A stretch of DNA of 64,000 nucleotides from Clostridiaceae bacterium BRH_c20a (GCA_000961765.1 LADT01000026.1:19574-83573), one strand, 5' to 3'; shown: positions 1 through 64,000, counted from the stretch's first letter. Numbers and translations: made by a program. The notes: generated from the sequence alone by a model not told the origin.

Positions 1-1057
1 GTACTTTTTCTTCAGCCAGTTGTTGATCAAGTTTTTGATAATTAATATGGATGAGCTGGGAAGTAGGCTCATTATCAAAGGTTTCATCCATATAAGTATT
101 GAATAATTTTATCCGTCTATCATATACACCACGAAAATCTAAATATCTTTTATCACTCCACAAATCAAGAAAATTAGTTTCATTAATATTTCCGATAATG
201 AAAGAAGGCTGCTCAAATTCTTTCTCGTTAAAAAATGCCCGGACATTTTTTAGGGCTAAGTATGGGCAGGGTGTTATTAGTCCATCCCATGTAACAAAAA
301 CGTTTTTTAGGGGGTTATAATCACAGGTTATTGCTTCATTACCGATTAGAGGTTTAGGGTTGAAATATACATTTTTACGGTCGGCAATTTTTTTTGCCTG
401 ATTGATAAAAGCTTCATATTCCTCCTTACCTTTGGCTTTTCCTTGTTTAATTAAGTCACCCCGGTTTTCATCCGAAATTATCCCCTCAAAAGCCTTTTTA
501 CTGTTGGTTTCCGGGGAAATAATGAAATTTATATTACTAGCATTAATCTCATCAATTCCCAGATCGCCGGCTTGTTCAACAAAAGACGGTAAATCACTGA
601 TGCTATCTTGAGTCATAACAAAATCAAGAATTATTTTCGTATCGTTTTTACGCTGTTTTACTAAACCCATAATATTTTCGCTGACATTATTAAGAGTAAC
701 AATAGGATAGTTAAAGTTGATAGTAATCTTATCCGGAGATAAATTGGTAAGCTCTTTTATATTTGAGGGGTTAAGCTTAGTGCCTAGTGTTGTTATTTCA
801 AGCTGAGAAGAGTTTTCTCTAGCAATTTTAAACATTTCGAAAAACTGGGGATGCTCGAGTGGATCTTCCCAACCCAAGAAATGTACTCTTTTTGCCTGAT
901 TGAAGTACTTTGATGCTTCAAAAAAGGTGGATAGTTCCATAAATTGATTTGTTTTATTTTCCAAAGGTGATCGATGGGCAATTTCAATTTGTAGGTCATC
1001 AATAATACGAGCTTTTTTTGGTTCCTTTTTTCCAAAAAGTGATGAAAAAAACCCCAT
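1..1057 (-). CDS. Radical SAM/SPASM-like protein lacking the CxxxCxxC motif (partial, runs off left edge)
   Basis: Not in the ORF track. Manual translation from ATG 1057 (RBS GGAGGA at 1065-1070): MGFFSSLFGKK..LQIEIAHRSPLENKTNQFM..HFLGWEDPLEHPQFF..ITTLG..CDYNP..VTWDGLITPCPYL..IGNINETNFLDLW; frame open to position 2. Confidence 0.75.
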   Translation of the reverse strand, partial: MGFFSSLFGKKEPKKARIIDDLQIEIAHRSPLENKTNQFMELSTFFEASKYFNQAKRVHFLGWEDPLEHPQFFEMFKIARENSSQLEITTLGTKLNPSNIKELTNLSPDKITINFNYPIVTLNNVSENIMGLVKQRKNDTKIILDFVMTQDSISDLPSFVEQAGDLGIDEINASNINFIISPETNSKKAFEGIISDENRGDLIKQGKAKGKEEYEAFINQAKKIADRKNVYFNPKPLIGNEAITCDYNPLKNVFVTWDGLITPCPYLALKNVRAFFNEKEFEQPSFIIGNINETNFLDLWSDKRYLDFRGVYDRRIKLFNTYMDETFDNEPTSQLIHINYQKLDQQLAEEKV

Positions 1058-1206
1058 TCTATAATCCTCCCAATAAATATTATTGAATTAAATAGATATT
1101 TAACAGATAATAATTTGCTAAATAACTACCAAAATCCTTCTGGTTTTAAAAATATTTATTGAGGGTAAGATAATTCCAGATGAGACTACTCTGGAGGTAT
1201 ATTTTA

Positions 1207-1866
1207 ATGGATAATAAGCAGTTGGTGCGAGAATTAGTCGCCGAACAAAAATATGAACAATTGCTTAAGTTAGGACGAAAAAAACATAATCAAACTTTAA
1301 AATATATTCAAATGCATCTATTTGAGGATATAAATATGCCTTTAAGGTGGTATGGTATCGAGGCAATTGGCAGACTTACGAGAGAATTGGCTCCAAGGGA
1401 GCCAGAAATATATAGAAATTTGATCCGCCGTTTTTTATGGGCTATGAATGATGAGAGTGGAAATGTACCTTGGAGTTCACCGGAGGGGATAGGCAGTATT
1501 ATAGCCAACCAGCCCTTTTTATTTGGACATTATACTCCAATGCTGATTACTAATGCCTTAGATAATCCAATGTGCCATCGAGGGACTCTTTGGGCAGTTG
1601 GCCGTATAGGGAAGATAAAACATTCATTGGTATTACCGTTTATTGAGGAAATTACCCCTTTTCTTTCTGCGGTGGACTCTGATTTAAGAGGATATGCTGC
1701 CTGGGCTTTAGGTGAAATAGGTTTTTATCGGGTATTACCGGAGTTAATAACCTTACAGGAGGATACAAGTCCTGTGTATATTTTTAGAGAAGGCCGGCTT
1801 AGCTTGGCAAGTGTAGGTACATTAGCCAAAGAAGCTGTCGGAAAGCTGGTTGAGGGAGGGATTTAG
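1207..1866 (+). CDS. HEAT/PBS-lyase-repeat protein (DVU0298-like)
   Basis: LWAMNDESGNVPWSSPEGIG motif and HEAT-like LWAVGRIG / RGYAAWALGEIG; ATG 1207 has GGAGG at 1193-1197. Confidence 0.7.
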   Translation: MDNKQLVRELVAEQKYEQLLKLGRKKHNQTLKYIQMHLFEDINMPLRWYGIEAIGRLTRELAPREPEIYRNLIRRFLWAMNDESGNVPWSSPEGIGSIIANQPFLFGHYTPMLITNALDNPMCHRGTLWAVGRIGKIKHSLVLPFIEEITPFLSAVDSDLRGYAAWALGEIGFYRVLPELITLQEDTSPVYIFREGRLSLASVGTLAKEAVGKLVEGGI

Positions 1867-2514
1867 ATGTCAAAAAAAATAAATGAAGGGTCTTATTCCG
1901 TGGCTTTTGTGCAAAGCCGGAAGAAGTTACAACAATTGTCACCAGATAAGATTTCAAAATTAACATTACTAAAATATGATTGGGCTAATAACTGTTTTAT
2001 GGTTGATAGTTTTGGTCATGAAATTGAGATTTCATATCCTGAAGGAAAAGTTAGTTTAAAGGATTCAGATGAAAATATTTTGTCCCTTCCTTGGCAATTA
2101 ATTTTACTAAATTATTTATCTAGTTCCAAAGATGAGCCAATGAAAAATGAATTAGTTTCCTATAGAGATCTGCCCCATGGTAATGTATTTTACCCTAATA
2201 TTAAGACTCACATCTTAGAAGGGCTAGGTAAGTTTTTTTCCAACTGTGATAGGAATACAGTTGGAAATGTTTTAAATAAATTAGGGTTTGCTTTTATACA
2301 ATCTAAAGCTGATCTAGCAGCTAGAGCCGAATTTGTTCCAAGAGTTCCTGTACAAATTCAGTTTTGGGAGGGAGAAGAGGGAATGCCCTCTTCATGCCAG
2401 ATTCTATTTGACCGTAGTATAGCAGACCAAATACATATTGAAGATGCGGCTGCCTTATGCTACATAATTAAGGAATTAATTATTAAACTCTATTCATTAG
2501 AAGAAATAATTTAA
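1867..2514 (+). CDS. DUF3786 family protein
   Basis: LILLNYL, SYRDLPHGNVF, PRVPVQIQFWEGEEGMPSSCQILFD motifs. Confidence 0.75.
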   Translation: MSKKINEGSYSVAFVQSRKKLQQLSPDKISKLTLLKYDWANNCFMVDSFGHEIEISYPEGKVSLKDSDENILSLPWQLILLNYLSSSKDEPMKNELVSYRDLPHGNVFYPNIKTHILEGLGKFFSNCDRNTVGNVLNKLGFAFIQSKADLAARAEFVPRVPVQIQFWEGEEGMPSSCQILFDRSIADQIHIEDAAALCYIIKELIIKLYSLEEII

Positions 2515-3857
2515 TCTTCTAATAACTGCCTGCCAATAATGCGTTCTAAATCCATAATCGTGTTGCATTCGAACATTCTGCAAAAAGGTTGAAAAGCTGC
2601 CACAGAAGGATGCTTATCCCAGGTTCTTTGAGGTAAGGTATTCAACCAGAGAATCTGTTTTACCCTTTTTTGGACAGATTGCAGTTTTTCCGCTGCTTTA
2701 GCAGTAGCTAAACTTTTAGTATCACTGACAATAATCACTATTGTATTTTTCTTTAAAAGAAAGCGATGCTCGTCTTCTAGTTTTTGCAAACTTTGATTAA
2801 GGTCTGTTCCTTGCCCCCATACCTGTCTTCCCTCGCCTAACATAGTCATAATTTCTTCAAAAGAAACACCTTTTTGAAACCATGGAGTGGTTTTCTCTAG
2901 GCGCTCGGCAAAAAGAAATGTTTCCATGCTGCTAATCGCCATAGACAACCCTAAGGAAAATTGTAGAATAAATTTTGTGTACTTACTCATCGACCCTGAG
3001 ACATCACAGAGAAGAACGAGTTGAGGTTTTGTTACCTTCTTGGATTTATAGTGAAGCTTAACCATAGCTCCACCCAAACCAATGTTTTTACGGATGCTTC
3101 TACGCAAATCAATCACAGAGCGTTTACTGCTCTGCTGATAACGTCGCGAAATGCGGGTGGCTAATTTCCTGGATAGATGATGGAGCAGCCGCTCAGCCTC
3201 AGGTGAATCCGCTTCACTTATATTTTGGATGTCCTTTCTTAGAAGCCGGGATTGCTCCTCCTTGAGCCCCTTTTGTACTTGGTTTAATAGATAATCTACT
3301 TCCTGGTCTCCTGTCGCCGGTACTTCAAAAGGTTGGGGGATTTCGCCTTTATTTTGCCAATAAGCAAGCTGGCCTCGAACTAAGTTTTCAATCATGGGTT
3401 TAAAGTCCTTCTCCATATGGGTACCTTCGGAGCTTTTCTTTAAAAAATCCTGTAATCTTTCCTGGGCAAGATTATCCAAGTTAACATAGGATAGTTTCTC
3501 TTTTTGTGTTAAATTTAGGCTTTCGCCTTGAAAGGTTAAATCTGACTCTGCTTGGGTTAATTGCTGCTGTACTTCACTGTCTTCCTGTCTCTTTTGGACC
3601 TGCCATTCTTTTTTTTGCTCGGGAGACGCAAAAAATGTTTGAAAAGTTTGTTCAAAAAGGGCTAAATCTTCTTGCCTTTTAATCAAGGAACATTTTAAGG
3701 CTGCTTTAACGCTGTTTCTATCACTGAAATTAACATATTCAAAGGCTTGAAAAACATCTAACATTTCTGCTAAACTAACCCGTGCTCCTAACAGACGTAA
3801 AAGGTTAATATAATCAATCAGGTTTTTGCCAATTGCAAAATCCGTCTCTTTGGACAT
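2511..3857 (-). CDS. CoxE-like VWA domain protein
   Basis: IDLRRSIRKN, LCDVSGSM (MIDAS), WGQGTDL, ILWLN; adjacent to a MoxR ATPase. Confidence 0.85.
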   Translation of the reverse strand: MSKETDFAIGKNLIDYINLLRLLGARVSLAEMLDVFQAFEYVNFSDRNSVKAALKCSLIKRQEDLALFEQTFQTFFASPEQKKEWQVQKRQEDSEVQQQLTQAESDLTFQGESLNLTQKEKLSYVNLDNLAQERLQDFLKKSSEGTHMEKDFKPMIENLVRGQLAYWQNKGEIPQPFEVPATGDQEVDYLLNQVQKGLKEEQSRLLRKDIQNISEADSPEAERLLHHLSRKLATRISRRYQQSSKRSVIDLRRSIRKNIGLGGAMVKLHYKSKKVTKPQLVLLCDVSGSMSKYTKFILQFSLGLSMAISSMETFLFAERLEKTTPWFQKGVSFEEIMTMLGEGRQVWGQGTDLNQSLQKLEDEHRFLLKKNTIVIIVSDTKSLATAKAAEKLQSVQKRVKQILWLNTLPQRTWDKHPSVAAFQPFCRMFECNTIMDLERIIGRQLLED

Positions 3858-3860
3858 TTT

Positions 3861-4751
3861 TTAGCCCCCCAGTTTGGCAATTTCCCGTTGAAGTCCATGG
3901 GACCCCAGTAGCTCTCGAAAAGTATCCAAATCCTGTTTGTCTTTCAAAACTACGTTAAGGGTTTTATCAATTAAGTCTTGGTCAAGGTTTACGGCCATTA
4001 AAGCTTCTAATGCTCTTGCCCAGTCGAGGGTTTCTGAGATAGCTGGCTTTTTCCGCAGATTTAGCTTTTGTCTGATTATATAGACAGCACTAGCGATATC
4101 TCCTGCTAGGCGTTCAGCAATTCCCGGGACCTTGGCGCGGATGATTTGTAGTTCTTTTTCTAAGGTAGGGTAACCAATGTATAGAAAGAGACATCTCCGC
4201 TTCAGACCATCAGAAAGATCTCTTTCTCCGTTACTAGTCAAAATCACTATGGGTATTTGTTTTGCTGCAATTGTGCCTAGTTCAGGTATGGAAACCTGAA
4301 AATCAGAAAGCACTTCAAATAAAAAGGCCTCGAATTCTTCATCTGTTTTATCAATTTCATCTATTAAGAGCACAGATCTTTTTTCGGTCAGAATAGCCTT
4401 TAAGAGCGGTCGCTCTAATAAGTAGTCTTTAGAAAAGATACCGGTTTCCAACTCGCTAAGCTGCTCTCTTTCTTTATTAATCTGGATATGCAGCAGCTGT
4501 TTTTGATAATTCCATTCATAAAGTGCTTTATTCTCATCCAAACCCTCATAACACTGCAATCTGATTAAATCAGTTTGGAAAATTCTACTTAAGACTTTGG
4601 CAATTTCAGTTTTCCCCACTCCCGGAGCGCCTGTTACCAAAAGGGGTTTTTGTAACTTGATGGCTAGGTACACATTCATGATAACTTCATCATCACAAAT
4701 ATAGTCTTCTGACTCAAAAGCTCGCCGCAAGTCTACTAAAGATAATTCCAT
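3861..4751 (-). CDS. CoxD-like MoxR AAA+ ATPase
   Basis: Walker A GAPGVGKT, RLQCYEGLD, LLIDEIDK, LSDGLKRRC. Confidence 0.9.
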   Translation of the reverse strand: MELSLVDLRRAFESEDYICDDEVIMNVYLAIKLQKPLLVTGAPGVGKTEIAKVLSRIFQTDLIRLQCYEGLDENKALYEWNYQKQLLHIQINKEREQLSELETGIFSKDYLLERPLLKAILTEKRSVLLIDEIDKTDEEFEAFLFEVLSDFQVSIPELGTIAAKQIPIVILTSNGERDLSDGLKRRCLFLYIGYPTLEKELQIIRAKVPGIAERLAGDIASAVYIIRQKLNLRKKPAISETLDWARALEALMAVNLDQDLIDKTLNVVLKDKQDLDTFRELLGSHGLQREIAKLGG

Positions 4752-4860
4752 AAAGAGCCTCCTTTAACTGTTGTTATATTATGATAGCAAATATTCGCTG
4801 AACTACCTATGACAATTATCACAAAAGTATGAAAAAGATAAAACAATATACTTTAAAGTA

Positions 4861-5253
4861 TTATATTTTTGACTCTGTATCATACTTCCAATCATTTATA
4901 CCACCTAGGTTAAAAACATTGGTATATCCTAGTTCTGCTAAAATCTTTGCTGCAGCTGCGCTTCTATTACCACTTCGGCAATAGACAAAAATTTTAGCTT
5001 CTTTATCCTTTATTTTTTCTTCGACTTCTTCCTTAAGAACCTCAACGGGAATCAGTAAGCTCCTAGGAATATGTTTTTCATTATATTCTTCAATAGTTCT
5101 TACATCTAAAAGAATAATATCCTTTTCTTTTTGTAACTGCTCATAGGCAATGTCTGGTTTTATATTTTGGTAATTTTGCCTTTGGTCTTTGGTTTGACAA
5201 CCTACGCTAAAAAGTAGTGAAACAAGAAATATAAATAAAATCAGCTTCCTCAT
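4861..5253 (-). CDS. Rhodanese-like lipoprotein
   Basis: Lipobox SVGC, LLDVRT, YCRSGNRS active-site loop. Confidence 0.9.
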   Translation of the reverse strand: MRKLILFIFLVSLLFSVGCQTKDQRQNYQNIKPDIAYEQLQKEKDIILLDVRTIEEYNEKHIPRSLLIPVEVLKEEVEEKIKDKEAKIFVYCRSGNRSAAAAKILAELGYTNVFNLGGINDWKYDTESKI

Positions 5254-5495
5254 TATATACCTTCCTTTCTAAGCCCTGTTTTTTGTAATGCTACTTCTAT
5301 TTTAATCAAATTAGCTATTTAATGCATAGCTCAATTTATGGTAGGGGTAATAAAAGGGGGAAGAGCCAATTTTTTGTAGTGTTATATTGCCTTTAAAGCT
5401 GTTGAAGTACTGCAAATGGCACTAAATTTTCGGTTAGTTTTGATCCTATATAAGGTATAATAAAGGATAATGTCATAATTAAGTGGAGGCTTTTA

Positions 5496-6104
5496 ATGGA
5501 AAAATTAATTCAAAAACTTAAAGAAAAAAACTTTCAAGCCTATTTAGCTCAAGATAGCAAGGAGGCCAAGAAAATTGCGTTAGCTTTAATCCCGGAAAGA
5601 GCTACTATTGGTATGGGTAATTCTTTGACCCTTCGGGAAACTGGAATTTTCGATGAATTGGTTTCCGGGAAGTATAAAGTTATTAACCAATTTGAAAAGG
5701 GAATATCTCGGGAAGAAAACTTACAACGCCGAAAAAACGGTTTGTTGGCTGATGTATATTTTAGTAGTGTAAATGCTCTTACCCAAGAAGGTGCGCTAGT
5801 TAACATTGATGGCAAGGGTAATCGGATTGCGGCTATTAATTTTGGTCCTGATAAAGTCATTTTAGTAGTAGGAAAAAACAAAGTTGTTGATAATGAAGAG
5901 GGGGCGTGGCAAAGACTGAAAAAAGCTGCACCAGTTCTTGCAAAAAAGCTAGGCAGAAAAACACCATGTGTTGAGACGGAAATCTGTTCTGATTGTAAAT
6001 CTCCCCAGCGAATTTGCCGTTTTTATTCAGTAATTCGCAGTCAAATGCCTGATGATAGAGATAGAATCCATGTGATCTTAGTAAATGAAGATTTAGGTAT
6101 CTAA
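5496..6104 (+). CDS. LUD-domain (lactate utilization-like) protein
   Basis: NIDGKGNRIAA, FGPDKVILVVGKNK and C-terminal TPC..C.DC.SP.RIC. Confidence 0.8.
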   Translation: MEKLIQKLKEKNFQAYLAQDSKEAKKIALALIPERATIGMGNSLTLRETGIFDELVSGKYKVINQFEKGISREENLQRRKNGLLADVYFSSVNALTQEGALVNIDGKGNRIAAINFGPDKVILVVGKNKVVDNEEGAWQRLKKAAPVLAKKLGRKTPCVETEICSDCKSPQRICRFYSVIRSQMPDDRDRIHVILVNEDLGI

Positions 6105-6203
6105 CCTTAAGTGGAAGTTTCTTCGCTAGCGCTTTTGAATGACCAGCTAAACTATTTGCTGTATTGTTGTTAGTGTCCGCAATAAAAGAGAGTATTAAGC
6201 ATT

Positions 6204-6243
6204 AAAAAACCTTAGTCTATTTAATCTAGGCTAAGGTTTTTTT
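6204..6243. terminator. Bidirectional intrinsic terminator
   Basis: AAAAAACCTTAGTCTA..TAGGCTAAGGTTTTTT between convergent genes. Confidence 0.75.
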
Positions 6244-6270
6244 GTGTTAACTCCAGTAGGTTCAACCACT

Positions 6271-7197
6271 CTATTCTTTTAATCTGGGGTCTAAGGCATC
6301 CCTTAATCCATCACCTAATAAATTGAATCCTAACACCGTAAGCATGATCGCTAAGCCGGGATACATAACTGACCAGGGCGCTTGACGCAAATAGCCCCTG
6401 CTGTCTGCTAACATTGCACCCCATTCGGGCATAGGAGGCTGAGCACCTAGACCTAAAAAACTTAAGCCGGCAGCTTCCAAGATTGCTGTCCCAATTGTCA
6501 GCGTTGCTTGAACAATTATGGGAGCGAGGCAGTTAGGTAGTACATGGCGAAAAATAATTTGCACATCTGTACACCCGATGGCTTTACTAGCTTCTACGTA
6601 TTCAGTCTCTTTTACTGATAAAACTGAGGCACGAACGATTCGGGCAAATCTAGGTATATTGACTATACCCACAGCTATCATGGCATTTTTAAGGCTGGGA
6701 CCTAAAATAGTAACTATGGCAAGTGCTAATAGAATTGTGGGAAAAGCCAGCATTATATCTACTAGGCGCATAATCCCAACATCGATCCATCTGCCGTAGT
6801 ATCCTGATAGCACACCTAGTGTTGTTCCAAATAGTAGGGCAATACCCACGGAAATAACACCTATTTGTACGGAAATACCTGCCCCATGGATGATTCTGCT
6901 TAAGACATCTCGACCTTGGGAATCTGTACCCAAGAGATACTTTTCCGATGGAGGCTGCTGTCGGTCCTTTAATATTCCATTTTCGGGGTCATGGGGTGCT
7001 AAAAAAGGAGCAAAGATGGCACAAAAAAATAAAATACCGATAATAATTGCACCAAACACAGCAATGTTATTTTTCTTAAGTCTCTTAAAAGTATCCTGCC
7101 AGAGTCCGCCAGATTTTGTAAATTTGTCATCTACAAGTGGTTGAGGAGTTATAGTAGTGTTTATATCTTTAATTGTTTTCATCGCTTTGCCTCCCAA
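6271..7197 (-). CDS. dppC: Peptide ABC transporter permease (DppC/OppC)
   Basis: LGTDSQGRD, EAA loop (YVEASKAIG), FNLLGDGLRDALDPR. Confidence 0.9.
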   Translation of the reverse strand: MGGKAMKTIKDINTTITPQPLVDDKFTKSGGLWQDTFKRLKKNNIAVFGAIIIGILFFCAIFAPFLAPHDPENGILKDRQQPPSEKYLLGTDSQGRDVLSRIIHGAGISVQIGVISVGIALLFGTTLGVLSGYYGRWIDVGIMRLVDIMLAFPTILLALAIVTILGPSLKNAMIAVGIVNIPRFARIVRASVLSVKETEYVEASKAIGCTDVQIIFRHVLPNCLAPIIVQATLTIGTAILEAAGLSFLGLGAQPPMPEWGAMLADSRGYLRQAPWSVMYPGLAIMLTVLGFNLLGDGLRDALDPRLKE

Positions 7198-7198
7198 C

Positions 7199-8203
7199 CT
7201 ATTCTAGTTTGATTCTGGGATCAATATAATTATAAGTTAAATCAACAAGCAGGTTTACTAAGACAAAACAGAATGAAATTAATAAGATGCCACCCTGGAC
7301 AACAGGATAATCTCTAGCCATTATGGCTAGATACAACCTTCGGCCTAATCCCGGGTAAGAAAAAACAGTTTCGGTCATTACAGCTCCCCCGAGTAATATA
7401 CCAAATTGTAAGCCTATTACTGTAATTACCGGTAAAAAGGCATTTTTTATGGCATGTTTAAAGACTACAATGTTTTCTGGTAAGCCTTTTGCCCGGGCTG
7501 TTCTAATATAATCCTGACGCATAACTTCTAACATACTAGAGCGAGTCATTCGGGCAATTATTGCCATAGGAATGGTGGCTAATGCAAAACTAGGCATAAA
7601 TAAGTGCCATAGAATATTTTTGAAGGCATTTAAGTTACCCGCTAAAAGTGAATCAAATAATAATAAATGGGTTATCCGAGGGACGTTAATTGCTACATCT
7701 AATCTGCCCGATGGAGGGAACCAGCCAAGTTTGTAGGCAAAGGCCCAAATCATTAATAAACCTAACCAGAAAATTGGCATAGAAACACCAACCAATGCTC
7801 CAACCATACTAAGATTATCGAAGATAGAATACTGCTTAACAGCGGCAATTGTCCCTGCTGCAATACCTACTACTACTGCGATAATCATTGCTACTATTGT
7901 TAGCTCTAATGTGGCAGCAAAGGATATTAACAGTTCATAGGTTACTTTTTCATTGGTGATAATTGATGTTCCTAAGTCTCCACTGAGAATATTCTTAAGA
8001 AAGTTAAGAAACTGGATATATAAAGGTTCATTTAAACCTAATTTTTCCTGTAAAGCTAAGATAGAAGCTTCATTTGCTCTTTCGCCTAAAATTATGCGAG
8101 CAGGGTCCCCTGGAATCATGTGAATTATTGAAAAGGCAAGCAGGCTTACACCGATAAGTACTGGAATCAGCATCAGGAGTCTTTTTAAGATATAATTTAC
8201 CAT
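7199..8203 (-). CDS. dppB: Peptide ABC transporter permease (DppB/OppB)
   Basis: IPGDPA, RMTRSSMLEV..DYIRTARAKG, ETVFSYPGLG. Confidence 0.9.
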   Translation of the reverse strand: MVNYILKRLLMLIPVLIGVSLLAFSIIHMIPGDPARIILGERANEASILALQEKLGLNEPLYIQFLNFLKNILSGDLGTSIITNEKVTYELLISFAATLELTIVAMIIAVVVGIAAGTIAAVKQYSIFDNLSMVGALVGVSMPIFWLGLLMIWAFAYKLGWFPPSGRLDVAINVPRITHLLLFDSLLAGNLNAFKNILWHLFMPSFALATIPMAIIARMTRSSMLEVMRQDYIRTARAKGLPENIVVFKHAIKNAFLPVITVIGLQFGILLGGAVMTETVFSYPGLGRRLYLAIMARDYPVVQGGILLISFCFVLVNLLVDLTYNYIDPRIKLE

Positions 8204-8231
8204 TTAGTTACTGCCTCCCTTAAACCTTAGA

Positions 8232-8254
8232 TGGGGAGCCGTCAAGGCCCCCCA
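8232..8254 (-). other. Intercistronic stem-loop after dppA
   Basis: TGGGGAGCC..GGCCCCCCA hairpin; such hairpins commonly follow substrate-binding-protein genes. Confidence 0.45.
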
Positions 8255-8272
8255 AGTTAGTCTATTGTGATT

Positions 8273-9907
8273 TTATTCAATATCAACTTTCCAGAAGGTA
8301 GACTCTCCACCTGTTGGGTGTGGTATGAAATTTTTGACTGATTTTTTAGCTGCTATAGGAGGTGTTGAATGTACTAAAGGTATCCAAGGTGCGTCTTCAT
8401 GGATGATAACCTGAGCTTCCTCATATAATTTAGCTCTTTTAGCCTGGTCAGTTTCCTTTTGAGCTGCGATTAACAAGTCATGGACTTTGTCGCTTTTGTA
8501 AAAGGCAAAGTTTCCAGCTGAACCAACTTTAGCATTATCCTTATCTAAAAGAACATACATGAAGTTATCCGGGTCACCGTTATCACCGTTCCAGCCGATT
8601 AGATACATTGAGTGCTCGCCAAATTCACCTTTTTCCAGATAAGTTCCCCAATCCATTGTTACTATCTCAGCCTCTACACCAACGGCGGCAAACTGTTGCT
8701 GCATTGCAGTAGCAATTTCCTTGGGCTGTGGCATATAGGGACGGGCTACGGGCATAGCCCACAGCTCTGTTTTAAAGCCGTTGGGGTAACCAGCTTCCGC
8801 TAGCAATGCCTTGGCTTTGGCTGGGTCATACTCATAGTCTACAATGGCATCATTATAGCCCCATAAAGATGGAGGCAATGGGTTTTTAGCAGTTTTAGCA
8901 AAGCCTGCATAAAAGGCATCTATCAATGCTTGCTTATCTATAGCATGGTTTAAAGCTCTTCTAACTAGGACATTATCAAAGGGCTCTTTCTCATTGTGTA
9001 GTGCCAGGTAGCCAACATTCATACTTGGTCTAAGTAGTAACTGCAAATTAGGGTCTTGCTCAACAATGGTGGCATCCTCAGGACTTAAACCTATCATAAT
9101 ATCAATGGTACCTGCCTGCAGTTCCATTAAACGGGCAGAATTATCAGGGATTGCTCTAAATATCAACTTATCCAGTTTGGGACCTTCACCCCAGTAGTCC
9201 TCGTTCTTTTCCAGAACAATTTTATCATCCTTAAGCCACTCGACAAATTTGAAGGGACCTGTACCAACAGGATTTTTAAAAAAGTCTTTTCCGTATTTTT
9301 TGATAGCTTCCGGACTAGAAATACCAAAGCAAGGCATTCCCAGGTTATTGATAAATGGAGCAAATGGTTGGGTGAGTTCAACTTCTACAGTTAGTTCATC
9401 TACTGCTCTAACTTCTTTGACAACCCCGGGATATCCGCCAAACATATACCCCCAATATTCGTAAGCTTCACCTTCATAGCGGTAAGCATTATCTTCAAAC
9501 ATCCACCTATCAAAGTTGAATTTTACAGCTTCAGCATTAAGGGGTGTGCCGTCGTGGAATTTGACCCCTTCCCGTAAGTTAAAGACCCATATTAAGCCGT
9601 CTTTATCTTTGGGTTCCCAGGTTTTTGCCAATCCAGGAATAATATTTGTGTTATCATCTTCATAATCTACTAAAGTATCAGTAATATTTCTAGATACATA
9701 AAAGGATTCACCATCTGTTTCATTGGCCGGGTCTAGGCCCACACTATCGCCGCCCCGGGCAAAAACTAGTACTTTTTCCTTTACTTCTGGTTCTTTAGGT
9801 GCTTCAGCCTCTTGTTTGGGCTCGGGAGTGGTACCACCACAGCCGGCAATAAACAGTGACAAACTTAAAAGAGCTATTAATACTAAAATCCACTTCTTTC
9901 CTTGCAT
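8273..9907 (-). CDS. dppA: Peptide ABC substrate-binding lipoprotein (family 5, DppA-like)
   Basis: Lipobox IAGC, LREGVKFHDG, PVGTGPFKF, GWNGDNGDPDNF. Confidence 0.9.
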   Translation of the reverse strand: MQGKKWILVLIALLSLSLFIAGCGGTTPEPKQEAEAPKEPEVKEKVLVFARGGDSVGLDPANETDGESFYVSRNITDTLVDYEDDNTNIIPGLAKTWEPKDKDGLIWVFNLREGVKFHDGTPLNAEAVKFNFDRWMFEDNAYRYEGEAYEYWGYMFGGYPGVVKEVRAVDELTVEVELTQPFAPFINNLGMPCFGISSPEAIKKYGKDFFKNPVGTGPFKFVEWLKDDKIVLEKNEDYWGEGPKLDKLIFRAIPDNSARLMELQAGTIDIMIGLSPEDATIVEQDPNLQLLLRPSMNVGYLALHNEKEPFDNVLVRRALNHAIDKQALIDAFYAGFAKTAKNPLPPSLWGYNDAIVDYEYDPAKAKALLAEAGYPNGFKTELWAMPVARPYMPQPKEIATAMQQQFAAVGVEAEIVTMDWGTYLEKGEFGEHSMYLIGWNGDNGDPDNFMYVLLDKDNAKVGSAGNFAFYKSDKVHDLLIAAQKETDQAKRAKLYEEAQVIIHEDAPWIPLVHSTPPIAAKKSVKNFIPHPTGGESTFWKVDIE

Positions 9908-9952
9908 TTTTATACCCCCTCGTATCTATTAGTAATAAATTGGCAGACTTAT

Positions 9953-10963
9953 TTAATCTGTTCCTGTACACCTCCTCTGCTGAAAATTTAGATTATGGCA
10001 TGAAACCAGATGTTTGGTTTTATGTTCCTTTAAGACTGGTTTTTGATGTCGACAAATCTCTATAGCTTGAGGACATCGGGTATGGAAGTTACAGCCCGAT
10101 GGCGGATTAATTGGGCTTGGTACATCACCCTCTAAAAGAATTCTGTTCTTTTTTAATCTGGGATTAGGAATAGGAATTGCCGAAAACAGGGCTTGGGAAT
10201 AAGGGTGCATGGGTTCTCTATAAAGATTTTTATAATCAGCCAATTCTACAATCCTGCCTAAGTACATTACGGCAACCCTGTTGCTGATATGTTTTACTAC
10301 ACTTAGGTCATGGGCAATAAACAATAAGGTTAAACTAAATTCCTTTTGAAGGTCCTTTAATAAATTTATAACCTGAGCCTGAATAGAAACATCCAGAGCA
10401 GATACCGGTTCATCACAAACAATTAACTTAGGATTAACACTAAGGGCTCTAGCAATCCCAATCCGCTGTCTCTGTCCACCGCTAAACTCATGGGGGTACC
10501 GGGAAGTGTGATAGGGGCTTAATCCTACAATTTCCAATAGCTCCTGAACCCTTTTTTCTTGAGTTTTTCTGGTTCCTATTCCAAAATTACGCAGGGGTTC
10601 AGCAATCATATCACCTACAGTAAGCCGTGGATTCAGTGAGGCGTAGGGATCCTGAAATATTATCTGGATATCTTTACGCAACAGCCGCATCTTTAGGCTA
10701 TCAAGCTTGGCAATATCTTGGCCATTAAAAAGGATTTGACCGGAAGTGGGTTCTAATAATCTTAAAATACAGCGGCCAGTCGTTGATTTTCCACAGCCGC
10801 TTTCACCTACTAGTCCTAAGGTTTCTCCTTTGTTTATAGAAAATGAAATATCGTCAACTGCCTTGACGGCACCAACTGGTTTAGAAATAATACCTTTAGT
10901 AATGGGAAAATATTTAATAAGATTTTTAACTTCTAAGATAAATCCGGACATAAAACCCCTCAT
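9953..10963 (-). CDS. dppF: Peptide ABC ATP-binding protein (DppF/OppF)
   Basis: GESGCGKST, FSGGQRQR, C-terminal GCNFHTRCP domain. Confidence 0.9.
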   Translation of the reverse strand: MRGFMSGFILEVKNLIKYFPITKGIISKPVGAVKAVDDISFSINKGETLGLVGESGCGKSTTGRCILRLLEPTSGQILFNGQDIAKLDSLKMRLLRKDIQIIFQDPYASLNPRLTVGDMIAEPLRNFGIGTRKTQEKRVQELLEIVGLSPYHTSRYPHEFSGGQRQRIGIARALSVNPKLIVCDEPVSALDVSIQAQVINLLKDLQKEFSLTLLFIAHDLSVVKHISNRVAVMYLGRIVELADYKNLYREPMHPYSQALFSAIPIPNPRLKKNRILLEGDVPSPINPPSGCNFHTRCPQAIEICRHQKPVLKEHKTKHLVSCHNLNFQQRRCTGTD

Positions 10964-10966
10964 TTC

Positions 10967-12004
10967 CTAATACAAGTGACAAGCTACCATATGACCTTGC
11001 TCAACTTCTACAAGTGAAGGTCCAGCAATTAGGCATATTTCATGAGCTTCCTTACAGCGATCTGAAAAGCTGCATCCTAGGGGCAAATTACGTAAGTCGG
11101 GTGGGCTGCCTTCAATTGGTTCTAGTCTGGCTTGGTCTTCATCATCGAGCTTTGGAAGTGATGAAAGTAAACCCCAGGTATATGGGTGCTTTGGTTTAGA
11201 AAACAGAGTATCTACATCTGTAATTTCTACCGGCTTTCCGGCATACATAACCAGGACGTTATCACATAATTCGGCAACAACCCCTAAGTCATGGGTTATC
11301 ATGATTATAGCTGTCTCATATTCTGCTTTTAATTGATTCATTAAGTCCAGTATTTGAGCTTGAATTGTGACATCAAGTGCTGTTGTTGGCTCATCAGCAA
11401 TCAATAATTCTGGGTTACATGATAAGGCCATAGCAATCATTGCTCTCTGACGCATACCGCCGCTGAAGTGATGGGGATAATCATTGGCTCTTGATAATGC
11501 CTGGGGTATACCTACTTTTTCAAGCATTTCAACTGCTTTTTTCCAAGCGGTCTTTTTGGTGAGTTTCTGATGAAAAACAATGGCTTCTGCAATTTGCTCA
11601 CCTATTTTCAAAACAGGATTTAAGGAAGTCATGGGATCCTGAAAAATCATGGCTATCTCATTACCCCTAATTTTCCTCATTTCTTTATCTGAGGCTTGAA
11701 CTAGATCAAGATTCTTGAATTTTATCTGTCCATCTATTATTTTACCTGGAGGAGTAGGTATTAGGCCCATTATTGATAATGCAGTAATTGATTTTCCTGA
11801 GCCTGATTCCCCAACTATACCTAATGTTTGGCCTTTATTTAAAGAAAAACCAATTCCATCAACTGCCTTAACAGTACCTGCTTCTGTATAGAAATAGGTT
11901 TTTAAATTACTAACTTCTAAAAGTGCTCGTTCAGACAAGTGACATCCCCCTAAACTGAAATATAACAGAAATATTAATACTACTGATACAATACAGAATA
12001 ACAC
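10967..12004 (-). CDS. dppD: Peptide ABC ATP-binding protein (DppD/OppD); true start probably TTG 11938
   Basis: GESGSGKS, FSGGMRQR, IADEPTTALD. Confidence 0.9.
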   Translation of the reverse strand: MLFCIVSVVLIFLLYFSLGGCHLSERALLEVSNLKTYFYTEAGTVKAVDGIGFSLNKGQTLGIVGESGSGKSITALSIMGLIPTPPGKIIDGQIKFKNLDLVQASDKEMRKIRGNEIAMIFQDPMTSLNPVLKIGEQIAEAIVFHQKLTKKTAWKKAVEMLEKVGIPQALSRANDYPHHFSGGMRQRAMIAMALSCNPELLIADEPTTALDVTIQAQILDLMNQLKAEYETAIIMITHDLGVVAELCDNVLVMYAGKPVEITDVDTLFSKPKHPYTWGLLSSLPKLDDEDQARLEPIEGSPPDLRNLPLGCSFSDRCKEAHEICLIAGPSLVEVEQGHMVACHLY

Positions 12005-12102
12005 ACAATTATCCAGTTTCTTACTTTTTCTCTTTTTTCTCTAAGTAAAAAAAAACTCTATCCACAAGGGAAGAGTTATTTTTCTTGGTGATAAATAGCT
12101 TA

Positions 12103-12717
12103 TTAATTAGTCTTAATCCAATATACATTTTTAGGCCTTCCGAGTTTCCCGTAGTCGTACTCTGTTCCTACTAGTTTTTCTTGTACTAAGTGTGATAAAT
12201 AGCGATGGACCGTTTGATAGGCCAGGTTTGTACCTTGGGCGATTTCTTCAATTAACATAGGCTTTTCAAGTTTTTCTAAAAAGCTGATAATTATTGCTCG
12301 GGTATTTTTATTAATACCTTTAATTACATAGGCGTTTTCTTGTCTTTGCGTTAGTTCGGCTACTTTTAGATTAATCATTATTCTGGCTATTAAATCCGGT
12401 GCTTTAATGGGCTTTAAAGCAAAATCTGTTGCCCCTTCTTTTAGAAGCTCATTGGCTAGTTCCTGTCTTTCATCTACTGTTAAAACCAGGATAGGTACTT
12501 TTTTATCCAGCTCTCGGATAGCTTTTATGGTCATCAGTCCATCTAAAACCGGCATATGGTAGTCGGCTATAACTAAATCAAATCTATTTGTTTTAAAAAG
12601 CTGTAAGCCAATTTGGCCATTATCAGCTAATTGTGTTTGCCAGCCCCCGTGGCTGCATATTTCTTTTAGGGTATATTGAATATCAGCATTGTCTTCGATT
12701 ATTAGTATTTTAGTCAT
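12103..12717 (-). CDS. Response regulator (receiver + C-terminal winged HTH)
   Basis: IEDN, DYHMP, K-P motif; C-terminal TVHRYL..YGKLGRP, CitB/DctR-like. Confidence 0.85.
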   Translation of the reverse strand: MTKILIIEDNADIQYTLKEICSHGGWQTQLADNGQIGLQLFKTNRFDLVIADYHMPVLDGLMTIKAIRELDKKVPILVLTVDERQELANELLKEGATDFALKPIKAPDLIARIMINLKVAELTQRQENAYVIKGINKNTRAIIISFLEKLEKPMLIEEIAQGTNLAYQTVHRYLSHLVQEKLVGTEYDYGKLGRPKNVYWIKTN

Positions 12718-14065
12718 TAGCTTTCACTCCCGGCAAAACAATTTGAATTACAGTACCCTTGCCTAGAATACTAGAAGCTTTTATCAGGCCACCATGATCT
12801 TCAATGACCTTTTTCACAAAGCTCATTCCTAAACCCCTTGATTTATCTTTGGTAGAGAAACCGACATTCCATATTTTTGCTAAGTTTACCTGGGAAATAC
12901 CACTACCATTATCAATAATTGTTAAAAAAACTTTATTGTCCTTATCGCTGTTTATTTTAATAAAAATTAGAGGCTTTGACTCTGAACTAACAGCCTGAAT
13001 AGCGTTTTCAATTACGTTTATAAGTGCCCGGGCCATTCGGATTCTATTTATATTTATTTGAGGTAAATTAGGTGGAATCTTTATTGATACTTGGGGATTA
13101 GCATTTTTGACAATAACATTGGCTCGGACAAAGTTAATTAATTCCCCGACATTAATAACTTTTCTTTTTTCATTATGCAAGAACTCCGAAATCATATCAT
13201 TAACAGCTTCTACAGAATCCCCAATTTTTTGACAATATTCTTTTACTTGAGGGTCCTTGACTTTAAGTTCAATTAAGGAATTTAGACCTGCAGTTGTCAT
13301 TAAAGGCGACTTTAGGTCATGAATGAGAAAATGCAGTTCCTGCCAAACCTGGGCCTCCTCAGCCAACATCTGCATTTTGAGCAGTTCTTTTTCTTTCTGC
13401 TTTTCTCTTTTCTCACTTTCAAGTCTCCTTGTATATAAAATGGACAAGAGAATAAAGAAGACTGCACCTATTGTAAAGGGAAGAAAAAAGGCAAAGCTGA
13501 TAAAATTTAATATACTGCTTCTACTCAAATAGCTCGCGCTAATTTTAATATTAGTTACTAAATCGCTATAGCCTACTCCGTAATGGTTTAGCCAGGGCGC
13601 TAATAACAAACAGGAAAATGCTAATTTTAGCTGAATTAAGACAAATAGGCTAGAGAAAAAGCTGTCATAATTTTTATGAAAGATAGCTATTAAAATGATT
13701 TGGCCAATTAACATTAAACTTATAGTGATTAGTTCAAAGACAGAACCATAGGTATTGAGAGTAATAAAATATAAGCAAAGTGTAATTACAAGCAGATAAA
13801 AAAATTTTGGTACAAGGTTTGTGCGGCGAAAATAAAAATAAACAAAACTATAGCTAAAGATAAACACAGGTAAATCATAAAGGGTCTCATAAATAATTGT
13901 TTTAATAGCGGCGATGATTAGCAAGCCGTTATTAGTGGAGATGATGCTTTTTTCTAAATCTTCTAAAATTTGAACAGAAAAAGGTAGAAGTAAATTCTTT
14001 AGCAAATAGGTAGATAAGTAAAAACCAAGAATTAAATAAACCCACCAAAAAAGTTTTTTATTCAT
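12710..14065 (-). CDS. Multi-TM sensor histidine kinase
   Basis: Several hydrophobic segments; HDLKSPL, NVIENA, DNGSG, FSTK..GLGM boxes. Confidence 0.9.
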   Translation of the reverse strand: MNKKLFWWVYLILGFYLSTYLLKNLLLPFSVQILEDLEKSIISTNNGLLIIAAIKTIIYETLYDLPVFIFSYSFVYFYFRRTNLVPKFFYLLVITLCLYFITLNTYGSVFELITISLMLIGQIILIAIFHKNYDSFFSSLFVLIQLKLAFSCLLLAPWLNHYGVGYSDLVTNIKISASYLSRSSILNFISFAFFLPFTIGAVFFILLSILYTRRLESEKREKQKEKELLKMQMLAEEAQVWQELHFLIHDLKSPLMTTAGLNSLIELKVKDPQVKEYCQKIGDSVEAVNDMISEFLHNEKRKVINVGELINFVRANVIVKNANPQVSIKIPPNLPQININRIRMARALINVIENAIQAVSSESKPLIFIKINSDKDNKVFLTIIDNGSGISQVNLAKIWNVGFSTKDKSRGLGMSFVKKVIEDHGGLIKASSILGKGTVIQIVLPGVKAND

Positions 14066-14072
14066 TTGTCAC

Positions 14073-14663
14073 CTATCTAAAAGCAGAATTGAGGGGAACA
14101 TAAAAACGTTCCATATCTTTAACTAAAGTAAAGGGAATAGTATTTTCCATAGCAATTCCGTGAAAAAAATCTTCACTTTTATGAGAACTAATAGCTATGA
14201 TGTAATTGGCATAGTTGCCAACTGCCGAGAGCATTTCTTGGTTTAAAATATCCCAACGGTTTGAACCGCCTAAATAGACCATTATAATAGGAATACGTTG
14301 TTCATTCGCTTTTGCTACTAAGCGAATAATTCTCTGTTTTTCCTGTTCAAAATCTGTATAGATGCTCTCCATGCCCACCTTACTTACACCTACAGCAACT
14401 AGTAAACTGTTTATATCCTTCAAATCCTCAATAGTTGCTTTATAGCTAAAGGTATTACTGATTTTCAAATCGTCACAAATTTTAGCAACCACTAATCCTT
14501 CAGGACCTTGACCGGCAACGGTAATTAGTACTCTTTCCTTGGCAATAGGATAAGGCAGGTGGGGCAGGGTATATTGTAAAACTTGGGGCTTTTTAATGCA
14601 GTTGGGGAATATTATTAAAGTCAGGGAGATTATTATAATTAAAAAAGGTTTTGACCGAGCCAT
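14073..14663 (-). CDS. Exported protein, DUF6305-like
   Basis: Signal/lipoprotein N-terminus; LITVAGQ, AVGVSKVGM, EKQRI, YLGGSNRW motifs resemble DUF6305. Confidence 0.55.
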   Translation of the reverse strand: MARSKPFLIIIISLTLIIFPNCIKKPQVLQYTLPHLPYPIAKERVLITVAGQGPEGLVVAKICDDLKISNTFSYKATIEDLKDINSLLVAVGVSKVGMESIYTDFEQEKQRIIRLVAKANEQRIPIIMVYLGGSNRWDILNQEMLSAVGNYANYIIAISSHKSEDFFHGIAMENTIPFTLVKDMERFYVPLNSAFR

Positions 14664-14785
14664 ACAAATCCACCTTACAAAAGAAATAATCTATCTGTTA
14701 TCTTCAACAAAAAAAATAAAAATCCTACTGAATTAGAGAAATAAAGGAATATGTTTCAGGAAATTAACCTTTAGGAGCTGAATAT

Positions 14786-14949
14786 ATGAATACATTATTA
14801 AATGATAGGAAAATTTAGAAGCCAAATGTTGCAGAAATTTTGATTGAAGATAAATTTATCGGTGAGGGGTATGGAATTTATTGTTTTGGCATACCGGTGG
14901 TGTGCCAGAGCTTACCAATAGTATGGATCGTTGGCAGGAATTTTTGTAA
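14786..14949 (+). pseudogene. Remnant of a D-cysteine desulfhydrase/ACC deaminase family gene
   Basis: RBS AGGAG + ATG, then ILIEDKFIGEGYG in one frame and LLFWHTGGVPEL..stop in another; both resemble C-terminal motifs of this PLP family. Confidence 0.45.
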
Positions 14950-14950
14950 A

Positions 14951-14985
14951 AAAATGGGACAGGGGGTTATCCCTGTTCCATTTTT
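14951..14985. terminator. Bidirectional terminator
   Basis: AAAATGGGACAGGG..CCCTGTTCCATTTT. Confidence 0.7.
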
Positions 14986-14997
14986 ATTTTTGTTATG

Positions 14998-15753
14998 TTA
15001 TTTTTGCTCTATTTCTTCAAACCATTGGGGGTGGTGGTTTTTAGCCCATTCCCGGGAAACTTTACCATGAATAATTGTCCCAATTGTACCGGGGTTAGCT
15101 AAACTGCCTAAATAAGCATGAGCGATAACACCGGCTATTAAACCAATTGCAGAAATACCGTGAAGTACTGATGCCCAGAGCAATGAATTAAGTCCGAATT
15201 TTCCTGGATAAGCTAGCATGAGGCCTGAGAAAATAATTAAAATACTAAAAAATGTACTAAACCAGTAGAAAGCCTTTTGTCCTGCATTAAATCTTCCAGA
15301 AGGAGGATGAATTTCTTTGCGGGTTAAATATCCGCCCATTACCTTGAACCAGTCTCGGTCGTAAGTTTTGAAGATACTGTCTTTTAACCAGATGAAAATT
15401 GAATTTAAGGATGAAAGGGTAAATAAGGCTGCAAACACAAGGTGGATTTTATAGGCTGCTACATAACTTAAGCCTAGGGTGCCCACGTGGAAAAGGGCAA
15501 AGGCAATACCGGTAACGGCTAAAATAATAAAGCTTAACATACGGACAAAATGGGCTGTCCTTTCGAAGGGAGTAAGGCGCACTATTTCAGGCTTGAGTTT
15601 CCCCAGGCGTTTGGCATTAGGACCAATAATCACAAAATGACCGGCTATACCTAACAAAACTCCAACTGTACTCAATAAAACAATTAATCCGATATATTCA
15701 AGGTAGAGGTTATTTAAGTTAGCTAACAAAGGATTGGTGCTTGTATAGGTCAA
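14998..15753 (-). CDS. Di-heme cytochrome b (formate dehydrogenase gamma/PhsC-like)
   Basis: ERTAHF, KIHL, GRFNAGQK, VLHG, AHAYL and WAKNHHPQW motifs. Confidence 0.85.
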   Translation of the reverse strand: MTYTSTNPLLANLNNLYLEYIGLIVLLSTVGVLLGIAGHFVIIGPNAKRLGKLKPEIVRLTPFERTAHFVRMLSFIILAVTGIAFALFHVGTLGLSYVAAYKIHLVFAALFTLSSLNSIFIWLKDSIFKTYDRDWFKVMGGYLTRKEIHPPSGRFNAGQKAFYWFSTFFSILIIFSGLMLAYPGKFGLNSLLWASVLHGISAIGLIAGVIAHAYLGSLANPGTIGTIIHGKVSREWAKNHHPQWFEEIEQK

Positions 15754-15767
15754 AATAAGATACCTCC

Positions 15768-15785
15768 TTGTGAATTATTTATCAA
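15768..15785 (-). promoter_or_regulatory. Putative Rex operator
   Basis: TTGTGAA-TTAT-TTATCAA (2 mismatches to TTGTGAA-N4-TTCACAA) abutting the cytochrome b RBS. Confidence 0.45.
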
Positions 15786-15839
15786 TGATAATTAAGTATA
15801 ACAAAAAACAAGTCCCTTAGGCAAATACAATAATTGGGC

Positions 15840-15867
15840 TTAACCCCATGATGAGACATGGGGTTAA
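15840..15867 (-). terminator. Stem-loop between cytochrome c and cytochrome b genes
   Basis: TTAACCCCATG..CATGGGGTTAA inverted repeat. Confidence 0.55.
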
Positions 15868-15872
15868 GGGGA

Positions 15873-16934
15873 TTATTTAATCAATGATTTCAGTTTTTTT
15901 ATAATTTTGGGATCTGTTATTTCTACTTCTTTAGTTTCGGGATTATCACCTATTTTTTCATACGGGATAGCACCAAAACTGTGGTCTCTAGTTACATGAT
16001 CATGAAGGTCAGTTGGGTTTTTCCACATTATTTCCTCGATGTCAAAGTTTTCATCTTTATGACAGCTTGCACAATTCTCAGTAAAATTATCGCCTTTTAG
16101 CATAGAGCCTTCTTTATTTACTTCATGGGAAGTATGGCAGCTTAGACAATTGACATAACCACTGGTATAGTGGTCAGATGCAAACCAGTTACGGGTTCCA
16201 TAATGATTTTCGGCAATCAAGGAACTACCATCCTCGGTTTCGCTAGGTTGACCTAAAGTATGACATGTTATGCATGCATTTTGGTTAATACTTATGGCTT
16301 CTTTTCTTTTGGTCTGAGCATGAATGCTGCCAGGACCGTGGCAGGTTTCACAGCTTATTCCAGGTTCAAGGTTCTTAATTCCTAATCCTTGAGCTACTAA
16401 ACCTGGGCTATGACACTCAGCACATGAATATGCTTTGGCAGACCAATCCTGAATTCCATCACTGTTATAATCCTTTAAGGATGCTGCTACAAGTTCGTAA
16501 CCTTGTTCGGATTTTTCTAAAGATGCTACCCGATATAATTCCTGAGAAAAGCCGTCTATATTACCAACAACATAGCTGTCCATCATAACTCCATATGTAT
16601 CTTCTAAATTAATTGCTTTTGTAGCCGGATTTTCCTTAGTGGCACCATCCCAGACATTAACCATCTGCTTAAAATCTGTATTGTATTGATCTAGTGATTT
16701 AAAAATTCCGGCATGGCTGGTCATTGCAAATCCTTGACCTGTTTCACTATGACAGGTTATGCAGGCATCAGTACCTATATATGCCGACATCTGTTGTACC
16801 TCTTTAGTATCTATCTTTTCTTTTTTGGTATTAGTTTCATTACCAGCACAACCAGATAGAATTAACCCCAAAACCAAAACTAGTAAACTGGAAATTAAAA
16901 AATGCTTTCGCAAATCAAGACCTCCCTTCATCAA
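15873..16934 (-). CDS. Hexaheme c-type cytochrome lipoprotein
   Basis: Lipobox LSGC; six CxxCH motifs (CITCH, CAECH, CETCH, CITCH, CLSCH, CASCH). Confidence 0.9.
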   Translation of the reverse strand: MMKGGLDLRKHFLISSLLVLVLGLILSGCAGNETNTKKEKIDTKEVQQMSAYIGTDACITCHSETGQGFAMTSHAGIFKSLDQYNTDFKQMVNVWDGATKENPATKAINLEDTYGVMMDSYVVGNIDGFSQELYRVASLEKSEQGYELVAASLKDYNSDGIQDWSAKAYSCAECHSPGLVAQGLGIKNLEPGISCETCHGPGSIHAQTKRKEAISINQNACITCHTLGQPSETEDGSSLIAENHYGTRNWFASDHYTSGYVNCLSCHTSHEVNKEGSMLKGDNFTENCASCHKDENFDIEEIMWKNPTDLHDHVTRDHSFGAIPYEKIGDNPETKEVEITDPKIIKKLKSLIK

Positions 16935-17168
16935 AATTTGAAAAAATTATATTATAATATAAGTAAATATTATAATAATTACTTTCACAAATCAATATAT
17001 TATAAAAAATTTTTATAATATACTATATTTATACTCTTTAAACTTAATGTTTTTGGAGGTTGAATATATGAGTTTATTATAGCAAGCAATTTAGTAATAA
17101 TTTTTTGACCAGTACGCTGGAAATCTGTTAAACTATATAAGAATATAAAAAAATGGGGGTAGCCCTTA

Positions 17169-18353
17169 ATGATTGGAATAAGCAAACTTTTAGTCGATAC
17201 AAATAACTTTGGTGATACATTGCGCTACAGTCACAAGTCCCAGGGTACCTGTCATGGGGCTACCCATGATCGAGGTCCTGTGGTAGTTTGGAACTGCACT
17301 AAAACCTGTAACCTAAAATGCATCCACTGCTATGCAGGCTCTGACAGCAAAAAATATGATGGTGAACTGACTACTAAAGAAGCGGTTAAATTTATAGATG
17401 ATTTAAAAAGTTTTAATGTGCCTGTTCTTTTAATTTCTGGTGGGGAGCCTTTTATGCGGGAAGATATCCTCTATTTGGCTGAATATGCAGCCAAATTGGG
17501 TATTCGCAGTACATTTTCCACCAATGGGACTTTAATAACCCGCCAAACTGCAAAAAAACTAAAGGAAATTGGCGTTGGTTATGTGGGTATCAGCCTAGAT
17601 GGTCTGGGAGATAACAATGATAAATTTCGAGGACAAAAAGGTGCTTTTGAGCTGGCCTTAAGGGGTATTGAGAATTGTTTAGCTGAGGGCCAAAAGGTAG
17701 GCTTGAGGTTTACAATTAACCGGCATAATTATCATGAACTTGATGGTATTTTTAATTTAATAGAAGATGTTAAAATTCCTCGGATTTGTTTTTATCATCT
17801 GGTTTACTCAGGGCGGGGCAGTGAAATGATAAAAGAGGATATTTCTCATTCTGAAACTCGACAGGCGCTAGATCTGATTATAGATAAGGTCCGTTATTTT
17901 AAAAATAAGGGATTAGATAAAGAGGTCTTGACAGTTGATAACCATGCTGACGGTGTTTATCTTTATCTAAGGCTCCTTAAGGAAGACCCTCAAAGGGCCA
18001 AAAAGGTCTTGGAATTACTAAGGTTTAATGGTGGTAATCGTACCGGCATAGCCATTGGTGAAGTGGATTGGTTTGGTCATGTGCATCCTGACCAGTTCAC
18101 ACAAAATCATACTTTTGGAAATGTTCGAGAGAATAAATTTGGTGATATCTGGACTGACCCTAAACATCCTATCTTAAATGGACTGAAAAATCGAAAGAAC
18201 TTACTCAAAGGGCGTTGTGCCCAATGTCAGTGGTTAGATGTCTGTAACGGCAACTTTAGGGCTAGAGCCGAGGCCGTGACAGGTGATTTCTGGGAATCTG
18301 ATCCTGCCTGTTATTTGACTGATGAAGAAATTGGTTTGTCCAAGGAGAGATGA
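17169..18353 (+). CDS. ahbC: Fe-coproporphyrin III synthase AhbC (NirJ1-type radical SAM)
   Basis: GDTLRY, PVVVWNCTKTCNLKCIHCY, VLTVDNHADG, VHPDQF, CNGNFRARA..DPACYLTDEEIG. Confidence 0.88.
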   Translation: MIGISKLLVDTNNFGDTLRYSHKSQGTCHGATHDRGPVVVWNCTKTCNLKCIHCYAGSDSKKYDGELTTKEAVKFIDDLKSFNVPVLLISGGEPFMREDILYLAEYAAKLGIRSTFSTNGTLITRQTAKKLKEIGVGYVGISLDGLGDNNDKFRGQKGAFELALRGIENCLAEGQKVGLRFTINRHNYHELDGIFNLIEDVKIPRICFYHLVYSGRGSEMIKEDISHSETRQALDLIIDKVRYFKNKGLDKEVLTVDNHADGVYLYLRLLKEDPQRAKKVLELLRFNGGNRTGIAIGEVDWFGHVHPDQFTQNHTFGNVRENKFGDIWTDPKHPILNGLKNRKNLLKGRCAQCQWLDVCNGNFRARAEAVTGDFWESDPACYLTDEEIGLSKER

Positions 18354-18823
18354 ATATGGATAATATTGATAAGAACCTCTTAAGTATAATCCAAAAGGAT
18401 TTTCCTGTCTGTTCCCGGCCTTTTCAGGAAATAGGTGAAAAGCTGGGAATAACTGAGGATGAAACCGTAGCACGACTCTCTGAGTTAAAGGAACAAGGGA
18501 TAATCCGGCGTTTAGGTGCAATTATGGATTCCCGTAAACTAGGCTATAAGAGTACCCTTTGTGCTATGGAAGTTCCTTCTGATAACTTATCCCAAGTTGT
18601 GAAAGTAGTTAACGACTATATAGGAGTAACTCATAATTACCTGCGCAATCATGATTATAATCTGTGGTTTACATTAATTACTCCCTCACAAGGCCATTTG
18701 GAGAAAACACTTAGGGACATTGAAAAAAGAACAGGACAAAAAGTCTATAACCTTCCTGCCCTAAGATTATTTAAGATCAAGGTGAATTTTCATGTACCGG
18801 GTGTAAAAGGAGGAGAGGGTTAG
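18350..18823 (+). CDS. ahbA: Siroheme decarboxylase subunit AhbA
   Basis: Lrp/AsnC-like fold; GIIRRLG, GVTHNYLR..YNLWFT. Confidence 0.88.
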   Translation: MNMDNIDKNLLSIIQKDFPVCSRPFQEIGEKLGITEDETVARLSELKEQGIIRRLGAIMDSRKLGYKSTLCAMEVPSDNLSQVVKVVNDYIGVTHNYLRNHDYNLWFTLITPSQGHLEKTLRDIEKRTGQKVYNLPALRLFKIKVNFHVPGVKGGEG

Positions 18824-19296
18824 TGTTTAATGACTTGGACAAAGCAATTATCAAAGAAATTCAGGGAGACCTTCCTTTAGTTGCTCAACCTTACCGGGAA
18901 ATTGCCTCACGGCTGGGTATTTCGGAACAAGAACTATTAGAGAAAATTAAAGAGTTTCAGAAACAAGGATATATTCGGCGTTTTGGGGCAGCTCTGCGTC
19001 ATAGGGAAATGGGATTAAAAGCTAATCCCATGATAATTTGGCAGGTGCCGGAAGAAAGGATTGAAGAGGTTGGTAATAAACTGGCTTCTTTTGCTCGAGT
19101 TACCCATTGCTATCATCGGGCAATGCTTCCTAAATTGCAGTACAATGTATTTTCTATGATTCATGCCGAGACGAAAGAAGAATGTTTTAAACTAGCAAAA
19201 GAAATGGCAGAGGTAATAAACATTGAAGACTATAACCTATTGTTTAGTGAAAAGGAACTTAAAAAAACCAGCATGAAATATTTCATGGAAGATTGA
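18823..19296 (+). CDS. ahbB: Siroheme decarboxylase subunit AhbB
   Basis: IRRFGAALRHR, VTHCYHR, FSMIH, ELKKTSMKYF. Confidence 0.88.
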   Translation: MFNDLDKAIIKEIQGDLPLVAQPYREIASRLGISEQELLEKIKEFQKQGYIRRFGAALRHREMGLKANPMIIWQVPEERIEEVGNKLASFARVTHCYHRAMLPKLQYNVFSMIHAETKEECFKLAKEMAEVINIEDYNLLFSEKELKKTSMKYFMED

Positions 19297-19317
19297 GTAA
19301 AACCCTTAGGTACTTGC

Positions 19318-20280
19318 CTAAGGGTTTAAATATGTATAAAAATATCCTTTTTGATTTTCTTTAAATATGCCGATAGTTTTTTGACTGTCACAGGCATTGA
19401 TTATACCTAAAATGTAACAGTGTGGATAGATGTTTTCCCCATTTTCACCAGTCAAGGGTTCTATAACCTCTAAATCTTTATTGAATACTAAGTAGTAGAT
19501 TTTATTTTGGGGAGTTAAATGGAGGGGGGCATCTATTTTAGTAAAATTGAATTGAAAAGGTTCAATAATAATTGAATTTTTAAAATTTAAAGACTCCTTA
19601 TAATGTCTCTGATAATTGTCCTGAAAATCTTTTGTAATTAGTTCAACAAAAGCTTCCTGGAAAAAAGGAATTTTATTTAAAGTTTCACAGGGGTCCTGGT
19701 TTACTTTTAAATCTTGAAAAATAGAAGAGATTACATTGGGGCAGCAGTCAACTAGTTTTTTAAAAAGCATCCATCGCTCATATCTTGTTTCATAAGGAGT
19801 ATCAAAAAGGGGTTCAGTGCAGTCGAAAACTTCACGATAGTTTTCCAAGGTATAATTTTCAAACCAACGGGCGGAAGACTCTATTACCCAGTTAGAATGG
19901 CTATCTTTGAAGTCGAGTTTATAGGAACTATCCTGGATAAAATGAAAATACTCATGATAAATATTATTAGCTGAAGGTTGGTAGAGGAAAGCTGTATTTA
20001 GTACGGGCAGATAATGACCGCCAAATTTCTGCAATAGAGGTGTTTTAGCCAGAAATTCCGGACACGTTATTATCAAAAAGGGGCTTTTGGGGATTTCTAG
20101 GCTTAGGCTTTGAGCCAGTGTTTTTGCATCAGTAATATTATTTTGAATAACGCTGACTTGAGCTTCAAAAAAGGAAATAATAATTACACCATCTTTATAA
20201 AAAACCGAGGTTAAGGTGAAGAATAAAAGGGGTAATATTATTAAGACAAGTATTATTTTTATTCTGTTCAAACCTCTCAC
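19318..20280 (-). CDS. Membrane-anchored/exported putative zinc metallopeptidase
   Basis: N-terminal hydrophobic segment; HEYFHFIQ followed by WVIESSARWFE (gluzincin-like). Confidence 0.55.
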   Translation of the reverse strand: MRGLNRIKIILVLIILPLLFFTLTSVFYKDGVIIISFFEAQVSVIQNNITDAKTLAQSLSLEIPKSPFLIITCPEFLAKTPLLQKFGGHYLPVLNTAFLYQPSANNIYHEYFHFIQDSSYKLDFKDSHSNWVIESSARWFENYTLENYREVFDCTEPLFDTPYETRYERWMLFKKLVDCCPNVISSIFQDLKVNQDPCETLNKIPFFQEAFVELITKDFQDNYQRHYKESLNFKNSIIIEPFQFNFTKIDAPLHLTPQNKIYYLVFNKDLEVIEPLTGENGENIYPHCYILGIINACDSQKTIGIFKENQKGYFYTYLNP

Positions 20281-20302
20281 CCCTTTCTATACATTTATTA
20301 TA

Positions 20303-20320
20303 TTGTGAATGAAAGAACAA
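20303..20320. promoter_or_regulatory. Putative Rex-like operator
   Basis: TTGTGAA-TGAA-AGAACAA, with a second TTGTGAA half-site at 20326. Confidence 0.3.
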
Positions 20321-20362
20321 TACAATTGTGAATAAAAAGCAGTATGAAAGGTTGGGTACCAA

Positions 20363-21175
20363 TTGGTGGTGAGCAAGCTATACCAGGGCTGGTTAAATGC
20401 AGTAGACAAACATGATTATAAAAAAGCAAGAAAGTTATATATGGCGCTATTAAAAGAGGCACCGTTGACTGCGGGGATTAATTTCCCAATGGGCGTGTGG
20501 TATAAGGAAAAGGAGCTGTTTGAAGAAGCCGAGATGGCTTTTAAGAGGGCACTAATAACAGATCCTGGAATTGTTGCAGATAGTTACTATTACCTGGGAA
20601 ATGTCTCGCGAGAGCAAGGAGACCATGGGCAGGCAATTGCTTATTACCGAGAATCCTTAAAGGTGGACCCTAATTTCTTTGAAGCCCAATATAATTTGGG
20701 GAAAATATATGCCATATTAGGTCAATCAAAAGAGGCATTACAAGAATTCACTAAAGCCTTGGAATTAAGCCCGGAGGATGTAGATACATATATTAATATT
20801 GGTGTGGAATTATCAAATCAGGGGAAAAGAAAAGAGGCTCTTGAAAGCTATGAAAAAGCACTGGAATTAAATCCGGAATCATATTTGGTTTACTCCAATA
20901 TTGGTGTTGAGTTTACTGCTTTAGGAAATTATGAGCAGGGTATTTTATATCATAAAAAAGCTCTTGCCTTAAACTCCTTTTATGCTGATGGGTGGTATAA
21001 TCTGGCCTGTTCCTACGCTCGGGCTGATGATTTTGAAAACTCATTAAAGGCACTAGAACGTTCTATTAGGCTAGATGCAAGCAATATAGAATATGCTAAA
21101 AAGGATCCTGAATTGGATAATATCAAAAGTACCTCCGGATATAAAAGTATTATAAAAAAATTTCCCAGACCATAA
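20363..21175 (+). CDS. TPR repeat protein
   Basis: Multiple 34-aa repeats (YYYLG..A..Y..AL..P); terminal WYNLACSYA..AKKDPELDNI. Confidence 0.9.
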   Translation: MVVSKLYQGWLNAVDKHDYKKARKLYMALLKEAPLTAGINFPMGVWYKEKELFEEAEMAFKRALITDPGIVADSYYYLGNVSREQGDHGQAIAYYRESLKVDPNFFEAQYNLGKIYAILGQSKEALQEFTKALELSPEDVDTYINIGVELSNQGKRKEALESYEKALELNPESYLVYSNIGVEFTALGNYEQGILYHKKALALNSFYADGWYNLACSYARADDFENSLKALERSIRLDASNIEYAKKDPELDNIKSTSGYKSIIKKFPRP

Positions 21176-21225
21176 AGGATATAAAGTATTTTTATGGAAT
21201 ATATATTCAATAAAAATACTTTACA

Positions 21226-21903
21226 ATGAAGAGGGTGTTTGATATGAAAAGTGAAAAATATTTTATTCACCTTTCTTCGGAAGAACAGGAAGTATTTAAA
21301 GAGTATTCCATACCGCTGGTATTTCCAAAAGAACATAATATTTTTTCGCCCGGGGATGTGCCTAATTATATCTATTTTATCGAGGCAGGTAGAATAAAAA
21401 TTTACAGAATTACAATGGATGGAGAATATATAACCATTTCCATCAGACATGCAGGTGAGGTTTGCGGCCTGGCTGAGGCTTTATGCAGCATGCCCCGGCA
21501 ATGTTTTGCTATGACTTTAGAAACAACACGTCTGCAGGCTGTAAAAAAAGAAGACTTTTTTCAAATACTATCTATGGAGCCCCAATTAAACCTAAAAATT
21601 TCTCAAGTTTTAAGCAGGAGGTTACGGCATGCCGAAACAATTATCCACGATCTTGTCTATTATAATGTGGAGGCTAGGCTGGCCAGGCTGCTCCTAAGTA
21701 TGTCTAAACAATGCGGACGCCAATATGAGGATCATATTATCTTAGACATAGTCTTAACCCATAAAGATATTGCCAGCATGATTGGTACTTCTAGGCAGAG
21801 TGTGACTCTTTCTCTGCAACAGTTCAAGGACAGGGGTATTATTGATTATCATAAGCGGGAAATAATAATATTGAATTTCGCCAAACTTCGAAATCTAACC
21901 TAA
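21226..21903 (+). CDS. Crp/Fnr family regulator (RQ-type recognition helix)
   Basis: cNMP-binding-like N-domain; LTHKDIASMIGTSRQSVT HTH. Confidence 0.92.
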   Translation: MKRVFDMKSEKYFIHLSSEEQEVFKEYSIPLVFPKEHNIFSPGDVPNYIYFIEAGRIKIYRITMDGEYITISIRHAGEVCGLAEALCSMPRQCFAMTLETTRLQAVKKEDFFQILSMEPQLNLKISQVLSRRLRHAETIIHDLVYYNVEARLARLLLSMSKQCGRQYEDHIILDIVLTHKDIASMIGTSRQSVTLSLQQFKDRGIIDYHKREIIILNFAKLRNLT

Positions 21904-21928
21904 AACACCTCGTTATGAGGTGTTTTTT
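21902..21928 (+). terminator. Intrinsic terminator
   Basis: AAAACACCTC-GTTAT-GAGGTGTTTTTT. Confidence 0.8.
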
Positions 21929-21968
21929 GTACTTAGGGACTTGTATAACTTTGCCAAAAAATGATTTT

Positions 21969-22057
21969 TGTCAGCTAGCTGACATTTAAAATGCAAGCTA
22001 AGTGGCATTGAATTTGTAAATTACCTGACGGTAGCTCTCCCTTTCACAAGCTATAAT
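21969..22057 (+). promoter_or_regulatory. Two Crp-family sites plus -10 box (class II promoter)
   Basis: Perfect palindrome TGTCA-GCTAGC-TGACA (21969-21984); TGTAA-N6-TGACG (22015-22030); TATAAT (22052-22057). Confidence 0.7.
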
Positions 22058-22203
22058 TAGGTAAGGTATTTATGTTGTCTATAAGCAGCTGAGTTATTGG
22101 CAAAATAAATAATATTTATGAAAGGGGTGTTGATCCGGAAAGTATAGCTTTTATATGTATTTATTTTATTAAGTATTAGGCAAATAAAAGAGGAGGAGAA
22201 TTT

Positions 22204-23688
22204 ATGAGTACTGCAACTGTCAGTATTTCAACTGCCCAAAAACCCAATCTGATTTTTGGTATAGAACCTAAACAATTTTGGGGCCTAATCGCTGGTTTTT
22301 CAATTATGTTCTTGTTCCATTTCGGGCCAGCTTTACCAGGGCTCAAACCAGAAGCCCAGTCAGTATTAGGTGTATTCTTTTGGTTTATGATTATAATGAT
22401 CTGCAATTCCCTGCATAAGTTTGTTGTTGGACTGTTAGCGCCGGGATTTGTAGTTATGCTGGGGAAATTTAAGATACCCGATGCTTTTTCAGCCTTTTCA
22501 AGTGATGCATTCTTTTTAACCGCCGGCGCTTTTGCTTTTGCTGCAATTATGATGGGAACACCACTGGGGAAAAGAATTGCGATTACTATTACCGACTTAT
22601 TCCGGTCAGTTAAGGTAACGAGAATATTTTTCGGGTTATCTGCCGCTGATTTTACCATCAGTGGATTCCTTCCTACTGTGGCAGAAACAGGCTTATTACT
22701 ACCTTTGGCTAAAGGTTTTTCAAGTCTAATGTCCGGCAAGGAACATTTGCCAGAGACTCAAAGAATAAATAAAGGCTTATTCTTATTGATTTGCGGTTTG
22801 ATGCCTCTTTTTACCAGTATGATTATTCTTACTGCTCACTTCCCTAATATCCTGATGGCAGGGATGCTTGAAGAAGCAATTAAAATTAAAGTAACTTGGA
22901 TGGACTGGTTAATATTAAATATTCCCTTATGGGGACTAATGCCCGTCGCCTTTTTCTATACTGTTTGGTATTTTAAGCTGTGGAACGTGGAAATTCCTGG
23001 AGCAGCTGATGAACTTCCCAAGATGAAAGCTGAATTAGGACCCACTACTTGGTCGGAAAAATGGGCCTTAGGTTCACTGATTATTTGTGTATTCCTGTGG
23101 ATAACAGAAAAAACTCTCCATAATTTTAGCACCGGCATGGTTGCTCTTTTACTGGTTCTTTTAGTCTTCCTGCCCTTCAGCAGAATTAAATACAGTCAAA
23201 TTGGCCCACATATTATGTGGGATACCTGGATTTTATTAGGTGGTGCAATTTCCATGGGAACCGCACTTCATAAATCAGGCGCTGTTCAATGGATGGTTGA
23301 TTTGGCACTGGCTCCTATGGGAGATACAATTATTGCCCTCCCGCCTATTATTATTTTAATTATTGTTGTTATAGCCACTCAAATTGCTAGAGCTGGTATT
23401 GTAAGTGCTGCAGCCATGGGTGCAATGTTCATACCGCTTTGTATAACACTGGCACCGGAATTAGGCTTCAACATTTTGCCTTTTACTATGATTGTTGTAA
23501 ACTGTTTAAGCTACTCATTCTTTCTCCCCATGTCGATCACTGCTTTCTTTATTGCTTGGGGTGCAGTAGATATGTCAATGGGTGAGGTAATGAAATTTGG
23601 TGCTCCACTATCTTTAATCTGTAATATTTATACAATTTTAACAATGTCCATGTGGTTACCTTTAATGGGTTATCCCTTGATGCAATAG
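22204..23688 (+). CDS. SLC13/DASS family anion transporter
   Basis: About 12-13 TM; TPLGKRIA, ILTAHFPN, ITWMDW-like, WILLGGAISMG motifs. Confidence 0.85.
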   Translation: MSTATVSISTAQKPNLIFGIEPKQFWGLIAGFSIMFLFHFGPALPGLKPEAQSVLGVFFWFMIIMICNSLHKFVVGLLAPGFVVMLGKFKIPDAFSAFSSDAFFLTAGAFAFAAIMMGTPLGKRIAITITDLFRSVKVTRIFFGLSAADFTISGFLPTVAETGLLLPLAKGFSSLMSGKEHLPETQRINKGLFLLICGLMPLFTSMIILTAHFPNILMAGMLEEAIKIKVTWMDWLILNIPLWGLMPVAFFYTVWYFKLWNVEIPGAADELPKMKAELGPTTWSEKWALGSLIICVFLWITEKTLHNFSTGMVALLLVLLVFLPFSRIKYSQIGPHIMWDTWILLGGAISMGTALHKSGAVQWMVDLALAPMGDTIIALPPIIILIIVVIATQIARAGIVSAAAMGAMFIPLCITLAPELGFNILPFTMIVVNCLSYSFFLPMSITAFFIAWGAVDMSMGEVMKFGAPLSLICNIYTILTMSMWLPLMGYPLMQ

Positions 23689-23715
23689 AATTTTTCTTCA
23701 AATGGGGGAGATAAA

Positions 23716-25482
23716 ATGTGTGCTGAAAAGGTTTTACCGAAAACAATCGATGAAATAGTACTTGAGGTTTTAGAAACAGATTTTCTGATTATCGGTGCCG
23801 GTAATGCAGGCTGCTTTGCAGCAATTGAAGCTAAAAGGCAAAATCCTAATTTAAAGGTTACCCTCATGGAAAAGGCCTATATTGACCGTAGCGGCTGTCT
23901 GGCAGCAGGTATGGATGCTATCAATACTTATCTGAAAAAAGGCAGGACTATAGAAGAGTTTATTAAGTGGAGCCGTTCTCAGGCTGGAGGATTAATTAGG
24001 GAGGACCTAGCTATTAAGGTAGCGGAAAACCTGAATAAGCCGGTGGAAGAGTGGGAACAGTGGGGACTGCCTATAAAAAAGGATGAGGATTCAGAAGAGT
24101 ATAAAACCAGAGGGAAATGGGATATTACCATTCAAGGCGAGTCCATGAAGCCAATTATTGCTGAGAAAGTTAGAGAGTACGGCTGTGAAATATTAAACAG
24201 AGTAACTGCAACTAACGTTTTGATCAGTAAGGGGAAAGTAGTAGGAGCTGCCGGCTTTGGAGTAAGAAACGGAAAGATGTATGTAGTTAAAGCCAAAGCA
24301 ACCTGTATTGCTACCGGTGGGGCTGCCGGTTTGTATAAGACCTATCAGAACGATGGTATTGATAGCCATCATCAGTTGTGGTATTGCCCCTTTAATACAG
24401 GTACAGGTTATGCCATGGGAATCCGTGCAGGAGCGGAAATGACTACCTTTGAAATGCGCTGGTGTGCAACAAGAACTAAGGATTTCAACGGCCCAATCGA
24501 CACCATTTCTGTTGGCTATAAAACCCCTATGATAAATGCTAAGGGAGAAAAAATACTAGAGAAAAGATATGCCCATCTAGGAGGGGAAGCAGCACCTAGG
24601 TATATCCGGGCTAATGCCCCTATGGAGGAATGGTTGGAAGGCCGGGGTCCTTGCTTTGTGGATACCCGGAATATGAGTGATGAGGATATCAAACAAATGA
24701 AGACCGATTATCTAAATGAAAGACCAACTTATGTTTTATTTATGGCTGCCAGGGGGCAGGAGTTAAAAGAGGAGCCAATAGAAATTTATGGTAATGACCC
24801 TTATATTGTGGGCGGTCATACAGCAAGCGGCTATTGGGTAGACACAAATTGGTCCACAACATTACCGGGCTTATTTGCCTGTGGTGATGTTTCCGGCGGA
24901 GTGCCTAATAAATTTGTTGGCGGCTGTGCAGCAGAAGGCTTATTAGCTGCCCAGGGTGCTGTTAAATATATTGCAGGATTGGAAAACCTGCCAGAGGTTG
25001 ATGAAAAGCAAATTGAAGCAGAAAAGCTCAGAGTTTATGCTCCTTTGTTCCGTATGGAGCAGGAAGGTGACGGAGTTCAGTGGCGGGAAATGGAAGAGAG
25101 GATGCAGCGGCTGATGGATGAGTACGCTGGGGGAGTTCATCAATTTTTCCGGATGAGTGAAGAACAGCTAAAATATGCCCTAAAGAATATTAAAATACTT
25201 CAGAGGCAGGTTGAATATTTAATAGCTAAAGATTTTCATGACCTGATGAGCTGTCATGAAGTAATTGATCGGCTGGATGTAGCAGAAGTATTAATCCATC
25301 ATCTTTTATTCCGTAAAGAAACCCGCTGGCCAGGCTGGCAAACCAGGGTTGATTATCCGCAGGTAAATAATGAGGAGTATGACTGTTTTGTCAATTCTTG
25401 TAGAAATCAAGAAACAGGTGAAATAGAAATGTATAAGCGCCCTTATGAACAAATCCTACCTGGTGAGAGGTTACAACCTTAA
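23716..25482 (+). CDS. aprA: Adenylylsulfate reductase-like flavoprotein, alpha subunit
   Basis: FAD motif IIGAGNAG, RSGCLAAGMDAIN, WYCPFNTG, GGHTASGYW, RKETRWPG. Confidence 0.88.
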   Translation: MCAEKVLPKTIDEIVLEVLETDFLIIGAGNAGCFAAIEAKRQNPNLKVTLMEKAYIDRSGCLAAGMDAINTYLKKGRTIEEFIKWSRSQAGGLIREDLAIKVAENLNKPVEEWEQWGLPIKKDEDSEEYKTRGKWDITIQGESMKPIIAEKVREYGCEILNRVTATNVLISKGKVVGAAGFGVRNGKMYVVKAKATCIATGGAAGLYKTYQNDGIDSHHQLWYCPFNTGTGYAMGIRAGAEMTTFEMRWCATRTKDFNGPIDTISVGYKTPMINAKGEKILEKRYAHLGGEAAPRYIRANAPMEEWLEGRGPCFVDTRNMSDEDIKQMKTDYLNERPTYVLFMAARGQELKEEPIEIYGNDPYIVGGHTASGYWVDTNWSTTLPGLFACGDVSGGVPNKFVGGCAAEGLLAAQGAVKYIAGLENLPEVDEKQIEAEKLRVYAPLFRMEQEGDGVQWREMEERMQRLMDEYAGGVHQFFRMSEEQLKYALKNIKILQRQVEYLIAKDFHDLMSCHEVIDRLDVAEVLIHHLLFRKETRWPGWQTRVDYPQVNNEEYDCFVNSCRNQETGEIEMYKRPYEQILPGERLQP

Positions 25483-25515
25483 ATTCATAAATGTTGGACA
25501 AAGGGGGAATTAGTA

Positions 25516-25833
25516 GTGCCGCCAAAAATTAACTTTAATAAGTGTGATGGCTGTAGGGCAGAAGAAGAACCACTATGTGAACAAATATGCCCTGGTAACT
25601 TAATGACTTTGCAAGATGGAAAAGCCCATTGTCGGGGTGACCGTGACTGCTGGGACTGCATGTCTTGCACCAAAATATGTCCTCAAGGTGCAATTGAAAC
25701 TAGGCTTCCCTACCAGCTAGGGTATTATCCGGCAAAACTGATACCCAGAGTAGGTACCAATAAAATTATGTGGACCTGTGTGGATATTAACGGTAAGGTT
25801 GAACGATTTGTGGTTAAGACGAGAAATGACTAA
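25516..25833 (+). CDS. aprB: APS reductase-like beta subunit (2x[4Fe-4S]), short form
   Basis: KCDGC..CEQICP, CWDCMSCTKICP, IMWT..GKVERF; lacks the long C-terminal tail. Confidence 0.85.
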   Translation: MPPKINFNKCDGCRAEEEPLCEQICPGNLMTLQDGKAHCRGDRDCWDCMSCTKICPQGAIETRLPYQLGYYPAKLIPRVGTNKIMWTCVDINGKVERFVVKTRND

Positions 25834-25839
25834 TTAGAG

Positions 25840-27042
25840 GTGGAAAAAATGACTGTAGGAGTAATACTTTGCCGTTGCAACGGGATGATGGAAAATCTGG
25901 ATTGGGTGGCTATAGCAGATTTTCTAAATAAGAAAAAGGATGTAGTTGATACTCTTATTCTAGATATTGCCTGTAGTCCTCAGAGTCAGCAGGATATGGT
26001 GGAGTTTATAGAAAGCCAAAAAATTGACCGCTTTGTTGCAGCGGCTTGTTCTCCTCTAGTTAAAGGCGGTCTGTTTCAGGCCTTAGCCCGCAAAATGGGT
26101 ATGCCAAACCAACATCTAGAACAGGTAAACATAAGGGAACAGTGTTCATGGGCTATTCAAGAATCAGGTCCTGCCCTAGAAAATGCTAAAATAAAGTTAA
26201 ACATGGCATTGAAACGTCTAAGTAAAGTCAAAGATCTAGGTCACTGGCAGTTTAATAAGGCATATATCAATACATTAAGATGTGATAAGTGCAAAAGGTG
26301 TATTGAGGAATGCCCTAATGAGGCTATTTCACTTGGAGTCGATGGGTTTCCTTTTGTTGACGGAAATAAATGTGTTAAGTGCGGGGTTTGTCTGGGGGGA
26401 TGTCCCTTAGGAATTATCTCCCTGCCTAACTTCCGCTTAGAAGAAATTAACGGGATGATTGAAGAGGCAGCTAAATCTAAGAGCAAGCCCAACCTTATTG
26501 GTTTATTTTGCCCCCATGCTTATGAAGAGGCAGATGTTGTTAGTGCTAAGGGGTGCCCTGGACTAGCTAACTTAAATGTAATTTCCGTTCCCTGTTCTGG
26601 CGCGGTAAATATGGCTCTAGTAAACGATGCCCTCGCGACAGGCATTGACGGTGTAATTATTGCAGGCTGTGAGCATAGCCAGTGTCAGCTTCGTAGGGGA
26701 AATGATTATGCTAAGAAAAGAATTGCTAATCAGCAGGAGACTTTAGAAGAGATGTTTTTGGAGAAGGAACGGCTTATTTATATGGCTTTTGACGAAAATT
26801 ATACATCCTCAGCAGAAATAGATGATAAGATTTGTTCAAAATGTGGAATTTGTGAGCATGTATGTCCTTTTAGGGCTATTTCTTACTCCCCGGAAGAGGA
26901 TAGAATGTTTATAAATCCACAGGGCTGCCGCTCTTGCGGTACCTGCTCCGCTTCTTGCCCAGCGGGTGCTGTTAAGCTACCTGAGGCTTGCGATGAAGAA
27001 ATAATGGGAGCTATTGATTTGCTTATAGGGGAGGGTTATTGA
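25840..27042 (+). CDS. QmoB/HdrA-related Fe-S protein: HdrA-N + ferredoxin + MvhD + ferredoxin, no FAD domain
   Basis: VILCRC..ACS..AACSP..NIREQCSW; CDKCKRCIEECP, CVKCGVCLGGCP; MvhD-like VPCSG..GIDGVIIAGC..QC; CSKCGICEHVCP, CRSCGTCSASCP. Confidence 0.75.
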   Translation: MEKMTVGVILCRCNGMMENLDWVAIADFLNKKKDVVDTLILDIACSPQSQQDMVEFIESQKIDRFVAAACSPLVKGGLFQALARKMGMPNQHLEQVNIREQCSWAIQESGPALENAKIKLNMALKRLSKVKDLGHWQFNKAYINTLRCDKCKRCIEECPNEAISLGVDGFPFVDGNKCVKCGVCLGGCPLGIISLPNFRLEEINGMIEEAAKSKSKPNLIGLFCPHAYEEADVVSAKGCPGLANLNVISVPCSGAVNMALVNDALATGIDGVIIAGCEHSQCQLRRGNDYAKKRIANQQETLEEMFLEKERLIYMAFDENYTSSAEIDDKICSKCGICEHVCPFRAISYSPEEDRMFINPQGCRSCGTCSASCPAGAVKLPEACDEEIMGAIDLLIGEGY

Positions 27043-27476
27043 TGGCTGTCAAAATTATTTTCTGCAAAAACCAGAGATGCAGAACAGATCAGTTGGACTT
27101 GACTAGATTTAGGTGTGACCTTAAAAAGGCAAATCAGGAGTTTATTGAACTTCCTGATTTATGTATAAATGTAGAAAAGGTAAACTTAATTTACGGTGAT
27201 TTGGTCATCTGCGGGTGTGATGAAAAAGTATTCAAAAGCAGGTTAGAGAAGAGTGGGAAAAAAATAGTCTTTGCTCCCATTAGAGAAGAATCTTTATGGC
27301 TTTATCAGGATAGAGAAGCCGGTTATAGGCAGGCTCTTTTACAGATAAAGCTGGCCCTAAATCGGCTTAAATTTAAAAGAAAGAATGATAAGCTACCTTT
27401 AAATAGCTTTAATAAAAAAATTAATGATTACTTAGAAATCGTGCATGAATTAGGACCAAATCCTTTTAAAGTTTAA
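27039..27476 (+). CDS. Small protein resembling a degenerate HdrA/Qmo N-terminal domain
   Basis: IFCKNQRC, PDLC, VICGC, APIREESLW..IKLALNRL parallels the N-domain of the upstream gene. Confidence 0.5.
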   Translation: MMAVKIIFCKNQRCRTDQLDLTRFRCDLKKANQEFIELPDLCINVEKVNLIYGDLVICGCDEKVFKSRLEKSGKKIVFAPIREESLWLYQDREAGYRQALLQIKLALNRLKFKRKNDKLPLNSFNKKINDYLEIVHELGPNPFKV

Positions 27477-27487
27477 AATATAGTTAA

Positions 27488-27538
27488 TGTGGGGTGGTTC
27501 TTGCTTAGATCAATTAAGCAAGAACCACCCCGCTTTTT
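27488..27538 (+). terminator. Strong intrinsic terminator ending the apr operon
   Basis: GGGGTGGTTCTTGCTTA..TAAGCAAGAACCACCCC followed by TTTTT. Confidence 0.85.
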
Positions 27539-27621
27539 GCTTTGGTAAGGCTGAATAACTATGGGTAAAACTAGATTCTTTTTCATACTGTAGGTTCTGC
27601 AACGTAGTTACATTAATATAG

Positions 27622-27638
27622 ATACTATAGGGGGGTAT
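27622..27638 (+). promoter_or_regulatory. CsoR-type operator
   Basis: ATAC-TATA-GGGGG-GTAT with G-tract just upstream of TG-T-TATAAT, ahead of copA. Confidence 0.6.
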
Positions 27639-27691
27639 ATGTTATAATGGATCATGAGGGTATAACTTAAGCAGAAATAGGAGGTAAAATT

Positions 27692-30106
27692 ATGGCTAAA
27701 GAAAGAACTATTAATATACCTGTTTTAGGAATGACCTGTGCTGTTTGTGCTACTAGAATAGAAAAAAAGGTTCCAAAATTAGAAGGAATTATTGATGTCA
27801 ACGTTAATTTTGGAGCTGAAAAGGCCCAAGTAAAATATGATGCCGATGTTGTGCAGTTAAAGGATGTTGTCGCAAAAATAATAGATACAGGCTATGATGT
27901 CCCCAAGGATAAGGTTGAGCTAAAAATCCAGGGAATGACCTGTGCAGCTTGTTCTACCCGGATTGAGCGGGGCCTAAATAAAATGGACGGTATCTTAGAG
28001 GCTAACGTTAATCTGGCTTTAGAAAAGGCTAATATTGCCTATGTCCCTGGTTTGGTATCGGTACAGGAAATTAAAAAGAAAATTGAAGATATTGGTTATC
28101 AGATTCTGGATTTTGAGGCTGGAGCTACAGGTGATAAAGAACAGGAAGCGCGGCAGAAGGAGATAAGAAGGCAACGTAATTTATTTATAATTTCAGCCCT
28201 ACTATCCTTACCATTATTATCTATGATGTTTATTGAGTGGTTTGGGCTTCATGAGGTTGCCCCCCATTTTCTTATGGACCCAGTTTTCCAGTTTGTTTTA
28301 ACAACACCTATTCAGTTTGGTGTGGGAAGTTATTTTTATATTGATGCATATAAGGCCTTGAAAGGCGGCAGTGCAAATATGTCAGTGCTGGTAGCTTTAG
28401 GTACATCAGCTGCGTACTTTTATAGTGTAGCTGCTACCTTCTTTAGTGATTTAGTAGGTACAAGCCATGTTTATTACGAAACAGCCGCTATAATTATTAC
28501 CCTAATTATTTTAGGAAAGCTTTTAGAAGCCCTAGCAAAAGGGAGAACATCAGAAGCAATTAAAAAGCTGATGGGTCTACAGCCCAAAACTGCCCGGGTA
28601 ATCAGAAACGACCAAGAAGTAGATATACCAATAGAAGAGGTTGTTGTTGGTGATATTATCGTAGTAAAGCCTGGGGAGAAACTTCCGGTAGATGGTATTG
28701 TTGTAAGCGGAACATCTAGTGTTGATGAATCAATGCTCACCGGTGAAAGCCTGCCCGTGGATAAAAAAGAAGGCAGTGAGGTAATCGGAGCTACCATAAA
28801 TAAACACGGCAGCTTTAAGTTTAAAGCCACAAAGGTAGGAAAAGAGACTGCTCTGGCTCAAATAGTCAGGATAGTGGAGGAAGCCCAAGGCTCAAAAGCT
28901 CCAATTCAAAGAATGGCTGATATAATATCTGCTTATTTTGTTCCTGTAGTTATTGCTATTTCAGTTGTTACCTTTTTGAGCTGGTATTTTATCGTGGAGC
29001 CCGGGGAATTTACCAAAGCACTATTACCTGCTATCGCTGTTCTTGTTATAGCCTGTCCCTGTGCTTTAGGTTTGGCGACACCTACCTCAATTATGGTTGG
29101 AACAGGTAAAGGTGCGGAGAATGGTATTCTTATCAAAGGTGGGGAACATTTAGAAAATGCCCATAAAATTAATACGGTAGTTCTAGATAAAACCGGAACC
29201 ATTACTAAAGGTGAGCCAGAGGTTACTGATATAATTGCAACCTTTATAGCTAAAGAAGAACTTCTAAGATTAGCGGCCAGTGCTGAGAGAAATTCTGAGC
29301 ATCCCCTAGCCGAGGCTATAGTAGGTTATGCCCGGAATCAAGGAATAGAGCTGAGGGAGGCAATTGATTTTAAAGCTATACCCGGTCATGGAATAGAAGT
29401 AAAGGTTGATGGCAAGTTAATTTTTCTGGGCAATCGGAAATTAATGAAAGATAAAGAAATAAATATTGAAAAATTAGCTATGATTGCTGATAATTATGAA
29501 GGGCAAGGCAAAACCGCTATGCTTGTAGCTGTTGATGGCAAAGCAGCAGGGGTTATTGCTGTAGCCGATACTGTAAAGAAAAGTTCCCTAAGTGCTATAA
29601 AAGAGTTAAAAGAAATGGGAATAGAAGTTATAATGATTACAGGGGATAACAAAAAAACTGCTCTGGCTATCGCAAATCAGGTAGGAATTGATAAGGTATT
29701 AGCAGAAGTATTACCGGAGAATAAGGCAGAAGAAGTGGACAAGCTTAAAAAAGCAGGGAAAAAGGTAGCTATGGTAGGGGACGGAATAAATGATGCTCCA
29801 GCCTTAGTTACCGCAGATGTGGGCATTGCCATTGGTACAGGGACAGATATAGCCATGGAGGCCGGAGACATAACACTAATTAGCGGTGATTTGCATGGTA
29901 TAGTTGCGGCTATAAAACTAAGTAAGGCTACCATGGTCAATATAAAGCAAAACCTATTCTGGGCATTGTTTTATAATAGCTTAGGTATCCCGGTTGCCGC
30001 TTTTGGCTTACTATCACCTGTAATTGCAGGTGCTGCTATGGCTTTTAGCTCTGTATCTGTTGTTTCTAATGCCTTGAGATTAAAAAGGTGGAAGTATCAA
30101 CATTAA
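27692..30106 (+). CDS. copA: Copper-translocating P1B-1 ATPase
   Basis: Two GMTCxxC HMA domains, [24 protein letters not shown] and MAFSS motifs. Confidence 0.95.
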
Positions 30107-30139
30107 TTTTAATTATTAAATTGATTGGAGGAATAAAAA

Positions 30140-31438
30140 ATGGTTTCAGGATTAGTCCAAGAATGGAATAAGGCAGAATTGCCTAAAATGGTTAGGGTCA
30201 GGCAGAAATTTGCTGGGTCGAAGATCAAAGATATACGAGAGGAAATGAGAGATCAGTTTAGTGCATTAAAGCTCTCAGAAAGGCTAAAGCCAGGAGCTAA
30301 AATTGCAGTTGCAGTAGGCAGCAGAGGTATCCATGATATAGATAAGATAACTAAAGAAGTTATTGAAATTTTAAAGGATCACAATTTTGAACCTTTTATT
30401 ATCCCGGCTATGGGCAGTCATGGTGGTGCTGCAGAAGAAGGTCAAGTTAAGGTTTTAGCGGAATACGGTATTACTGAAGATACTATGGGTGTATCTATTA
30501 AGTCTTCCCTTGATGTAGTTGAGGTTGGAACTGTGCGTGTTCCCTCGGTTCCCGAGGAATTTCCCGTATATGTAGATAAAATTGGCTATAATTCCGATGG
30601 TATTGTAGTAATAAATAGAGTTAAACCCCATACCTTATTTAGACATGATGTGGAAAGCGGTTTAATGAAGATGCTGACTATCGGTCTGGGAAAACATCAA
30701 GGAGCAACTATTGCCCACCTCCAGGGCTTTGATATTTTTGGAGAAATAATCCCAGCGGTAGGGGAAGAAATTCTAAAAAAGGCACCTATCTATTTTGGAG
30801 TAGGGATTGTCGAAAATGCTTTTGAAGAAACAGCAGAAATCAGAATTGTTCCCCGAGAGGATTTCATGCAAGCTGATCAGGAACTTTTAGTAAAGGCAAG
30901 AAAGCTTATGGGCAGGATCATGCTTCCGGAGATTGATGTATTAATTATTAAAGAAATAGGCAAAGAGTTTAGTGGTGATGGGATGGATCCTAATGTAGTT
31001 GGCCGGTATTTAAATCCCCATATTAAGCCTGACATTAAGGCACAAAAAATTGTAGTTCTGGATTTATCGGAAAAAACTAAAGGCAATGCAACTGGTATAG
31101 GCTCCGCTGATGTTATAACTAAAAGGATGTATGACAAAATTGATCTTAAGAAAACCTATATCAATATTTACACCTCTACTGCCTTACCGGGCGGTCGGAT
31201 ACCAATAACAATAGATACTGATGAGGAAGCTATTCAGGTAGCCTTGACTTCCTGTGTACGTGTTTATCCAGGTAAATATAAAGTGGTCTACATTCCTAAT
31301 ACTCTCTATTTAGAAGAGTTATGGGTTTCAGAGCCACTAGCCCAAACATTGAAAGATTCACCAGATTTCGAGATCATAGGTGAACCGGAAGCCATAGAAT
31401 TTGATGCAGAAGGCAATATTGTTAATTTGCCCTTTTAA
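30140..31438 (+). CDS. Lactate racemase (LarA)-superfamily / DUF2088-like protein
   Basis: AVGSRGI, PAMGSHGG, NRVKPHT, ESGLMKM, GDGMDPNVVGR. Confidence 0.7.
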   Translation: MVSGLVQEWNKAELPKMVRVRQKFAGSKIKDIREEMRDQFSALKLSERLKPGAKIAVAVGSRGIHDIDKITKEVIEILKDHNFEPFIIPAMGSHGGAAEEGQVKVLAEYGITEDTMGVSIKSSLDVVEVGTVRVPSVPEEFPVYVDKIGYNSDGIVVINRVKPHTLFRHDVESGLMKMLTIGLGKHQGATIAHLQGFDIFGEIIPAVGEEILKKAPIYFGVGIVENAFEETAEIRIVPREDFMQADQELLVKARKLMGRIMLPEIDVLIIKEIGKEFSGDGMDPNVVGRYLNPHIKPDIKAQKIVVLDLSEKTKGNATGIGSADVITKRMYDKIDLKKTYINIYTSTALPGGRIPITIDTDEEAIQVALTSCVRVYPGKYKVVYIPNTLYLEELWVSEPLAQTLKDSPDFEIIGEPEAIEFDAEGNIVNLPF

Positions 31439-31555
31439 GGAAAGGGGACACACCTCATTTTGGGAGTGATCTTTGGCCGAGGAATGTCCCCAACGTATGG
31501 AAAGGGGACACACCTCATTTTGGGAGTGATCTTTGGCCGAGGAATGTCCCCAACG
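31439..31555. repeat. Tandem duplication (57 bp identical, 60-bp period) of a GGGGACA..TGTCCCC hairpin element
   Basis: 31439-31495 is identical to 31499-31555. Confidence 0.95.
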
Positions 31556-31560
31556 AATAA

Positions 31561-31650
31561 TAGGTTGAGATTTCGCTACGCTAGGTTGAGGTTGAGAAAA
31601 TACAATAGAAATTTACTTAACCTTAGCCTCAACCTCAACCCTCAGCCTTA
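31561..31650. repeat. Inverted array of GGTTGA / (C)TCAACC hexamer repeats
   Basis: AGGTTGAG..AGGTTGAGGTTGAG on the left; CTTAACCTTAGCCTCAACCTCAACCCTCAGCC on the right. Confidence 0.75.
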
Positions 31651-31680
31651 TCATTAATATATTCTCGCCCACTATTAGAC

Positions 31681-31715
31681 TTAAAGAAAGTCGCCCTTTG
31701 GGCGACTTTCTTTAA
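31681..31715. terminator. Perfect 16-bp inverted repeat (terminator-like)
   Basis: TTAAAGAAAGTCGCCC-TTT-GGGCGACTTTCTTTAA. Confidence 0.7.
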
Positions 31716-31726
31716 AGGGGGTTATT

Positions 31727-32638
31727 ATGAAGTTTTGGGGTTATATAACCGCAATAGCCGGCTGGCTATCTGCCGCTGTTATTTTTCGCTATGGTCTCTA
31801 TCCGCCTCAATTACTATTTTGGCTGGTTTTATTTGTTACGGCATTTGTTGCCTCGGGCTTGACGGGGGATAAGTGGGCAGGGTTTAAGCTAGCTGGCTTT
31901 GTATGGGTATTAGTTCCTTTAACGGGACTAGTCTTTTCCGTAAACCTGTTAGAGCCGGGGCAATTTGCCCTGTCTATGATAGCAACAGTGATAACAGTTT
32001 TTTTTACCGGTTTCTTTGCAACGAAGTTTAAAATTTCAAGTATCCTGAAGGGATTTGCATTATTAATTTTAGTATTTTCCCTATTATTAGGTAGTTTATA
32101 TTATCAGATAAAAGAAGCTGGTACTACAGCTTCTCTAGCCAAAGCTGATGGGGCCATAATATTAGGAGCGGCAGTTTGGGAAGGGGGGAGACCCAGTCCC
32201 TCTATGTATGCTAGAGTAAAGGAAGGTGTCAAGCTTTATGAGGCTGGTCTAGTGAATAGAATTATTGTTACAGGAGGATTGGGGAGGATTCCCCCGACTG
32301 AGGCTGAAGTAATGGGGAGATTGGCTCAGGAGTTAGGCGCTCCCCAAGAGATTATAATAATGGAAACACAAGCCACAACTACTGAGGAAAATATCATGTT
32401 TAGTAAGGCTATTGGAGAAAGCTTGGGGCTTACTACATATATCGTGGTTACTGATGCCTTCCACCTTAAGAGGGCCTTATTAATTGCAGAAGTCTTTGGC
32501 CTGCAAGCACAAGGAGTTCCCGCTCTAGAGAGTCCATTATACACAAATAAGTGGCTTCGCTTTAAATATACTTTACGGGAAGCCTTTGCCTTAGTTCAAC
32601 ACTATGTAAAATATCTTGTAAATATTAATTTGACATAA
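31727..32638 (+). CDS. YdcF/DUF218 family membrane protein
   Basis: N-terminal TMs; IILGAAV, VTGG, EAEVM, TTEENI, VTDAFHLKRA, LRE. Confidence 0.85.
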   Translation: MKFWGYITAIAGWLSAAVIFRYGLYPPQLLFWLVLFVTAFVASGLTGDKWAGFKLAGFVWVLVPLTGLVFSVNLLEPGQFALSMIATVITVFFTGFFATKFKISSILKGFALLILVFSLLLGSLYYQIKEAGTTASLAKADGAIILGAAVWEGGRPSPSMYARVKEGVKLYEAGLVNRIIVTGGLGRIPPTEAEVMGRLAQELGAPQEIIIMETQATTTEENIMFSKAIGESLGLTTYIVVTDAFHLKRALLIAEVFGLQAQGVPALESPLYTNKWLRFKYTLREAFALVQHYVKYLVNINLT

Positions 32639-32718
32639 CATCCTAGTGGAAAAAAGCTGTGTCAAAAATCACCTCCATCGCATATCTTGAGGTATAAGTA
32701 AATAAATATGAGGTCAAT

Positions 32719-32767
32719 GGCGCCCTCGAAACATTAATTAATTAATGTTTGGTGGCGTTTTTTATTT
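32719..32767 (+). terminator. Terminator-like hairpin upstream of asnB
   Basis: CGCC..AAACATTAATTAATTAATGTTT..GGCG followed by TTTTTT. Confidence 0.55.
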
Positions 32768-32794
32768 GCAAATATTTACAGGGAAGGTGGAAAT

Positions 32795-34645
32795 ATGATG
32801 TGTGGAATTACAGGTTGGATAAACTGGGAGAGGGATTTAGAGGACGAAAGGGCAATGATAGAAAAAATGACTATGACCCTGGCCCATCGGGGTCCGGATG
32901 GGGCGGGAATATATCTAAATAGGCATATAGCTTTAGGTCACCGACGCTTAAGCATAATCGATTTGGAACGGGGAAAACAGCCAATGACAAGAAAAGCTAA
33001 ATGCAATACCTTTACTATAGTGTATAATGGGGAGCTTTATAATACTGAAGAAATACGACATGAGCTTAAAAGTAAAGGGTATTATTTTGAGAGCCATTCA
33101 GATACGGAGGTTCTTATTTATGCATTTATTGAATGGGGGTCAGGATGTCTAAAGAAACTAAATGGGATTTTTGCCTTTGCTGTTTGGGATGAAAGAGAGG
33201 AAAAGCTGTTTTTAGCCAGAGATCGTTTTGGGGTTAAGCCTCTTTTCTATACATTTATCCGTAATCAGCTTATTTTTGGTTCAGAAATAAAGGCCCTTTT
33301 AGCCCATCCTTTAGTTAAGGCAGAAGTAGATAGTGAAGGCTTGGCTGAGCTTCTATCTCTAAGTCCTTCTAGGACTCCCGGTCACGGTGTTTTTCGAAAT
33401 ATTAAGGAGCTAAGGCCAGGCACTTATGCGACCTTTGATAGGAAGGGTTTAGCTATAGGTATTTATTGGTTATTGGAGAGCCTTGCCCATGAAGATAATC
33501 TGGCAACCACCACAGAAAGAGTTAGAGAATTGGTGGTGGATGCTATAGAACGACAGTTGGTTTCTGATGTGCCCGTTTGTACTTTTCTTTCTGGGGGATT
33601 AGACTCCAGTGCCATAACTGCCGTAGCCAGTAAATATTATCGGCAAAATGGTTTAGGTAAGCTGATGACTTTTTCCCTTGATTATATTGATAATGATCGG
33701 TATTTTCAAGCCAGTGATTTTCAGCCAAATGCAGATAGCGAATGGATTGGAAAAGCAGTAGCTGCATTTGCTACCAAGCATCATTATATATATTTTGATA
33801 CACCACAGCTAGTAGAAAATTTAGCAGATGCAGTTTATTATCGTGATTTACCTGGGATGGCTGATATTGACTCATCGTTATACCTTTTTTGTCGGGAAAT
33901 AAAGAAACATGCCACTGTTGCCTTATCTGGTGAGTGTGCGGATGAGGTATTTGGCGGATACCCCTGGTTTTATCAAGCTGACCAACTAGAAGCAGAAGGC
34001 TTTCCCTGGATTAGGAATATAGAGGAAAGGTTGAGGATTTTATCACCGGAAGTGACTTCAGTTATTAATCCCATAGATTACGCCGAATTCAGATATGAAC
34101 AAACCTTAAAAGAGGTGCCATTATTAACAGGAGAAAGTCCTCTAGAAGCAAGAAGAAGGATTATGGCATATTTGAATTTCACTTGGTTTATGGCCACTTT
34201 ATTAGACCGAAAGGATCGAATGAGTATGGGAACAGGCTTGGAGGTTCGGGTTCCTTTTTGTGATCACAAAATAGTAGAATATGTCTGGAATATCCCCTGG
34301 GAAATGAAATTTTTCGACAAGCGGGAAAAAGGAATTCTACGGAAGGCTTTAAGCGGGATGCTGCCAGATGATATATTATGGCGAAAAAAAAGCCCTTATC
34401 CAAAAACCCATAATCCTAGCTATTTACAAGCAGTACGTAAGGAGTTAGAAAATATCATAAATAATAGTCAATCACCTTTAAATCAAATTATAAATGTTAA
34501 ATATATTAAAGAATTATTGAAGTCTGATTTGAAAGTATACAACACACCCTGGTTTGGTCAATTGATGACCGGTCCTCAGCTTTTTGCCTTTTTAATTCAA
34601 GTGGACTTATGGCTGCGCAAGTATAAAGTAGTCATGGTTTTGTAA
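32795..34645 (+). CDS. asnB: Asparagine synthase (glutamine-hydrolysing), AsnO-like
   Basis: MCGI N-terminus, HRGPD, LSGGLDSS, SGECADEVFGGY, RKDRMSM, EVRVPF. Confidence 0.93.
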   Translation: MMCGITGWINWERDLEDERAMIEKMTMTLAHRGPDGAGIYLNRHIALGHRRLSIIDLERGKQPMTRKAKCNTFTIVYNGELYNTEEIRHELKSKGYYFESHSDTEVLIYAFIEWGSGCLKKLNGIFAFAVWDEREEKLFLARDRFGVKPLFYTFIRNQLIFGSEIKALLAHPLVKAEVDSEGLAELLSLSPSRTPGHGVFRNIKELRPGTYATFDRKGLAIGIYWLLESLAHEDNLATTTERVRELVVDAIERQLVSDVPVCTFLSGGLDSSAITAVASKYYRQNGLGKLMTFSLDYIDNDRYFQASDFQPNADSEWIGKAVAAFATKHHYIYFDTPQLVENLADAVYYRDLPGMADIDSSLYLFCREIKKHATVALSGECADEVFGGYPWFYQADQLEAEGFPWIRNIEERLRILSPEVTSVINPIDYAEFRYEQTLKEVPLLTGESPLEARRRIMAYLNFTWFMATLLDRKDRMSMGTGLEVRVPFCDHKIVEYVWNIPWEMKFFDKREKGILRKALSGMLPDDILWRKKSPYPKTHNPSYLQAVRKELENIINNSQSPLNQIINVKYIKELLKSDLKVYNTPWFGQLMTGPQLFAFLIQVDLWLRKYKVVMVL

Positions 34646-34785
34646 TAACCGACCTTTTTAAAGCAATTTTTCCATTTTTCTACATAAATAGGGAAAAAAA
34701 AGAGGGATTTCTATAAATAAGTCGTATATATTTTTAAAAGTATAAAAAGTAATTTTTATTATCGTAATATCCTGTTTTTGAGGAG

Positions 34786-37392
34786 TTGGAGCATATGGAA
34801 CAGTTGGCCTGTATCAAAATAGGAGAATATAGGGAAAAGTATGAAAAACTTCTTAACTCAATCGATGATGCCATTTTTTTATGTGAGGTAAATAGTGACG
34901 GCTTTCCAGGCCGATTTCTGGAGGTGAACGAAGCTGCTTGTCAAGTATTAGGTTACAGCAGGGAAGAACTATTGGAAATGGGACCAGAGGATATTAGTCC
35001 CCCGGAGGGGTTGGAAATGCATCATAACCCAGAGGTTTTAAGGAAGTTCCAAGGGGGACAAGTGAAAATTATTTTTGATTGTTTCAATGTTGCTAAAGAT
35101 GGTACGTTTTTGCCTGTTGAAAACAACTGCCATGTTTTTGAGTTAAATGGAAAAAGACTTTGTCTGGTAGTTGCCAGGGATATCTCGGAGCGAAATAAGG
35201 CGGAAAAAATTATTAAGGAAGGTGAAGAAAAATACCGCCATCTGGTGGAGCTTCTACCGGATGGCATTTGTATTCATCAAAAAGGTAAAATCGTATTTAT
35301 TAATGAAAATGGCGCTAAGGCCTTAGGTTATGATTCTTCAGAAGAACTTATTGGTCAAAACATTATAGAATATGTCTTTCCTGAAGTTCGTGCAAGTGCA
35401 TTGACCCGAATAAAAGAGGTATTATTAGAGAAAAAAACTGTTCCCTTCGCCGAAGAAAAGTTAATAGCTAAAGATGGCAGGATTATTGAAGTAGAAACAA
35501 GTGCCGCACCTTTTACCTATAAGGGGGAGCCTGCAGTACTTGCAGTAACAAGGGATATTACTGGGCGTAAAGAATCCGAGCGGTTATTAAAAGAAAAAGA
35601 AGACATATATCGCAGATATATTGAAAAATCCATAGATGGGGTTTTCTTGGCAGATAGTAATGGTAAATATATTGATGTAAATCAGGCAGGCTGCAAAATG
35701 CTGGGCTATACTAAAGGAGAATTATTATCTAAGTCTATTTCGGAGGTAATTGCGCCTGATTCTTTGGAATTATGTTCTCGGGATTTTGATTTGCTAAAAG
35801 AAACAGGTGAAATAAGAATAGAGCGTACCTTAATCAAAAAAGACGGTACTCTTATAGATGTAGAAATAAACGCCTTTAGGATTTCTGATAATGAATATGT
35901 GGCTTTTTGTCATGATGTCAGCGAGAGAAAGATGGCGGAAAAGGCCTTAATGGAAAATGAATATCTTTTTCGCTTAATTACCGAAAATATGCTGGATCTT
36001 ATCACCCTGATAGATCAAAATGGTAGATTTAAGTATGTAAGTCCCTCGTATAAGACAATACTAGGGTATAATTCCCAGGAGCTTTTAGGAAAACCATTTT
36101 TTAACTTTATCCACTGTGATGACAATGATAAACTATTTGAAGAATATAATAAGGCTGTTGAAGATAAATTGTATGGAAAGGTGGAATGCCGATTTAGAAA
36201 TGCTAACAATAGCTATGTGTGGTTAGAAATAGCAGGTAATATTCTAAAAACCCCCGATGGAGAATTTCAAGGTGCTGTTTTATGCAGCAGAGATATTGGT
36301 GAGCGCAAATTTTCGGAAAAATTGCTGATCAATAGTGAGAAGAGGTACAAACGGCTAGTGGAACTTTCGCCCGATGGAATTTTAGTCCTTGTTAATGGGA
36401 CTATAGTTTTTGCCAATGAAGCTGCGAAAAACATCTTGGGTATAGAAAAAGGTAATGTTCTCATTGGCAGAAAGTATGGGAGTATCATTCATCCTGATTA
36501 TCTTTATGCTTCACGGCAGCAAATTAATAATATTGAACAAGGGTTTGTTATTCCCTTAATGGTAGAAAAATATATTGGGTCAGATGGTAATGTAATATTT
36601 ACGGAGGTGACGGGAACATCTTTTGATTACCAAAATGAGCCCGCTGATTTGATCGTTTTTCGGGATATTACTGAACGAAAAAAAGCTGAAGAAAAATTGG
36701 AAGAGACTAGAAAAGTTTTGTTTGAAAAAGAAAAGCTAGCCTTAATCGGTCAAATGTCGGCCGGCATGGCCCATGAAATCAGGAATCCTCTAACTGCAAT
36801 TAGGGGCTATGTTCAGCTTATTAAGCTCAAAGAATATGAAAAGGCTAAGGTTGATAGCTATATAGATATGGTAATTGAGGAAATCGATCGGGTTAACGGT
36901 CTTATATCCGATTTTCTGCAGCTAGCTAGACCTAAGGAACCTAACCTAAAAAAGCAGTCTATTCAAAAAATGATATCTGAATTTTTGGATATTTTTGTTC
37001 CCCAAGGTTTACTTCAGAATATTCAAGTTGAATATAAAGCGGAAAGCGGCTTACAAAAATGCTTATTTGATAAAGATCAGATTAAACAAGTCCTTTTGAA
37101 CCTATGTAAAAATTCTATTGATGCTATGCCAACGGGGGGTTTGCTAAAAATAGCCACCAGAGATACACTAGATCAAAAGTATTTTTGTATTGAAGTGGAG
37201 GATAATGGCTGTGGTATATCCCCAACAAGACTAAATCAGCTAGGGACACCATTCTATTCCGATAAAGAAAAAGGAACAGGGCTCGGCCTTAGCATTTCTT
37301 ATTCCATTATCAGGGCCCATGGTGGTAAAATTGAGGTGGAGAGTACAGAAGGCCAGGGGACAAAGTTTATTATTTTTCTGCCAAGTGAATAA
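34786..37392 (+). CDS. Cytoplasmic orphan histidine kinase with five PAS domains
   Basis: Five PAS/PAC units ending in DI(S/T/G)ERK-like motifs; AHEIRNPLT, NLCKNS, GTGLGL; no TM segment. Confidence 0.92.
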   Translation: MEHMEQLACIKIGEYREKYEKLLNSIDDAIFLCEVNSDGFPGRFLEVNEAACQVLGYSREELLEMGPEDISPPEGLEMHHNPEVLRKFQGGQVKIIFDCFNVAKDGTFLPVENNCHVFELNGKRLCLVVARDISERNKAEKIIKEGEEKYRHLVELLPDGICIHQKGKIVFINENGAKALGYDSSEELIGQNIIEYVFPEVRASALTRIKEVLLEKKTVPFAEEKLIAKDGRIIEVETSAAPFTYKGEPAVLAVTRDITGRKESERLLKEKEDIYRRYIEKSIDGVFLADSNGKYIDVNQAGCKMLGYTKGELLSKSISEVIAPDSLELCSRDFDLLKETGEIRIERTLIKKDGTLIDVEINAFRISDNEYVAFCHDVSERKMAEKALMENEYLFRLITENMLDLITLIDQNGRFKYVSPSYKTILGYNSQELLGKPFFNFIHCDDNDKLFEEYNKAVEDKLYGKVECRFRNANNSYVWLEIAGNILKTPDGEFQGAVLCSRDIGERKFSEKLLINSEKRYKRLVELSPDGILVLVNGTIVFANEAAKNILGIEKGNVLIGRKYGSIIHPDYLYASRQQINNIEQGFVIPLMVEKYIGSDGNVIFTEVTGTSFDYQNEPADLIVFRDITERKKAEEKLEETRKVLFEKEKLALIGQMSAGMAHEIRNPLTAIRGYVQLIKLKEYEKAKVDSYIDMVIEEIDRVNGLISDFLQLARPKEPNLKKQSIQKMISEFLDIFVPQGLLQNIQVEYKAESGLQKCLFDKDQIKQVLLNLCKNSIDAMPTGGLLKIATRDTLDQKYFCIEVEDNGCGISPTRLNQLGTPFYSDKEKGTGLGLSISYSIIRAHGGKIEVESTEGQGTKFIIFLPSE

Positions 37393-37411
37393 AGTGAACT
37401 TGCGTCAGATG

Positions 37412-37452
37412 GTGTAATACCCCGCTTTAAGTTCCTATAAAGCGGGGTATTA
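37412..37452. terminator. Inverted repeat after the kinase
   Basis: TAATACCCCGCTTTA..TAAAGCGGGGTATTA. Confidence 0.6.
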
Positions 37453-37500
37453 GTGGTACCTAGCTATCTGGCAAACTATTAGACGAAGGGTGATAAAATT

Positions 37501-38244
37501 ATGAATATCCAGGGTAAAGTAGCGCTAATAACCGGAGGAGTATCGGGAATAGGACGGGCTACTGCATTAAAGCTTGCAGCACAAGGCGCGGGGATTGTTA
37601 TAAACTATTCTAAATCAGAAGAGGAAGCAGTACAGGCAGCAGAGGAAATTGGCCAGCACGGCGTAGAGGTAATTGTTTGTAAGGCTGATGTTTCCCAAGA
37701 GGAAGAGGTCAAAGTGATGTATGAAAAAATAATGGAACACTTTGGCAGGATAGATATTATTGTAAATAGTGCGGGTACTACTGACTATGTACCGCTGACA
37801 GATTTGGACGGAATGCAGGATGTATTTTGGGATAGAGCCTTTAATACAAATGTAAAAGGAATTTTTCATACTGTTCGAATCTGTAAAGATGAGCTTAAGC
37901 GTAATAAAGGCTGTGTAATAAATGTGACCTCTATTGCGGGTTTGACTGGACAAGGCAGCTCAATTGCTTATGCTGCCTCAAAAGCGGCGGCAAATAGTGT
38001 GACAAAAACACTGGCCATAGCTTTAGCACCTGAGGTACGGGTAAATGCTGTTGCACCAGGGGTAGTCATGACCCGCTGGGTAGCCGGTAAAGAAGACCAT
38101 GTTCAGCGCTTATCCCAGGGGACACCACTGGGACGACCTGCAGAAGCCGAGGATGTAGCGCAAGCTATCATTAGCCTAATAACAGGAGGCGATTTTATAA
38201 CCGGCCAGATACTAGTGGTTGATGGAGGTTTCACCATACGGTAA
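37501..38244 (+). CDS. Classical short-chain dehydrogenase/reductase
   Basis: TGGVSGIG, VNSAG, YAASK, VAPG. Confidence 0.92.
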   Translation: MNIQGKVALITGGVSGIGRATALKLAAQGAGIVINYSKSEEEAVQAAEEIGQHGVEVIVCKADVSQEEEVKVMYEKIMEHFGRIDIIVNSAGTTDYVPLTDLDGMQDVFWDRAFNTNVKGIFHTVRICKDELKRNKGCVINVTSIAGLTGQGSSIAYAASKAAANSVTKTLAIALAPEVRVNAVAPGVVMTRWVAGKEDHVQRLSQGTPLGRPAEAEDVAQAIISLITGGDFITGQILVVDGGFTIR

Positions 38245-38255
38245 GTAAAATAAAT

Positions 38256-38579
38256 TTAGGCAAATCTTTCAAATAGGGCTTTCATGACCTCCTCAAAGGA
38301 CATGGAGCCCATTTTATCTAAGACTTTATCCATTTCCGTTTTTTTCTTAAGGGAGCCTTGAAGGATGATATTTACTGTTTGCTGGCGATCGACTAAAACC
38401 GATTCTACATTTAAAACTCCACCTATTAGCCCGATTAGGACTAAGGTCTGGGAAGGAGTGAGGGAAAAGTTACATGTTTTTTTACTATTGGAATCAGTAT
38501 CCGGTATGCTGGTCCCTTTTTCGTAGGACTTGGCTAGCATTGCTTCCAAAAGGGAGTTTATATTTTCCGGTGAAAACAC
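38256..38579 (-). CDS. Hypothetical protein
   Basis: GTG 38579 preceded by GAGGAG; no recognised family. Confidence 0.6.
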   Translation of the reverse strand: MFSPENINSLLEAMLAKSYEKGTSIPDTDSNSKKTCNFSLTPSQTLVLIGLIGGVLNVESVLVDRQQTVNIILQGSLKKKTEMDKVLDKMGSMSFEEVMKALFERFA

Positions 38580-38827
38580 AAATGTTCCTCCTCGCAAATA
38601 GCTATTAAGGAATAATGATGGGTTCTTGAAGATTGGGAATAGGCGTACTTAAACCTGTAGCAAAAAAAACAAATAGGAGTGAGGTTATAATAAGTAACAG
38701 GTCATGCTGAACATTTTTAGAATCTGTCATTTTATCACACCTTAATTTGTAGTATATTATTATTATATTTTCTCCTTCCCCTATGGTGATTGCTATATTC
38801 TCTAAAAGTTAGAAAGGAGGGGTATCT

Positions 38828-39082
38828 TTGAGTGAGAATTATAAGTTTGTGCAAAACCCTAAATGCGAATATTTCCCCTGTCATAAAGTTCAGAAACCTG
38901 AAAGATTTAATTGTTTATTTTGTTACTGCCCACTCTATTTACTAAGAGAACAATGTGGCGGGAATTTTAAATATAACAAGGGTATCAAGGACTGCTCCCA
39001 TTGCGCTATTCCCCATTCCCCAGGCGGATATGAGTATATACGGGCGAAAATGGATATTGTCATCGATTTAGCTAAGCAGTAA
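38828..39082 (+). CDS. Cysteine-rich small domain protein
   Basis: CEYFPCH..FNCLFCYCPLY..C.G..KDCSHC.IPH; strong RBS AAGGAGG. Confidence 0.8.
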   Translation: MSENYKFVQNPKCEYFPCHKVQKPERFNCLFCYCPLYLLREQCGGNFKYNKGIKDCSHCAIPHSPGGYEYIRAKMDIVIDLAKQ

Positions 39083-39100
39083 GCAGAAAGGGTGAGCTAA

Positions 39101-40000
39101 TTGACCTCGGGAATTATTTTTAATATTCAGCGGTATTCCATCCACGATGGTCCTGGTATTCGTACTACTGTTTTTTTAAAGGGCTGTCCTTTAAAATGCT
39201 GGTGGTGTCATAATCCGGAAAGTCAGAATATCCATCAGGAAATAGCTTTTTGGCCTGACAGGTGCTTGGATTGCGGTGATTGCCTAAAAGCCTGTGCAGA
39301 TAAAGCGTTAACAAGAAAAAACGAGGGCTTTTTAACTGACAAAAATAAGTGCCTGCTATGTGCTAGCTGTGCAAAAGCTTGTTTTACTGAGGCTAGGGAG
39401 CTAGTCGGTAAACAAATTACTATTGAAGAGGTAATGGAGGAAATTAAGCAGGATATTATTTTTTATGACCAATCAGGTGGTGGGGTTACTTTTTCAGGAG
39501 GAGAGCCTTTAATGCAGGGGCAGTTTTTACAGGAGCTTCTGCTGGCCTGCCAAAAGGAATATATCCATACGACGGTAGATACCTCAGGCTATGCCCCTTG
39601 GGAGGTATTAAAAGGGATAAGTAAGCTAACAAACCTATTTTTATATGACATTAAGCTTATAGATGAAGAAAAACACATAAAATTTACTGGAGTGTCCAAT
39701 AGGCTGATTTTAGATAACTTAAAAAGACTTCTTGCAGAAAAAACTAGAATAATAGTCCGTATTCCTATTATTCCTAACATAAATGATGATGTCGATAATA
39801 TTCTCAAAACTGGTAGGTTGATGCGAAGTTTAGGCTTGAAGGAGGTAAATCTATTACCCTATCATGATAGTGCAACTGGCAAGTATGAAAGACGGGCAGA
39901 GACGTATCATTTAATGCAGGTAAAAACTCCTACAAAGGAAAAAATGCAGGACATATCTTCCATATTAGCTGATTTGGGTCTAAATGCAGTGCAGCAATAA
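39101..40000 (+). CDS. Glycyl-radical enzyme activating protein (HypD activase)
   Basis: HDGPGIRT, GCPLKCWWCHNPE, ferredoxin insert, GGVTFSGGEP. Confidence 0.92.
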   Translation: MTSGIIFNIQRYSIHDGPGIRTTVFLKGCPLKCWWCHNPESQNIHQEIAFWPDRCLDCGDCLKACADKALTRKNEGFLTDKNKCLLCASCAKACFTEARELVGKQITIEEVMEEIKQDIIFYDQSGGGVTFSGGEPLMQGQFLQELLLACQKEYIHTTVDTSGYAPWEVLKGISKLTNLFLYDIKLIDEEKHIKFTGVSNRLILDNLKRLLAEKTRIIVRIPIIPNINDDVDNILKTGRLMRSLGLKEVNLLPYHDSATGKYERRAETYHLMQVKTPTKEKMQDISSILADLGLNAVQQ

Positions 40001-40116
40001 TTAATACAACTATGGCGAAAAAATAATTCACAATTATTAGCTAACAATTGATTAATAAAGATCTTTTTTGTAATTTTTACTCTATATGAAAAGCTATTGA
40101 ACTGGAGGTTAATAGA

Positions 40117-42477
40117 ATGAATGAACGAGTTGCAAAGCTAAGACAAGAAAGTTTAGAAACTGTGCCCTCTATTTCACTAGAACGGGCCCGACTGGTAACT
40201 GAGGCTTATAAAATGTACGAGGGCAAGGTTTCAGTACCTGTTTTAAGGGCATTAACCTTTAAATACTTAATGGAGAATAAAACCATCTGTATCAATGAAG
40301 GAGAATTGATTGTAGGTGAAAGGGGTCCTGCCCCTCAGGCCACACCTACCTATCCTGAATTGTGCTGCCATAGCTTAGAGGACATGGAGGTTATGCATAA
40401 TCGGGAGACAATCTCCTTTTTTGTAAATGAAGAGGCTAAAAAGATTCAAGAGGAAGTAATTATTCCCTATTGGAAGGGTAAATCAATGCGGGACCTATTG
40501 CTTAATTCCATGACTGTCCAGTGGAAAGATTGCTATTCTGCAGGGATTTTCACTGAATTTATGGAACAGAGGTCCCCGGGTCATACAGTAGCTGATGATA
40601 AGATATATAAAAAAGGTTTAATTGATTTAATGCAGGATATTGTTAAAAGTTTAAAAGAGTTAGACTTTTATAATGACACTAATGCATATGAAAAGCAGGA
40701 AGAATTAAATGCCATGTTGATTTGTGCTGATGCAGTTCTTACCTTTGCTCGGCGTCATGCTGAAAAGGTAGCGGAGATGGCTGAACTCGAAATAGATCCA
40801 ATCAGGAAAAAGGAACTAGAAGAAATCGCAGTGGTTTGTGAACGGGTGCCAGCTCATAAACCAAGAACCTTTAGGGAGGCATTACAGGCGTACTGGTTCT
40901 TCCATTTAGGGGTAATAACCGAGTTAAATACCTGGGATTCCTTCTGCCCTGGCAAGCTTGATCAGCATTTATACCCCTTTTACAAAGATGATATTGCTCA
41001 AGGTATTCTTTCACCCGAAGAGGCTAAAGAGTTGTTGCAATGCTTCTGGGTTAAGTTTAACAACCAGCCTGCACCTCCTAAGGTGGGGATTACTCTAGAG
41101 GAAAGCGGAACATATACCGACTTTTGCAATATTAACATTGGCGGATTAAAACCGGATGGAACCGATGGAGTCAATGAATTATCATATATGCTTCTGGAAA
41201 TAATCAATGAAATGCGCATCCTTCAGCCTAGTACAAATATTCAGGTGAGCAGGAAAAATCCCGATAAATTTATTCAGAAAGCCGCCCAGGTAATTAGAGA
41301 AGGCTTGGGTCAGCCCTCGGTCTTTAATACCGATGCTGTCATTGAAGAGCTTTTACGACAAGGTAAATCTATTGAGGATGCCCGCTGTGGAGGAACCAGC
41401 GGCTGTGTAGAAACAGGAGCTTTTGGTAAGGAAGCATATATTTTAACAGGTTATTTTAACCTTGTTAAGGTATTAGAAATTACCCTCTATAATGGCATGG
41501 ATCCTCGCACAGGCAAATTGATAGGTATACAGACCGGAAACCCCAGATATTTTACCTCCTTTGAACAGCTAATGGATGCATTTAAAAAGCAATTAAAGCA
41601 CTTTATTGATATCAAAATTCAGGGAAATAACATCATAGAAAAATTATATGCCATTCATATGCCGTCACCCTTCCTTTCTATTATTATCAGTGACTGTATT
41701 GAAAAGGGCAAAGACTATCATGATGGTGGTGCTAGATATAATACCAACTACATTCAAGGGGTGGGTATCGGCAGTATTACTGACAGCTTATCGGCTCTTA
41801 AGCACCATGTTTTTGAAGAAAAAACTTTGACTATGGATGAGCTCTTTAATACTTTGGAAGATAATTTTCAAGATAATGAAAAAATCCGGCAATTACTTTT
41901 AAACCTAACCCCTAAATATGGTAATGATAATGATTATGCTGATAGTATAATGCAGGCTGTATTTGATGCTTTCTATACTGAAATAAACGGAAGGAAGAAT
42001 ATGAAGGGTGGTGTTTACAGAATCAATATGCTGCCTACCACCTGTCATGTCTATTTTGGTTCTGTTATCGGTGCCACACCAGATGGGAGAAAAAGCGGGG
42101 ATGTATTATCAGAGGGAATTTCACCTGTTCAAGGGGCAGACCGCAAGGGACCCACTGCAGTTATTAAGTCGGCAGCTAAAATGGACCATCTACGGACCGG
42201 GGGTACCCTCTTAAATCAAAAGTTTACACCCCAGGTTTTAGAAGGAAATGAAGGACTTATAAAACTGACCCATCTTATCCGCTCCTATTTTAAACTTGAC
42301 GGACACCATATTCAGTTTAATGTAATAAGCGCAGAAACCCTACGAAAAGCCCAGGCTGAACCTGAGAAATACCGGGATTTGATCGTTAGGGTAGCGGGCT
42401 ACAGTGATTACTTTAGAAACCTCAATAAAAAGCTTCAGGACGAAATAATCGCCAGAACAGAGTATGACTCAATGTAG
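40117..42477 (+). CDS. hypD: trans-4-hydroxy-L-proline dehydratase (glycyl radical enzyme)
   Basis: FTEFMEQRSPGHTV, NTWDSF, ESGTYTDF, GTSGCVE, LTGYFN, MLPTTCH, RVAGY motifs as in C. difficile HypD. Confidence 0.88.
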   Translation: MNERVAKLRQESLETVPSISLERARLVTEAYKMYEGKVSVPVLRALTFKYLMENKTICINEGELIVGERGPAPQATPTYPELCCHSLEDMEVMHNRETISFFVNEEAKKIQEEVIIPYWKGKSMRDLLLNSMTVQWKDCYSAGIFTEFMEQRSPGHTVADDKIYKKGLIDLMQDIVKSLKELDFYNDTNAYEKQEELNAMLICADAVLTFARRHAEKVAEMAELEIDPIRKKELEEIAVVCERVPAHKPRTFREALQAYWFFHLGVITELNTWDSFCPGKLDQHLYPFYKDDIAQGILSPEEAKELLQCFWVKFNNQPAPPKVGITLEESGTYTDFCNINIGGLKPDGTDGVNELSYMLLEIINEMRILQPSTNIQVSRKNPDKFIQKAAQVIREGLGQPSVFNTDAVIEELLRQGKSIEDARCGGTSGCVETGAFGKEAYILTGYFNLVKVLEITLYNGMDPRTGKLIGIQTGNPRYFTSFEQLMDAFKKQLKHFIDIKIQGNNIIEKLYAIHMPSPFLSIIISDCIEKGKDYHDGGARYNTNYIQGVGIGSITDSLSALKHHVFEEKTLTMDELFNTLEDNFQDNEKIRQLLLNLTPKYGNDNDYADSIMQAVFDAFYTEINGRKNMKGGVYRINMLPTTCHVYFGSVIGATPDGRKSGDVLSEGISPVQGADRKGPTAVIKSAAKMDHLRTGGTLLNQKFTPQVLEGNEGLIKLTHLIRSYFKLDGHHIQFNVISAETLRKAQAEPEKYRDLIVRVAGYSDYFRNLNKKLQDEIIARTEYDSM

Positions 42478-42528
42478 ACTTGTTAGGGGGCAGCTCCAAC
42501 GCCGCCCCGGAATAGTGTAAAAGTCTTA

Positions 42529-42565
42529 AAAAGAGAAACCGGCTTAGTTAGCCGGTTTCTCTTTT
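42529..42565. terminator. Bidirectional terminator
   Basis: AAAAGAGAAACCGGCT-N5-AGCCGGTTTCTCTTTT. Confidence 0.85.
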
Positions 42566-42832
42566 GAGTACACTGAAATATAAGGCGGGGTCAGAAGAAT
42601 ATAAAATTTAACCACGGGCCTTCGAGCACACGGATAAACACGGTAAAAAATCGATTTGTTACAACTAATATCGATGCATCCCTTAAGCTAGACCTTTGAG
42701 CAGATGCATCCTATAATCTTCACTTGCATCTGATGCATCCAAATATCTCAATCCAAAACTAATTCTCTTACTCGGTGACACAATGGCACGGTAGCACGAA
42801 ACTAATAAGCTTAATGCTGGGTAGCTGCAATC

Positions 42833-43201
42833 TTATGAATGACAGCTATGCTCATGGTCGTGCTCACAGCTCGAACCGGAATCGGAAATTTCCCCATTGA
42901 GAAAATCCTCAGCGACTTTTTTTATATCGCCGGAACAGCCGCGAATGACTTTGATACCGTTAGTTTGCAAAACGTTTACTGCCCCATCACCCATATTACC
43001 GGCTAGCATAACTTTTACTCCCTGACCGGCGAGAATAGTGGCGATATTTGATTTGCAGCCGCAGCTTACCGGAGAAGCTACTTTTTCCTCAGCAATGATC
43101 TGTTTATTCCCATCTGCTGTGAATACAGTAAAATATTCGCAGTGGCCGAAGTGGCTATCTACTTGGCTATTTCTAGAAGGTACTGCAATTTTCATAAACA
43201 T
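42833..43201 (-). CDS. NifB/NifX family metal-cluster-binding protein
   Basis: KIAVP..VDSHFGHCEYF, CGCKS, AGNMGDGA, His-rich tail. Confidence 0.85.
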   Translation of the reverse strand: MFMKIAVPSRNSQVDSHFGHCEYFTVFTADGNKQIIAEEKVASPVSCGCKSNIATILAGQGVKVMLAGNMGDGAVNVLQTNGIKVIRGCSGDIKKVAEDFLNGEISDSGSSCEHDHEHSCHS

Positions 43202-43303
43202 TCCCCCTTAGTAAATTAGCAAAACTATTGTGGTCATATGTTCAGTATAGCTAATGCTGCTAAAATAGTAAAGCAATTAATATAAAGGAAACTCGACTTA
43301 ACC

Positions 43304-43723
43304 TTAGTTTAATCTATCAATAATGTAGTATAACTCATTATTTTCCTTTTCAATTCTTTTCTTTAGAATGGTAAATATTTGGCTTGTATCAGTAATAAAT
43401 TGCTCTGGGTTATTCTTAATTGTGATAGAGCTAGGCCATTTTTTTAAGTACTTTTCAAAACTCTCCTTTAAGCCGCTCATTTCTTCAATATACCTTTCAG
43501 CCATAGTACTTATATCTTTGTTTGTGTCTTTCAAAAGCCTGGGATAGAGTCCATTGTCTTCAGCAGCTAGATGCATGTTTAATAATCCGGCTAGCTTGGC
43601 GAGTAGAGAGCGGACTGACTTACAATCTTTACTTAATTGCTCTAAGCTTAATAAACGGGATATTTCACCTGTTAATAACATTATTTCCTCATGCTGTTTT
43701 CGGAATCGCAAGGTTCTTTCCAT
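43304..43723 (-). CDS. Hemerythrin-like domain protein
   Basis: QHEEI, HLAAEDNGLYP, RIEKENNELY. Confidence 0.75.
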   Translation of the reverse strand: MERTLRFRKQHEEIMLLTGEISRLLSLEQLSKDCKSVRSLLAKLAGLLNMHLAAEDNGLYPRLLKDTNKDISTMAERYIEEMSGLKESFEKYLKKWPSSITIKNNPEQFITDTSQIFTILKKRIEKENNELYYIIDRLN

Positions 43724-43759
43724 AAATCTTACCTCCTAATGTAATGACTGGATATAATA

Positions 43760-43802
43760 ATTGTAAATCAAAGGGTAAAGGTTTGTTGTGAGATTTGTCA
43801 CA
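43760..43802 (-). promoter_or_regulatory. Crp/HcpR-type site with -10 box (class II promoter of hemerythrin gene)
   Basis: TGTGA-GATTTG-TCACA (43787-43802); minus-strand TACAAT at 43765-43760. Confidence 0.65.
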
Positions 43803-43922
43803 TTTTTAGGAAAAAAAGCAAACAAAGGGACAAATGTCTATTAATGTATAGACATTTGTCTATAGAAAATAATGTAAATATTCCTTAGAATAGAGTAGAG
43901 ATTATTATAAATTGTTTATTTA

Positions 43923-43929
43923 TGTCGAA
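43923..43929 (+). promoter_or_regulatory. Possible Spo0A box
   Basis: TGTCGAA upstream of the Spo0E-like ORF; a 7-mer, so it could be chance. Confidence 0.35.
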
Positions 43930-43974
43930 AAACCCATTCTTGATATAGAAAAAATATAACGAGAGGGATTAGTT

Positions 43975-44148
43975 ATGAATGTTGATTTGCTCATGTTGGA
44001 AATAGAAGATAAAAGAGAAGAGTTGAAAAACTTATATGAGAAAGAAAATCAGCTGATAAGCGAGGAGATACTTGCTAAAAGTAATGAGTTAGATGAATTA
44101 ATAGTTAAATATCTAAAGCTAGCTTTTGCTTTACATACAAAATTCTAG
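43975..44148 (+). CDS. Spo0E-family aspartyl-phosphate phosphatase-like (57 aa)
   Basis: Below the ORF-track cutoff; MNVDLLMLEIEDKREELKNL..EILAKSNELDELIVKY; SNELD is a variant of SQELD; RBS GAGGG. Confidence 0.8.
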   Translation: MNVDLLMLEIEDKREELKNLYEKENQLISEEILAKSNELDELIVKYLKLAFALHTKF

Positions 44149-44207
44149 AGGGTAGGATAGCTAAATAGGTGGTTATGCTCTTAATAAACTGAAAAAGGTA
44201 TAGTAAT

Positions 44208-44249
44208 AAATAGTGGCTCTTAACCATCAATGGTTAGAGCCACTATTTA
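44208..44249 (+). terminator. Inverted repeat upstream of aor
   Basis: AAATAGTGGCTCT(T)AACCA..TGGTTAGAGCCACTATTT. Confidence 0.6.
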
Positions 44250-44316
44250 TGGGAATTAAAGTATATTATCAGCGGGTATTCTGCAAACTAAGAAAAAATA
44301 TTGGAGGAATAAAGCT

Positions 44317-46041
44317 ATGAAATTGATTCGTATTAATATGGCTGAAAAAAGAGTAACTACTGAAAATGCCCCTGATAATTATGCTATTATGGGAGGAAGG
44401 GCTTTAACCACGGAGGTTATTGCTAGAGAAGTTGACCCTACCTGTCATCCCCTAGGTCATAACAACAAATTGGTTATCGCACCGGGCTTACTCTCCGGTA
44501 CAAGTGCACCTAGCTCAGGAAGGTTATCAATAGGCTTTAAAAGCCCCCTTACAGGTGGGATAAAAGAATCTAATGCAGGAGGGACCGCTGCCCAAAAGCT
44601 AGCTAAGTTAGGGATAAAAGCAATTATCATTGAACAAATACCTAAAGAGGAAGGTTTTTCTATATTGAGAGTAACCAAGGATGGTGTTGAACTAGTTGAT
44701 GGTTCGACATTACGAGGAAAAGCAAATTATGAGATTTGTGCTACCTTACAGAAAAAATATGGTGAAAAGGTTTGTGTAATGTCTATTGGTCCGGCTGGTG
44801 AGTATAAGCTCTCAGGTGCTACTGTAGCTGTATCTGATAGTGAGGGAAGGCCAGTTCGCCACTGCGGCAGGGGTGGTGGTGGTGCTGTCCTAGGCTCTAA
44901 AGGGATTAAAGCTATAGTAATAGATGATACGGATGCGCCGAAAGTAGCAATTCATGACCAGGAGAAATTTAAAGAAGCTGCCCGGGATTTTGGAAAGATT
45001 CTTACCTCCCATCCCGTAAGTGGTCAAGGTCTGCCCCTTTACGGTACTGCAGTTTTAATAAATATTTTAAATGAGGCCGGTGGTTTGCCTACTAAGAACT
45101 TCCGCTATGGTCGGTTTGATTTTGCGGACAAAATTAGTGGTGAAATGGTTCATGATGTAATAAATGAACGAAAGGGCAAGGTTACCCATGCTTGCCATCC
45201 TGGTTGTGTTATCCGTTGTTCCCAAGTATATCATGATAAAGAAGGAAAATATCTAACTGCAGGCTTCGAATATGAAACTATCTGGGCCTTTGGAGCTAAT
45301 TGTATGATTGATGATATTGATGCTATCGCAAGGTTAGATTATCTTTGTGATGATATAGGAATTGATACTATAGAGATGGGGGTAACCATGGGCGTAGCAA
45401 TGGAAGGCGGAGTGATTCCTTTTGGTGACGCAGATGGTGCTATAAAGCTTTTAGAACAGGTAAGGCAAGGTACGGAGTTGGGCAGAATTATTGGTAATGG
45501 AGCCGGGTTTACAGGAAAAGCCTTTGGTGTAACTAGGGTACCTACTGTAAAGAATCAGGGTATTCCTGCCTATGACCCCCGTTCAGTAAAAGGTATAGGT
45601 GTTACCTATGCCACTACACCAATGGGTGCTGACCATACTGCCGGGTATAGTGTTACAGCTAATATTTTAAAGGTAGGTAGTCATATTGACCCTCTGAAGA
45701 AAGAAGGACAGGTTGAGCTTTCCCGCAATCTGCAAATTGCTACTGCTGCAGTAGACAGTACCGGTTTATGCTTATTTACAGCCTTTGCATTACTTGATGA
45801 GCCCAGGGCTTTACAAAGAGTAGTTGATATGCTTAATGCCCAATATAATTTACAGCTTACAATAGATGATGTAACTGCTTTAGGAAAAGCTGTTTTAAAA
45901 ACTGAACGGTCATTTAATTTTAAAGCTGGATTGAATGAAGCAGAAGACAGATTGCCCGAGTTTTTCCAAGAGGAATTAGACCCCCATGGTACAGTATTCG
46001 ACGTATCTGATGCAGAGCTAGACCAGCTATTTAACTTTTAG
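44317..46041 (+). CDS. aor: Tungsten-type aldehyde:ferredoxin oxidoreductase
   Basis: KSPLTGGIKESNAGG, GRGGGGAVLGSKG, CHPGCVIRC, EYET, GIDTI, PAYDPR, GADH. Confidence 0.92.
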   Translation: MKLIRINMAEKRVTTENAPDNYAIMGGRALTTEVIAREVDPTCHPLGHNNKLVIAPGLLSGTSAPSSGRLSIGFKSPLTGGIKESNAGGTAAQKLAKLGIKAIIIEQIPKEEGFSILRVTKDGVELVDGSTLRGKANYEICATLQKKYGEKVCVMSIGPAGEYKLSGATVAVSDSEGRPVRHCGRGGGGAVLGSKGIKAIVIDDTDAPKVAIHDQEKFKEAARDFGKILTSHPVSGQGLPLYGTAVLINILNEAGGLPTKNFRYGRFDFADKISGEMVHDVINERKGKVTHACHPGCVIRCSQVYHDKEGKYLTAGFEYETIWAFGANCMIDDIDAIARLDYLCDDIGIDTIEMGVTMGVAMEGGVIPFGDADGAIKLLEQVRQGTELGRIIGNGAGFTGKAFGVTRVPTVKNQGIPAYDPRSVKGIGVTYATTPMGADHTAGYSVTANILKVGSHIDPLKKEGQVELSRNLQIATAAVDSTGLCLFTAFALLDEPRALQRVVDMLNAQYNLQLTIDDVTALGKAVLKTERSFNFKAGLNEAEDRLPEFFQEELDPHGTVFDVSDAELDQLFNF

Positions 46042-46054
46042 TTGGTGAGATATT

Positions 46055-46291
46055 ATGCGCTTAGAAGTAAGGTTGTTTGCTACCTTAAGGGATATATTTC
46101 CTAAAGAAAAAAGGGGAATGGACTTGGTGACTTTAGAACTGGGAAGTACTCTAGATGACCTTATCAAATATTTAAAGATTCCGGAGGATGCTCCCCTAAT
46201 TATTCTTGTAAACGGTAGGAGGCAAATTGAAAATATTGAACTAGCTGACGGAGATCGAATAGGGATATTTCCTCCGGTTGGAGGCGGATAA
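46055..46291 (+). CDS. moaD: MoaD/ThiS family sulfur carrier
   Basis: VRLFATLR, LVNG, C-terminal FPPVGGG. Confidence 0.88.
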   Translation: MRLEVRLFATLRDIFPKEKRGMDLVTLELGSTLDDLIKYLKIPEDAPLIILVNGRRQIENIELADGDRIGIFPPVGGG

Positions 46292-46333
46292 ATACAATGC
46301 TCAGACATAATTTTAAAAAAGGGGGACTTTTAA

Positions 46334-46678
46334 ATGCATGTAGTTAATCTTTCCGAAAAAACGGTTTACTCTGATAAATCTTTAACAAAAAAAATAGTCT
46401 ATCGTGATAAGGACGTGCTTGCCTTTGTTTTAAATTTCAAACCGGGTCAAGTCCTGCCTACCCACAATCATCCGGGTATGGTGACTATTCTCCAAGTATT
46501 AAAAGGAAAGGGTAAGTTCACTTTAGACAATGAAACCAAGGAACTAGGAACTAGCCAAATTTTAATCTGCCAGGGAAAGGAAATGCTAAGCTTAATTAAT
46601 GATGGGGATGAAGAATTATCATTATACGTCACCCTAACCCCTGGACCAACTGATGAAAGGTATGCTGACGAAGTTTAG
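46334..46678 (+). CDS. Cupin domain protein
   Basis: FKPGQVLPTHNHP..VLKGKG. Confidence 0.85.
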   Translation: MHVVNLSEKTVYSDKSLTKKIVYRDKDVLAFVLNFKPGQVLPTHNHPGMVTILQVLKGKGKFTLDNETKELGTSQILICQGKEMLSLINDGDEELSLYVTLTPGPTDERYADEV

Positions 46679-46847
46679 TAAGAAAATCTTATTATAAGGT
46701 GGAAATCCCGGGAAATATATCTTCTGGGATTTTTGTATTTCAGGCTAAATATAATCCTATTTAACAGCAAATTATGCTATATTTATAATAATATTAATGT
46801 GATTCTGTCTTCAATATATAAGCTTTAATTGATTTGGGGGTAGGGTT

Positions 46848-47105
46848 ATGGATTGTCGAATCGGTTGTGGAGCTTGCTGTATCGCTGGGTCTATTTCATC
46901 TAATATACCAGGTATGCCTAAGGGTAAAGCAGCCGGTGTTAGATGCATTCAATTGACGTTTGACAATAAGTGCAATTTATTCGGCAAAGCAGAAAGACCC
47001 TTAGTATGCAATACACTAAAGCCTTCACTAGAGATGTGTGGGACAAGATATGAAGATGCCTTTTCATATCTGGCTTCTCTTGAAGAGGCTACTAAACTTG
47101 AATAA
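46848..47105 (+). CDS. YkgJ family cysteine-cluster protein
   Basis: CRIGCGACC, RCIQL..C.LF..RP.VC, EMCG. Confidence 0.85.
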   Translation: MDCRIGCGACCIAGSISSNIPGMPKGKAAGVRCIQLTFDNKCNLFGKAERPLVCNTLKPSLEMCGTRYEDAFSYLASLEEATKLE

Positions 47106-47115
47106 CACTGAGAGG

Positions 47116-47390
47116 ATGTGGCATATGTTTCGGTTCTTTTTTTCTGCAGTAGTAATTATCTATATTCCCATTATACTGCTCTATGGAGGCTGGAATGCCC
47201 TCAATCCTCGGGTAATTAATTACAGCAGTGAGAAAGGATTTAAAGATGGTATTGGCTGGAGTTGATAAAAGCTTGCCCATTATCTTGCTGAATCATCAAC
47301 CCATAGAACTGGATGCTGCCCAAATGGAAGGTGTTGATCTTCAAGTTTCAGGACATACCCATAGGGATCAGATATTTCCTGCTAATATCT
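47116..47390 (+). pseudogene. Internally deleted, truncated metallophosphoesterase (YkuE-like)
   Basis: TM + YGGWNALNPRV fragment joined out of frame to IILLNHQP..DLQVSGHTHRDQIFP; catalytic core and C-terminus missing. Confidence 0.65.
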
Positions 47391-47542
47391 CAAAACCTTC
47401 TATTCCCCTGAAAACTGTTACTCCAGCTAGACCTAACTCTTTTGTTTTAAAACGATGGCGTGATATAAGGGCAACCTTTATACTTGTCACTCTCCCCGAT
47501 ATAAATCCTTAATCTACGAGCCTTCCCTGTAATTTTCACCAA
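47391..47542 (-). pseudogene. DUF190 (crcB-associated PII-like) remnant
   Basis: KITGKARRLRIYIGESDKYKG / LYHAIVLK / KELGLAGVTVFRGIEGF read across two frameshifts, then truncated. Confidence 0.75.
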
Positions 47543-47939
47543 CTTTATCACCCCTTTCTTTTATTTGACTAAAAAAATTTGCCAGTACCGCTCCCAACCA
47601 AACTGCTAATAAACCAAGTAATACACTTAATCCTATGTTTAATAAAGCAACATTATAATTGTGTTCTTTTATTATATTTAGAGTTTCTAAGCTAAATGTT
47701 GAAAAAGTTGTAAATGCTCCTAAAAATCCAACACTAACCATCATTCTCACCTGGGGTGAAATTAAAGACTTGTCCAAAGTAATAATATAAAAAAAGCCTA
47801 AGAGAAAACACCCGAGAATATTTACAATAAATGTTCCATATGGGAAGATATGTTGGCTTTTATTATATATCCATGTCGAAAGCAGAAATCTACCTAATGC
47901 CCCTAGGGCACCCCCTAGCGAAATATAAAGATAAAGCAT
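47514..47939 (-). CDS. crcB: Fluoride efflux channel CrcB/FluC
   Basis: GGALGALGRF, PYGTFIVN, GFLGAFTTFSTF. Confidence 0.95.
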   Translation of the reverse strand: MLYLYISLGGALGALGRFLLSTWIYNKSQHIFPYGTFIVNILGCFLLGFFYIITLDKSLISPQVRMMVSVGFLGAFTTFSTFSLETLNIIKEHNYNVALLNIGLSVLLGLLAVWLGAVLANFFSQIKERGDKVGENYREGS

Positions 47940-47970
47940 ATAATTATTAATAATTTATCCCTCCCTGAAT

Positions 47971-48007
47971 AAAATAAAACCCCTACCGGTATTATGACCA
48001 GTAGGAG
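47971..48007 (-). terminator. Riboswitch expression-platform terminator
   Basis: Minus strand CTCCTACTGGT..ACCGGTAGGGG-TTTTATTTT overlaps the aptamer 3' end. Confidence 0.8.
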
Positions 48008-48062
48008 CCATTAGCTAATTAACAAACATTTAGCGGTTAAAGGCGAGCTCCATCGCCTATCC
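47998..48062 (-). ncRNA. Fluoride (crcB) riboswitch
   Basis: Minus strand GGCGATGGAGCTCGCC-TTTAACCGCT..AGCTAATGGCTCCTAC directly upstream of crcB. Confidence 0.93.
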
Positions 48063-48135
48063 ATATACCGGTATTATATAATAATATGACAAAAATTTCT
48101 ATATTAATAATTATTCCCGCTATGCAATTAGGAAA

Positions 48136-48375
48136 AAGGGGCGGCTTTTGAATTACTGTCTTATGATACATAATTATCCGCCTCTCATTGTCTATGACGG
48201 GGATAAGCACCTTTATTATGAGTGTTTGCAAAAATATGATGAAACAGAGGAACTAAATCCTCTGTATGAGTTTTTCAAATATGAAACGGAAAAAACATGG
48301 GAAAAGGCACTGGTCCTCGCCAGTGGCGTGAAGCAGGAACGCAAAGGCTTATCAGATTTTACTCAGAGTATATAG
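48136..48375 (+). pseudogene. C-terminal remnant of a Fic-family gene
   Basis: GR.LNYCLMIHNYPPLIV..YYECLQKYD resembles the segment after the HPFxxGNGRxxR motif, which is absent. Confidence 0.55.
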
Positions 48376-48654
48376 AAAACAAAATAATATGGAAACAAAA
48401 GTCATCTAGAAAAGGGGATGGCTTTTTTGTTTGCCAGTAAGAGTTTAAAGGAGGGTAGAATGAATCTCTGAATCCGCAAAAAAACCATTCCATCTGAACA
48501 AGTTCGGCTTTATAAATAATTTTCATTCAAGCAAGTAAAACACATCGTTTTTAAGAATATAAGCTCTTTGCTGTAGTAAGAGTATAAAGTAAGGTTATGT
48601 CTATCACTCAGAGCAATCAAAAATGGTTGCTCTTTTTTTACTTTTTGCAAAAAG

Positions 48655-48709
48655 TTTAATCTTGAATTAATTTAAAATTAATTTATCTTTAATATTCGTT
48701 TGCTAATAT
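48655..48709 (+). promoter_or_regulatory. Four 11-bp-phased (A/T)TTAAT boxes + extended -10 (PhoP/OmpR-type)
   Basis: TTTAAT 48655, ATTAAT 48666, ATTAAT 48677, TTTAAT 48688; TG-C-TAATAT at 48701-48709. Confidence 0.6.
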
Positions 48710-48736
48710 ATAATTGGCAGAAAGGAGAGGGGAAAA

Positions 48737-49252
48737 ATGCAAAGACTAACTAACTGGATCCACGGTGGAGATATTACTGCATTTATATTTTTTAATCGCT
48801 CCCGGAAGTTTCCGGTTACAGATTTTTTAATGCCGATTATAACCAATTTGGGAGGAGTGACCTGTTCAATTATTTTGTCGGTGTCGTTACTGGTAAGCAA
48901 AAATTCCTTTTGGTATAAATCGGGTGTTCATCTGGCGACAAGTCTTATGATAAGTCATCTTATAGTTCAGCTTTTCAAAAAGTTTCTGCCCAGGCTACGA
49001 CCATATCAGGCTCTGCAAAATGTCTATACCGGACCTAAACTCTATAAAGATGCCTCGTTTCCGTCCGGACATTCAACGGCTGCTTTTTGTACCGCTACTG
49101 TTTTTTCAATCACATTGCCGGCATTATCAGTTTTGTTCTTTTTGTTGGCCCTGTTAGTAGCAGTTTCCCGAGTTTATTTAGGCATGCATTACCCATCGGA
49201 TATTACAGCAGGTGCTGTACTGGGAGTAGTTATCGCTGTATTGATGGCCTGA
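48737..49252 (+). CDS. PAP2 family phosphatase
   Basis: K..RLRP, SFPSGH, SRVYLGMHYPSD. Confidence 0.92.
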   Translation: MQRLTNWIHGGDITAFIFFNRSRKFPVTDFLMPIITNLGGVTCSIILSVSLLVSKNSFWYKSGVHLATSLMISHLIVQLFKKFLPRLRPYQALQNVYTGPKLYKDASFPSGHSTAAFCTATVFSITLPALSVLFFLLALLVAVSRVYLGMHYPSDITAGAVLGVVIAVLMA

Positions 49253-49349
49253 GTATGTATTAAGGAAATATAGAAATTATTCTAATTTATTTTATTTGGA
49301 ATTAATTTTTACCTTGTCTTAATTTTATTAACTTTTCTATGATATTTTA

Positions 49350-49474
49350 AAAGCAAATCCTTCCTCCTCATTTATATATATATACTGTTACATCTAAGAA
49401 GATCAAAATTAAGAAGTTTTTTAACTAACCCCCTTTTTTAGACCCCATGCATTTAAGTATGTGGTCTGTCTTTT
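49350..49474 (+). ncRNA. Candidate sRNA (CU-rich, own -10 and terminator)
   Basis: -10-like TATGAT at 49338; TTCCTCCTCATTTATATA; hairpin 49440-49467 followed by a T tract; no ORF. Confidence 0.35.
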
Positions 49475-49614
49475 ATTAAGATGACAGGAAAAACCAAGTA
49501 AATGCAGTATTCAAAGTATTATCAAAGAATGAGTTAGATACAGAATGTGAAGAAATTTAACCTTTATGTTTTATAGCGAGAATAAATATCAAACAATTAG
49601 GAGGGGGAATAGAA

Positions 49615-50145
49615 GTGTTAACTCAGTCTCATGTATATATAGCTAAAGCAATAAATAAAAAATCAGGCAAGGATTTTAACCATAACTATTTTTACTTGGG
49701 GAATATTGCCCCTGATTTCATTCACTTTCATCAAAAAAAGAAACACGAATTTAAATATTCATTTTTGTATATATTGGATGAAATTGATTCTTTGGAAAAA
49801 ATAACAGATATAAATTTAGTAAGTTATAAGATGGGGATAATTACCCATTATTTGGCGGATTTTTTTTGTAAAGCCCATAATTGTGATAGGTTACTTAACA
49901 ATTTATGGCAACACTTTCAATATGAGTCACTGTTGCACAGGTTGCTAATATCCACAAAAAATGAGGTACAGGTTAATAAAAAGATATCCAATATCGAGAC
50001 CTTCTTAAAAGAAAAGTATGAAAGTTATTTAATACAAGAACCGTCAATGGCTGTTGATATTATATATTCTTTGGAAGCCTGCCAAGGTTCAGTTAATTAT
50101 ATCTTGCAAAACATGAATAAAGACTTATTAAAACAAATAGCGTAA
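49615..50145 (+). CDS. Zinc-dependent phospholipase C family protein
   Basis: SHVYIA, GNIAPD, HYLADFFCKAH, HFQYE. Confidence 0.8.
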   Translation: MLTQSHVYIAKAINKKSGKDFNHNYFYLGNIAPDFIHFHQKKKHEFKYSFLYILDEIDSLEKITDINLVSYKMGIITHYLADFFCKAHNCDRLLNNLWQHFQYESLLHRLLISTKNEVQVNKKISNIETFLKEKYESYLIQEPSMAVDIIYSLEACQGSVNYILQNMNKDLLKQIA

Positions 50146-50161
50146 ACATTTCAAATCACAC

Positions 50162-50210
50162 CACTCCCTTCATATAGAGAGGGGTGCCGTAATGGCACCC
50201 CTCTCGTTTG
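50162..50210 (+). terminator. CU-rich element + GC hairpin
   Basis: CACTCCCTTCATATA-GAGAGGGGTGCC-N5-GGCACCCCTCTC-GTTTG. Confidence 0.7.
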
Positions 50211-50231
50211 TTTGAATACAAGGGTTTTATA

Positions 50232-50286
50232 TTTTACAAAATATTAATACTAACATAACTTATTCATAATTGTTGAATGGTATCTT
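50232..50286 (+). promoter_or_regulatory. 11-bp-phased boxes + extended -10 of the phn operon
   Basis: TTTTAC 50232, ATTAAT 50243, CATAAC 50254, CATAAT 50265; TG-G-TATCTT at 50278, same register as the PAP2 promoter. Confidence 0.5.
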
Positions 50287-50331
50287 TATATTGTAAACAA
50301 ATTAAATCAATCAAATGAAAGGGGTTTAACT

Positions 50332-51345
50332 ATGAAAAAAGTGTTGGTACTTATTTTTACTGTTTTCTTTATGGGTCTCTTACTTACAGGTTGTTCCTCG
50401 GAAAACAAAAGCCTCACCATGGTCTGGTATCCGAATGAATCCGGTGAAGATTTAAAAGCCGCCCGTGAGGAAATCGGAAAAGTTATTGAAGAGGCTACCA
50501 GCAAAAAGGTGGAGCATAAACTGACAACCGACTATGTCATTGCCATTGAAGCCATTGCGTCCGGAAATGCAGATATTGCTTTCTTGGGTGCTCAAGGCTA
50601 CATTGAGGCCCATAAGAAAAACCAAAAAGTCCTTCCTTTGGTGGTTAACTCAGGTAGCTCCGGAACCCTTGAAGATGCCGTTTATTACAGCTGGTTAAAT
50701 GTGAAAAAGGGTAATGAGAATCAGTACAAGTCCGGCAGTCAATATGCTATTGACAATATCCAGGGCAAACGGTTCTCTTTTGTCTCCAGCAGTTCCACCT
50801 CAGGCTTTAAAGTACCTTCCGCCGGAATTGTCTCTTATTTCTCCAAGAAAGATGCTTGGAAAGATTTAAAACAGGAAGAATTGACAGAGGGCGGTAAGAA
50901 CAAGTTTTTCAGTGAGGTGCTCTTTGGAGGTTCCCACCAGGGCTCTGCAGTAAACTTGCTTACCGATAAAGCCGATGTGGCTGCCTTTTGTGATACTTGT
51001 GTTGCCAATTATGTAGAACTGGCCGCAGGAACTCCTAACAGGCCGGGAGCCGTTTACCGCGTCAAACAAGATGCTGTGGAACCCTTCGATAAAGTACGGG
51101 GTGAAGAATTCGTAGCTATTTCCGTAACACCGGTTTTAAATGCTCCCTTCGCTTATAATTCCGAAACAGTTAATCAAGAAACCATGGAAGCATTAAGGAA
51201 AGCTTTAGTCGGTGATGATGTAGCAAATAATGAGCAGATATTTGTTCCCAAAGAATCTGATTTTAAAGGACTTTTTGCCAAGGGGCAGCGTTTTGTAGAA
51301 GTAACCGATGATTGGTTTAATCCGATTCGAGAGCTTTCAAACTAA
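50332..51345 (+). CDS. phnD: Phosphonate ABC substrate-binding lipoprotein
   Basis: Lipobox LTGC, TTDY..IEA, SSTSGFKVP, GGSHQGS. Confidence 0.88.
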   Translation: MKKVLVLIFTVFFMGLLLTGCSSENKSLTMVWYPNESGEDLKAAREEIGKVIEEATSKKVEHKLTTDYVIAIEAIASGNADIAFLGAQGYIEAHKKNQKVLPLVVNSGSSGTLEDAVYYSWLNVKKGNENQYKSGSQYAIDNIQGKRFSFVSSSSTSGFKVPSAGIVSYFSKKDAWKDLKQEELTEGGKNKFFSEVLFGGSHQGSAVNLLTDKADVAAFCDTCVANYVELAAGTPNRPGAVYRVKQDAVEPFDKVRGEEFVAISVTPVLNAPFAYNSETVNQETMEALRKALVGDDVANNEQIFVPKESDFKGLFAKGQRFVEVTDDWFNPIRELSN

Positions 51346-51370
51346 AAAACGGTGTAAAGGATGTTGTAGG

Positions 51371-52156
51371 ATGACGTTATTGAAATTAGTAAATGTTGCC
51401 AAACAATATAACGGCGGAACAATAGCGTTATCAAATATCAACTTCTCCGTTAGGGAAGGGGAGTTTGTATCCATAATCGGTCCGTCGGGAGCGGGAAAAT
51501 CAACTCTCCTTCGCTGTATTAACAGAATGATTGAGACAACGGGCGGAGATATCATATTTGATGGCGTCAGTGTCAATGGCCTTAAAAAAAATGAGCTGCG
51601 GAGATTGCGGACAAAAATTGGGATGATTTTTCAGCACTATAACTTAGTAAATAGATTAAGCGTTATTGAGAATGTTTTGCACGGTAGACTTGGTTATAAA
51701 TCGACATTAGCCGGTGCCTTAGGTATTTATACCGAAGATGAGAAAAGCCAGGCACTGGAAATTTTAGAAGTTTTAGGTTTGGAAGATCATATCTATCGTA
51801 GGTGTGACCAGTTAAGTGGAGGGCAGAAGCAGCGGGTAGGGATTGCCAGAGCCTTAATTCAAAATCCGAAAATACTTTTGTGTGATGAGCCTATCGCTTC
51901 TCTGGACCCTAACGCTTCCAAGGTTATTATGGATTACCTGAAAAAAATAACAACGGAAATGGGTATCACTTGCCTGGTCAATTTACACCAGGTAAATGTA
52001 GCTCTCACTTACTCTGACCGGATTATCGGCATAAAAAAAGGACATATCGTTTATGACGGGTCACCTCAGGAAATTACTGCCGGCGAAATTCATAACATCT
52101 ATGGTTCGGAAGCTGGGGAATTGATTATGGACGTGGGGGGTGCCCATGCAAGCTGA
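51371..52156 (+). CDS. phnC: Phosphonate ABC ATP-binding protein
   Basis: GPSGAGKST, LSGGQKQR, DEPIASLDP, NLHQ; ATG 51371 preferred over the ORF-track start 51308. Confidence 0.92.
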   Translation: MTLLKLVNVAKQYNGGTIALSNINFSVREGEFVSIIGPSGAGKSTLLRCINRMIETTGGDIIFDGVSVNGLKKNELRRLRTKIGMIFQHYNLVNRLSVIENVLHGRLGYKSTLAGALGIYTEDEKSQALEILEVLGLEDHIYRRCDQLSGGQKQRVGIARALIQNPKILLCDEPIASLDPNASKVIMDYLKKITTEMGITCLVNLHQVNVALTYSDRIIGIKKGHIVYDGSPQEITAGEIHNIYGSEAGELIMDVGGAHAS

Positions 52157-52931
52157 TTTTTTTGCCCAGAAAAGGAAAAACAGTTTATTCTTTTTTGCAG
52201 TACTGCTGGTAGTGACCTTAATTTCTGTCTTATTAACAGAATATGATGTGGCTAAAGGGTTAACAAGTGGATTTAAGGCTTTAGGATGGGCTGTTACGAA
52301 TTTTTATCCTAATGAAAATTCCCTCTCTAAGCTTCCGAATGTTCTTAATAAATTGAAGGAAACCATTCTAATGTCTGTTGCAGCCACTACTTCTGCTGCT
52401 GTTTTTGCTTCCCTCTTTGCGTTATGGGGATCACAGACTACCAAAGTAAATCAATTTCTGAGTACGCTTAGTAGGGGTGTGGCTTCTCTATTCCGTAATA
52501 TTCCATTGGTGGCTTGGGCTATGGTTTTACTTTTTTCTTTTGGACAAAGCTCACTTACAGGATATTTCGCCCTTTTCTTTGCGACTTTTGGTTTTTTAAC
52601 CAGGGCTTTTATCGAAACCATTGATGAAGTAAGCAACAGTTCGGTTGAGGCATTAAGGGCTACAGGTGCAAGCTATTTCCAAATTGTTTTTCAAGCTGTC
52701 CTGCCTTCAAGTATTCCTCAAATGCTTAGTTGGGTGTTATTTATGGTTGAAACCAATATTCGTGATGCGACTCTCCTGGGAATTTTAACAGGTTCGGGTA
52801 TTGGATTTTCTTTTAATTTATATTACAAGAGCATGAATTACCATGCCGCCAGTCTTGTTGTTATTGTTATTGTGTTGACGGTTTTTTTCATTGAGTATGT
52901 TTCAAATCATATTAGGAGGGTGATTTTGTAA
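52146..52931 (+). CDS. phnE: Phosphonate ABC permease
   Basis: VEALRATGA, ETNIRDATLLG..GSGIG. Confidence 0.88.
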   Translation: MQADFFAQKRKNSLFFFAVLLVVTLISVLLTEYDVAKGLTSGFKALGWAVTNFYPNENSLSKLPNVLNKLKETILMSVAATTSAAVFASLFALWGSQTTKVNQFLSTLSRGVASLFRNIPLVAWAMVLLFSFGQSSLTGYFALFFATFGFLTRAFIETIDEVSNSSVEALRATGASYFQIVFQAVLPSSIPQMLSWVLFMVETNIRDATLLGILTGSGIGFSFNLYYKSMNYHAASLVVIVIVLTVFFIEYVSNHIRRVIL

Positions 52932-53797
52932 TGCAAAGGGAGGAAATATTAAAGACTGTTTGGGAGAATACAGCTTTAGGACCGATCTGGGGGCAAAAAA
53001 AAGTTGTCAGGATACCCTTTAATAAAGGGACAATCACCATCCAAATTACTTTACTGATATTGGCACTAATTACTATTTACAGTTTTTTAAGCTTTGACTA
53101 TAAAGATATAAATATTTTTGCGGCATTTATTTCCAGTATTGCTACTTTCAAAACAATGTTTTTAGAGGCAAATATCAAGCATTTCACTGTCGGAGAAGCC
53201 ATATATCAGATAATAGTTACTTTGGGACTGGCCTTTTTAACAACCATCCTGGGTGCCATTGCTGCTCTGTTTTTTGGCCTTTTGGCAGCACAGAATCTGT
53301 CTTCTCCCAGAGTTTCCAATATTGTTAAAGGTTTTGTGGCCTTGATTAGAGCAATTCCTACCGTATTATGGGTTTTAATCTTTGCGGTGGCTGCGGGGCT
53401 TGGCAGTGTAGCCGCTGTTATCGGTATGACTTTTCACTCCGTGGCTTATTTAATCAAGGCCTATTCCGAATCTTTTGAGGAATTGGATAAAGATGTAATC
53501 GAGGCCTTAAAGGGCAGTGGGGCCAATTGGTGGCAGATTGTTTGCCAGGCAGTGATACCATCCTCGGTCACATACCTGCTTTCCTGGACATTTATGCGTT
53601 TTGAAATTAATTTTACCAATGCTGTGGCTATGGGTGCCGCTGCCGGTGCAGGTGGTATCGGTTTTGATTTATTTATGGCCAGCGGGCATTATTTTGATTT
53701 GCATGAAGTTGGTTTTATCACTTACGGCATCCTCTTAGTCGCCTTAGCTTTAGAAGTATTTACTACCAGAGTCAAGCTTTATCTCAAAAACGCCTAA
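52931..53797 (+). CDS. phnE: Phosphonate ABC permease (second copy)
   Basis: IRAIP, IEALKGSGA, RFEINF..GAGGIG. Confidence 0.88.
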   Translation: MQREEILKTVWENTALGPIWGQKKVVRIPFNKGTITIQITLLILALITIYSFLSFDYKDINIFAAFISSIATFKTMFLEANIKHFTVGEAIYQIIVTLGLAFLTTILGAIAALFFGLLAAQNLSSPRVSNIVKGFVALIRAIPTVLWVLIFAVAAGLGSVAAVIGMTFHSVAYLIKAYSESFEELDKDVIEALKGSGANWWQIVCQAVIPSSVTYLLSWTFMRFEINFTNAVAMGAAAGAGGIGFDLFMASGHYFDLHEVGFITYGILLVALALEVFTTRVKLYLKNA

Positions 53798-53827
53798 TTA
53801 AGAACTTAATCAGGTCAATTAATAGGG

Positions 53828-54259
53828 GTGGCAAAATTGTTAAGAAAACGAAGAACTACCATTCTGGTCAAAGGTGATCAAAAGCTAGCCAAATCATTGG
53901 CTGAACAGATAATTAAAAACTATAATGTTAAAGTTATGCAAAAACCGGAAAATGGCTTAGTGATGGTTAAAATGAGGGAAAGTTCAGCCCGCAAACTGTT
54001 CTATCTGGGTGAGCTGTTGGTAACCGAGTGTAAAGTTCAAATCAATGAGGTATTAGGAGTAGGTTTGGTTTCAGGCGATAGGCAAGAATTGGCTTATTAT
54101 CTGGCTGTAATTGATGCCGCCTGCAATGCCGCTTTACCTGAAACAAAAAGCTGGGAATCCGTACTCATGGTGGAGGAAGAAAAAATTGCAGCCCATGAAG
54201 CTAAAGAGCACTTAAAACTTCTCAGAACCAAAGTTAATTTTGAGACAATGGATGTCTAG
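53828..54259 (+). CDS. phnG: C-P lyase subunit PhnG
   Basis: PENGLVM, FYLGELLVTEC, TKVNFETM. Confidence 0.92.
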   Translation: MAKLLRKRRTTILVKGDQKLAKSLAEQIIKNYNVKVMQKPENGLVMVKMRESSARKLFYLGELLVTECKVQINEVLGVGLVSGDRQELAYYLAVIDAACNAALPETKSWESVLMVEEEKIAAHEAKEHLKLLRTKVNFETMDV

Positions 54260-54271
54260 GAGGTTACCAAT

Positions 54272-54859
54272 ATGTTTGACCATGTTCATGATTCCCAAAA
54301 AGCCTATCGTAAACTAGTCGATTCGTTAGCTAAACCGGGAACTATAAATTCTCTGAAACCAGAAAGCGAAAAGCTTGATTTATCGGTAAACTGCAATAAA
54401 TCAATGCTTTTGTTAATGTTAATGCTTTTAGATACGGAGGTCACCTTTCAAATTCTTAGTGAAAATAGCGAAAAAATTGCTAAATACATTAATCAGCTTA
54501 CTTATGCCAAAACGGAATCTCTGGAAAAAGCAGATTTCATATTTGTTTTACAAGATAGTGCTGCAGAAGATTTCTTTACTGCCATTGAGGGATGCAAACT
54601 TGGTGATTTGGTTAATCCTCATCTATCAGCCACTTTAATAATTGAAGTTGAGCGAATAACCAATGAAAAGCAATTAATCTTAAAGGGTCCTGGTATAAAA
54701 GAAACAAATTATGCCGCTCTTTCCTTCGCTGAAGATTGGGTTCATTACCGGGCGGCTAAAAATGCAGAATATCCTTTAGGTGTTGAAATTTATTTTATCG
54801 ATAAAGAACATAATCTTCTGGCGATTCCCAGAACTACAACTATTTCAGTAAAGAGGTGA
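54272..54859 (+). CDS. phnH: C-P lyase subunit PhnH
   Basis: HDSQKAYR..AKPG, LLD, P..SATL, GPGI, YPLGV, IPRTT. Confidence 0.92.
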   Translation: MFDHVHDSQKAYRKLVDSLAKPGTINSLKPESEKLDLSVNCNKSMLLLMLMLLDTEVTFQILSENSEKIAKYINQLTYAKTESLEKADFIFVLQDSAAEDFFTAIEGCKLGDLVNPHLSATLIIEVERITNEKQLILKGPGIKETNYAALSFAEDWVHYRAAKNAEYPLGVEIYFIDKEHNLLAIPRTTTISVKR

Positions 54860-54863
54860 ACAT

Positions 54864-55979
54864 ATGGGATACGTCGCGGTAAAAGGTGGCCTAAGGGCCA
54901 TTGAAGAGTCTGGCAAAAGATTGCGTTATGAACGGTTAAAAGGCCGTAGTGTTATCACAGTAGAAACCATTAAAAATACACTGCGGGGGATGATTGATCA
55001 GATTATGTCGGAGGGGAGCTTGTATTCCAGGGATTTGGCAGCCTTGGCCATCAAACAGGCCGAAGGCAATGCTGAAGAGGCCACTTTTCTTTTACGGGCT
55101 TATCGTTCAACGTTACCGAGAAAATATTACTCCCAAGTGGTGGAACCCCGAGAAATGCGAGTAAAAAGGCGGATTTCGGCAGCTTTCAAGGATATTCCCG
55201 GCGGACAAATCCTGGGAGCCTCTTATGATTATACCCATCGACTTCTTGATTTTGGTTTAGATAAAGAAAATTTGGCAGATATCTTAAAATGGTTAAAAGA
55301 GTTTGAAGAAAGCCCTGAAGTTGAAGAAAGGTCTCATCGGACTACCTTGCCCAAAGTAGTAGATTTTCTTAGAGAAGAAGGATTAATAACCACTGTAGAA
55401 AATGATGATACCGAACCGGAGGATACCACCCGCAAGAGTCTGGAGTTTCCCACCACTAGGAGTGAGCGGCTGCAGGTTCTTACCCGGGGGCAGACCGGTG
55501 CAATGACGGCTTTGGGTTATGCTGCTATCCGCGGCTATGGAACGGTACACCCAACAGTTGGTGAATTACGGGTAGGCTATCTGCCGGTGGCCATTAATTA
55601 TCCTTTGGATAGCTCAGAAACTGAAGATGATGGTCTTTATATCGGCGAAATACAGGTAACGGAAGTTGAAGCTTTGATTCCAGAAACTAAAGAGCTGGTC
55701 AACGGTAAAAAAGAAATTCAGTTCGGCATCGGTTATGGCATTTGCTATGGACAAAACGAAACCAAAGCCATCGCCATGAGCATTTTAGATAATTGCTTGG
55801 AAAAAAGCCATTTGGACTCACCGGTCCATGACGAAGAATTTGTTTTAATGCATATCGATTGTGTGGAAGCCACCGGCTTTATCTCCCACCTGAAGCTGCC
55901 CCACTATGTAACCTTCCAGTCCAATCTTGACAGCGCGCGAAAAACAAAAGTGAAGGATGAGAATGATGAACAATTATAA
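54864..55979 (+). CDS. phnI: C-P lyase subunit PhnI
   Basis: YVAVKGG, LLRAYRSTL, RRISAAFKDIPGGQ, HLKLPHYVTFQS. Confidence 0.95.
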   Translation: MGYVAVKGGLRAIEESGKRLRYERLKGRSVITVETIKNTLRGMIDQIMSEGSLYSRDLAALAIKQAEGNAEEATFLLRAYRSTLPRKYYSQVVEPREMRVKRRISAAFKDIPGGQILGASYDYTHRLLDFGLDKENLADILKWLKEFEESPEVEERSHRTTLPKVVDFLREEGLITTVENDDTEPEDTTRKSLEFPTTRSERLQVLTRGQTGAMTALGYAAIRGYGTVHPTVGELRVGYLPVAINYPLDSSETEDDGLYIGEIQVTEVEALIPETKELVNGKKEIQFGIGYGICYGQNETKAIAMSILDNCLEKSHLDSPVHDEEFVLMHIDCVEATGFISHLKLPHYVTFQSNLDSARKTKVKDENDEQL

Positions 55980-56802
55980 TTTTGCTTTTTTCGACGAGGG
56001 TTCTAAACGGGAAATTAGAAGGGCCACCTTAAAAGCCATAGCACTGCCGGGTTATCAAGTGCCGTTTGCTTCTAGGGAAATGCCCATTGCCAGGGGGTGG
56101 GGCACAGGTGGACTGCAGCTAACATTATCACTGGTGGGCAAAAATGATCGGCTTAAGGTGATCGATCAAGGCTCCGATGAATCGGTAAATGCTGTAAGTA
56201 TAAAAAAACTGGTTATCGGCACCACGGGCATTGATGAGACCGATAAGACTGGGGAAGCAACATTAATCCAAAGCAGACACCGTATTCCCGAAGCGGAACT
56301 ACGGGAAGATCAGATTCTCGTTTTGCAAGTGCCCATTCCCGAACCACTAAGGGAAATTGAACCTAGTGAATATGCGACTAAACGTTTGCATGCCGATAAA
56401 GAATACAGCGGGGTTTGGTTGATGCTCTTTGAACAGATCATGGCCCACGGCAGTGTGGCTACAGGGGCCGACCATCCGGTGCTGGTGCATGACCGTTATG
56501 TCATGGCACCCAGTCCTATACCCAGATTTGATAATCCAAAATTAGATCACTCCCAGGCCTTAATTCTTTTGGGAGCCGGGAGAGAAAAAAAGATTTATGC
56601 AGTACCGCCTTATACTAAAGTAGTTTCACTGGCTTTTGAGGACTATCCCTTTGAGGTGGAGAGAATGGCTGAGCGTCAATGCCGATTATGTGGAGCTGCA
56701 GGAGTTTATTTTGATGAATTGTTTGATGAAAAGACCAATGAAAAGTATTACCAGTGCAATGATGTCAGTTATTGCTTGCAAACAAGAATTAGCTTGAGTT
56801 GA
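55957..56802 (+). CDS. phnJ: C-P lyase PhnJ
   Basis: PGYQVPF..GWGTGG, QSRHRIPE, CX2CX21CX5C cluster motif. Confidence 0.96.
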   Translation: MRMMNNYNFAFFDEGSKREIRRATLKAIALPGYQVPFASREMPIARGWGTGGLQLTLSLVGKNDRLKVIDQGSDESVNAVSIKKLVIGTTGIDETDKTGEATLIQSRHRIPEAELREDQILVLQVPIPEPLREIEPSEYATKRLHADKEYSGVWLMLFEQIMAHGSVATGADHPVLVHDRYVMAPSPIPRFDNPKLDHSQALILLGAGREKKIYAVPPYTKVVSLAFEDYPFEVERMAERQCRLCGAAGVYFDELFDEKTNEKYYQCNDVSYCLQTRISLS

Positions 56803-56803
56803 G

Positions 56804-57658
56804 GTGAAAAATATGTCCAATCCGGAAGAACCGGTCTTAGTGGTTAAAAACTTGAGAAAGCAGTTTGGCTCTGGTTGTACTAATTGCCTGGATTTAAAGG
56901 AAGAAAGTTTGGAAGGAAATTACTGTCCGGTTTGTCAGACCGTTTATGCCTGCCGGGATATTTCTTTAGAGCTCTATCCCGGGGAAATCTTAGGAGTAGT
57001 GGGAGAATCGGGTTCAGGCAAATCAACACTAATGCGCTGTCTCTATTTTGATGAGGCGGTGACCGCCGGTCAAGGCTATATTAAAGACTACAAGGACGGT
57101 CAAAAAAACATTTTCACAGAAACATCTCAACAAAAAAGGTACATTAGAAATCATGTATTAGGTATGGTTTATCAAAATCCCTATCAGGGTTTAAGAATGG
57201 GTTTCTCTTCCATCGGCAACATTGCTGAAAAACTAATCGCTGCCGGAAATAGAAATGTAGGTTATATGACAGATAGAGCTGCCGGACTTTTAGAAAAAGT
57301 AAATATTCCTATTTACCGGATGTTGGAAGCACCCGGCAAATTTTCCGGAGGTATGCAGCAAAGGGTTCAGATTGCCAAAGCCTTATCAAATAATCCGCCT
57401 ATCCTCTTTTTAGATGAAGTTACCACAGGGTTGGATTTATCGGTTCAAGCCGCTGTCCTGGATTTGATTAAAATCATTCAGCGGGAACTAGCGATAAGTA
57501 TGCTGGTAGTTTCCCATGATTTAAGTGTAATCAGAATGCTGTCGGAAAGAACTATTGTGATGCTTGGTGGTAAGATTATTGAACAAGGGCTTACAGATCA
57601 AATACTGGAAGACCCTCAGCATCCTTATACCCAACAACTTGTTCAGTCCTTGCTGTAA
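56804..57658 (+). CDS. phnK: C-P lyase ATP-binding subunit PhnK (with CxxC..CxxC insert)
   Basis: GESGSGKST, FSGGMQQR, GLTDQILEDPQHPYTQ. Confidence 0.93.
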   Translation: MKNMSNPEEPVLVVKNLRKQFGSGCTNCLDLKEESLEGNYCPVCQTVYACRDISLELYPGEILGVVGESGSGKSTLMRCLYFDEAVTAGQGYIKDYKDGQKNIFTETSQQKRYIRNHVLGMVYQNPYQGLRMGFSSIGNIAEKLIAAGNRNVGYMTDRAAGLLEKVNIPIYRMLEAPGKFSGGMQQRVQIAKALSNNPPILFLDEVTTGLDLSVQAAVLDLIKIIQRELAISMLVVSHDLSVIRMLSERTIVMLGGKIIEQGLTDQILEDPQHPYTQQLVQSLL

Positions 57659-57673
57659 AACAAAGGAGGAGAA

Positions 57674-58867
57674 TTGATGTATCTAATTACTAATGGAAAA
57701 CTGGTTTTGGAAGATAGAATCCTTTCTAATTATGACGTTTTAATCGAAGGGGACAGAATTGGTAAAATAGTGTCTATGGGTCAAATTGCAGCTAATAGTT
57801 TAGAAGTCATAGATGCCCAAGGGGGATATGTGGTCCCCGGTTTTATTGATATTCATTCTGATTATATTGAACATATGGCCTCACCCCGTCCTACCAGTGT
57901 GCTGGATTTTAATATGGCCATCAAAGAAGTGGAAAAACAATTGGTAAACCAAGGCATCACTACCATGTATCACTCTTTGTCCTTATATAAGGAATCATTC
58001 TTTTCGCCTAAGCAAATCAGAACCAGCGACAATATTAAAAAGCTGGCTGAGTTAATCGAGAAAGCCAACGATGGGAGCAGTCTAATTCATCATCGTTTTC
58101 ATGCCCGTTATGAAATTGACAATGTAGACAGTGTGGACTATTTAATAAATTATATCCGGCAAAAGAAAATTCATCTGTTGTCCTTTATGGACCATACACC
58201 GGGACAGGGTCAATACAGAAACATTGAAATCTATAAAGAAATCCTCAAAGGTTTGCGGGACCTGACAGAAGCTGAACTTGAACAGCATATTTCGGAAGCC
58301 CAGGGTAAAGAAAAGTTGGACATAAATTTAATTCATACTATCAGCAAAATAGCTATGGAAAATAACGTGACCATTGCCTCCCATGATGATGACTCTATCG
58401 CTAAATTAGACTTAGTCAAAAGCTTTGGCACCGTCATTTCCGAGTTTCCTACCACCATTGAAGTAGCTAAGGCAGCCAAGGTCAGAGATATGTATACCGT
58501 GGCTGGTGCACCCAACGTTCTGTTAGGCGGTTCCCATTCCGGCAATTTATCAGCGGCAGAGGCTATAGAAGAGGGTTGTATTGATATCCTCTGCAGTGAC
58601 TATTATCCGGCCTCTCTTTTGCATGCGGTCTTTACTCTTCACCATAAATATGGCCATGATTTAGCTGCTATGTTTCAGTTGATTACAATTAACCCAGCCC
58701 GAGCCGTAGGGATTAGTAGGGAATACGGGTCCATCACCGAGGGGAAGAAAGCTGATCTTGTCATAATCAAAAAGGATAGGGAGGATTTCCCTGTGATAAC
58801 TTCGGTTCTGGTAGACGGCACTCTAGTTTCTCAGTTAACTTATGCCAGAAAGCGAGTGGCCTCATGA
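57674..58867 (+). CDS. phnM: RPnTP diphosphatase PhnM
   Basis: DIHSD, MDHTPGQGQ, ASHDD, SEFP, GAPN..GGSHSGN, SDYYP. Confidence 0.95.
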   Translation: MMYLITNGKLVLEDRILSNYDVLIEGDRIGKIVSMGQIAANSLEVIDAQGGYVVPGFIDIHSDYIEHMASPRPTSVLDFNMAIKEVEKQLVNQGITTMYHSLSLYKESFFSPKQIRTSDNIKKLAELIEKANDGSSLIHHRFHARYEIDNVDSVDYLINYIRQKKIHLLSFMDHTPGQGQYRNIEIYKEILKGLRDLTEAELEQHISEAQGKEKLDINLIHTISKIAMENNVTIASHDDDSIAKLDLVKSFGTVISEFPTTIEVAKAAKVRDMYTVAGAPNVLLGGSHSGNLSAAEAIEEGCIDILCSDYYPASLLHAVFTLHHKYGHDLAAMFQLITINPARAVGISREYGSITEGKKADLVIIKKDREDFPVITSVLVDGTLVSQLTYARKRVAS

Positions 58868-59487
58868 TTTGTACCCAAAAGCTGAACAAAGAGCCTGCTA
58901 TTCATGAAAATTTTAGCGGGGAACATGTAGAAATAGGTCAGTGGACCGAAATTGGGCCAAATAACATTTGGGAAAATGTTAAATTTGGCGATTTCTCCTA
59001 CACCTCTGGAAATAATCAAATTCAGAATGCAAGGATCGGAAATTTTGTCAATATTGCTTCCGGAGTGCGTATTGGGCCACCACAGCATCCCATGAACAGG
59101 CCAACTTTGCACCATTTTACCTATCGAAGACAAATATATGGATTTGCCATGGAAGATGATACAGCCTTTTTTGCGTGGAGAACGGCACAAATAACCGAAG
59201 TTGGCCATGATGTCTGGCTGGGGCACAATGCCATTATTATGCCCGGTGTGAAAATAGGCAACGGGGCTATTGTTGGCAGCAGTGCGGTAGTTACCAAAGA
59301 TGTAGCACCTTTCACTATCGTCGGCGGGGTACCGGCTAAGGTAATCCGCAAGAGATTTTCTGCAGATGTAATTGAGAAGTTACAAAGAATAAAGTGGTGG
59401 AATTGGACTTATGAGACTATTAAAGAGCTTTTTCCTGATTTCTTACTCAGTGTTGAGGATTTTGTCCACAAATATGATAGGGAATAG
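58864..59487 (+). CDS. Phosphonate-operon hexapeptide-repeat acyltransferase
   Basis: GDFSY, HPMNRPTLHHFTYR, GHDVWLGH, AVVTKDV, WWNW. Confidence 0.85.
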   Translation: MICTQKLNKEPAIHENFSGEHVEIGQWTEIGPNNIWENVKFGDFSYTSGNNQIQNARIGNFVNIASGVRIGPPQHPMNRPTLHHFTYRRQIYGFAMEDDTAFFAWRTAQITEVGHDVWLGHNAIIMPGVKIGNGAIVGSSAVVTKDVAPFTIVGGVPAKVIRKRFSADVIEKLQRIKWWNWTYETIKELFPDFLLSVEDFVHKYDRE

Positions 59488-59500
59488 GTGAATTATAAAG

Positions 59501-59528
59501 AATTGAAAATTGAAAATTGAGAATTGAT
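59501..59528 (+). repeat. Four tandem AATTGAN heptamers
   Basis: AATTGAA AATTGAA AATTGAG AATTGAT. Confidence 0.8.
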
Positions 59529-59584
59529 AACTAAAATCTTTCATGTTTTTTGTATCAGGAGCATAGCGAAAGGAATGATAGATT

Positions 59585-60283
59585 ATGGATAAAGTCATTA
59601 GAGTTGTAGGGTTAACAAAACAATTTGAGTTGCACCAATTAAATAAAAAAATTACAGCTTGTTATGATATTAATTTTTCCCTGGAGGAAGGGCAGTTTTT
59701 AGGTATTACCGGGAAAAGCGGCTCCGGTAAATCAACTATTCTTCGCTGTATTTACCGGACGTATCTTACTAGAACAGGTCAAATTTGGTATAAATCAGGT
59801 GCTTACGGACTAATTGACTTAGCGCAGGCTAGTGAAAGACAAATAATCCATCTCCGCCAAAAAGAGGTGGGCTATGTGTCACAATTTTTAAATGTAATGC
59901 CTCGAATCACTGCCAGGGAGCTGGTTGAATTGGCGGTATTGGAGATGGGTTATGATTTAAACTATGCCAAAAAAGAAGCAATCCAGATGCTCGCCCATTT
60001 TGAACTGGATAAAGAACTATGGGATATGTATCCTAATACTTTTTCCGGCGGCGAGAAACTAAGACTAAATATTGCCAGAGCTATGGTAAAAAAAACCAGG
60101 CTCCTTCTTTTGGATGAACCCACCGCTTCCTTAGATAATGAATCGAAAAAGCGGGTCAAAGAGGTTTTGGAAAAACTGAAAGCTCAAGGTACTACCATGC
60201 TGGGTATTTTTCATGATTTAGAATTTATGGAAGGAATCTGTGACAAACAGTTCAATATGCAAGCAGGGAAATTAGTTGCTTAA
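59585..60283 (+). CDS. phnL: C-P lyase ATP-binding subunit PhnL
   Basis: GKSGSGKST, GYVSQFL, PNTFSGGE, DEPTASLD, GIFHD. Confidence 0.93.
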   Translation: MDKVIRVVGLTKQFELHQLNKKITACYDINFSLEEGQFLGITGKSGSGKSTILRCIYRTYLTRTGQIWYKSGAYGLIDLAQASERQIIHLRQKEVGYVSQFLNVMPRITARELVELAVLEMGYDLNYAKKEAIQMLAHFELDKELWDMYPNTFSGGEKLRLNIARAMVKKTRLLLLDEPTASLDNESKKRVKEVLEKLKAQGTTMLGIFHDLEFMEGICDKQFNMQAGKLVA

Positions 60284-60342
60284 TAAAAAAACCTGCTTTG
60301 CTAATATGGAAGAAATATATTTAATCATGAGGAAGTGTTGGG

Positions 60343-61155
60343 GTGAAAGCTGATTTACATGTCCACACCGCTGTTTCAGATAGCAGCTATACGGTTGAGG
60401 AAACAATCCAAAGAGCAAAGGAAAATGATGTTCGTTATTTAGGTCTAGTTGATCATGATACGGTGGCTGGTTTAAAAAAAGCTCTATTGATAGGGGAAAA
60501 GGCTGGAATTCAGATTATTCCGGGGATAGAAATATCGGCGTTCGACTTTAAAAGAAAGAGAAAAGTTCATATTTTAGGCTATAATTTTGATTTAAAAGCA
60601 ACAAATATTAGAAAGTTATGTGACCCTATAATTGCAAAAAGAAATAATCACAGCCTGTGGCAAATTAAAACATTAATAGAAAACGGTTTTAAAATTACCC
60701 TAGAGGAAGTCTTCAAAAAGGCGAAGAACAGCACCTGTATTTATAAACAACATATCATGGCAGTTTTGATGGATAAAGGATATTGCAGTGAAATTTATTG
60801 TGGTTTATATTACCAGCTTTTCAAGAACCAGGGTATTTGTGCCGGGGACATTGCTTATGTGGATGCTTTTCAAGCCGTTCAGGCTGTGAAGCTGGATGGC
60901 GGAAAGGCTGTCTTAGCCCATCCCGGGCAGTTGGCTTCTTATGAAATCATGGAGGAATTAATAGGCTGGGGTCTTGATGGAGTAGAGTTGTATCATGAAG
61001 ACCATAATTTCGGTGACCATAAAAGGATTTTGGCCTATAGTGCTAAACACGGAATGATTTTAACCGGGGGCAGTGATTTTCATGGTATTTATGGCGGCAC
61101 CACGGAAATTGGCGGACTGCCCATTGCTCTGGAATATTTGAGGGATTTAATATGA
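60343..61155 (+). CDS. PHP-family phosphoesterase, probable ribose 1,2-cyclic phosphate dihydrolase (PhnPP-like)
   Basis: DLHVHT..SD, DHDT, GIEIS, HILGY, LAHP, GGSDFHG; sits in a phn operon lacking phnP/phnN. Confidence 0.75.
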   Translation: MKADLHVHTAVSDSSYTVEETIQRAKENDVRYLGLVDHDTVAGLKKALLIGEKAGIQIIPGIEISAFDFKRKRKVHILGYNFDLKATNIRKLCDPIIAKRNNHSLWQIKTLIENGFKITLEEVFKKAKNSTCIYKQHIMAVLMDKGYCSEIYCGLYYQLFKNQGICAGDIAYVDAFQAVQAVKLDGGKAVLAHPGQLASYEIMEELIGWGLDGVELYHEDHNFGDHKRILAYSAKHGMILTGGSDFHGIYGGTTEIGGLPIALEYLRDLI

Positions 61156-61940
61156 ACAAAGAAATTGTTGATTTTACTAAAACTCTGGTTCTTACAGCAG
61201 GTAGTATGTTAAGAGAAGCCCTGATTGGCCAAGTTTACTGTGCCTATAAAGAAGGGGATCAGCGGGATTTATTAACAGAATATGATGTGAAAATTCAAGA
61301 CTTCCTAATCTCCCGCCTCCGTAAGGAATATCCGAAACATAAATTCATTTCTGAAGAACAAAGTAATAACCAAGATCTAAGCGGTTTAGTCTGGATTATT
61401 GACCCCATTGACGGTACAACCAATTTTGTCTGTTTTAAAAAAGATTTTGCCATTTCCGTAGCCCTCTATCAGGATGGCAAGCCCCTTTTCGGCATTGTTT
61501 ATGATGTCATAAAAGGAGATTTATATCTAGGTATAACGGGACAAGGGGCTTATTTGAATAATCAAAAGTTAAGCCGGATTAATGAGTGCGAATTAAAGAA
61601 TTGTATTTTAGATGCCAGCCTCAATAGTGTGCAAATTTTCTACAATCGGTACAACCGGCCAATTTTTAACATAGCCCAAGATATAAGAGGACATCGCTCT
61701 TTAGGGGTAGCTTCTCTTGCCATATGTAAAATTGCCTTAGGGGAAATCCAAATTTATCTATCGGCTAAATTAAAGGCTTGGGATTTTGCGGCAGCGGGTA
61801 TTTTTCTTAACGAGGTTGGGGGTTATTACGGTGCCGTGTGTCAAGAAAGTTTAAGTCTGACCGGTAAACCTACAGCTTTTATGGCCTGTTCTTCAAAAAG
61901 CCTATTTCATCAAATTTTATTGAAATATTTTAAAAAATGA
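61152..61940 (+). CDS. Inositol monophosphatase family protein
   Basis: SEE, WIIDPIDGTTNF, WDFAA. Confidence 0.9.
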   Translation: MNKEIVDFTKTLVLTAGSMLREALIGQVYCAYKEGDQRDLLTEYDVKIQDFLISRLRKEYPKHKFISEEQSNNQDLSGLVWIIDPIDGTTNFVCFKKDFAISVALYQDGKPLFGIVYDVIKGDLYLGITGQGAYLNNQKLSRINECELKNCILDASLNSVQIFYNRYNRPIFNIAQDIRGHRSLGVASLAICKIALGEIQIYLSAKLKAWDFAAAGIFLNEVGGYYGAVCQESLSLTGKPTAFMACSSKSLFHQILLKYFKK

Positions 61941-61950
61941 TTTTTCTAAG

Positions 61951-61996
61951 TTCCTCCTCTCATTTTATATAGGTGGGTGCCCTAGTGGTGCCCATC
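61951..61996 (+). other. CU-rich element + GGGTGCC hairpin (related to the 50162 element)
   Basis: TTCCTCCTCTCATTTTATATA-GGTGGGTGCC-N5-GGTGCCCATC. Confidence 0.55.
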
Positions 61997-62032
61997 AATT
62001 GTTTTATTAGTATAGTTAAATTAAGCCATACC

Positions 62033-62072
62033 AAAACACCCCAACGCTTTTGGCTGTTGAAGGGGTGTTTTT
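62033..62072. terminator. Bidirectional terminator
   Basis: AAAACACCCC..GGGGTGTTTTT between convergent units. Confidence 0.7.
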
Positions 62073-62137
62073 CTGTATAACATCATATTGCAAAATATTT
62101 AAGGACTGTTGTAGTAAGTATGGAAATGGTAACTATT

Positions 62138-62473
62138 TTACTGTTTTTTATCTAATGATTTAAAATAAGCAGTTGTTACCTCATTGATAAATATTATTGC
62201 CTCCGGTTTCTTGTCAGAAAGCAGGCCGAGGAGTTTTTTCAGCTCTTGGGCTTTTTTCCCCTTCGATGATGTTAATAATACTTCCGGCTCAACTTGGAGT
62301 ACATCAGCTATTTTCACAAGCAATTCAAGCGAAGGACTTTTGGCGCCCCTTTCAAGATAGCCTATGTAAGAACCACTGATGTCCAGCTTCTCGGCTAGCA
62401 ATTCCTGGGTGAGCCCCTGGGTTTGCCTGAAAAGTCTGATATTTTGGCCTACTATATGTCGAATATTTAACAT
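62138..62473 (-). CDS. XRE family HTH regulator
   Basis: GQNIR..R..GLTQE.LAE..YIGYLERG..PS; ATG 62473 with GGAGGT RBS. Confidence 0.9.
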   Translation of the reverse strand: MLNIRHIVGQNIRLFRQTQGLTQELLAEKLDISGSYIGYLERGAKSPSLELLVKIADVLQVEPEVLLTSSKGKKAQELKKLLGLLSDKKPEAIIFINEVTTAYFKSLDKKQ

Positions 62474-62794
62474 TTTTGCCACCTCCCTCTTTAACAGTAC
62501 TATTGTACAAGTAGACACCAGGACATCTTAGTGACTGTAGGTCCAAAAATACCTTGAAAAACTATACTTCTAGTGTTACAATAAAAATTATTACTAGTTT
62601 GACAATATACGACAAATTTTAGACAATAGTTTTTTTGTTATTGATATTTATCGCAAAGAAACATTAAAATTAAAAAAATTTATTACCAAGATATTAGCCA
62701 GAAATGTCTAAAAAAGCAGGAAAAAATCTAAAAATATCGAAGAAAACATTTGTGTATGCTTTAAATCCTGAATAATTACAATTTGACATTCTGT

Positions 62795-62876
62795 TAAAAG
62801 GCAAAATACCCGAAAGGGTGTGACGCAAAGCCATGGGTCTAAAGCAGGGATTGCCAGGATTGCCAGGCTGCCGGAG
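62795..62876 (+). ncRNA. Cyclic-di-GMP-I (GEMM) riboswitch
   Basis: GGCAAA-ATACCC-GAAA-GGGTGT-GACGCAAAGCC..GGGTCTAA..GATTGCCAGGCTGCCG. Confidence 0.9.
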
Positions 62877-62999
62877 AAGCTGTACATAACCCTGAACACT
62901 GACGATAATTTTTCTTTGATAAAGGGGTTTTTTTGCATATTTCCCCAGTCTGAGCCAGATACATTTTAACTTTTTAAAACTTAAAATACGGGGGTTTAT

Positions 63000-64000
63000 A
63001 TGCAGCCAGAATCAGGCAATTTTCAAGCAGAGCAAAAAAATTCCAGTAAAGTAATCCGCAATTATTTTGCCGCACTCCAAAAACTATCCGAACTATCACT
63101 GATTCCCTTATGCCAGGAAGAATTGCTGGAACGATTTCTTGATCTTTTGACTGAGCTATTGCAAGTTGAGCAAGCATACGTAATGGTTTTGGAACACATC
63201 ACAGGGGAACTCACCATCAAAGCATCTAAAGGACTGAAAACTGCTAAAGTAAAAAAATACCGTCTGAATTTGGGCCAGGGAATTGCAGGACAAGTACTGG
63301 AAAACAGAGAGGCCTTTATACTTAATCAGAGCTCAAAAAAAACATTATCCAGCCTGTCTGCTGAGGAGCCAGACGCACTTTTATATATACCTCTGGTAAT
63401 CGGATATCAACCTTATGGAGTTATTGCCCTTGGCAGTGCCGGAGTTCAACGAAACTTTACCGCCAACGAGGTAAAAACAGCATCTGCTCTGACCCAATAT
63501 CTTATGTTATCTATGGAAAATGCCAGATTAAACAGCGAGATTTCCGGCCTTGGTCTCAACTTTCTCAAGAGTTTAGCCATGGCTATTGATGCCAAGGATA
63601 ACTACACCAGGATGCATTCCATGCGGGTAACAAGGTATGCGGTACTGACCGGAGTACATATGGGTCTTCCCCAGGAAAATATCGAAACCCTGCGCCGGGG
63701 TGCACTGCTGCATGATATCGGTAAAATCGGTATTCGGGATGATATCTTGCAAAAACCTGGAAAACTGACCAAAAAGGAATATGCCATGATTTGTGAACAC
63801 CCGGAAATCGGTGCCAGGATATTGGGACAAGAAGGTCCGTTAAGTTTAATTGTTCCCTTAGTCCTGCACCATCATGAACGTTACGATGGTCAAGGCTATC
63901 CCCACCGACTTAGGGGTACTGAAATTCCTTTAGGAGCAAGAATCATTGCGGTGGCAGATGCCTTTGAGGCTATGACTGCCAATCGTCCATACCGGAGGGA
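63000..64000 (+). CDS. GAF + HD-GYP c-di-GMP phosphodiesterase (partial, runs off right edge)
   Basis: Not in the ORF track. From ATG 63000: GAF (GQGIAGQV..PL..GVI), AIDAKDNYT.HS.RV, LLHDIGKIG, HHERYDGQGYP, AVADAFEAMT..RPYR. Confidence 0.92.
   Translation, partial: MQPESGNFQAEQKNSSKVIRNYFAALQKLSELSLIPLCQEELLERFLDLLTELLQVEQAYVMVLEHITGELTIKASKGLKTAKVKKYRLNLGQGIAGQVLENREAFILNQSSKKTLSSLSAEEPDALLYIPLVIGYQPYGVIALGSAGVQRNFTANEVKTASALTQYLMLSMENARLNSEISGLGLNFLKSLAMAIDAKDNYTRMHSMRVTRYAVLTGVHMGLPQENIETLRRGALLHDIGKIGIRDDILQKPGKLTKKEYAMICEHPEIGARILGQEGPLSLIVPLVLHHHERYDGQGYPHRLRGTEIPLGARIIAVADAFEAMTANRPYRR

Follow-up and report, generated by a model that had tools for sequence, protein, structure and literature searches.

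An AprA-like flavoprotein with a remodeled nucleotide channel, encoded together with a DASS carrier in Clostridiaceae bacterium BRH_c20a

The window analyzed here (a stretch of 64,000 nucleotides) carries a five-gene operon whose AprA-like flavoprotein keeps the catalytic residues of APS reductase and has all of its APS ribose/phosphate contacts replaced. Our tentative preference is to see the operon as encoding a ferredoxin/Hdr-fed reductase that acts on an imported sulfur anion, and not on APS or PAPS of the cell's own making, and that delivers the freed sulfite to DsrAB, with thiosulfate as the leading guess for the anion. The operon is one form of a module that at least 54 species-level genomes carry, and the Crp-DASS-AprA-AprB core of this module is kept in ~47 of 52 loci. 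The preliminary description had proposed a candidate new system; however, the operon is not unique, and the AprAB-like family itself is already described, including nearby sodium:sulphate symporters (PMC8477390; Neukirchen and Sousa 2021, DiSCo).

ORF calling and family profile scans of the window place five co-oriented genes at 22204-27476, downstream of a regulator gene and bracketed by a unique palindrome on the 5' side and a terminator with a 20-bp stem on the 3' side, as follows.

21226..21903, plus strand: Crp/Fnr-family transcription regulator (Pfam; cNMP-binding domain and HTH_Crp_2)
21902..21926, plus strand: terminator-like hairpin at the end of the regulator gene (11-pair stem, then T-rich sequence)
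21969..21984, no strand assigned: perfect 16-bp palindrome TGTCAGCTAGCTGACA, candidate operator of the Crp-family regulator
22204..23688, plus strand: divergent DASS/SLC13-family anion carrier, 494 aa (Pfam Na_sulph_symp, TIGR00785)
23716..25482, plus strand: AprA-like FAD subunit, 588 aa, with remodeled nucleotide channel (NF005331, TIGR02061)
25516..25833, plus strand: tail-less AprB-like subunit, 105 aa (TIGR02060; two [4Fe-4S] motifs and Trp46, the Trp-B48 equivalent)
25840..27042, plus strand: FeS electron-transfer protein, 400 aa (family scans)
27039..27476, plus strand: 145-aa paralogue of the HdrA N-terminal-type domain (alignment, hhalign)
27489..27533, plus strand: intrinsic terminator (20-pair stem with 10 GC pairs, and a T run)

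These results confirm what had been reported of the five co-oriented genes, of aprA placed before a short aprB, of the 588-aa AprA, and of the Qmo/Hdr-derived parts, and the strong terminator is real. The "Crp promoter" of the preliminary description corresponds to the palindrome downstream of the Crp-family gene; sigma-70-like hexamers are not above chance (17 seen, 18.7 expected). The palindrome is 220 bp 5' of the DASS start codon and has no second copy in the window, where 0.19 matches would be expected with ≤3 mismatches allowed. Among relatives, 29 of 47 intergenic regions between Crp and DASS contain a TGTnA-N6-TnACA palindrome; in the genome of the window, there are only 7 TGTCA-N6-TGACA sites. 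The regulator is assigned to the Crp/Fnr family by its domains (PF00027, 58.4 bits; PF13545, 69.7 bits), alignment found no FNR-type N-terminal Cys cluster in it, and 46 of 52 related loci have an orthologue of it on their upstream side. Since the hairpin at 21902..21926 closes the regulator gene, the operon has its own start. Past the terminator, a gene for a LarA-like 2-hydroxyacid isomerase follows, as it does 3' of the operon in the closest loci (L053, L009, and L010); in L009 an NMT1/NitT-TauT-type ABC transporter comes next, and by clustering L010 has the same three gene families.

In the AprA phylogeny, the AprA-like copy falls in a distinct clade (SH-like support of 100, stem length of 0.5; 53 of 53 rows), and a 401-genome sample of the phylum shows a gap in identity: clade members are at ≥71%, and no other exceeds 56%. 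Among Sat-less genomes, strong constraint acts on the AprA-like protein (dN/dS of 0.05 against its closest relative). As the preliminary description had noted, the operon matches neither the sat-aprBA-qmo nor the aprAB-cysDN/cysC layout: Sat/CysC or CysDN adjoins 10 of 20 non-clade homologue loci (10 of the 12 sampled loci of the assimilatory type), and the operon's DASS gene is in none of the 20. Because a canonical AprA scoring over the cut-off is also present in 27 of 50 clade genomes, and because one clade genome, G038, has an assimilatory aprA adjoining cysDN in addition to its module copy, the AprA-like protein is a paralogue and not a substitute.

The AprA-like subunit scores 657.4 bits with NF005331 (curated cut-off, 557) and is under the cut-off for TIGR02061 (411.5 versus 641.75 bits); its best solved match is 8A8O (E value of 6e-164). 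This is the PAPS reductase of Methanothermococcus thermolithotrophicus (MtPAPSR), the one characterized AprAB-like member, in which Lys120, Arg121, and Ser122 confer PAPS use according to PMC10322725. The AprB-like subunit is also under its cut-off (TIGR02060, 83.5 versus 135.65 bits). It aligns with residues 1 to 103 of the 150 residues of Archaeoglobus fulgidus AprB (E value of 4.9e-24), which leaves it without the C-terminal tail, and less closely with the MtPAPSR beta subunit (E value of 1.3e-16); its eight Cys residues and its Trp show no variation across all 14 rows. The short alpha subunit, the aprA-aprB order, the tail-less beta subunit, the catalytic residues, and, as judged here from sequence, the FAD and two [4Fe-4S] clusters are all shared with AprAB-like enzymes such as MtPAPSR.

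An active-site comparison with APS and PAPS reductases, for which residue roles were taken from PMC2211403 and PMC10322725, separates a kept catalytic center from a rebuilt channel. The catalytic and FAD-bending residues Asn74, Trp234, Arg265, and His398 are N70, W222, R253, and H368 here and are invariant in the clade, apart from a truncated row (L054) that lacks the Asn position. D361 (53 of 53 rows) and W144 are likewise kept as in dissimilatory AprA. The adenine-clamp Arg317 is R298 here and is invariant in 53 of 53 rows, and the Leu278 position is V here and V, L, or I in the clade, which is hydrophobic in all 53 rows. In contrast with dissimilatory AprBA, the ribose/phosphate contacts are replaced in 53 of 53 rows (Y95 by W, V273 by I, G274 by D, and H446 by N; W85, I261, D262, and N398 here), as is Gln145 by Asp (D136 here). 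Nor are these replacements those of MtPAPSR: its K/R/S is K134, W135, and D136 here (one of three kept; W and D in 53 of 53 clade rows, with K, R, or Q at the Lys position), its T-G is I-D, and its Lys is Asn. Net charge over ten compared channel positions is +1 here, ~0 in A. fulgidus APS reductase, and +5 in MtPAPSR. The clade has 31 invariant residues of its own.

The DASS carrier scores 144.5 bits with Pfam Na_sulph_symp (cut-off, 27) and is under the cut-off for TIGR00785 (169.6 versus 198.6 bits). Two SNT hairpin motifs are a feature of DASS/SLC13 carriers, and in an alignment with the best solved relative, VcINDY (E value of only 9e-14), both are replaced, by PTV and SAA. The gene lies immediately 5' of aprA in 47 of 52 loci, and the carrier is presumed to import or exchange the substrate.

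The 400-aa FeS protein, whose true start is likely the ATG at 25849, has an HdrA N-terminal-type Cys domain, after which come two 2x[4Fe-4S] ferredoxin domains with an MvhD-like domain between them. Residues 5 to 137 resemble the HdrA N terminus, residues 140 to 313 resemble HdrA2 571 to 745, FlpD/MvhD matches residues 226 to 319, and there are two Fer4 pairs; 25 Cys residues are invariant in 9 of 9 orthologues. Pfam finds no HdrA-type FAD domain or Pyr_redox domain in it, and no QmoC-type membrane subunit was found within the operon. The operon thus has in common with Qmo an electron feeder assembled from HdrA/MvhD-type parts, of which only the N-terminal Cys domain, ferredoxin domains, and MvhD-like parts are shared with QmoABC, and it differs from QmoABC or QmoAB-HdrCB in lacking the QmoA/B FAD domain and membrane QmoC. 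In predicted docking of this protein on AprB-like, ipSAE is 0.63 (best control, 0.00). Among solved complexes 58 of 80 attain this mark, and among mismatched pairs 2 of 110 do, counts that hold only roughly because alignments made for this analysis were used; at least 87% of contacts are common to the docking runs, with partner pLDDT of at least 81. The 145-aa protein has no Pfam or NCBIfam match and aligns with the N terminus of the 400-aa protein (hhalign probability of 97.6%, E value of 2.8e-12); its C-terminal GPNPFK motif is invariant, and the Cys of IREQC is lost in the window copy. In relatives, AprA-like and AprB-like are followed by HdrA-MvhD, HdrC, and HdrB, or by MvhD, a Fer4_22 protein, and an FAD/NAD/2Fe-2S-binding protein, the last two of which we take to resemble AsrA and AsrB. 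These soluble modules are of the kind that, in AsrABC and HdrABC-MvhD, supply a terminal sulfur reductase with electrons at the level of NAD(P)H or ferredoxin. Here, however, the terminal enzyme is an AprA-type flavoprotein and not a siroheme protein or CCG-domain disulfide reductase, and the electron module of the window has no flavin domain.

The preliminary description had found no sat, cysD, cysC, or sulfite reductase in the window, and for sulfate activation this extends to the entire genome, which measures 4.51 Mb and is 100% complete with 3.9% contamination. There is no genome-wide match to Sat (PF01747) or APS kinase (PF01583), the best match to the CysD model is only 25 bits, and tblastn with the Sat, CysC, and CysD of relatives returns nothing at E ≤ 1e-5. 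Searches of this genome also found no canonical AprA, no qmoABC, and no GalT-type APAT candidate. In contrast, dsrA, dsrB, and dsrC, although absent from the window, are present on another contig, and the genome has 12 molybdopterin-oxidoreductase matches. Among 49 other clade genomes searched, Sat was found in 32 and not in 17 (which include Neomoorella stamsii, Moorella naiadis, and Anaerospora hongkongensis records), and CysD is also missing in 13 of the 17. Together with the window genome, 14 clade genomes thus lack both enzymes; APS kinase is missing in 13 of these (the other, G046, has a borderline 20.7-bit match), and 10 yielded no GalT-type APAT candidate. The suggestion that APS or PAPS is made elsewhere therefore finds no known source in these 14 genomes. 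DsrA is over its cut-off in 46 of 50 clade genomes, and in the phylum sample it is present in 11 of 11 clade genomes versus 50 of 390 others, a co-occurrence that is confounded by relatedness because most hosts are Desulfotomaculia-type Firmicutes.

Based on the missing activating enzymes and the rebuilt ribose/phosphate part of the pocket, we tentatively favor the imported anion among the options that had been proposed, and the conserved N74, W234, R265, and H398 imply flavin-N5 sulfite chemistry. The operon would be induced by its substrate and would provide dissimilatory sulfur metabolism with a cytoplasmic reductase, with the Crp-family regulator acting on the palindrome and the DASS carrier importing a divalent sulfur-containing anion. 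By the APS reductase mechanism, N5 of reduced FAD in the AprA-like flavoprotein would attack the sulfuryl group, giving an FAD-sulfite adduct and then sulfite, which DsrAB/DsrC would consume. Electrons would pass from ferredoxin-level donors through the 400-aa polyferredoxin/MvhD-like protein and the two AprB-like clusters to the conserved Trp. The leading candidate substrate is thiosulfate or a similar S-sulfonate, which would yield sulfide and sulfite. The window genome has no known source or sink of APS, importer and regulator are both conserved, and the Hdr/MvhD- and Fer4_22-type modules of relatives point to the reductive direction. Moorella spp. generally reduce thiosulfate and not sulfate or sulfite (PMC7174415), and a Moorella relative does so without phs genes by a pathway that PMC7306483 calls unknown. 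Against this reading, R317 and the hydrophobic Leu278 position are kept, channel charge is near that of APS reductase, Sat is present in most clade genomes, and only 2 Moorella species records are among the loci. The two new channel Asp residues are awkward for a dianion as small as thiosulfate, and a Phs-type thiosulfate reductase may exist in the window genome, given the molybdopterin-oxidoreductase matches. Rhodanese-type thiosulfate cleavage needs no Phs-type enzyme.

The main rival, which we regard as possible but doubtful, is a soluble APS reductase that is specific for APS and draws its electrons from ferredoxin, NADH, or Hdr modules, with DASS importing sulfate and with APS coming from Sat or, in Sat-less hosts, from an unrecognized activating enzyme. 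It fits the 32 Sat-bearing genomes, the catalytic residues, adenine-clamp Arg, D361, and W144 shared with dissimilatory AprA, and the closer match of AprB-like to the A. fulgidus subunit; the Asp at the Gln145 position could just bind the ribose 3'-OH and exclude PAPS. The combination of aprAB with HdrA-like and HdrCB genes parallels the aprBA-qmoAB-hdrCB of Gram-positive sulfate reducers (PMC4148979), and the DASS family includes sulfate carriers (PMC5840216). However, it must account for the 14 genomes without Sat and CysD, the scarcity of APAT candidates among them, and the loss of all four ribose/phosphate contacts, and the enzyme would duplicate canonical AprA in 27 genomes. It is very improbable that the enzyme is instead an assimilatory reductase of the usual kind, acting on PAPS or APS like the MtPAPSR/clostridial type and paired with an importer of sulfate, despite the NF005331 score, the 8A8O match, and the DiSCo proposal of sulfur assimilation for AprAB-like proteins, near which sodium:sulphate symporters are also listed (PMC8477390). 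The window genome lacks Sat, CysDN, and CysC, an Asp occupies the would-be 3'-phosphate site, the true assimilatory type usually adjoins activation genes and coexists with the module in G038, and these hosts make sulfide via Dsr.

An unlikely alternative is a redox enzyme for an imported C4-dicarboxylate-like organic dianion (sulfolactate, sulfopyruvate, cysteate, or 3-sulfopropanoate), with chemistry of the succinate-dehydrogenase/fumarate-reductase or aspartate-oxidase type or reductive desulfonation. [quoted passage not shown] The LarA-like and ABC transporter neighbors would also suit it, but they occur only in the closest clade and in the window lie beyond the terminator, no desulfonating lyase is in or beside the operon, and the protein scores 550 bits against a characterized PAPS reductase and keeps the AprA-specific FAD-bending N74 and W234. 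We give very little credence to the reverse reaction that had been suggested, in which sulfite and AMP yield APS; it would serve sulfite detoxification or disproportionation. Its electrons, at ~-60 mV, could not reduce ferredoxin or NAD+, the partner modules, including the AsrAB-like NAD(P)H-type parts of relatives, look like low-potential donors, and neither Sat nor a GalT-type APAT candidate is there to release sulfate and conserve energy. Although these hosts handle sulfite and dissimilatory APS reductases are reversible (PMC2211403), MtPAPSR is described as having no reverse activity (PMC10322725).

Within a sulfite-respiring bacterium, the operon thus may supply sulfite respiration from a compound other than APS.

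The preliminary description had drawn the operon as five co-oriented genes running from a promoter side to a terminator, and the open reading frames, family scans and hairpin search agree that this is correct. The features lie in the window as follows.

Features of the operon and its upstream regulator (positions in the window)
21226-21903, + strand: Crp-family regulator
21902-21926, + strand: hairpin closing the Crp-family regulator gene
21969-21984: perfect 16-bp palindrome inside the 300-bp gap between the regulator and DASS genes
22204-23688, + strand: DASS carrier
23716-25482, + strand: AprA-like protein
25516-25833, + strand: AprB-like protein
25840-27042, + strand: FeS protein of 400 aa (gene 4)
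27039-27476, + strand: 145-aa ORF (orf145), last of the five tightly packed genes
27489-27533, + strand: terminator hairpin with a 20-pair stem

The count of sigma-70-like hexamers shows no excess (17 found versus 18.7 expected), and there is no Rfam match to a riboswitch or leader RNA at E ≤ 1 in 20000-29000. The window's genome contains seven TGTCA-N6-TGACA sites. In the genome-wide palindrome search, no sulfur-related gene was seen adjoining the other intergenic sites, whose neighbors are a PrdR-like regulator with a Liv-type ABC transporter, hypothetical genes, and one unannotated ORF at the start of contig C84.

The AprA-like protein passes the NF005331 model (657 bits; cutoff, 557) and does not pass the dissimilatory model TIGR02061 (411 bits; cutoff, 642). 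Its best solved relative is the alpha subunit of MtPAPSR, the PAPS reductase of Methanothermococcus thermolithotrophicus (8A8O; E = 6e-164), followed by Archaeoglobus fulgidus AprA (E = 4e-107) and 3GYX AprA (E = 5e-70). The tail-less AprB-like protein matches A. fulgidus AprB (150 aa) over residues 1-103 of the latter (E = 4.9e-24). All 14 of the 14 orthologues compared have the eight cluster cysteines and the residue equivalent to Trp-B48. A shortened AprAB-like family of this kind, with the AprB tail missing, has been published for 63 organisms, and the passages of that paper on the family list sat, cysD, cysC, asr and sodium:sulfate symporters as neighbors and propose assimilation (PMC8477390). 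For one member, MtPAPSR, the corresponding account demonstrates PAPS-dependent activity (PMC10322725).

A locus search found 54 related loci with AprA identities of 67 to 95%. Named hosts are Desulfosporosinus, Desulforamulus, Desulfofundulus, Desulfovirgula, Desulfoscipio, Moorella/Neomoorella, Pelosinus, Anaerospora, Acididesulfobacillus and Desulforudis, together with many subsurface MAGs. In a phylum sample, 70 of 401 genomes have an AprA-like homologue at E ≤ 1e-100, and identities fall either at 71% and above (11 genomes, including the window's own) or at 56% and below. In a FastTree tree of 74 rows, the 53 module rows form one branch with a support value of 100, which is SH-like only, and a stem of 0.5. 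Row L081, on a long branch, is placed unreliably at the stem of this clade. Among 20 outgroup loci (the best-scoring nonclade matches, with three passed over), 10 have Sat and/or CysC, or CysDN, beside aprA, and none of the 20 has a module-type DASS gene. Eight of the 20 (L063 to L070; 50 to 56% identity) form an intermediate AprA-like clade with the signature M-N-Y-R-R-W-N...T-G-L...Y/F; their neighbors are housekeeping genes (GMP synthase, Trp repressor, PrsW, DUF711/ACT, MTHFR and gyrase), with no sulfur gene close by, and they provided no clue to function. The window's genome also encodes three AprA/Frd-like flavoprotein paralogues of ~560 aa that are 28 to 33% identical to the AprA-like protein (C81:78843-80501, C19:119103-120734 and C19:128626-130209).

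Around the 52 loci with a called aprA ORF, gene order is conserved on the upstream side. The DASS gene is directly 5' of aprA in 47 loci and 3' in 1, a Crp-family gene is 5' of aprA in 46, and aprB is 3' of aprA in 49, with the remaining three having aprB by tblastn. In 29 of 47 loci, the interval separating the Crp and DASS genes contains a TGTnA-N6-TnACA palindrome. The genes that follow aprB vary among loci, as listed below.

Genes following aprB in the related loci
Type A (the window's form), 8 loci plus 1 without the small ORF: 400-aa protein and 145-aa ORF
Type B, 5 loci: full-length HdrA-MvhD fusion, HdrC-like protein and CCG-domain HdrB-like protein
Type C, 12 loci: HdrA-like protein, with a small ferredoxin in 10 and none in 2
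Type D, 5 loci: 572-aa HdrA fragment, MvhD, FrhB-like protein, Fer4_22 protein and FAD/NAD/2Fe-2S protein
Type E, 21 loci: nothing recognizable; several stop at a contig edge

The last two type D proteins presumably resemble AsrAB. Gene 4, which combines HdrA N-terminal-type, ferredoxin and MvhD-like domains, has 25 invariant cysteines grouped 5 + 8 + 4 + 8. The orf145 product is a paralogue of its N-terminal domain (hhalign, 97.6%; E = 2.8e-12) with an invariant GPNPFK tail; BLASTP found no similarity between it and the type D MvhD at the same position beyond a short C-terminal GPN stretch. The cysteine of the IREQC motif is kept in seven orthologues (IREQC or IREEC) and is lost in the window (IREESLW) and in L013 (IREEILW), so that one putative cluster ligand is missing from the window's orf145, and this domain may no longer bind a cluster there. 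A predicted complex of AprB with gene 4 scored 0.63 versus 0.00 for the best control; 58 of 80 solved complexes but only 2 of 110 mismatched pairs attain that mark, counts that apply only roughly because own alignments were used. Contacts agree between runs to at least 87%, partner pLDDT is at least 81, and the predicted contacts join AprB residues 76 to 105 to the MvhD-like part of gene 4. This model supports binding of AprB to gene 4; the same AprB surface, modeled here with gene 4 only, may also be used for AprA.

From these results, we conclude that the feature is real and conserved rather than an artifact and that the module is an unstudied branch of the known AprAB-like family. Literature on the DASS-linked module as such consisted of general AprAB-like descriptions, and supplements such as Table S9 (PMC8477390) and Fig. 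S10 (PMC7174415) may name some of the organisms; no mention of the cluster was found in the host studies searched (A. acetoxydans proteomics and DNRA, D. reducens proteomics, and Moorella caeni transcriptomics).

Pocket residues were mapped through an alignment to A. fulgidus AprA numbering, with residue roles taken from the structural descriptions in PMC2211403 and PMC10322725, and geometry is judged from these alignments. The clade keeps Asn74, Trp234, Arg265, His398, Asp361 and the adenine-clamp Arg317 and invariantly changes Tyr95 to Trp, Gln145 to Asp, Val273 to Ile, Gly274 to Asp and His446 to Asn (53 of 53 rows in both cases, one of them truncated at three positions). The Glu141 position is Arg, as in the PAPS type, and the assimilatory loci have the MtPAPSR pattern at the pocket (Tyr, x-Arg-Ser/Asn, Thr-Gly, Lys). 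In total, 31 positions, none of them Cys, are fixed in the clade and absent from all 21 outgroup rows. This residue pattern indicates that every described ribose or phosphate contact is replaced, while the sulfuryl-transfer chemistry looks retained. By our own tally, the net charge over ten channel positions is about +1 in the clade, 0 in A. fulgidus and +5 in MtPAPSR, which argues against PAPS as the substrate, but not against APS.

The window's genome (100% complete, 3.9% contamination) has no match to the ATP sulfurylase (Sat) or APS kinase families in family profile searches, and tblastn with the Sat, CysC and CysD of relatives also found none. The CysD model gives only a 25-bit match, and there are two weak PAPS_reduct stretches within one 429-aa frame. 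Canonical (dissimilatory-type) AprA is absent, as is a GalT-type candidate for APAT (PF01087). The same genome encodes dsrA (552 bits; cutoff, 393), dsrB and dsrC together on another contig.

We surveyed 49 other clade genomes, leaving out 5 of the 54 loci, all on short contigs. Sat is present in 32 of the 49. Among the 17 that lack it, a CysD-type match occurs in 4 and an APS kinase clearly in 2; 13 have neither Sat nor CysD, which with the window's own makes 14, and 4 of these 14 have PF01087. Canonical AprA exceeds its cutoff in 27 of 50 clade genomes and in none of the 18 without Sat. The branch coexists with canonical Apr systems, and it also coexists with assimilatory ones: in Pelosinus sp. 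(G038), an assimilatory aprA (L085, C1:463000-470000; NF005331, 948 bits) is directly beside cysD and cysN, and the module is elsewhere in the same genome, which thus offers a natural comparison of two different roles. The branch travels with DsrAB. DsrA exceeds its cutoff in 46 of 50 clade genomes and, in the phylum sample, is found in 11 of 11 module genomes versus 50 of 390 others, a contrast that is inflated by relatedness. The branch also survives in genomes with no detectable way of making or using APS. Between the window and L053, a pair that lacks Sat, aprA dN/dS is 0.05 (synonymous sites are saturated beyond that pair), a value indicative of strong purifying selection between such genomes. 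One Chloroflexi MAG with the module (G010, locus L019) has two long Sat-containing frames of 881 and 898 aa, which may represent a Sat fusion protein, and has no canonical AprA match.

Solved relatives of the DASS protein are distant (VcINDY, E = 9e-14), and the two VcINDY SNT hairpin motifs, which bind Na+ and substrate, align to PTV and SAA. Because of this distance and the replaced motifs, the carrier may be an exchanger or may have an unusual substrate. The clade's DASS genes fall into two subtypes only ~30% identical to each other, compared with ~70% for AprA.

The window's flanks (AhbAB/NirJ1, TPR, CopA, LarA-like, asparagine synthase and a Hyp-dehydratase glycyl-radical enzyme) have no sulfur link, and the genes 5' of the module in relatives are unrelated (amino acid ABC transporter, RsbRD_N, SpoIIIAH, MgsA and protoglobin-MCP). 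A few kilobases 5' of the operon, 17169-19296 encodes a NirJ1-like radical SAM protein and the AhbA and AhbB siroheme decarboxylase subunits, a set belonging to the siroheme-dependent heme biosynthesis route. The gene at 30140-31438 encodes a LarA-like protein (nickel pincer cofactor-dependent isomerase, group 22; 521 bits; cutoff, 400), and a LarA-like gene is 3' of the operon in the window and its three closest relatives. It is followed in L009 (13713-17665) by an NMT1/NitT-TauT-type ABC transporter (binding protein, ATPase and permease) and in L010 (13936-17968) by the same three gene families, as judged by clustering. The LarA-like neighbor could reflect a 2-hydroxy-acid or sulfonate link, or coincidence. 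Between the terminator and this gene, 27692-30106 encodes a CopA-type Cu P-type ATPase with two HMA domains; it is also at that place in L053, is absent in L009 and L010, and is apparently an insertion into a conserved neighborhood. Farther on, 39101-42477 encodes a glycyl-radical enzyme (trans-4-hydroxy-L-proline dehydratase model, 1,414 bits; cutoff, 1,100) with its activase.

We infer that the enzyme works reductively on an imported anion, rather than on APS or PAPS made by the cell, and that the sulfite produced would pass to DsrAB. The clade would then be a sulfite-generating terminal reductase of a new kind, an AprA-type flavoenzyme without an ATP-activated nucleotide substrate that, driven by ferredoxin or Hdr modules, carries out the reductive cleavage of a sulfuryl compound, inorganic or organic, taken up from outside. 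We put this forward tentatively, as a possibility that may well prove wrong. Candidate substrates would be thiosulfate or a different S-sulfonate. The extreme case, which we consider very improbable, would be sulfate that is not activated but is protonated by the new Asp residues.

Thiosulfate is our leading guess. Ferredoxin-level feeders, on redox values, suit a low-potential acceptor. The guess rests on these feeders, on the physiology of Moorella, described as generally reducing thiosulfate and not sulfate or sulfite (PMC7174415), and on a Moorella relative without phs that reduces thiosulfate by a pathway its describers call unknown (PMC7306483). Several observations weigh against thiosulfate: retention of the adenine clamp, a channel charge like that of APS reductases, two new Asp residues that sit awkwardly with a small dianion, 12 Mo-enzyme matches in the window's genome, and the occurrence of Sat in 32 of 49 hosts. 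Because of these points, an APS-specific soluble reductase is a strong rival; it would require an undiscovered activating enzyme in 14 genomes.

APS reductase genes serve as markers of sulfate reduction or sulfur oxidation, and AprAB-like genes are taken to indicate assimilation. This branch, which is common in DsrAB-bearing Firmicutes of the deep subsurface and sediment and is equipped with an importer, a regulator and electron feeders of its own, matches neither reading. If it is a reductase of the new kind, it would give DsrAB organisms without Sat an ATP-free entry into the Dsr pathway. With thiosulfate as the substrate, it would fill a gap for thiosulfate-reducing Firmicutes that lack phs genes; with sulfate itself, it would overturn the rule that sulfate needs activation. 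If it is instead an APS reductase, the hosts without Sat must hide an unknown sulfate-activating enzyme. If the substrate is not a nucleotide, the anaerobic sulfur cycle would gain a missing step, and aprA-like matches in metagenomes would need reinterpretation.
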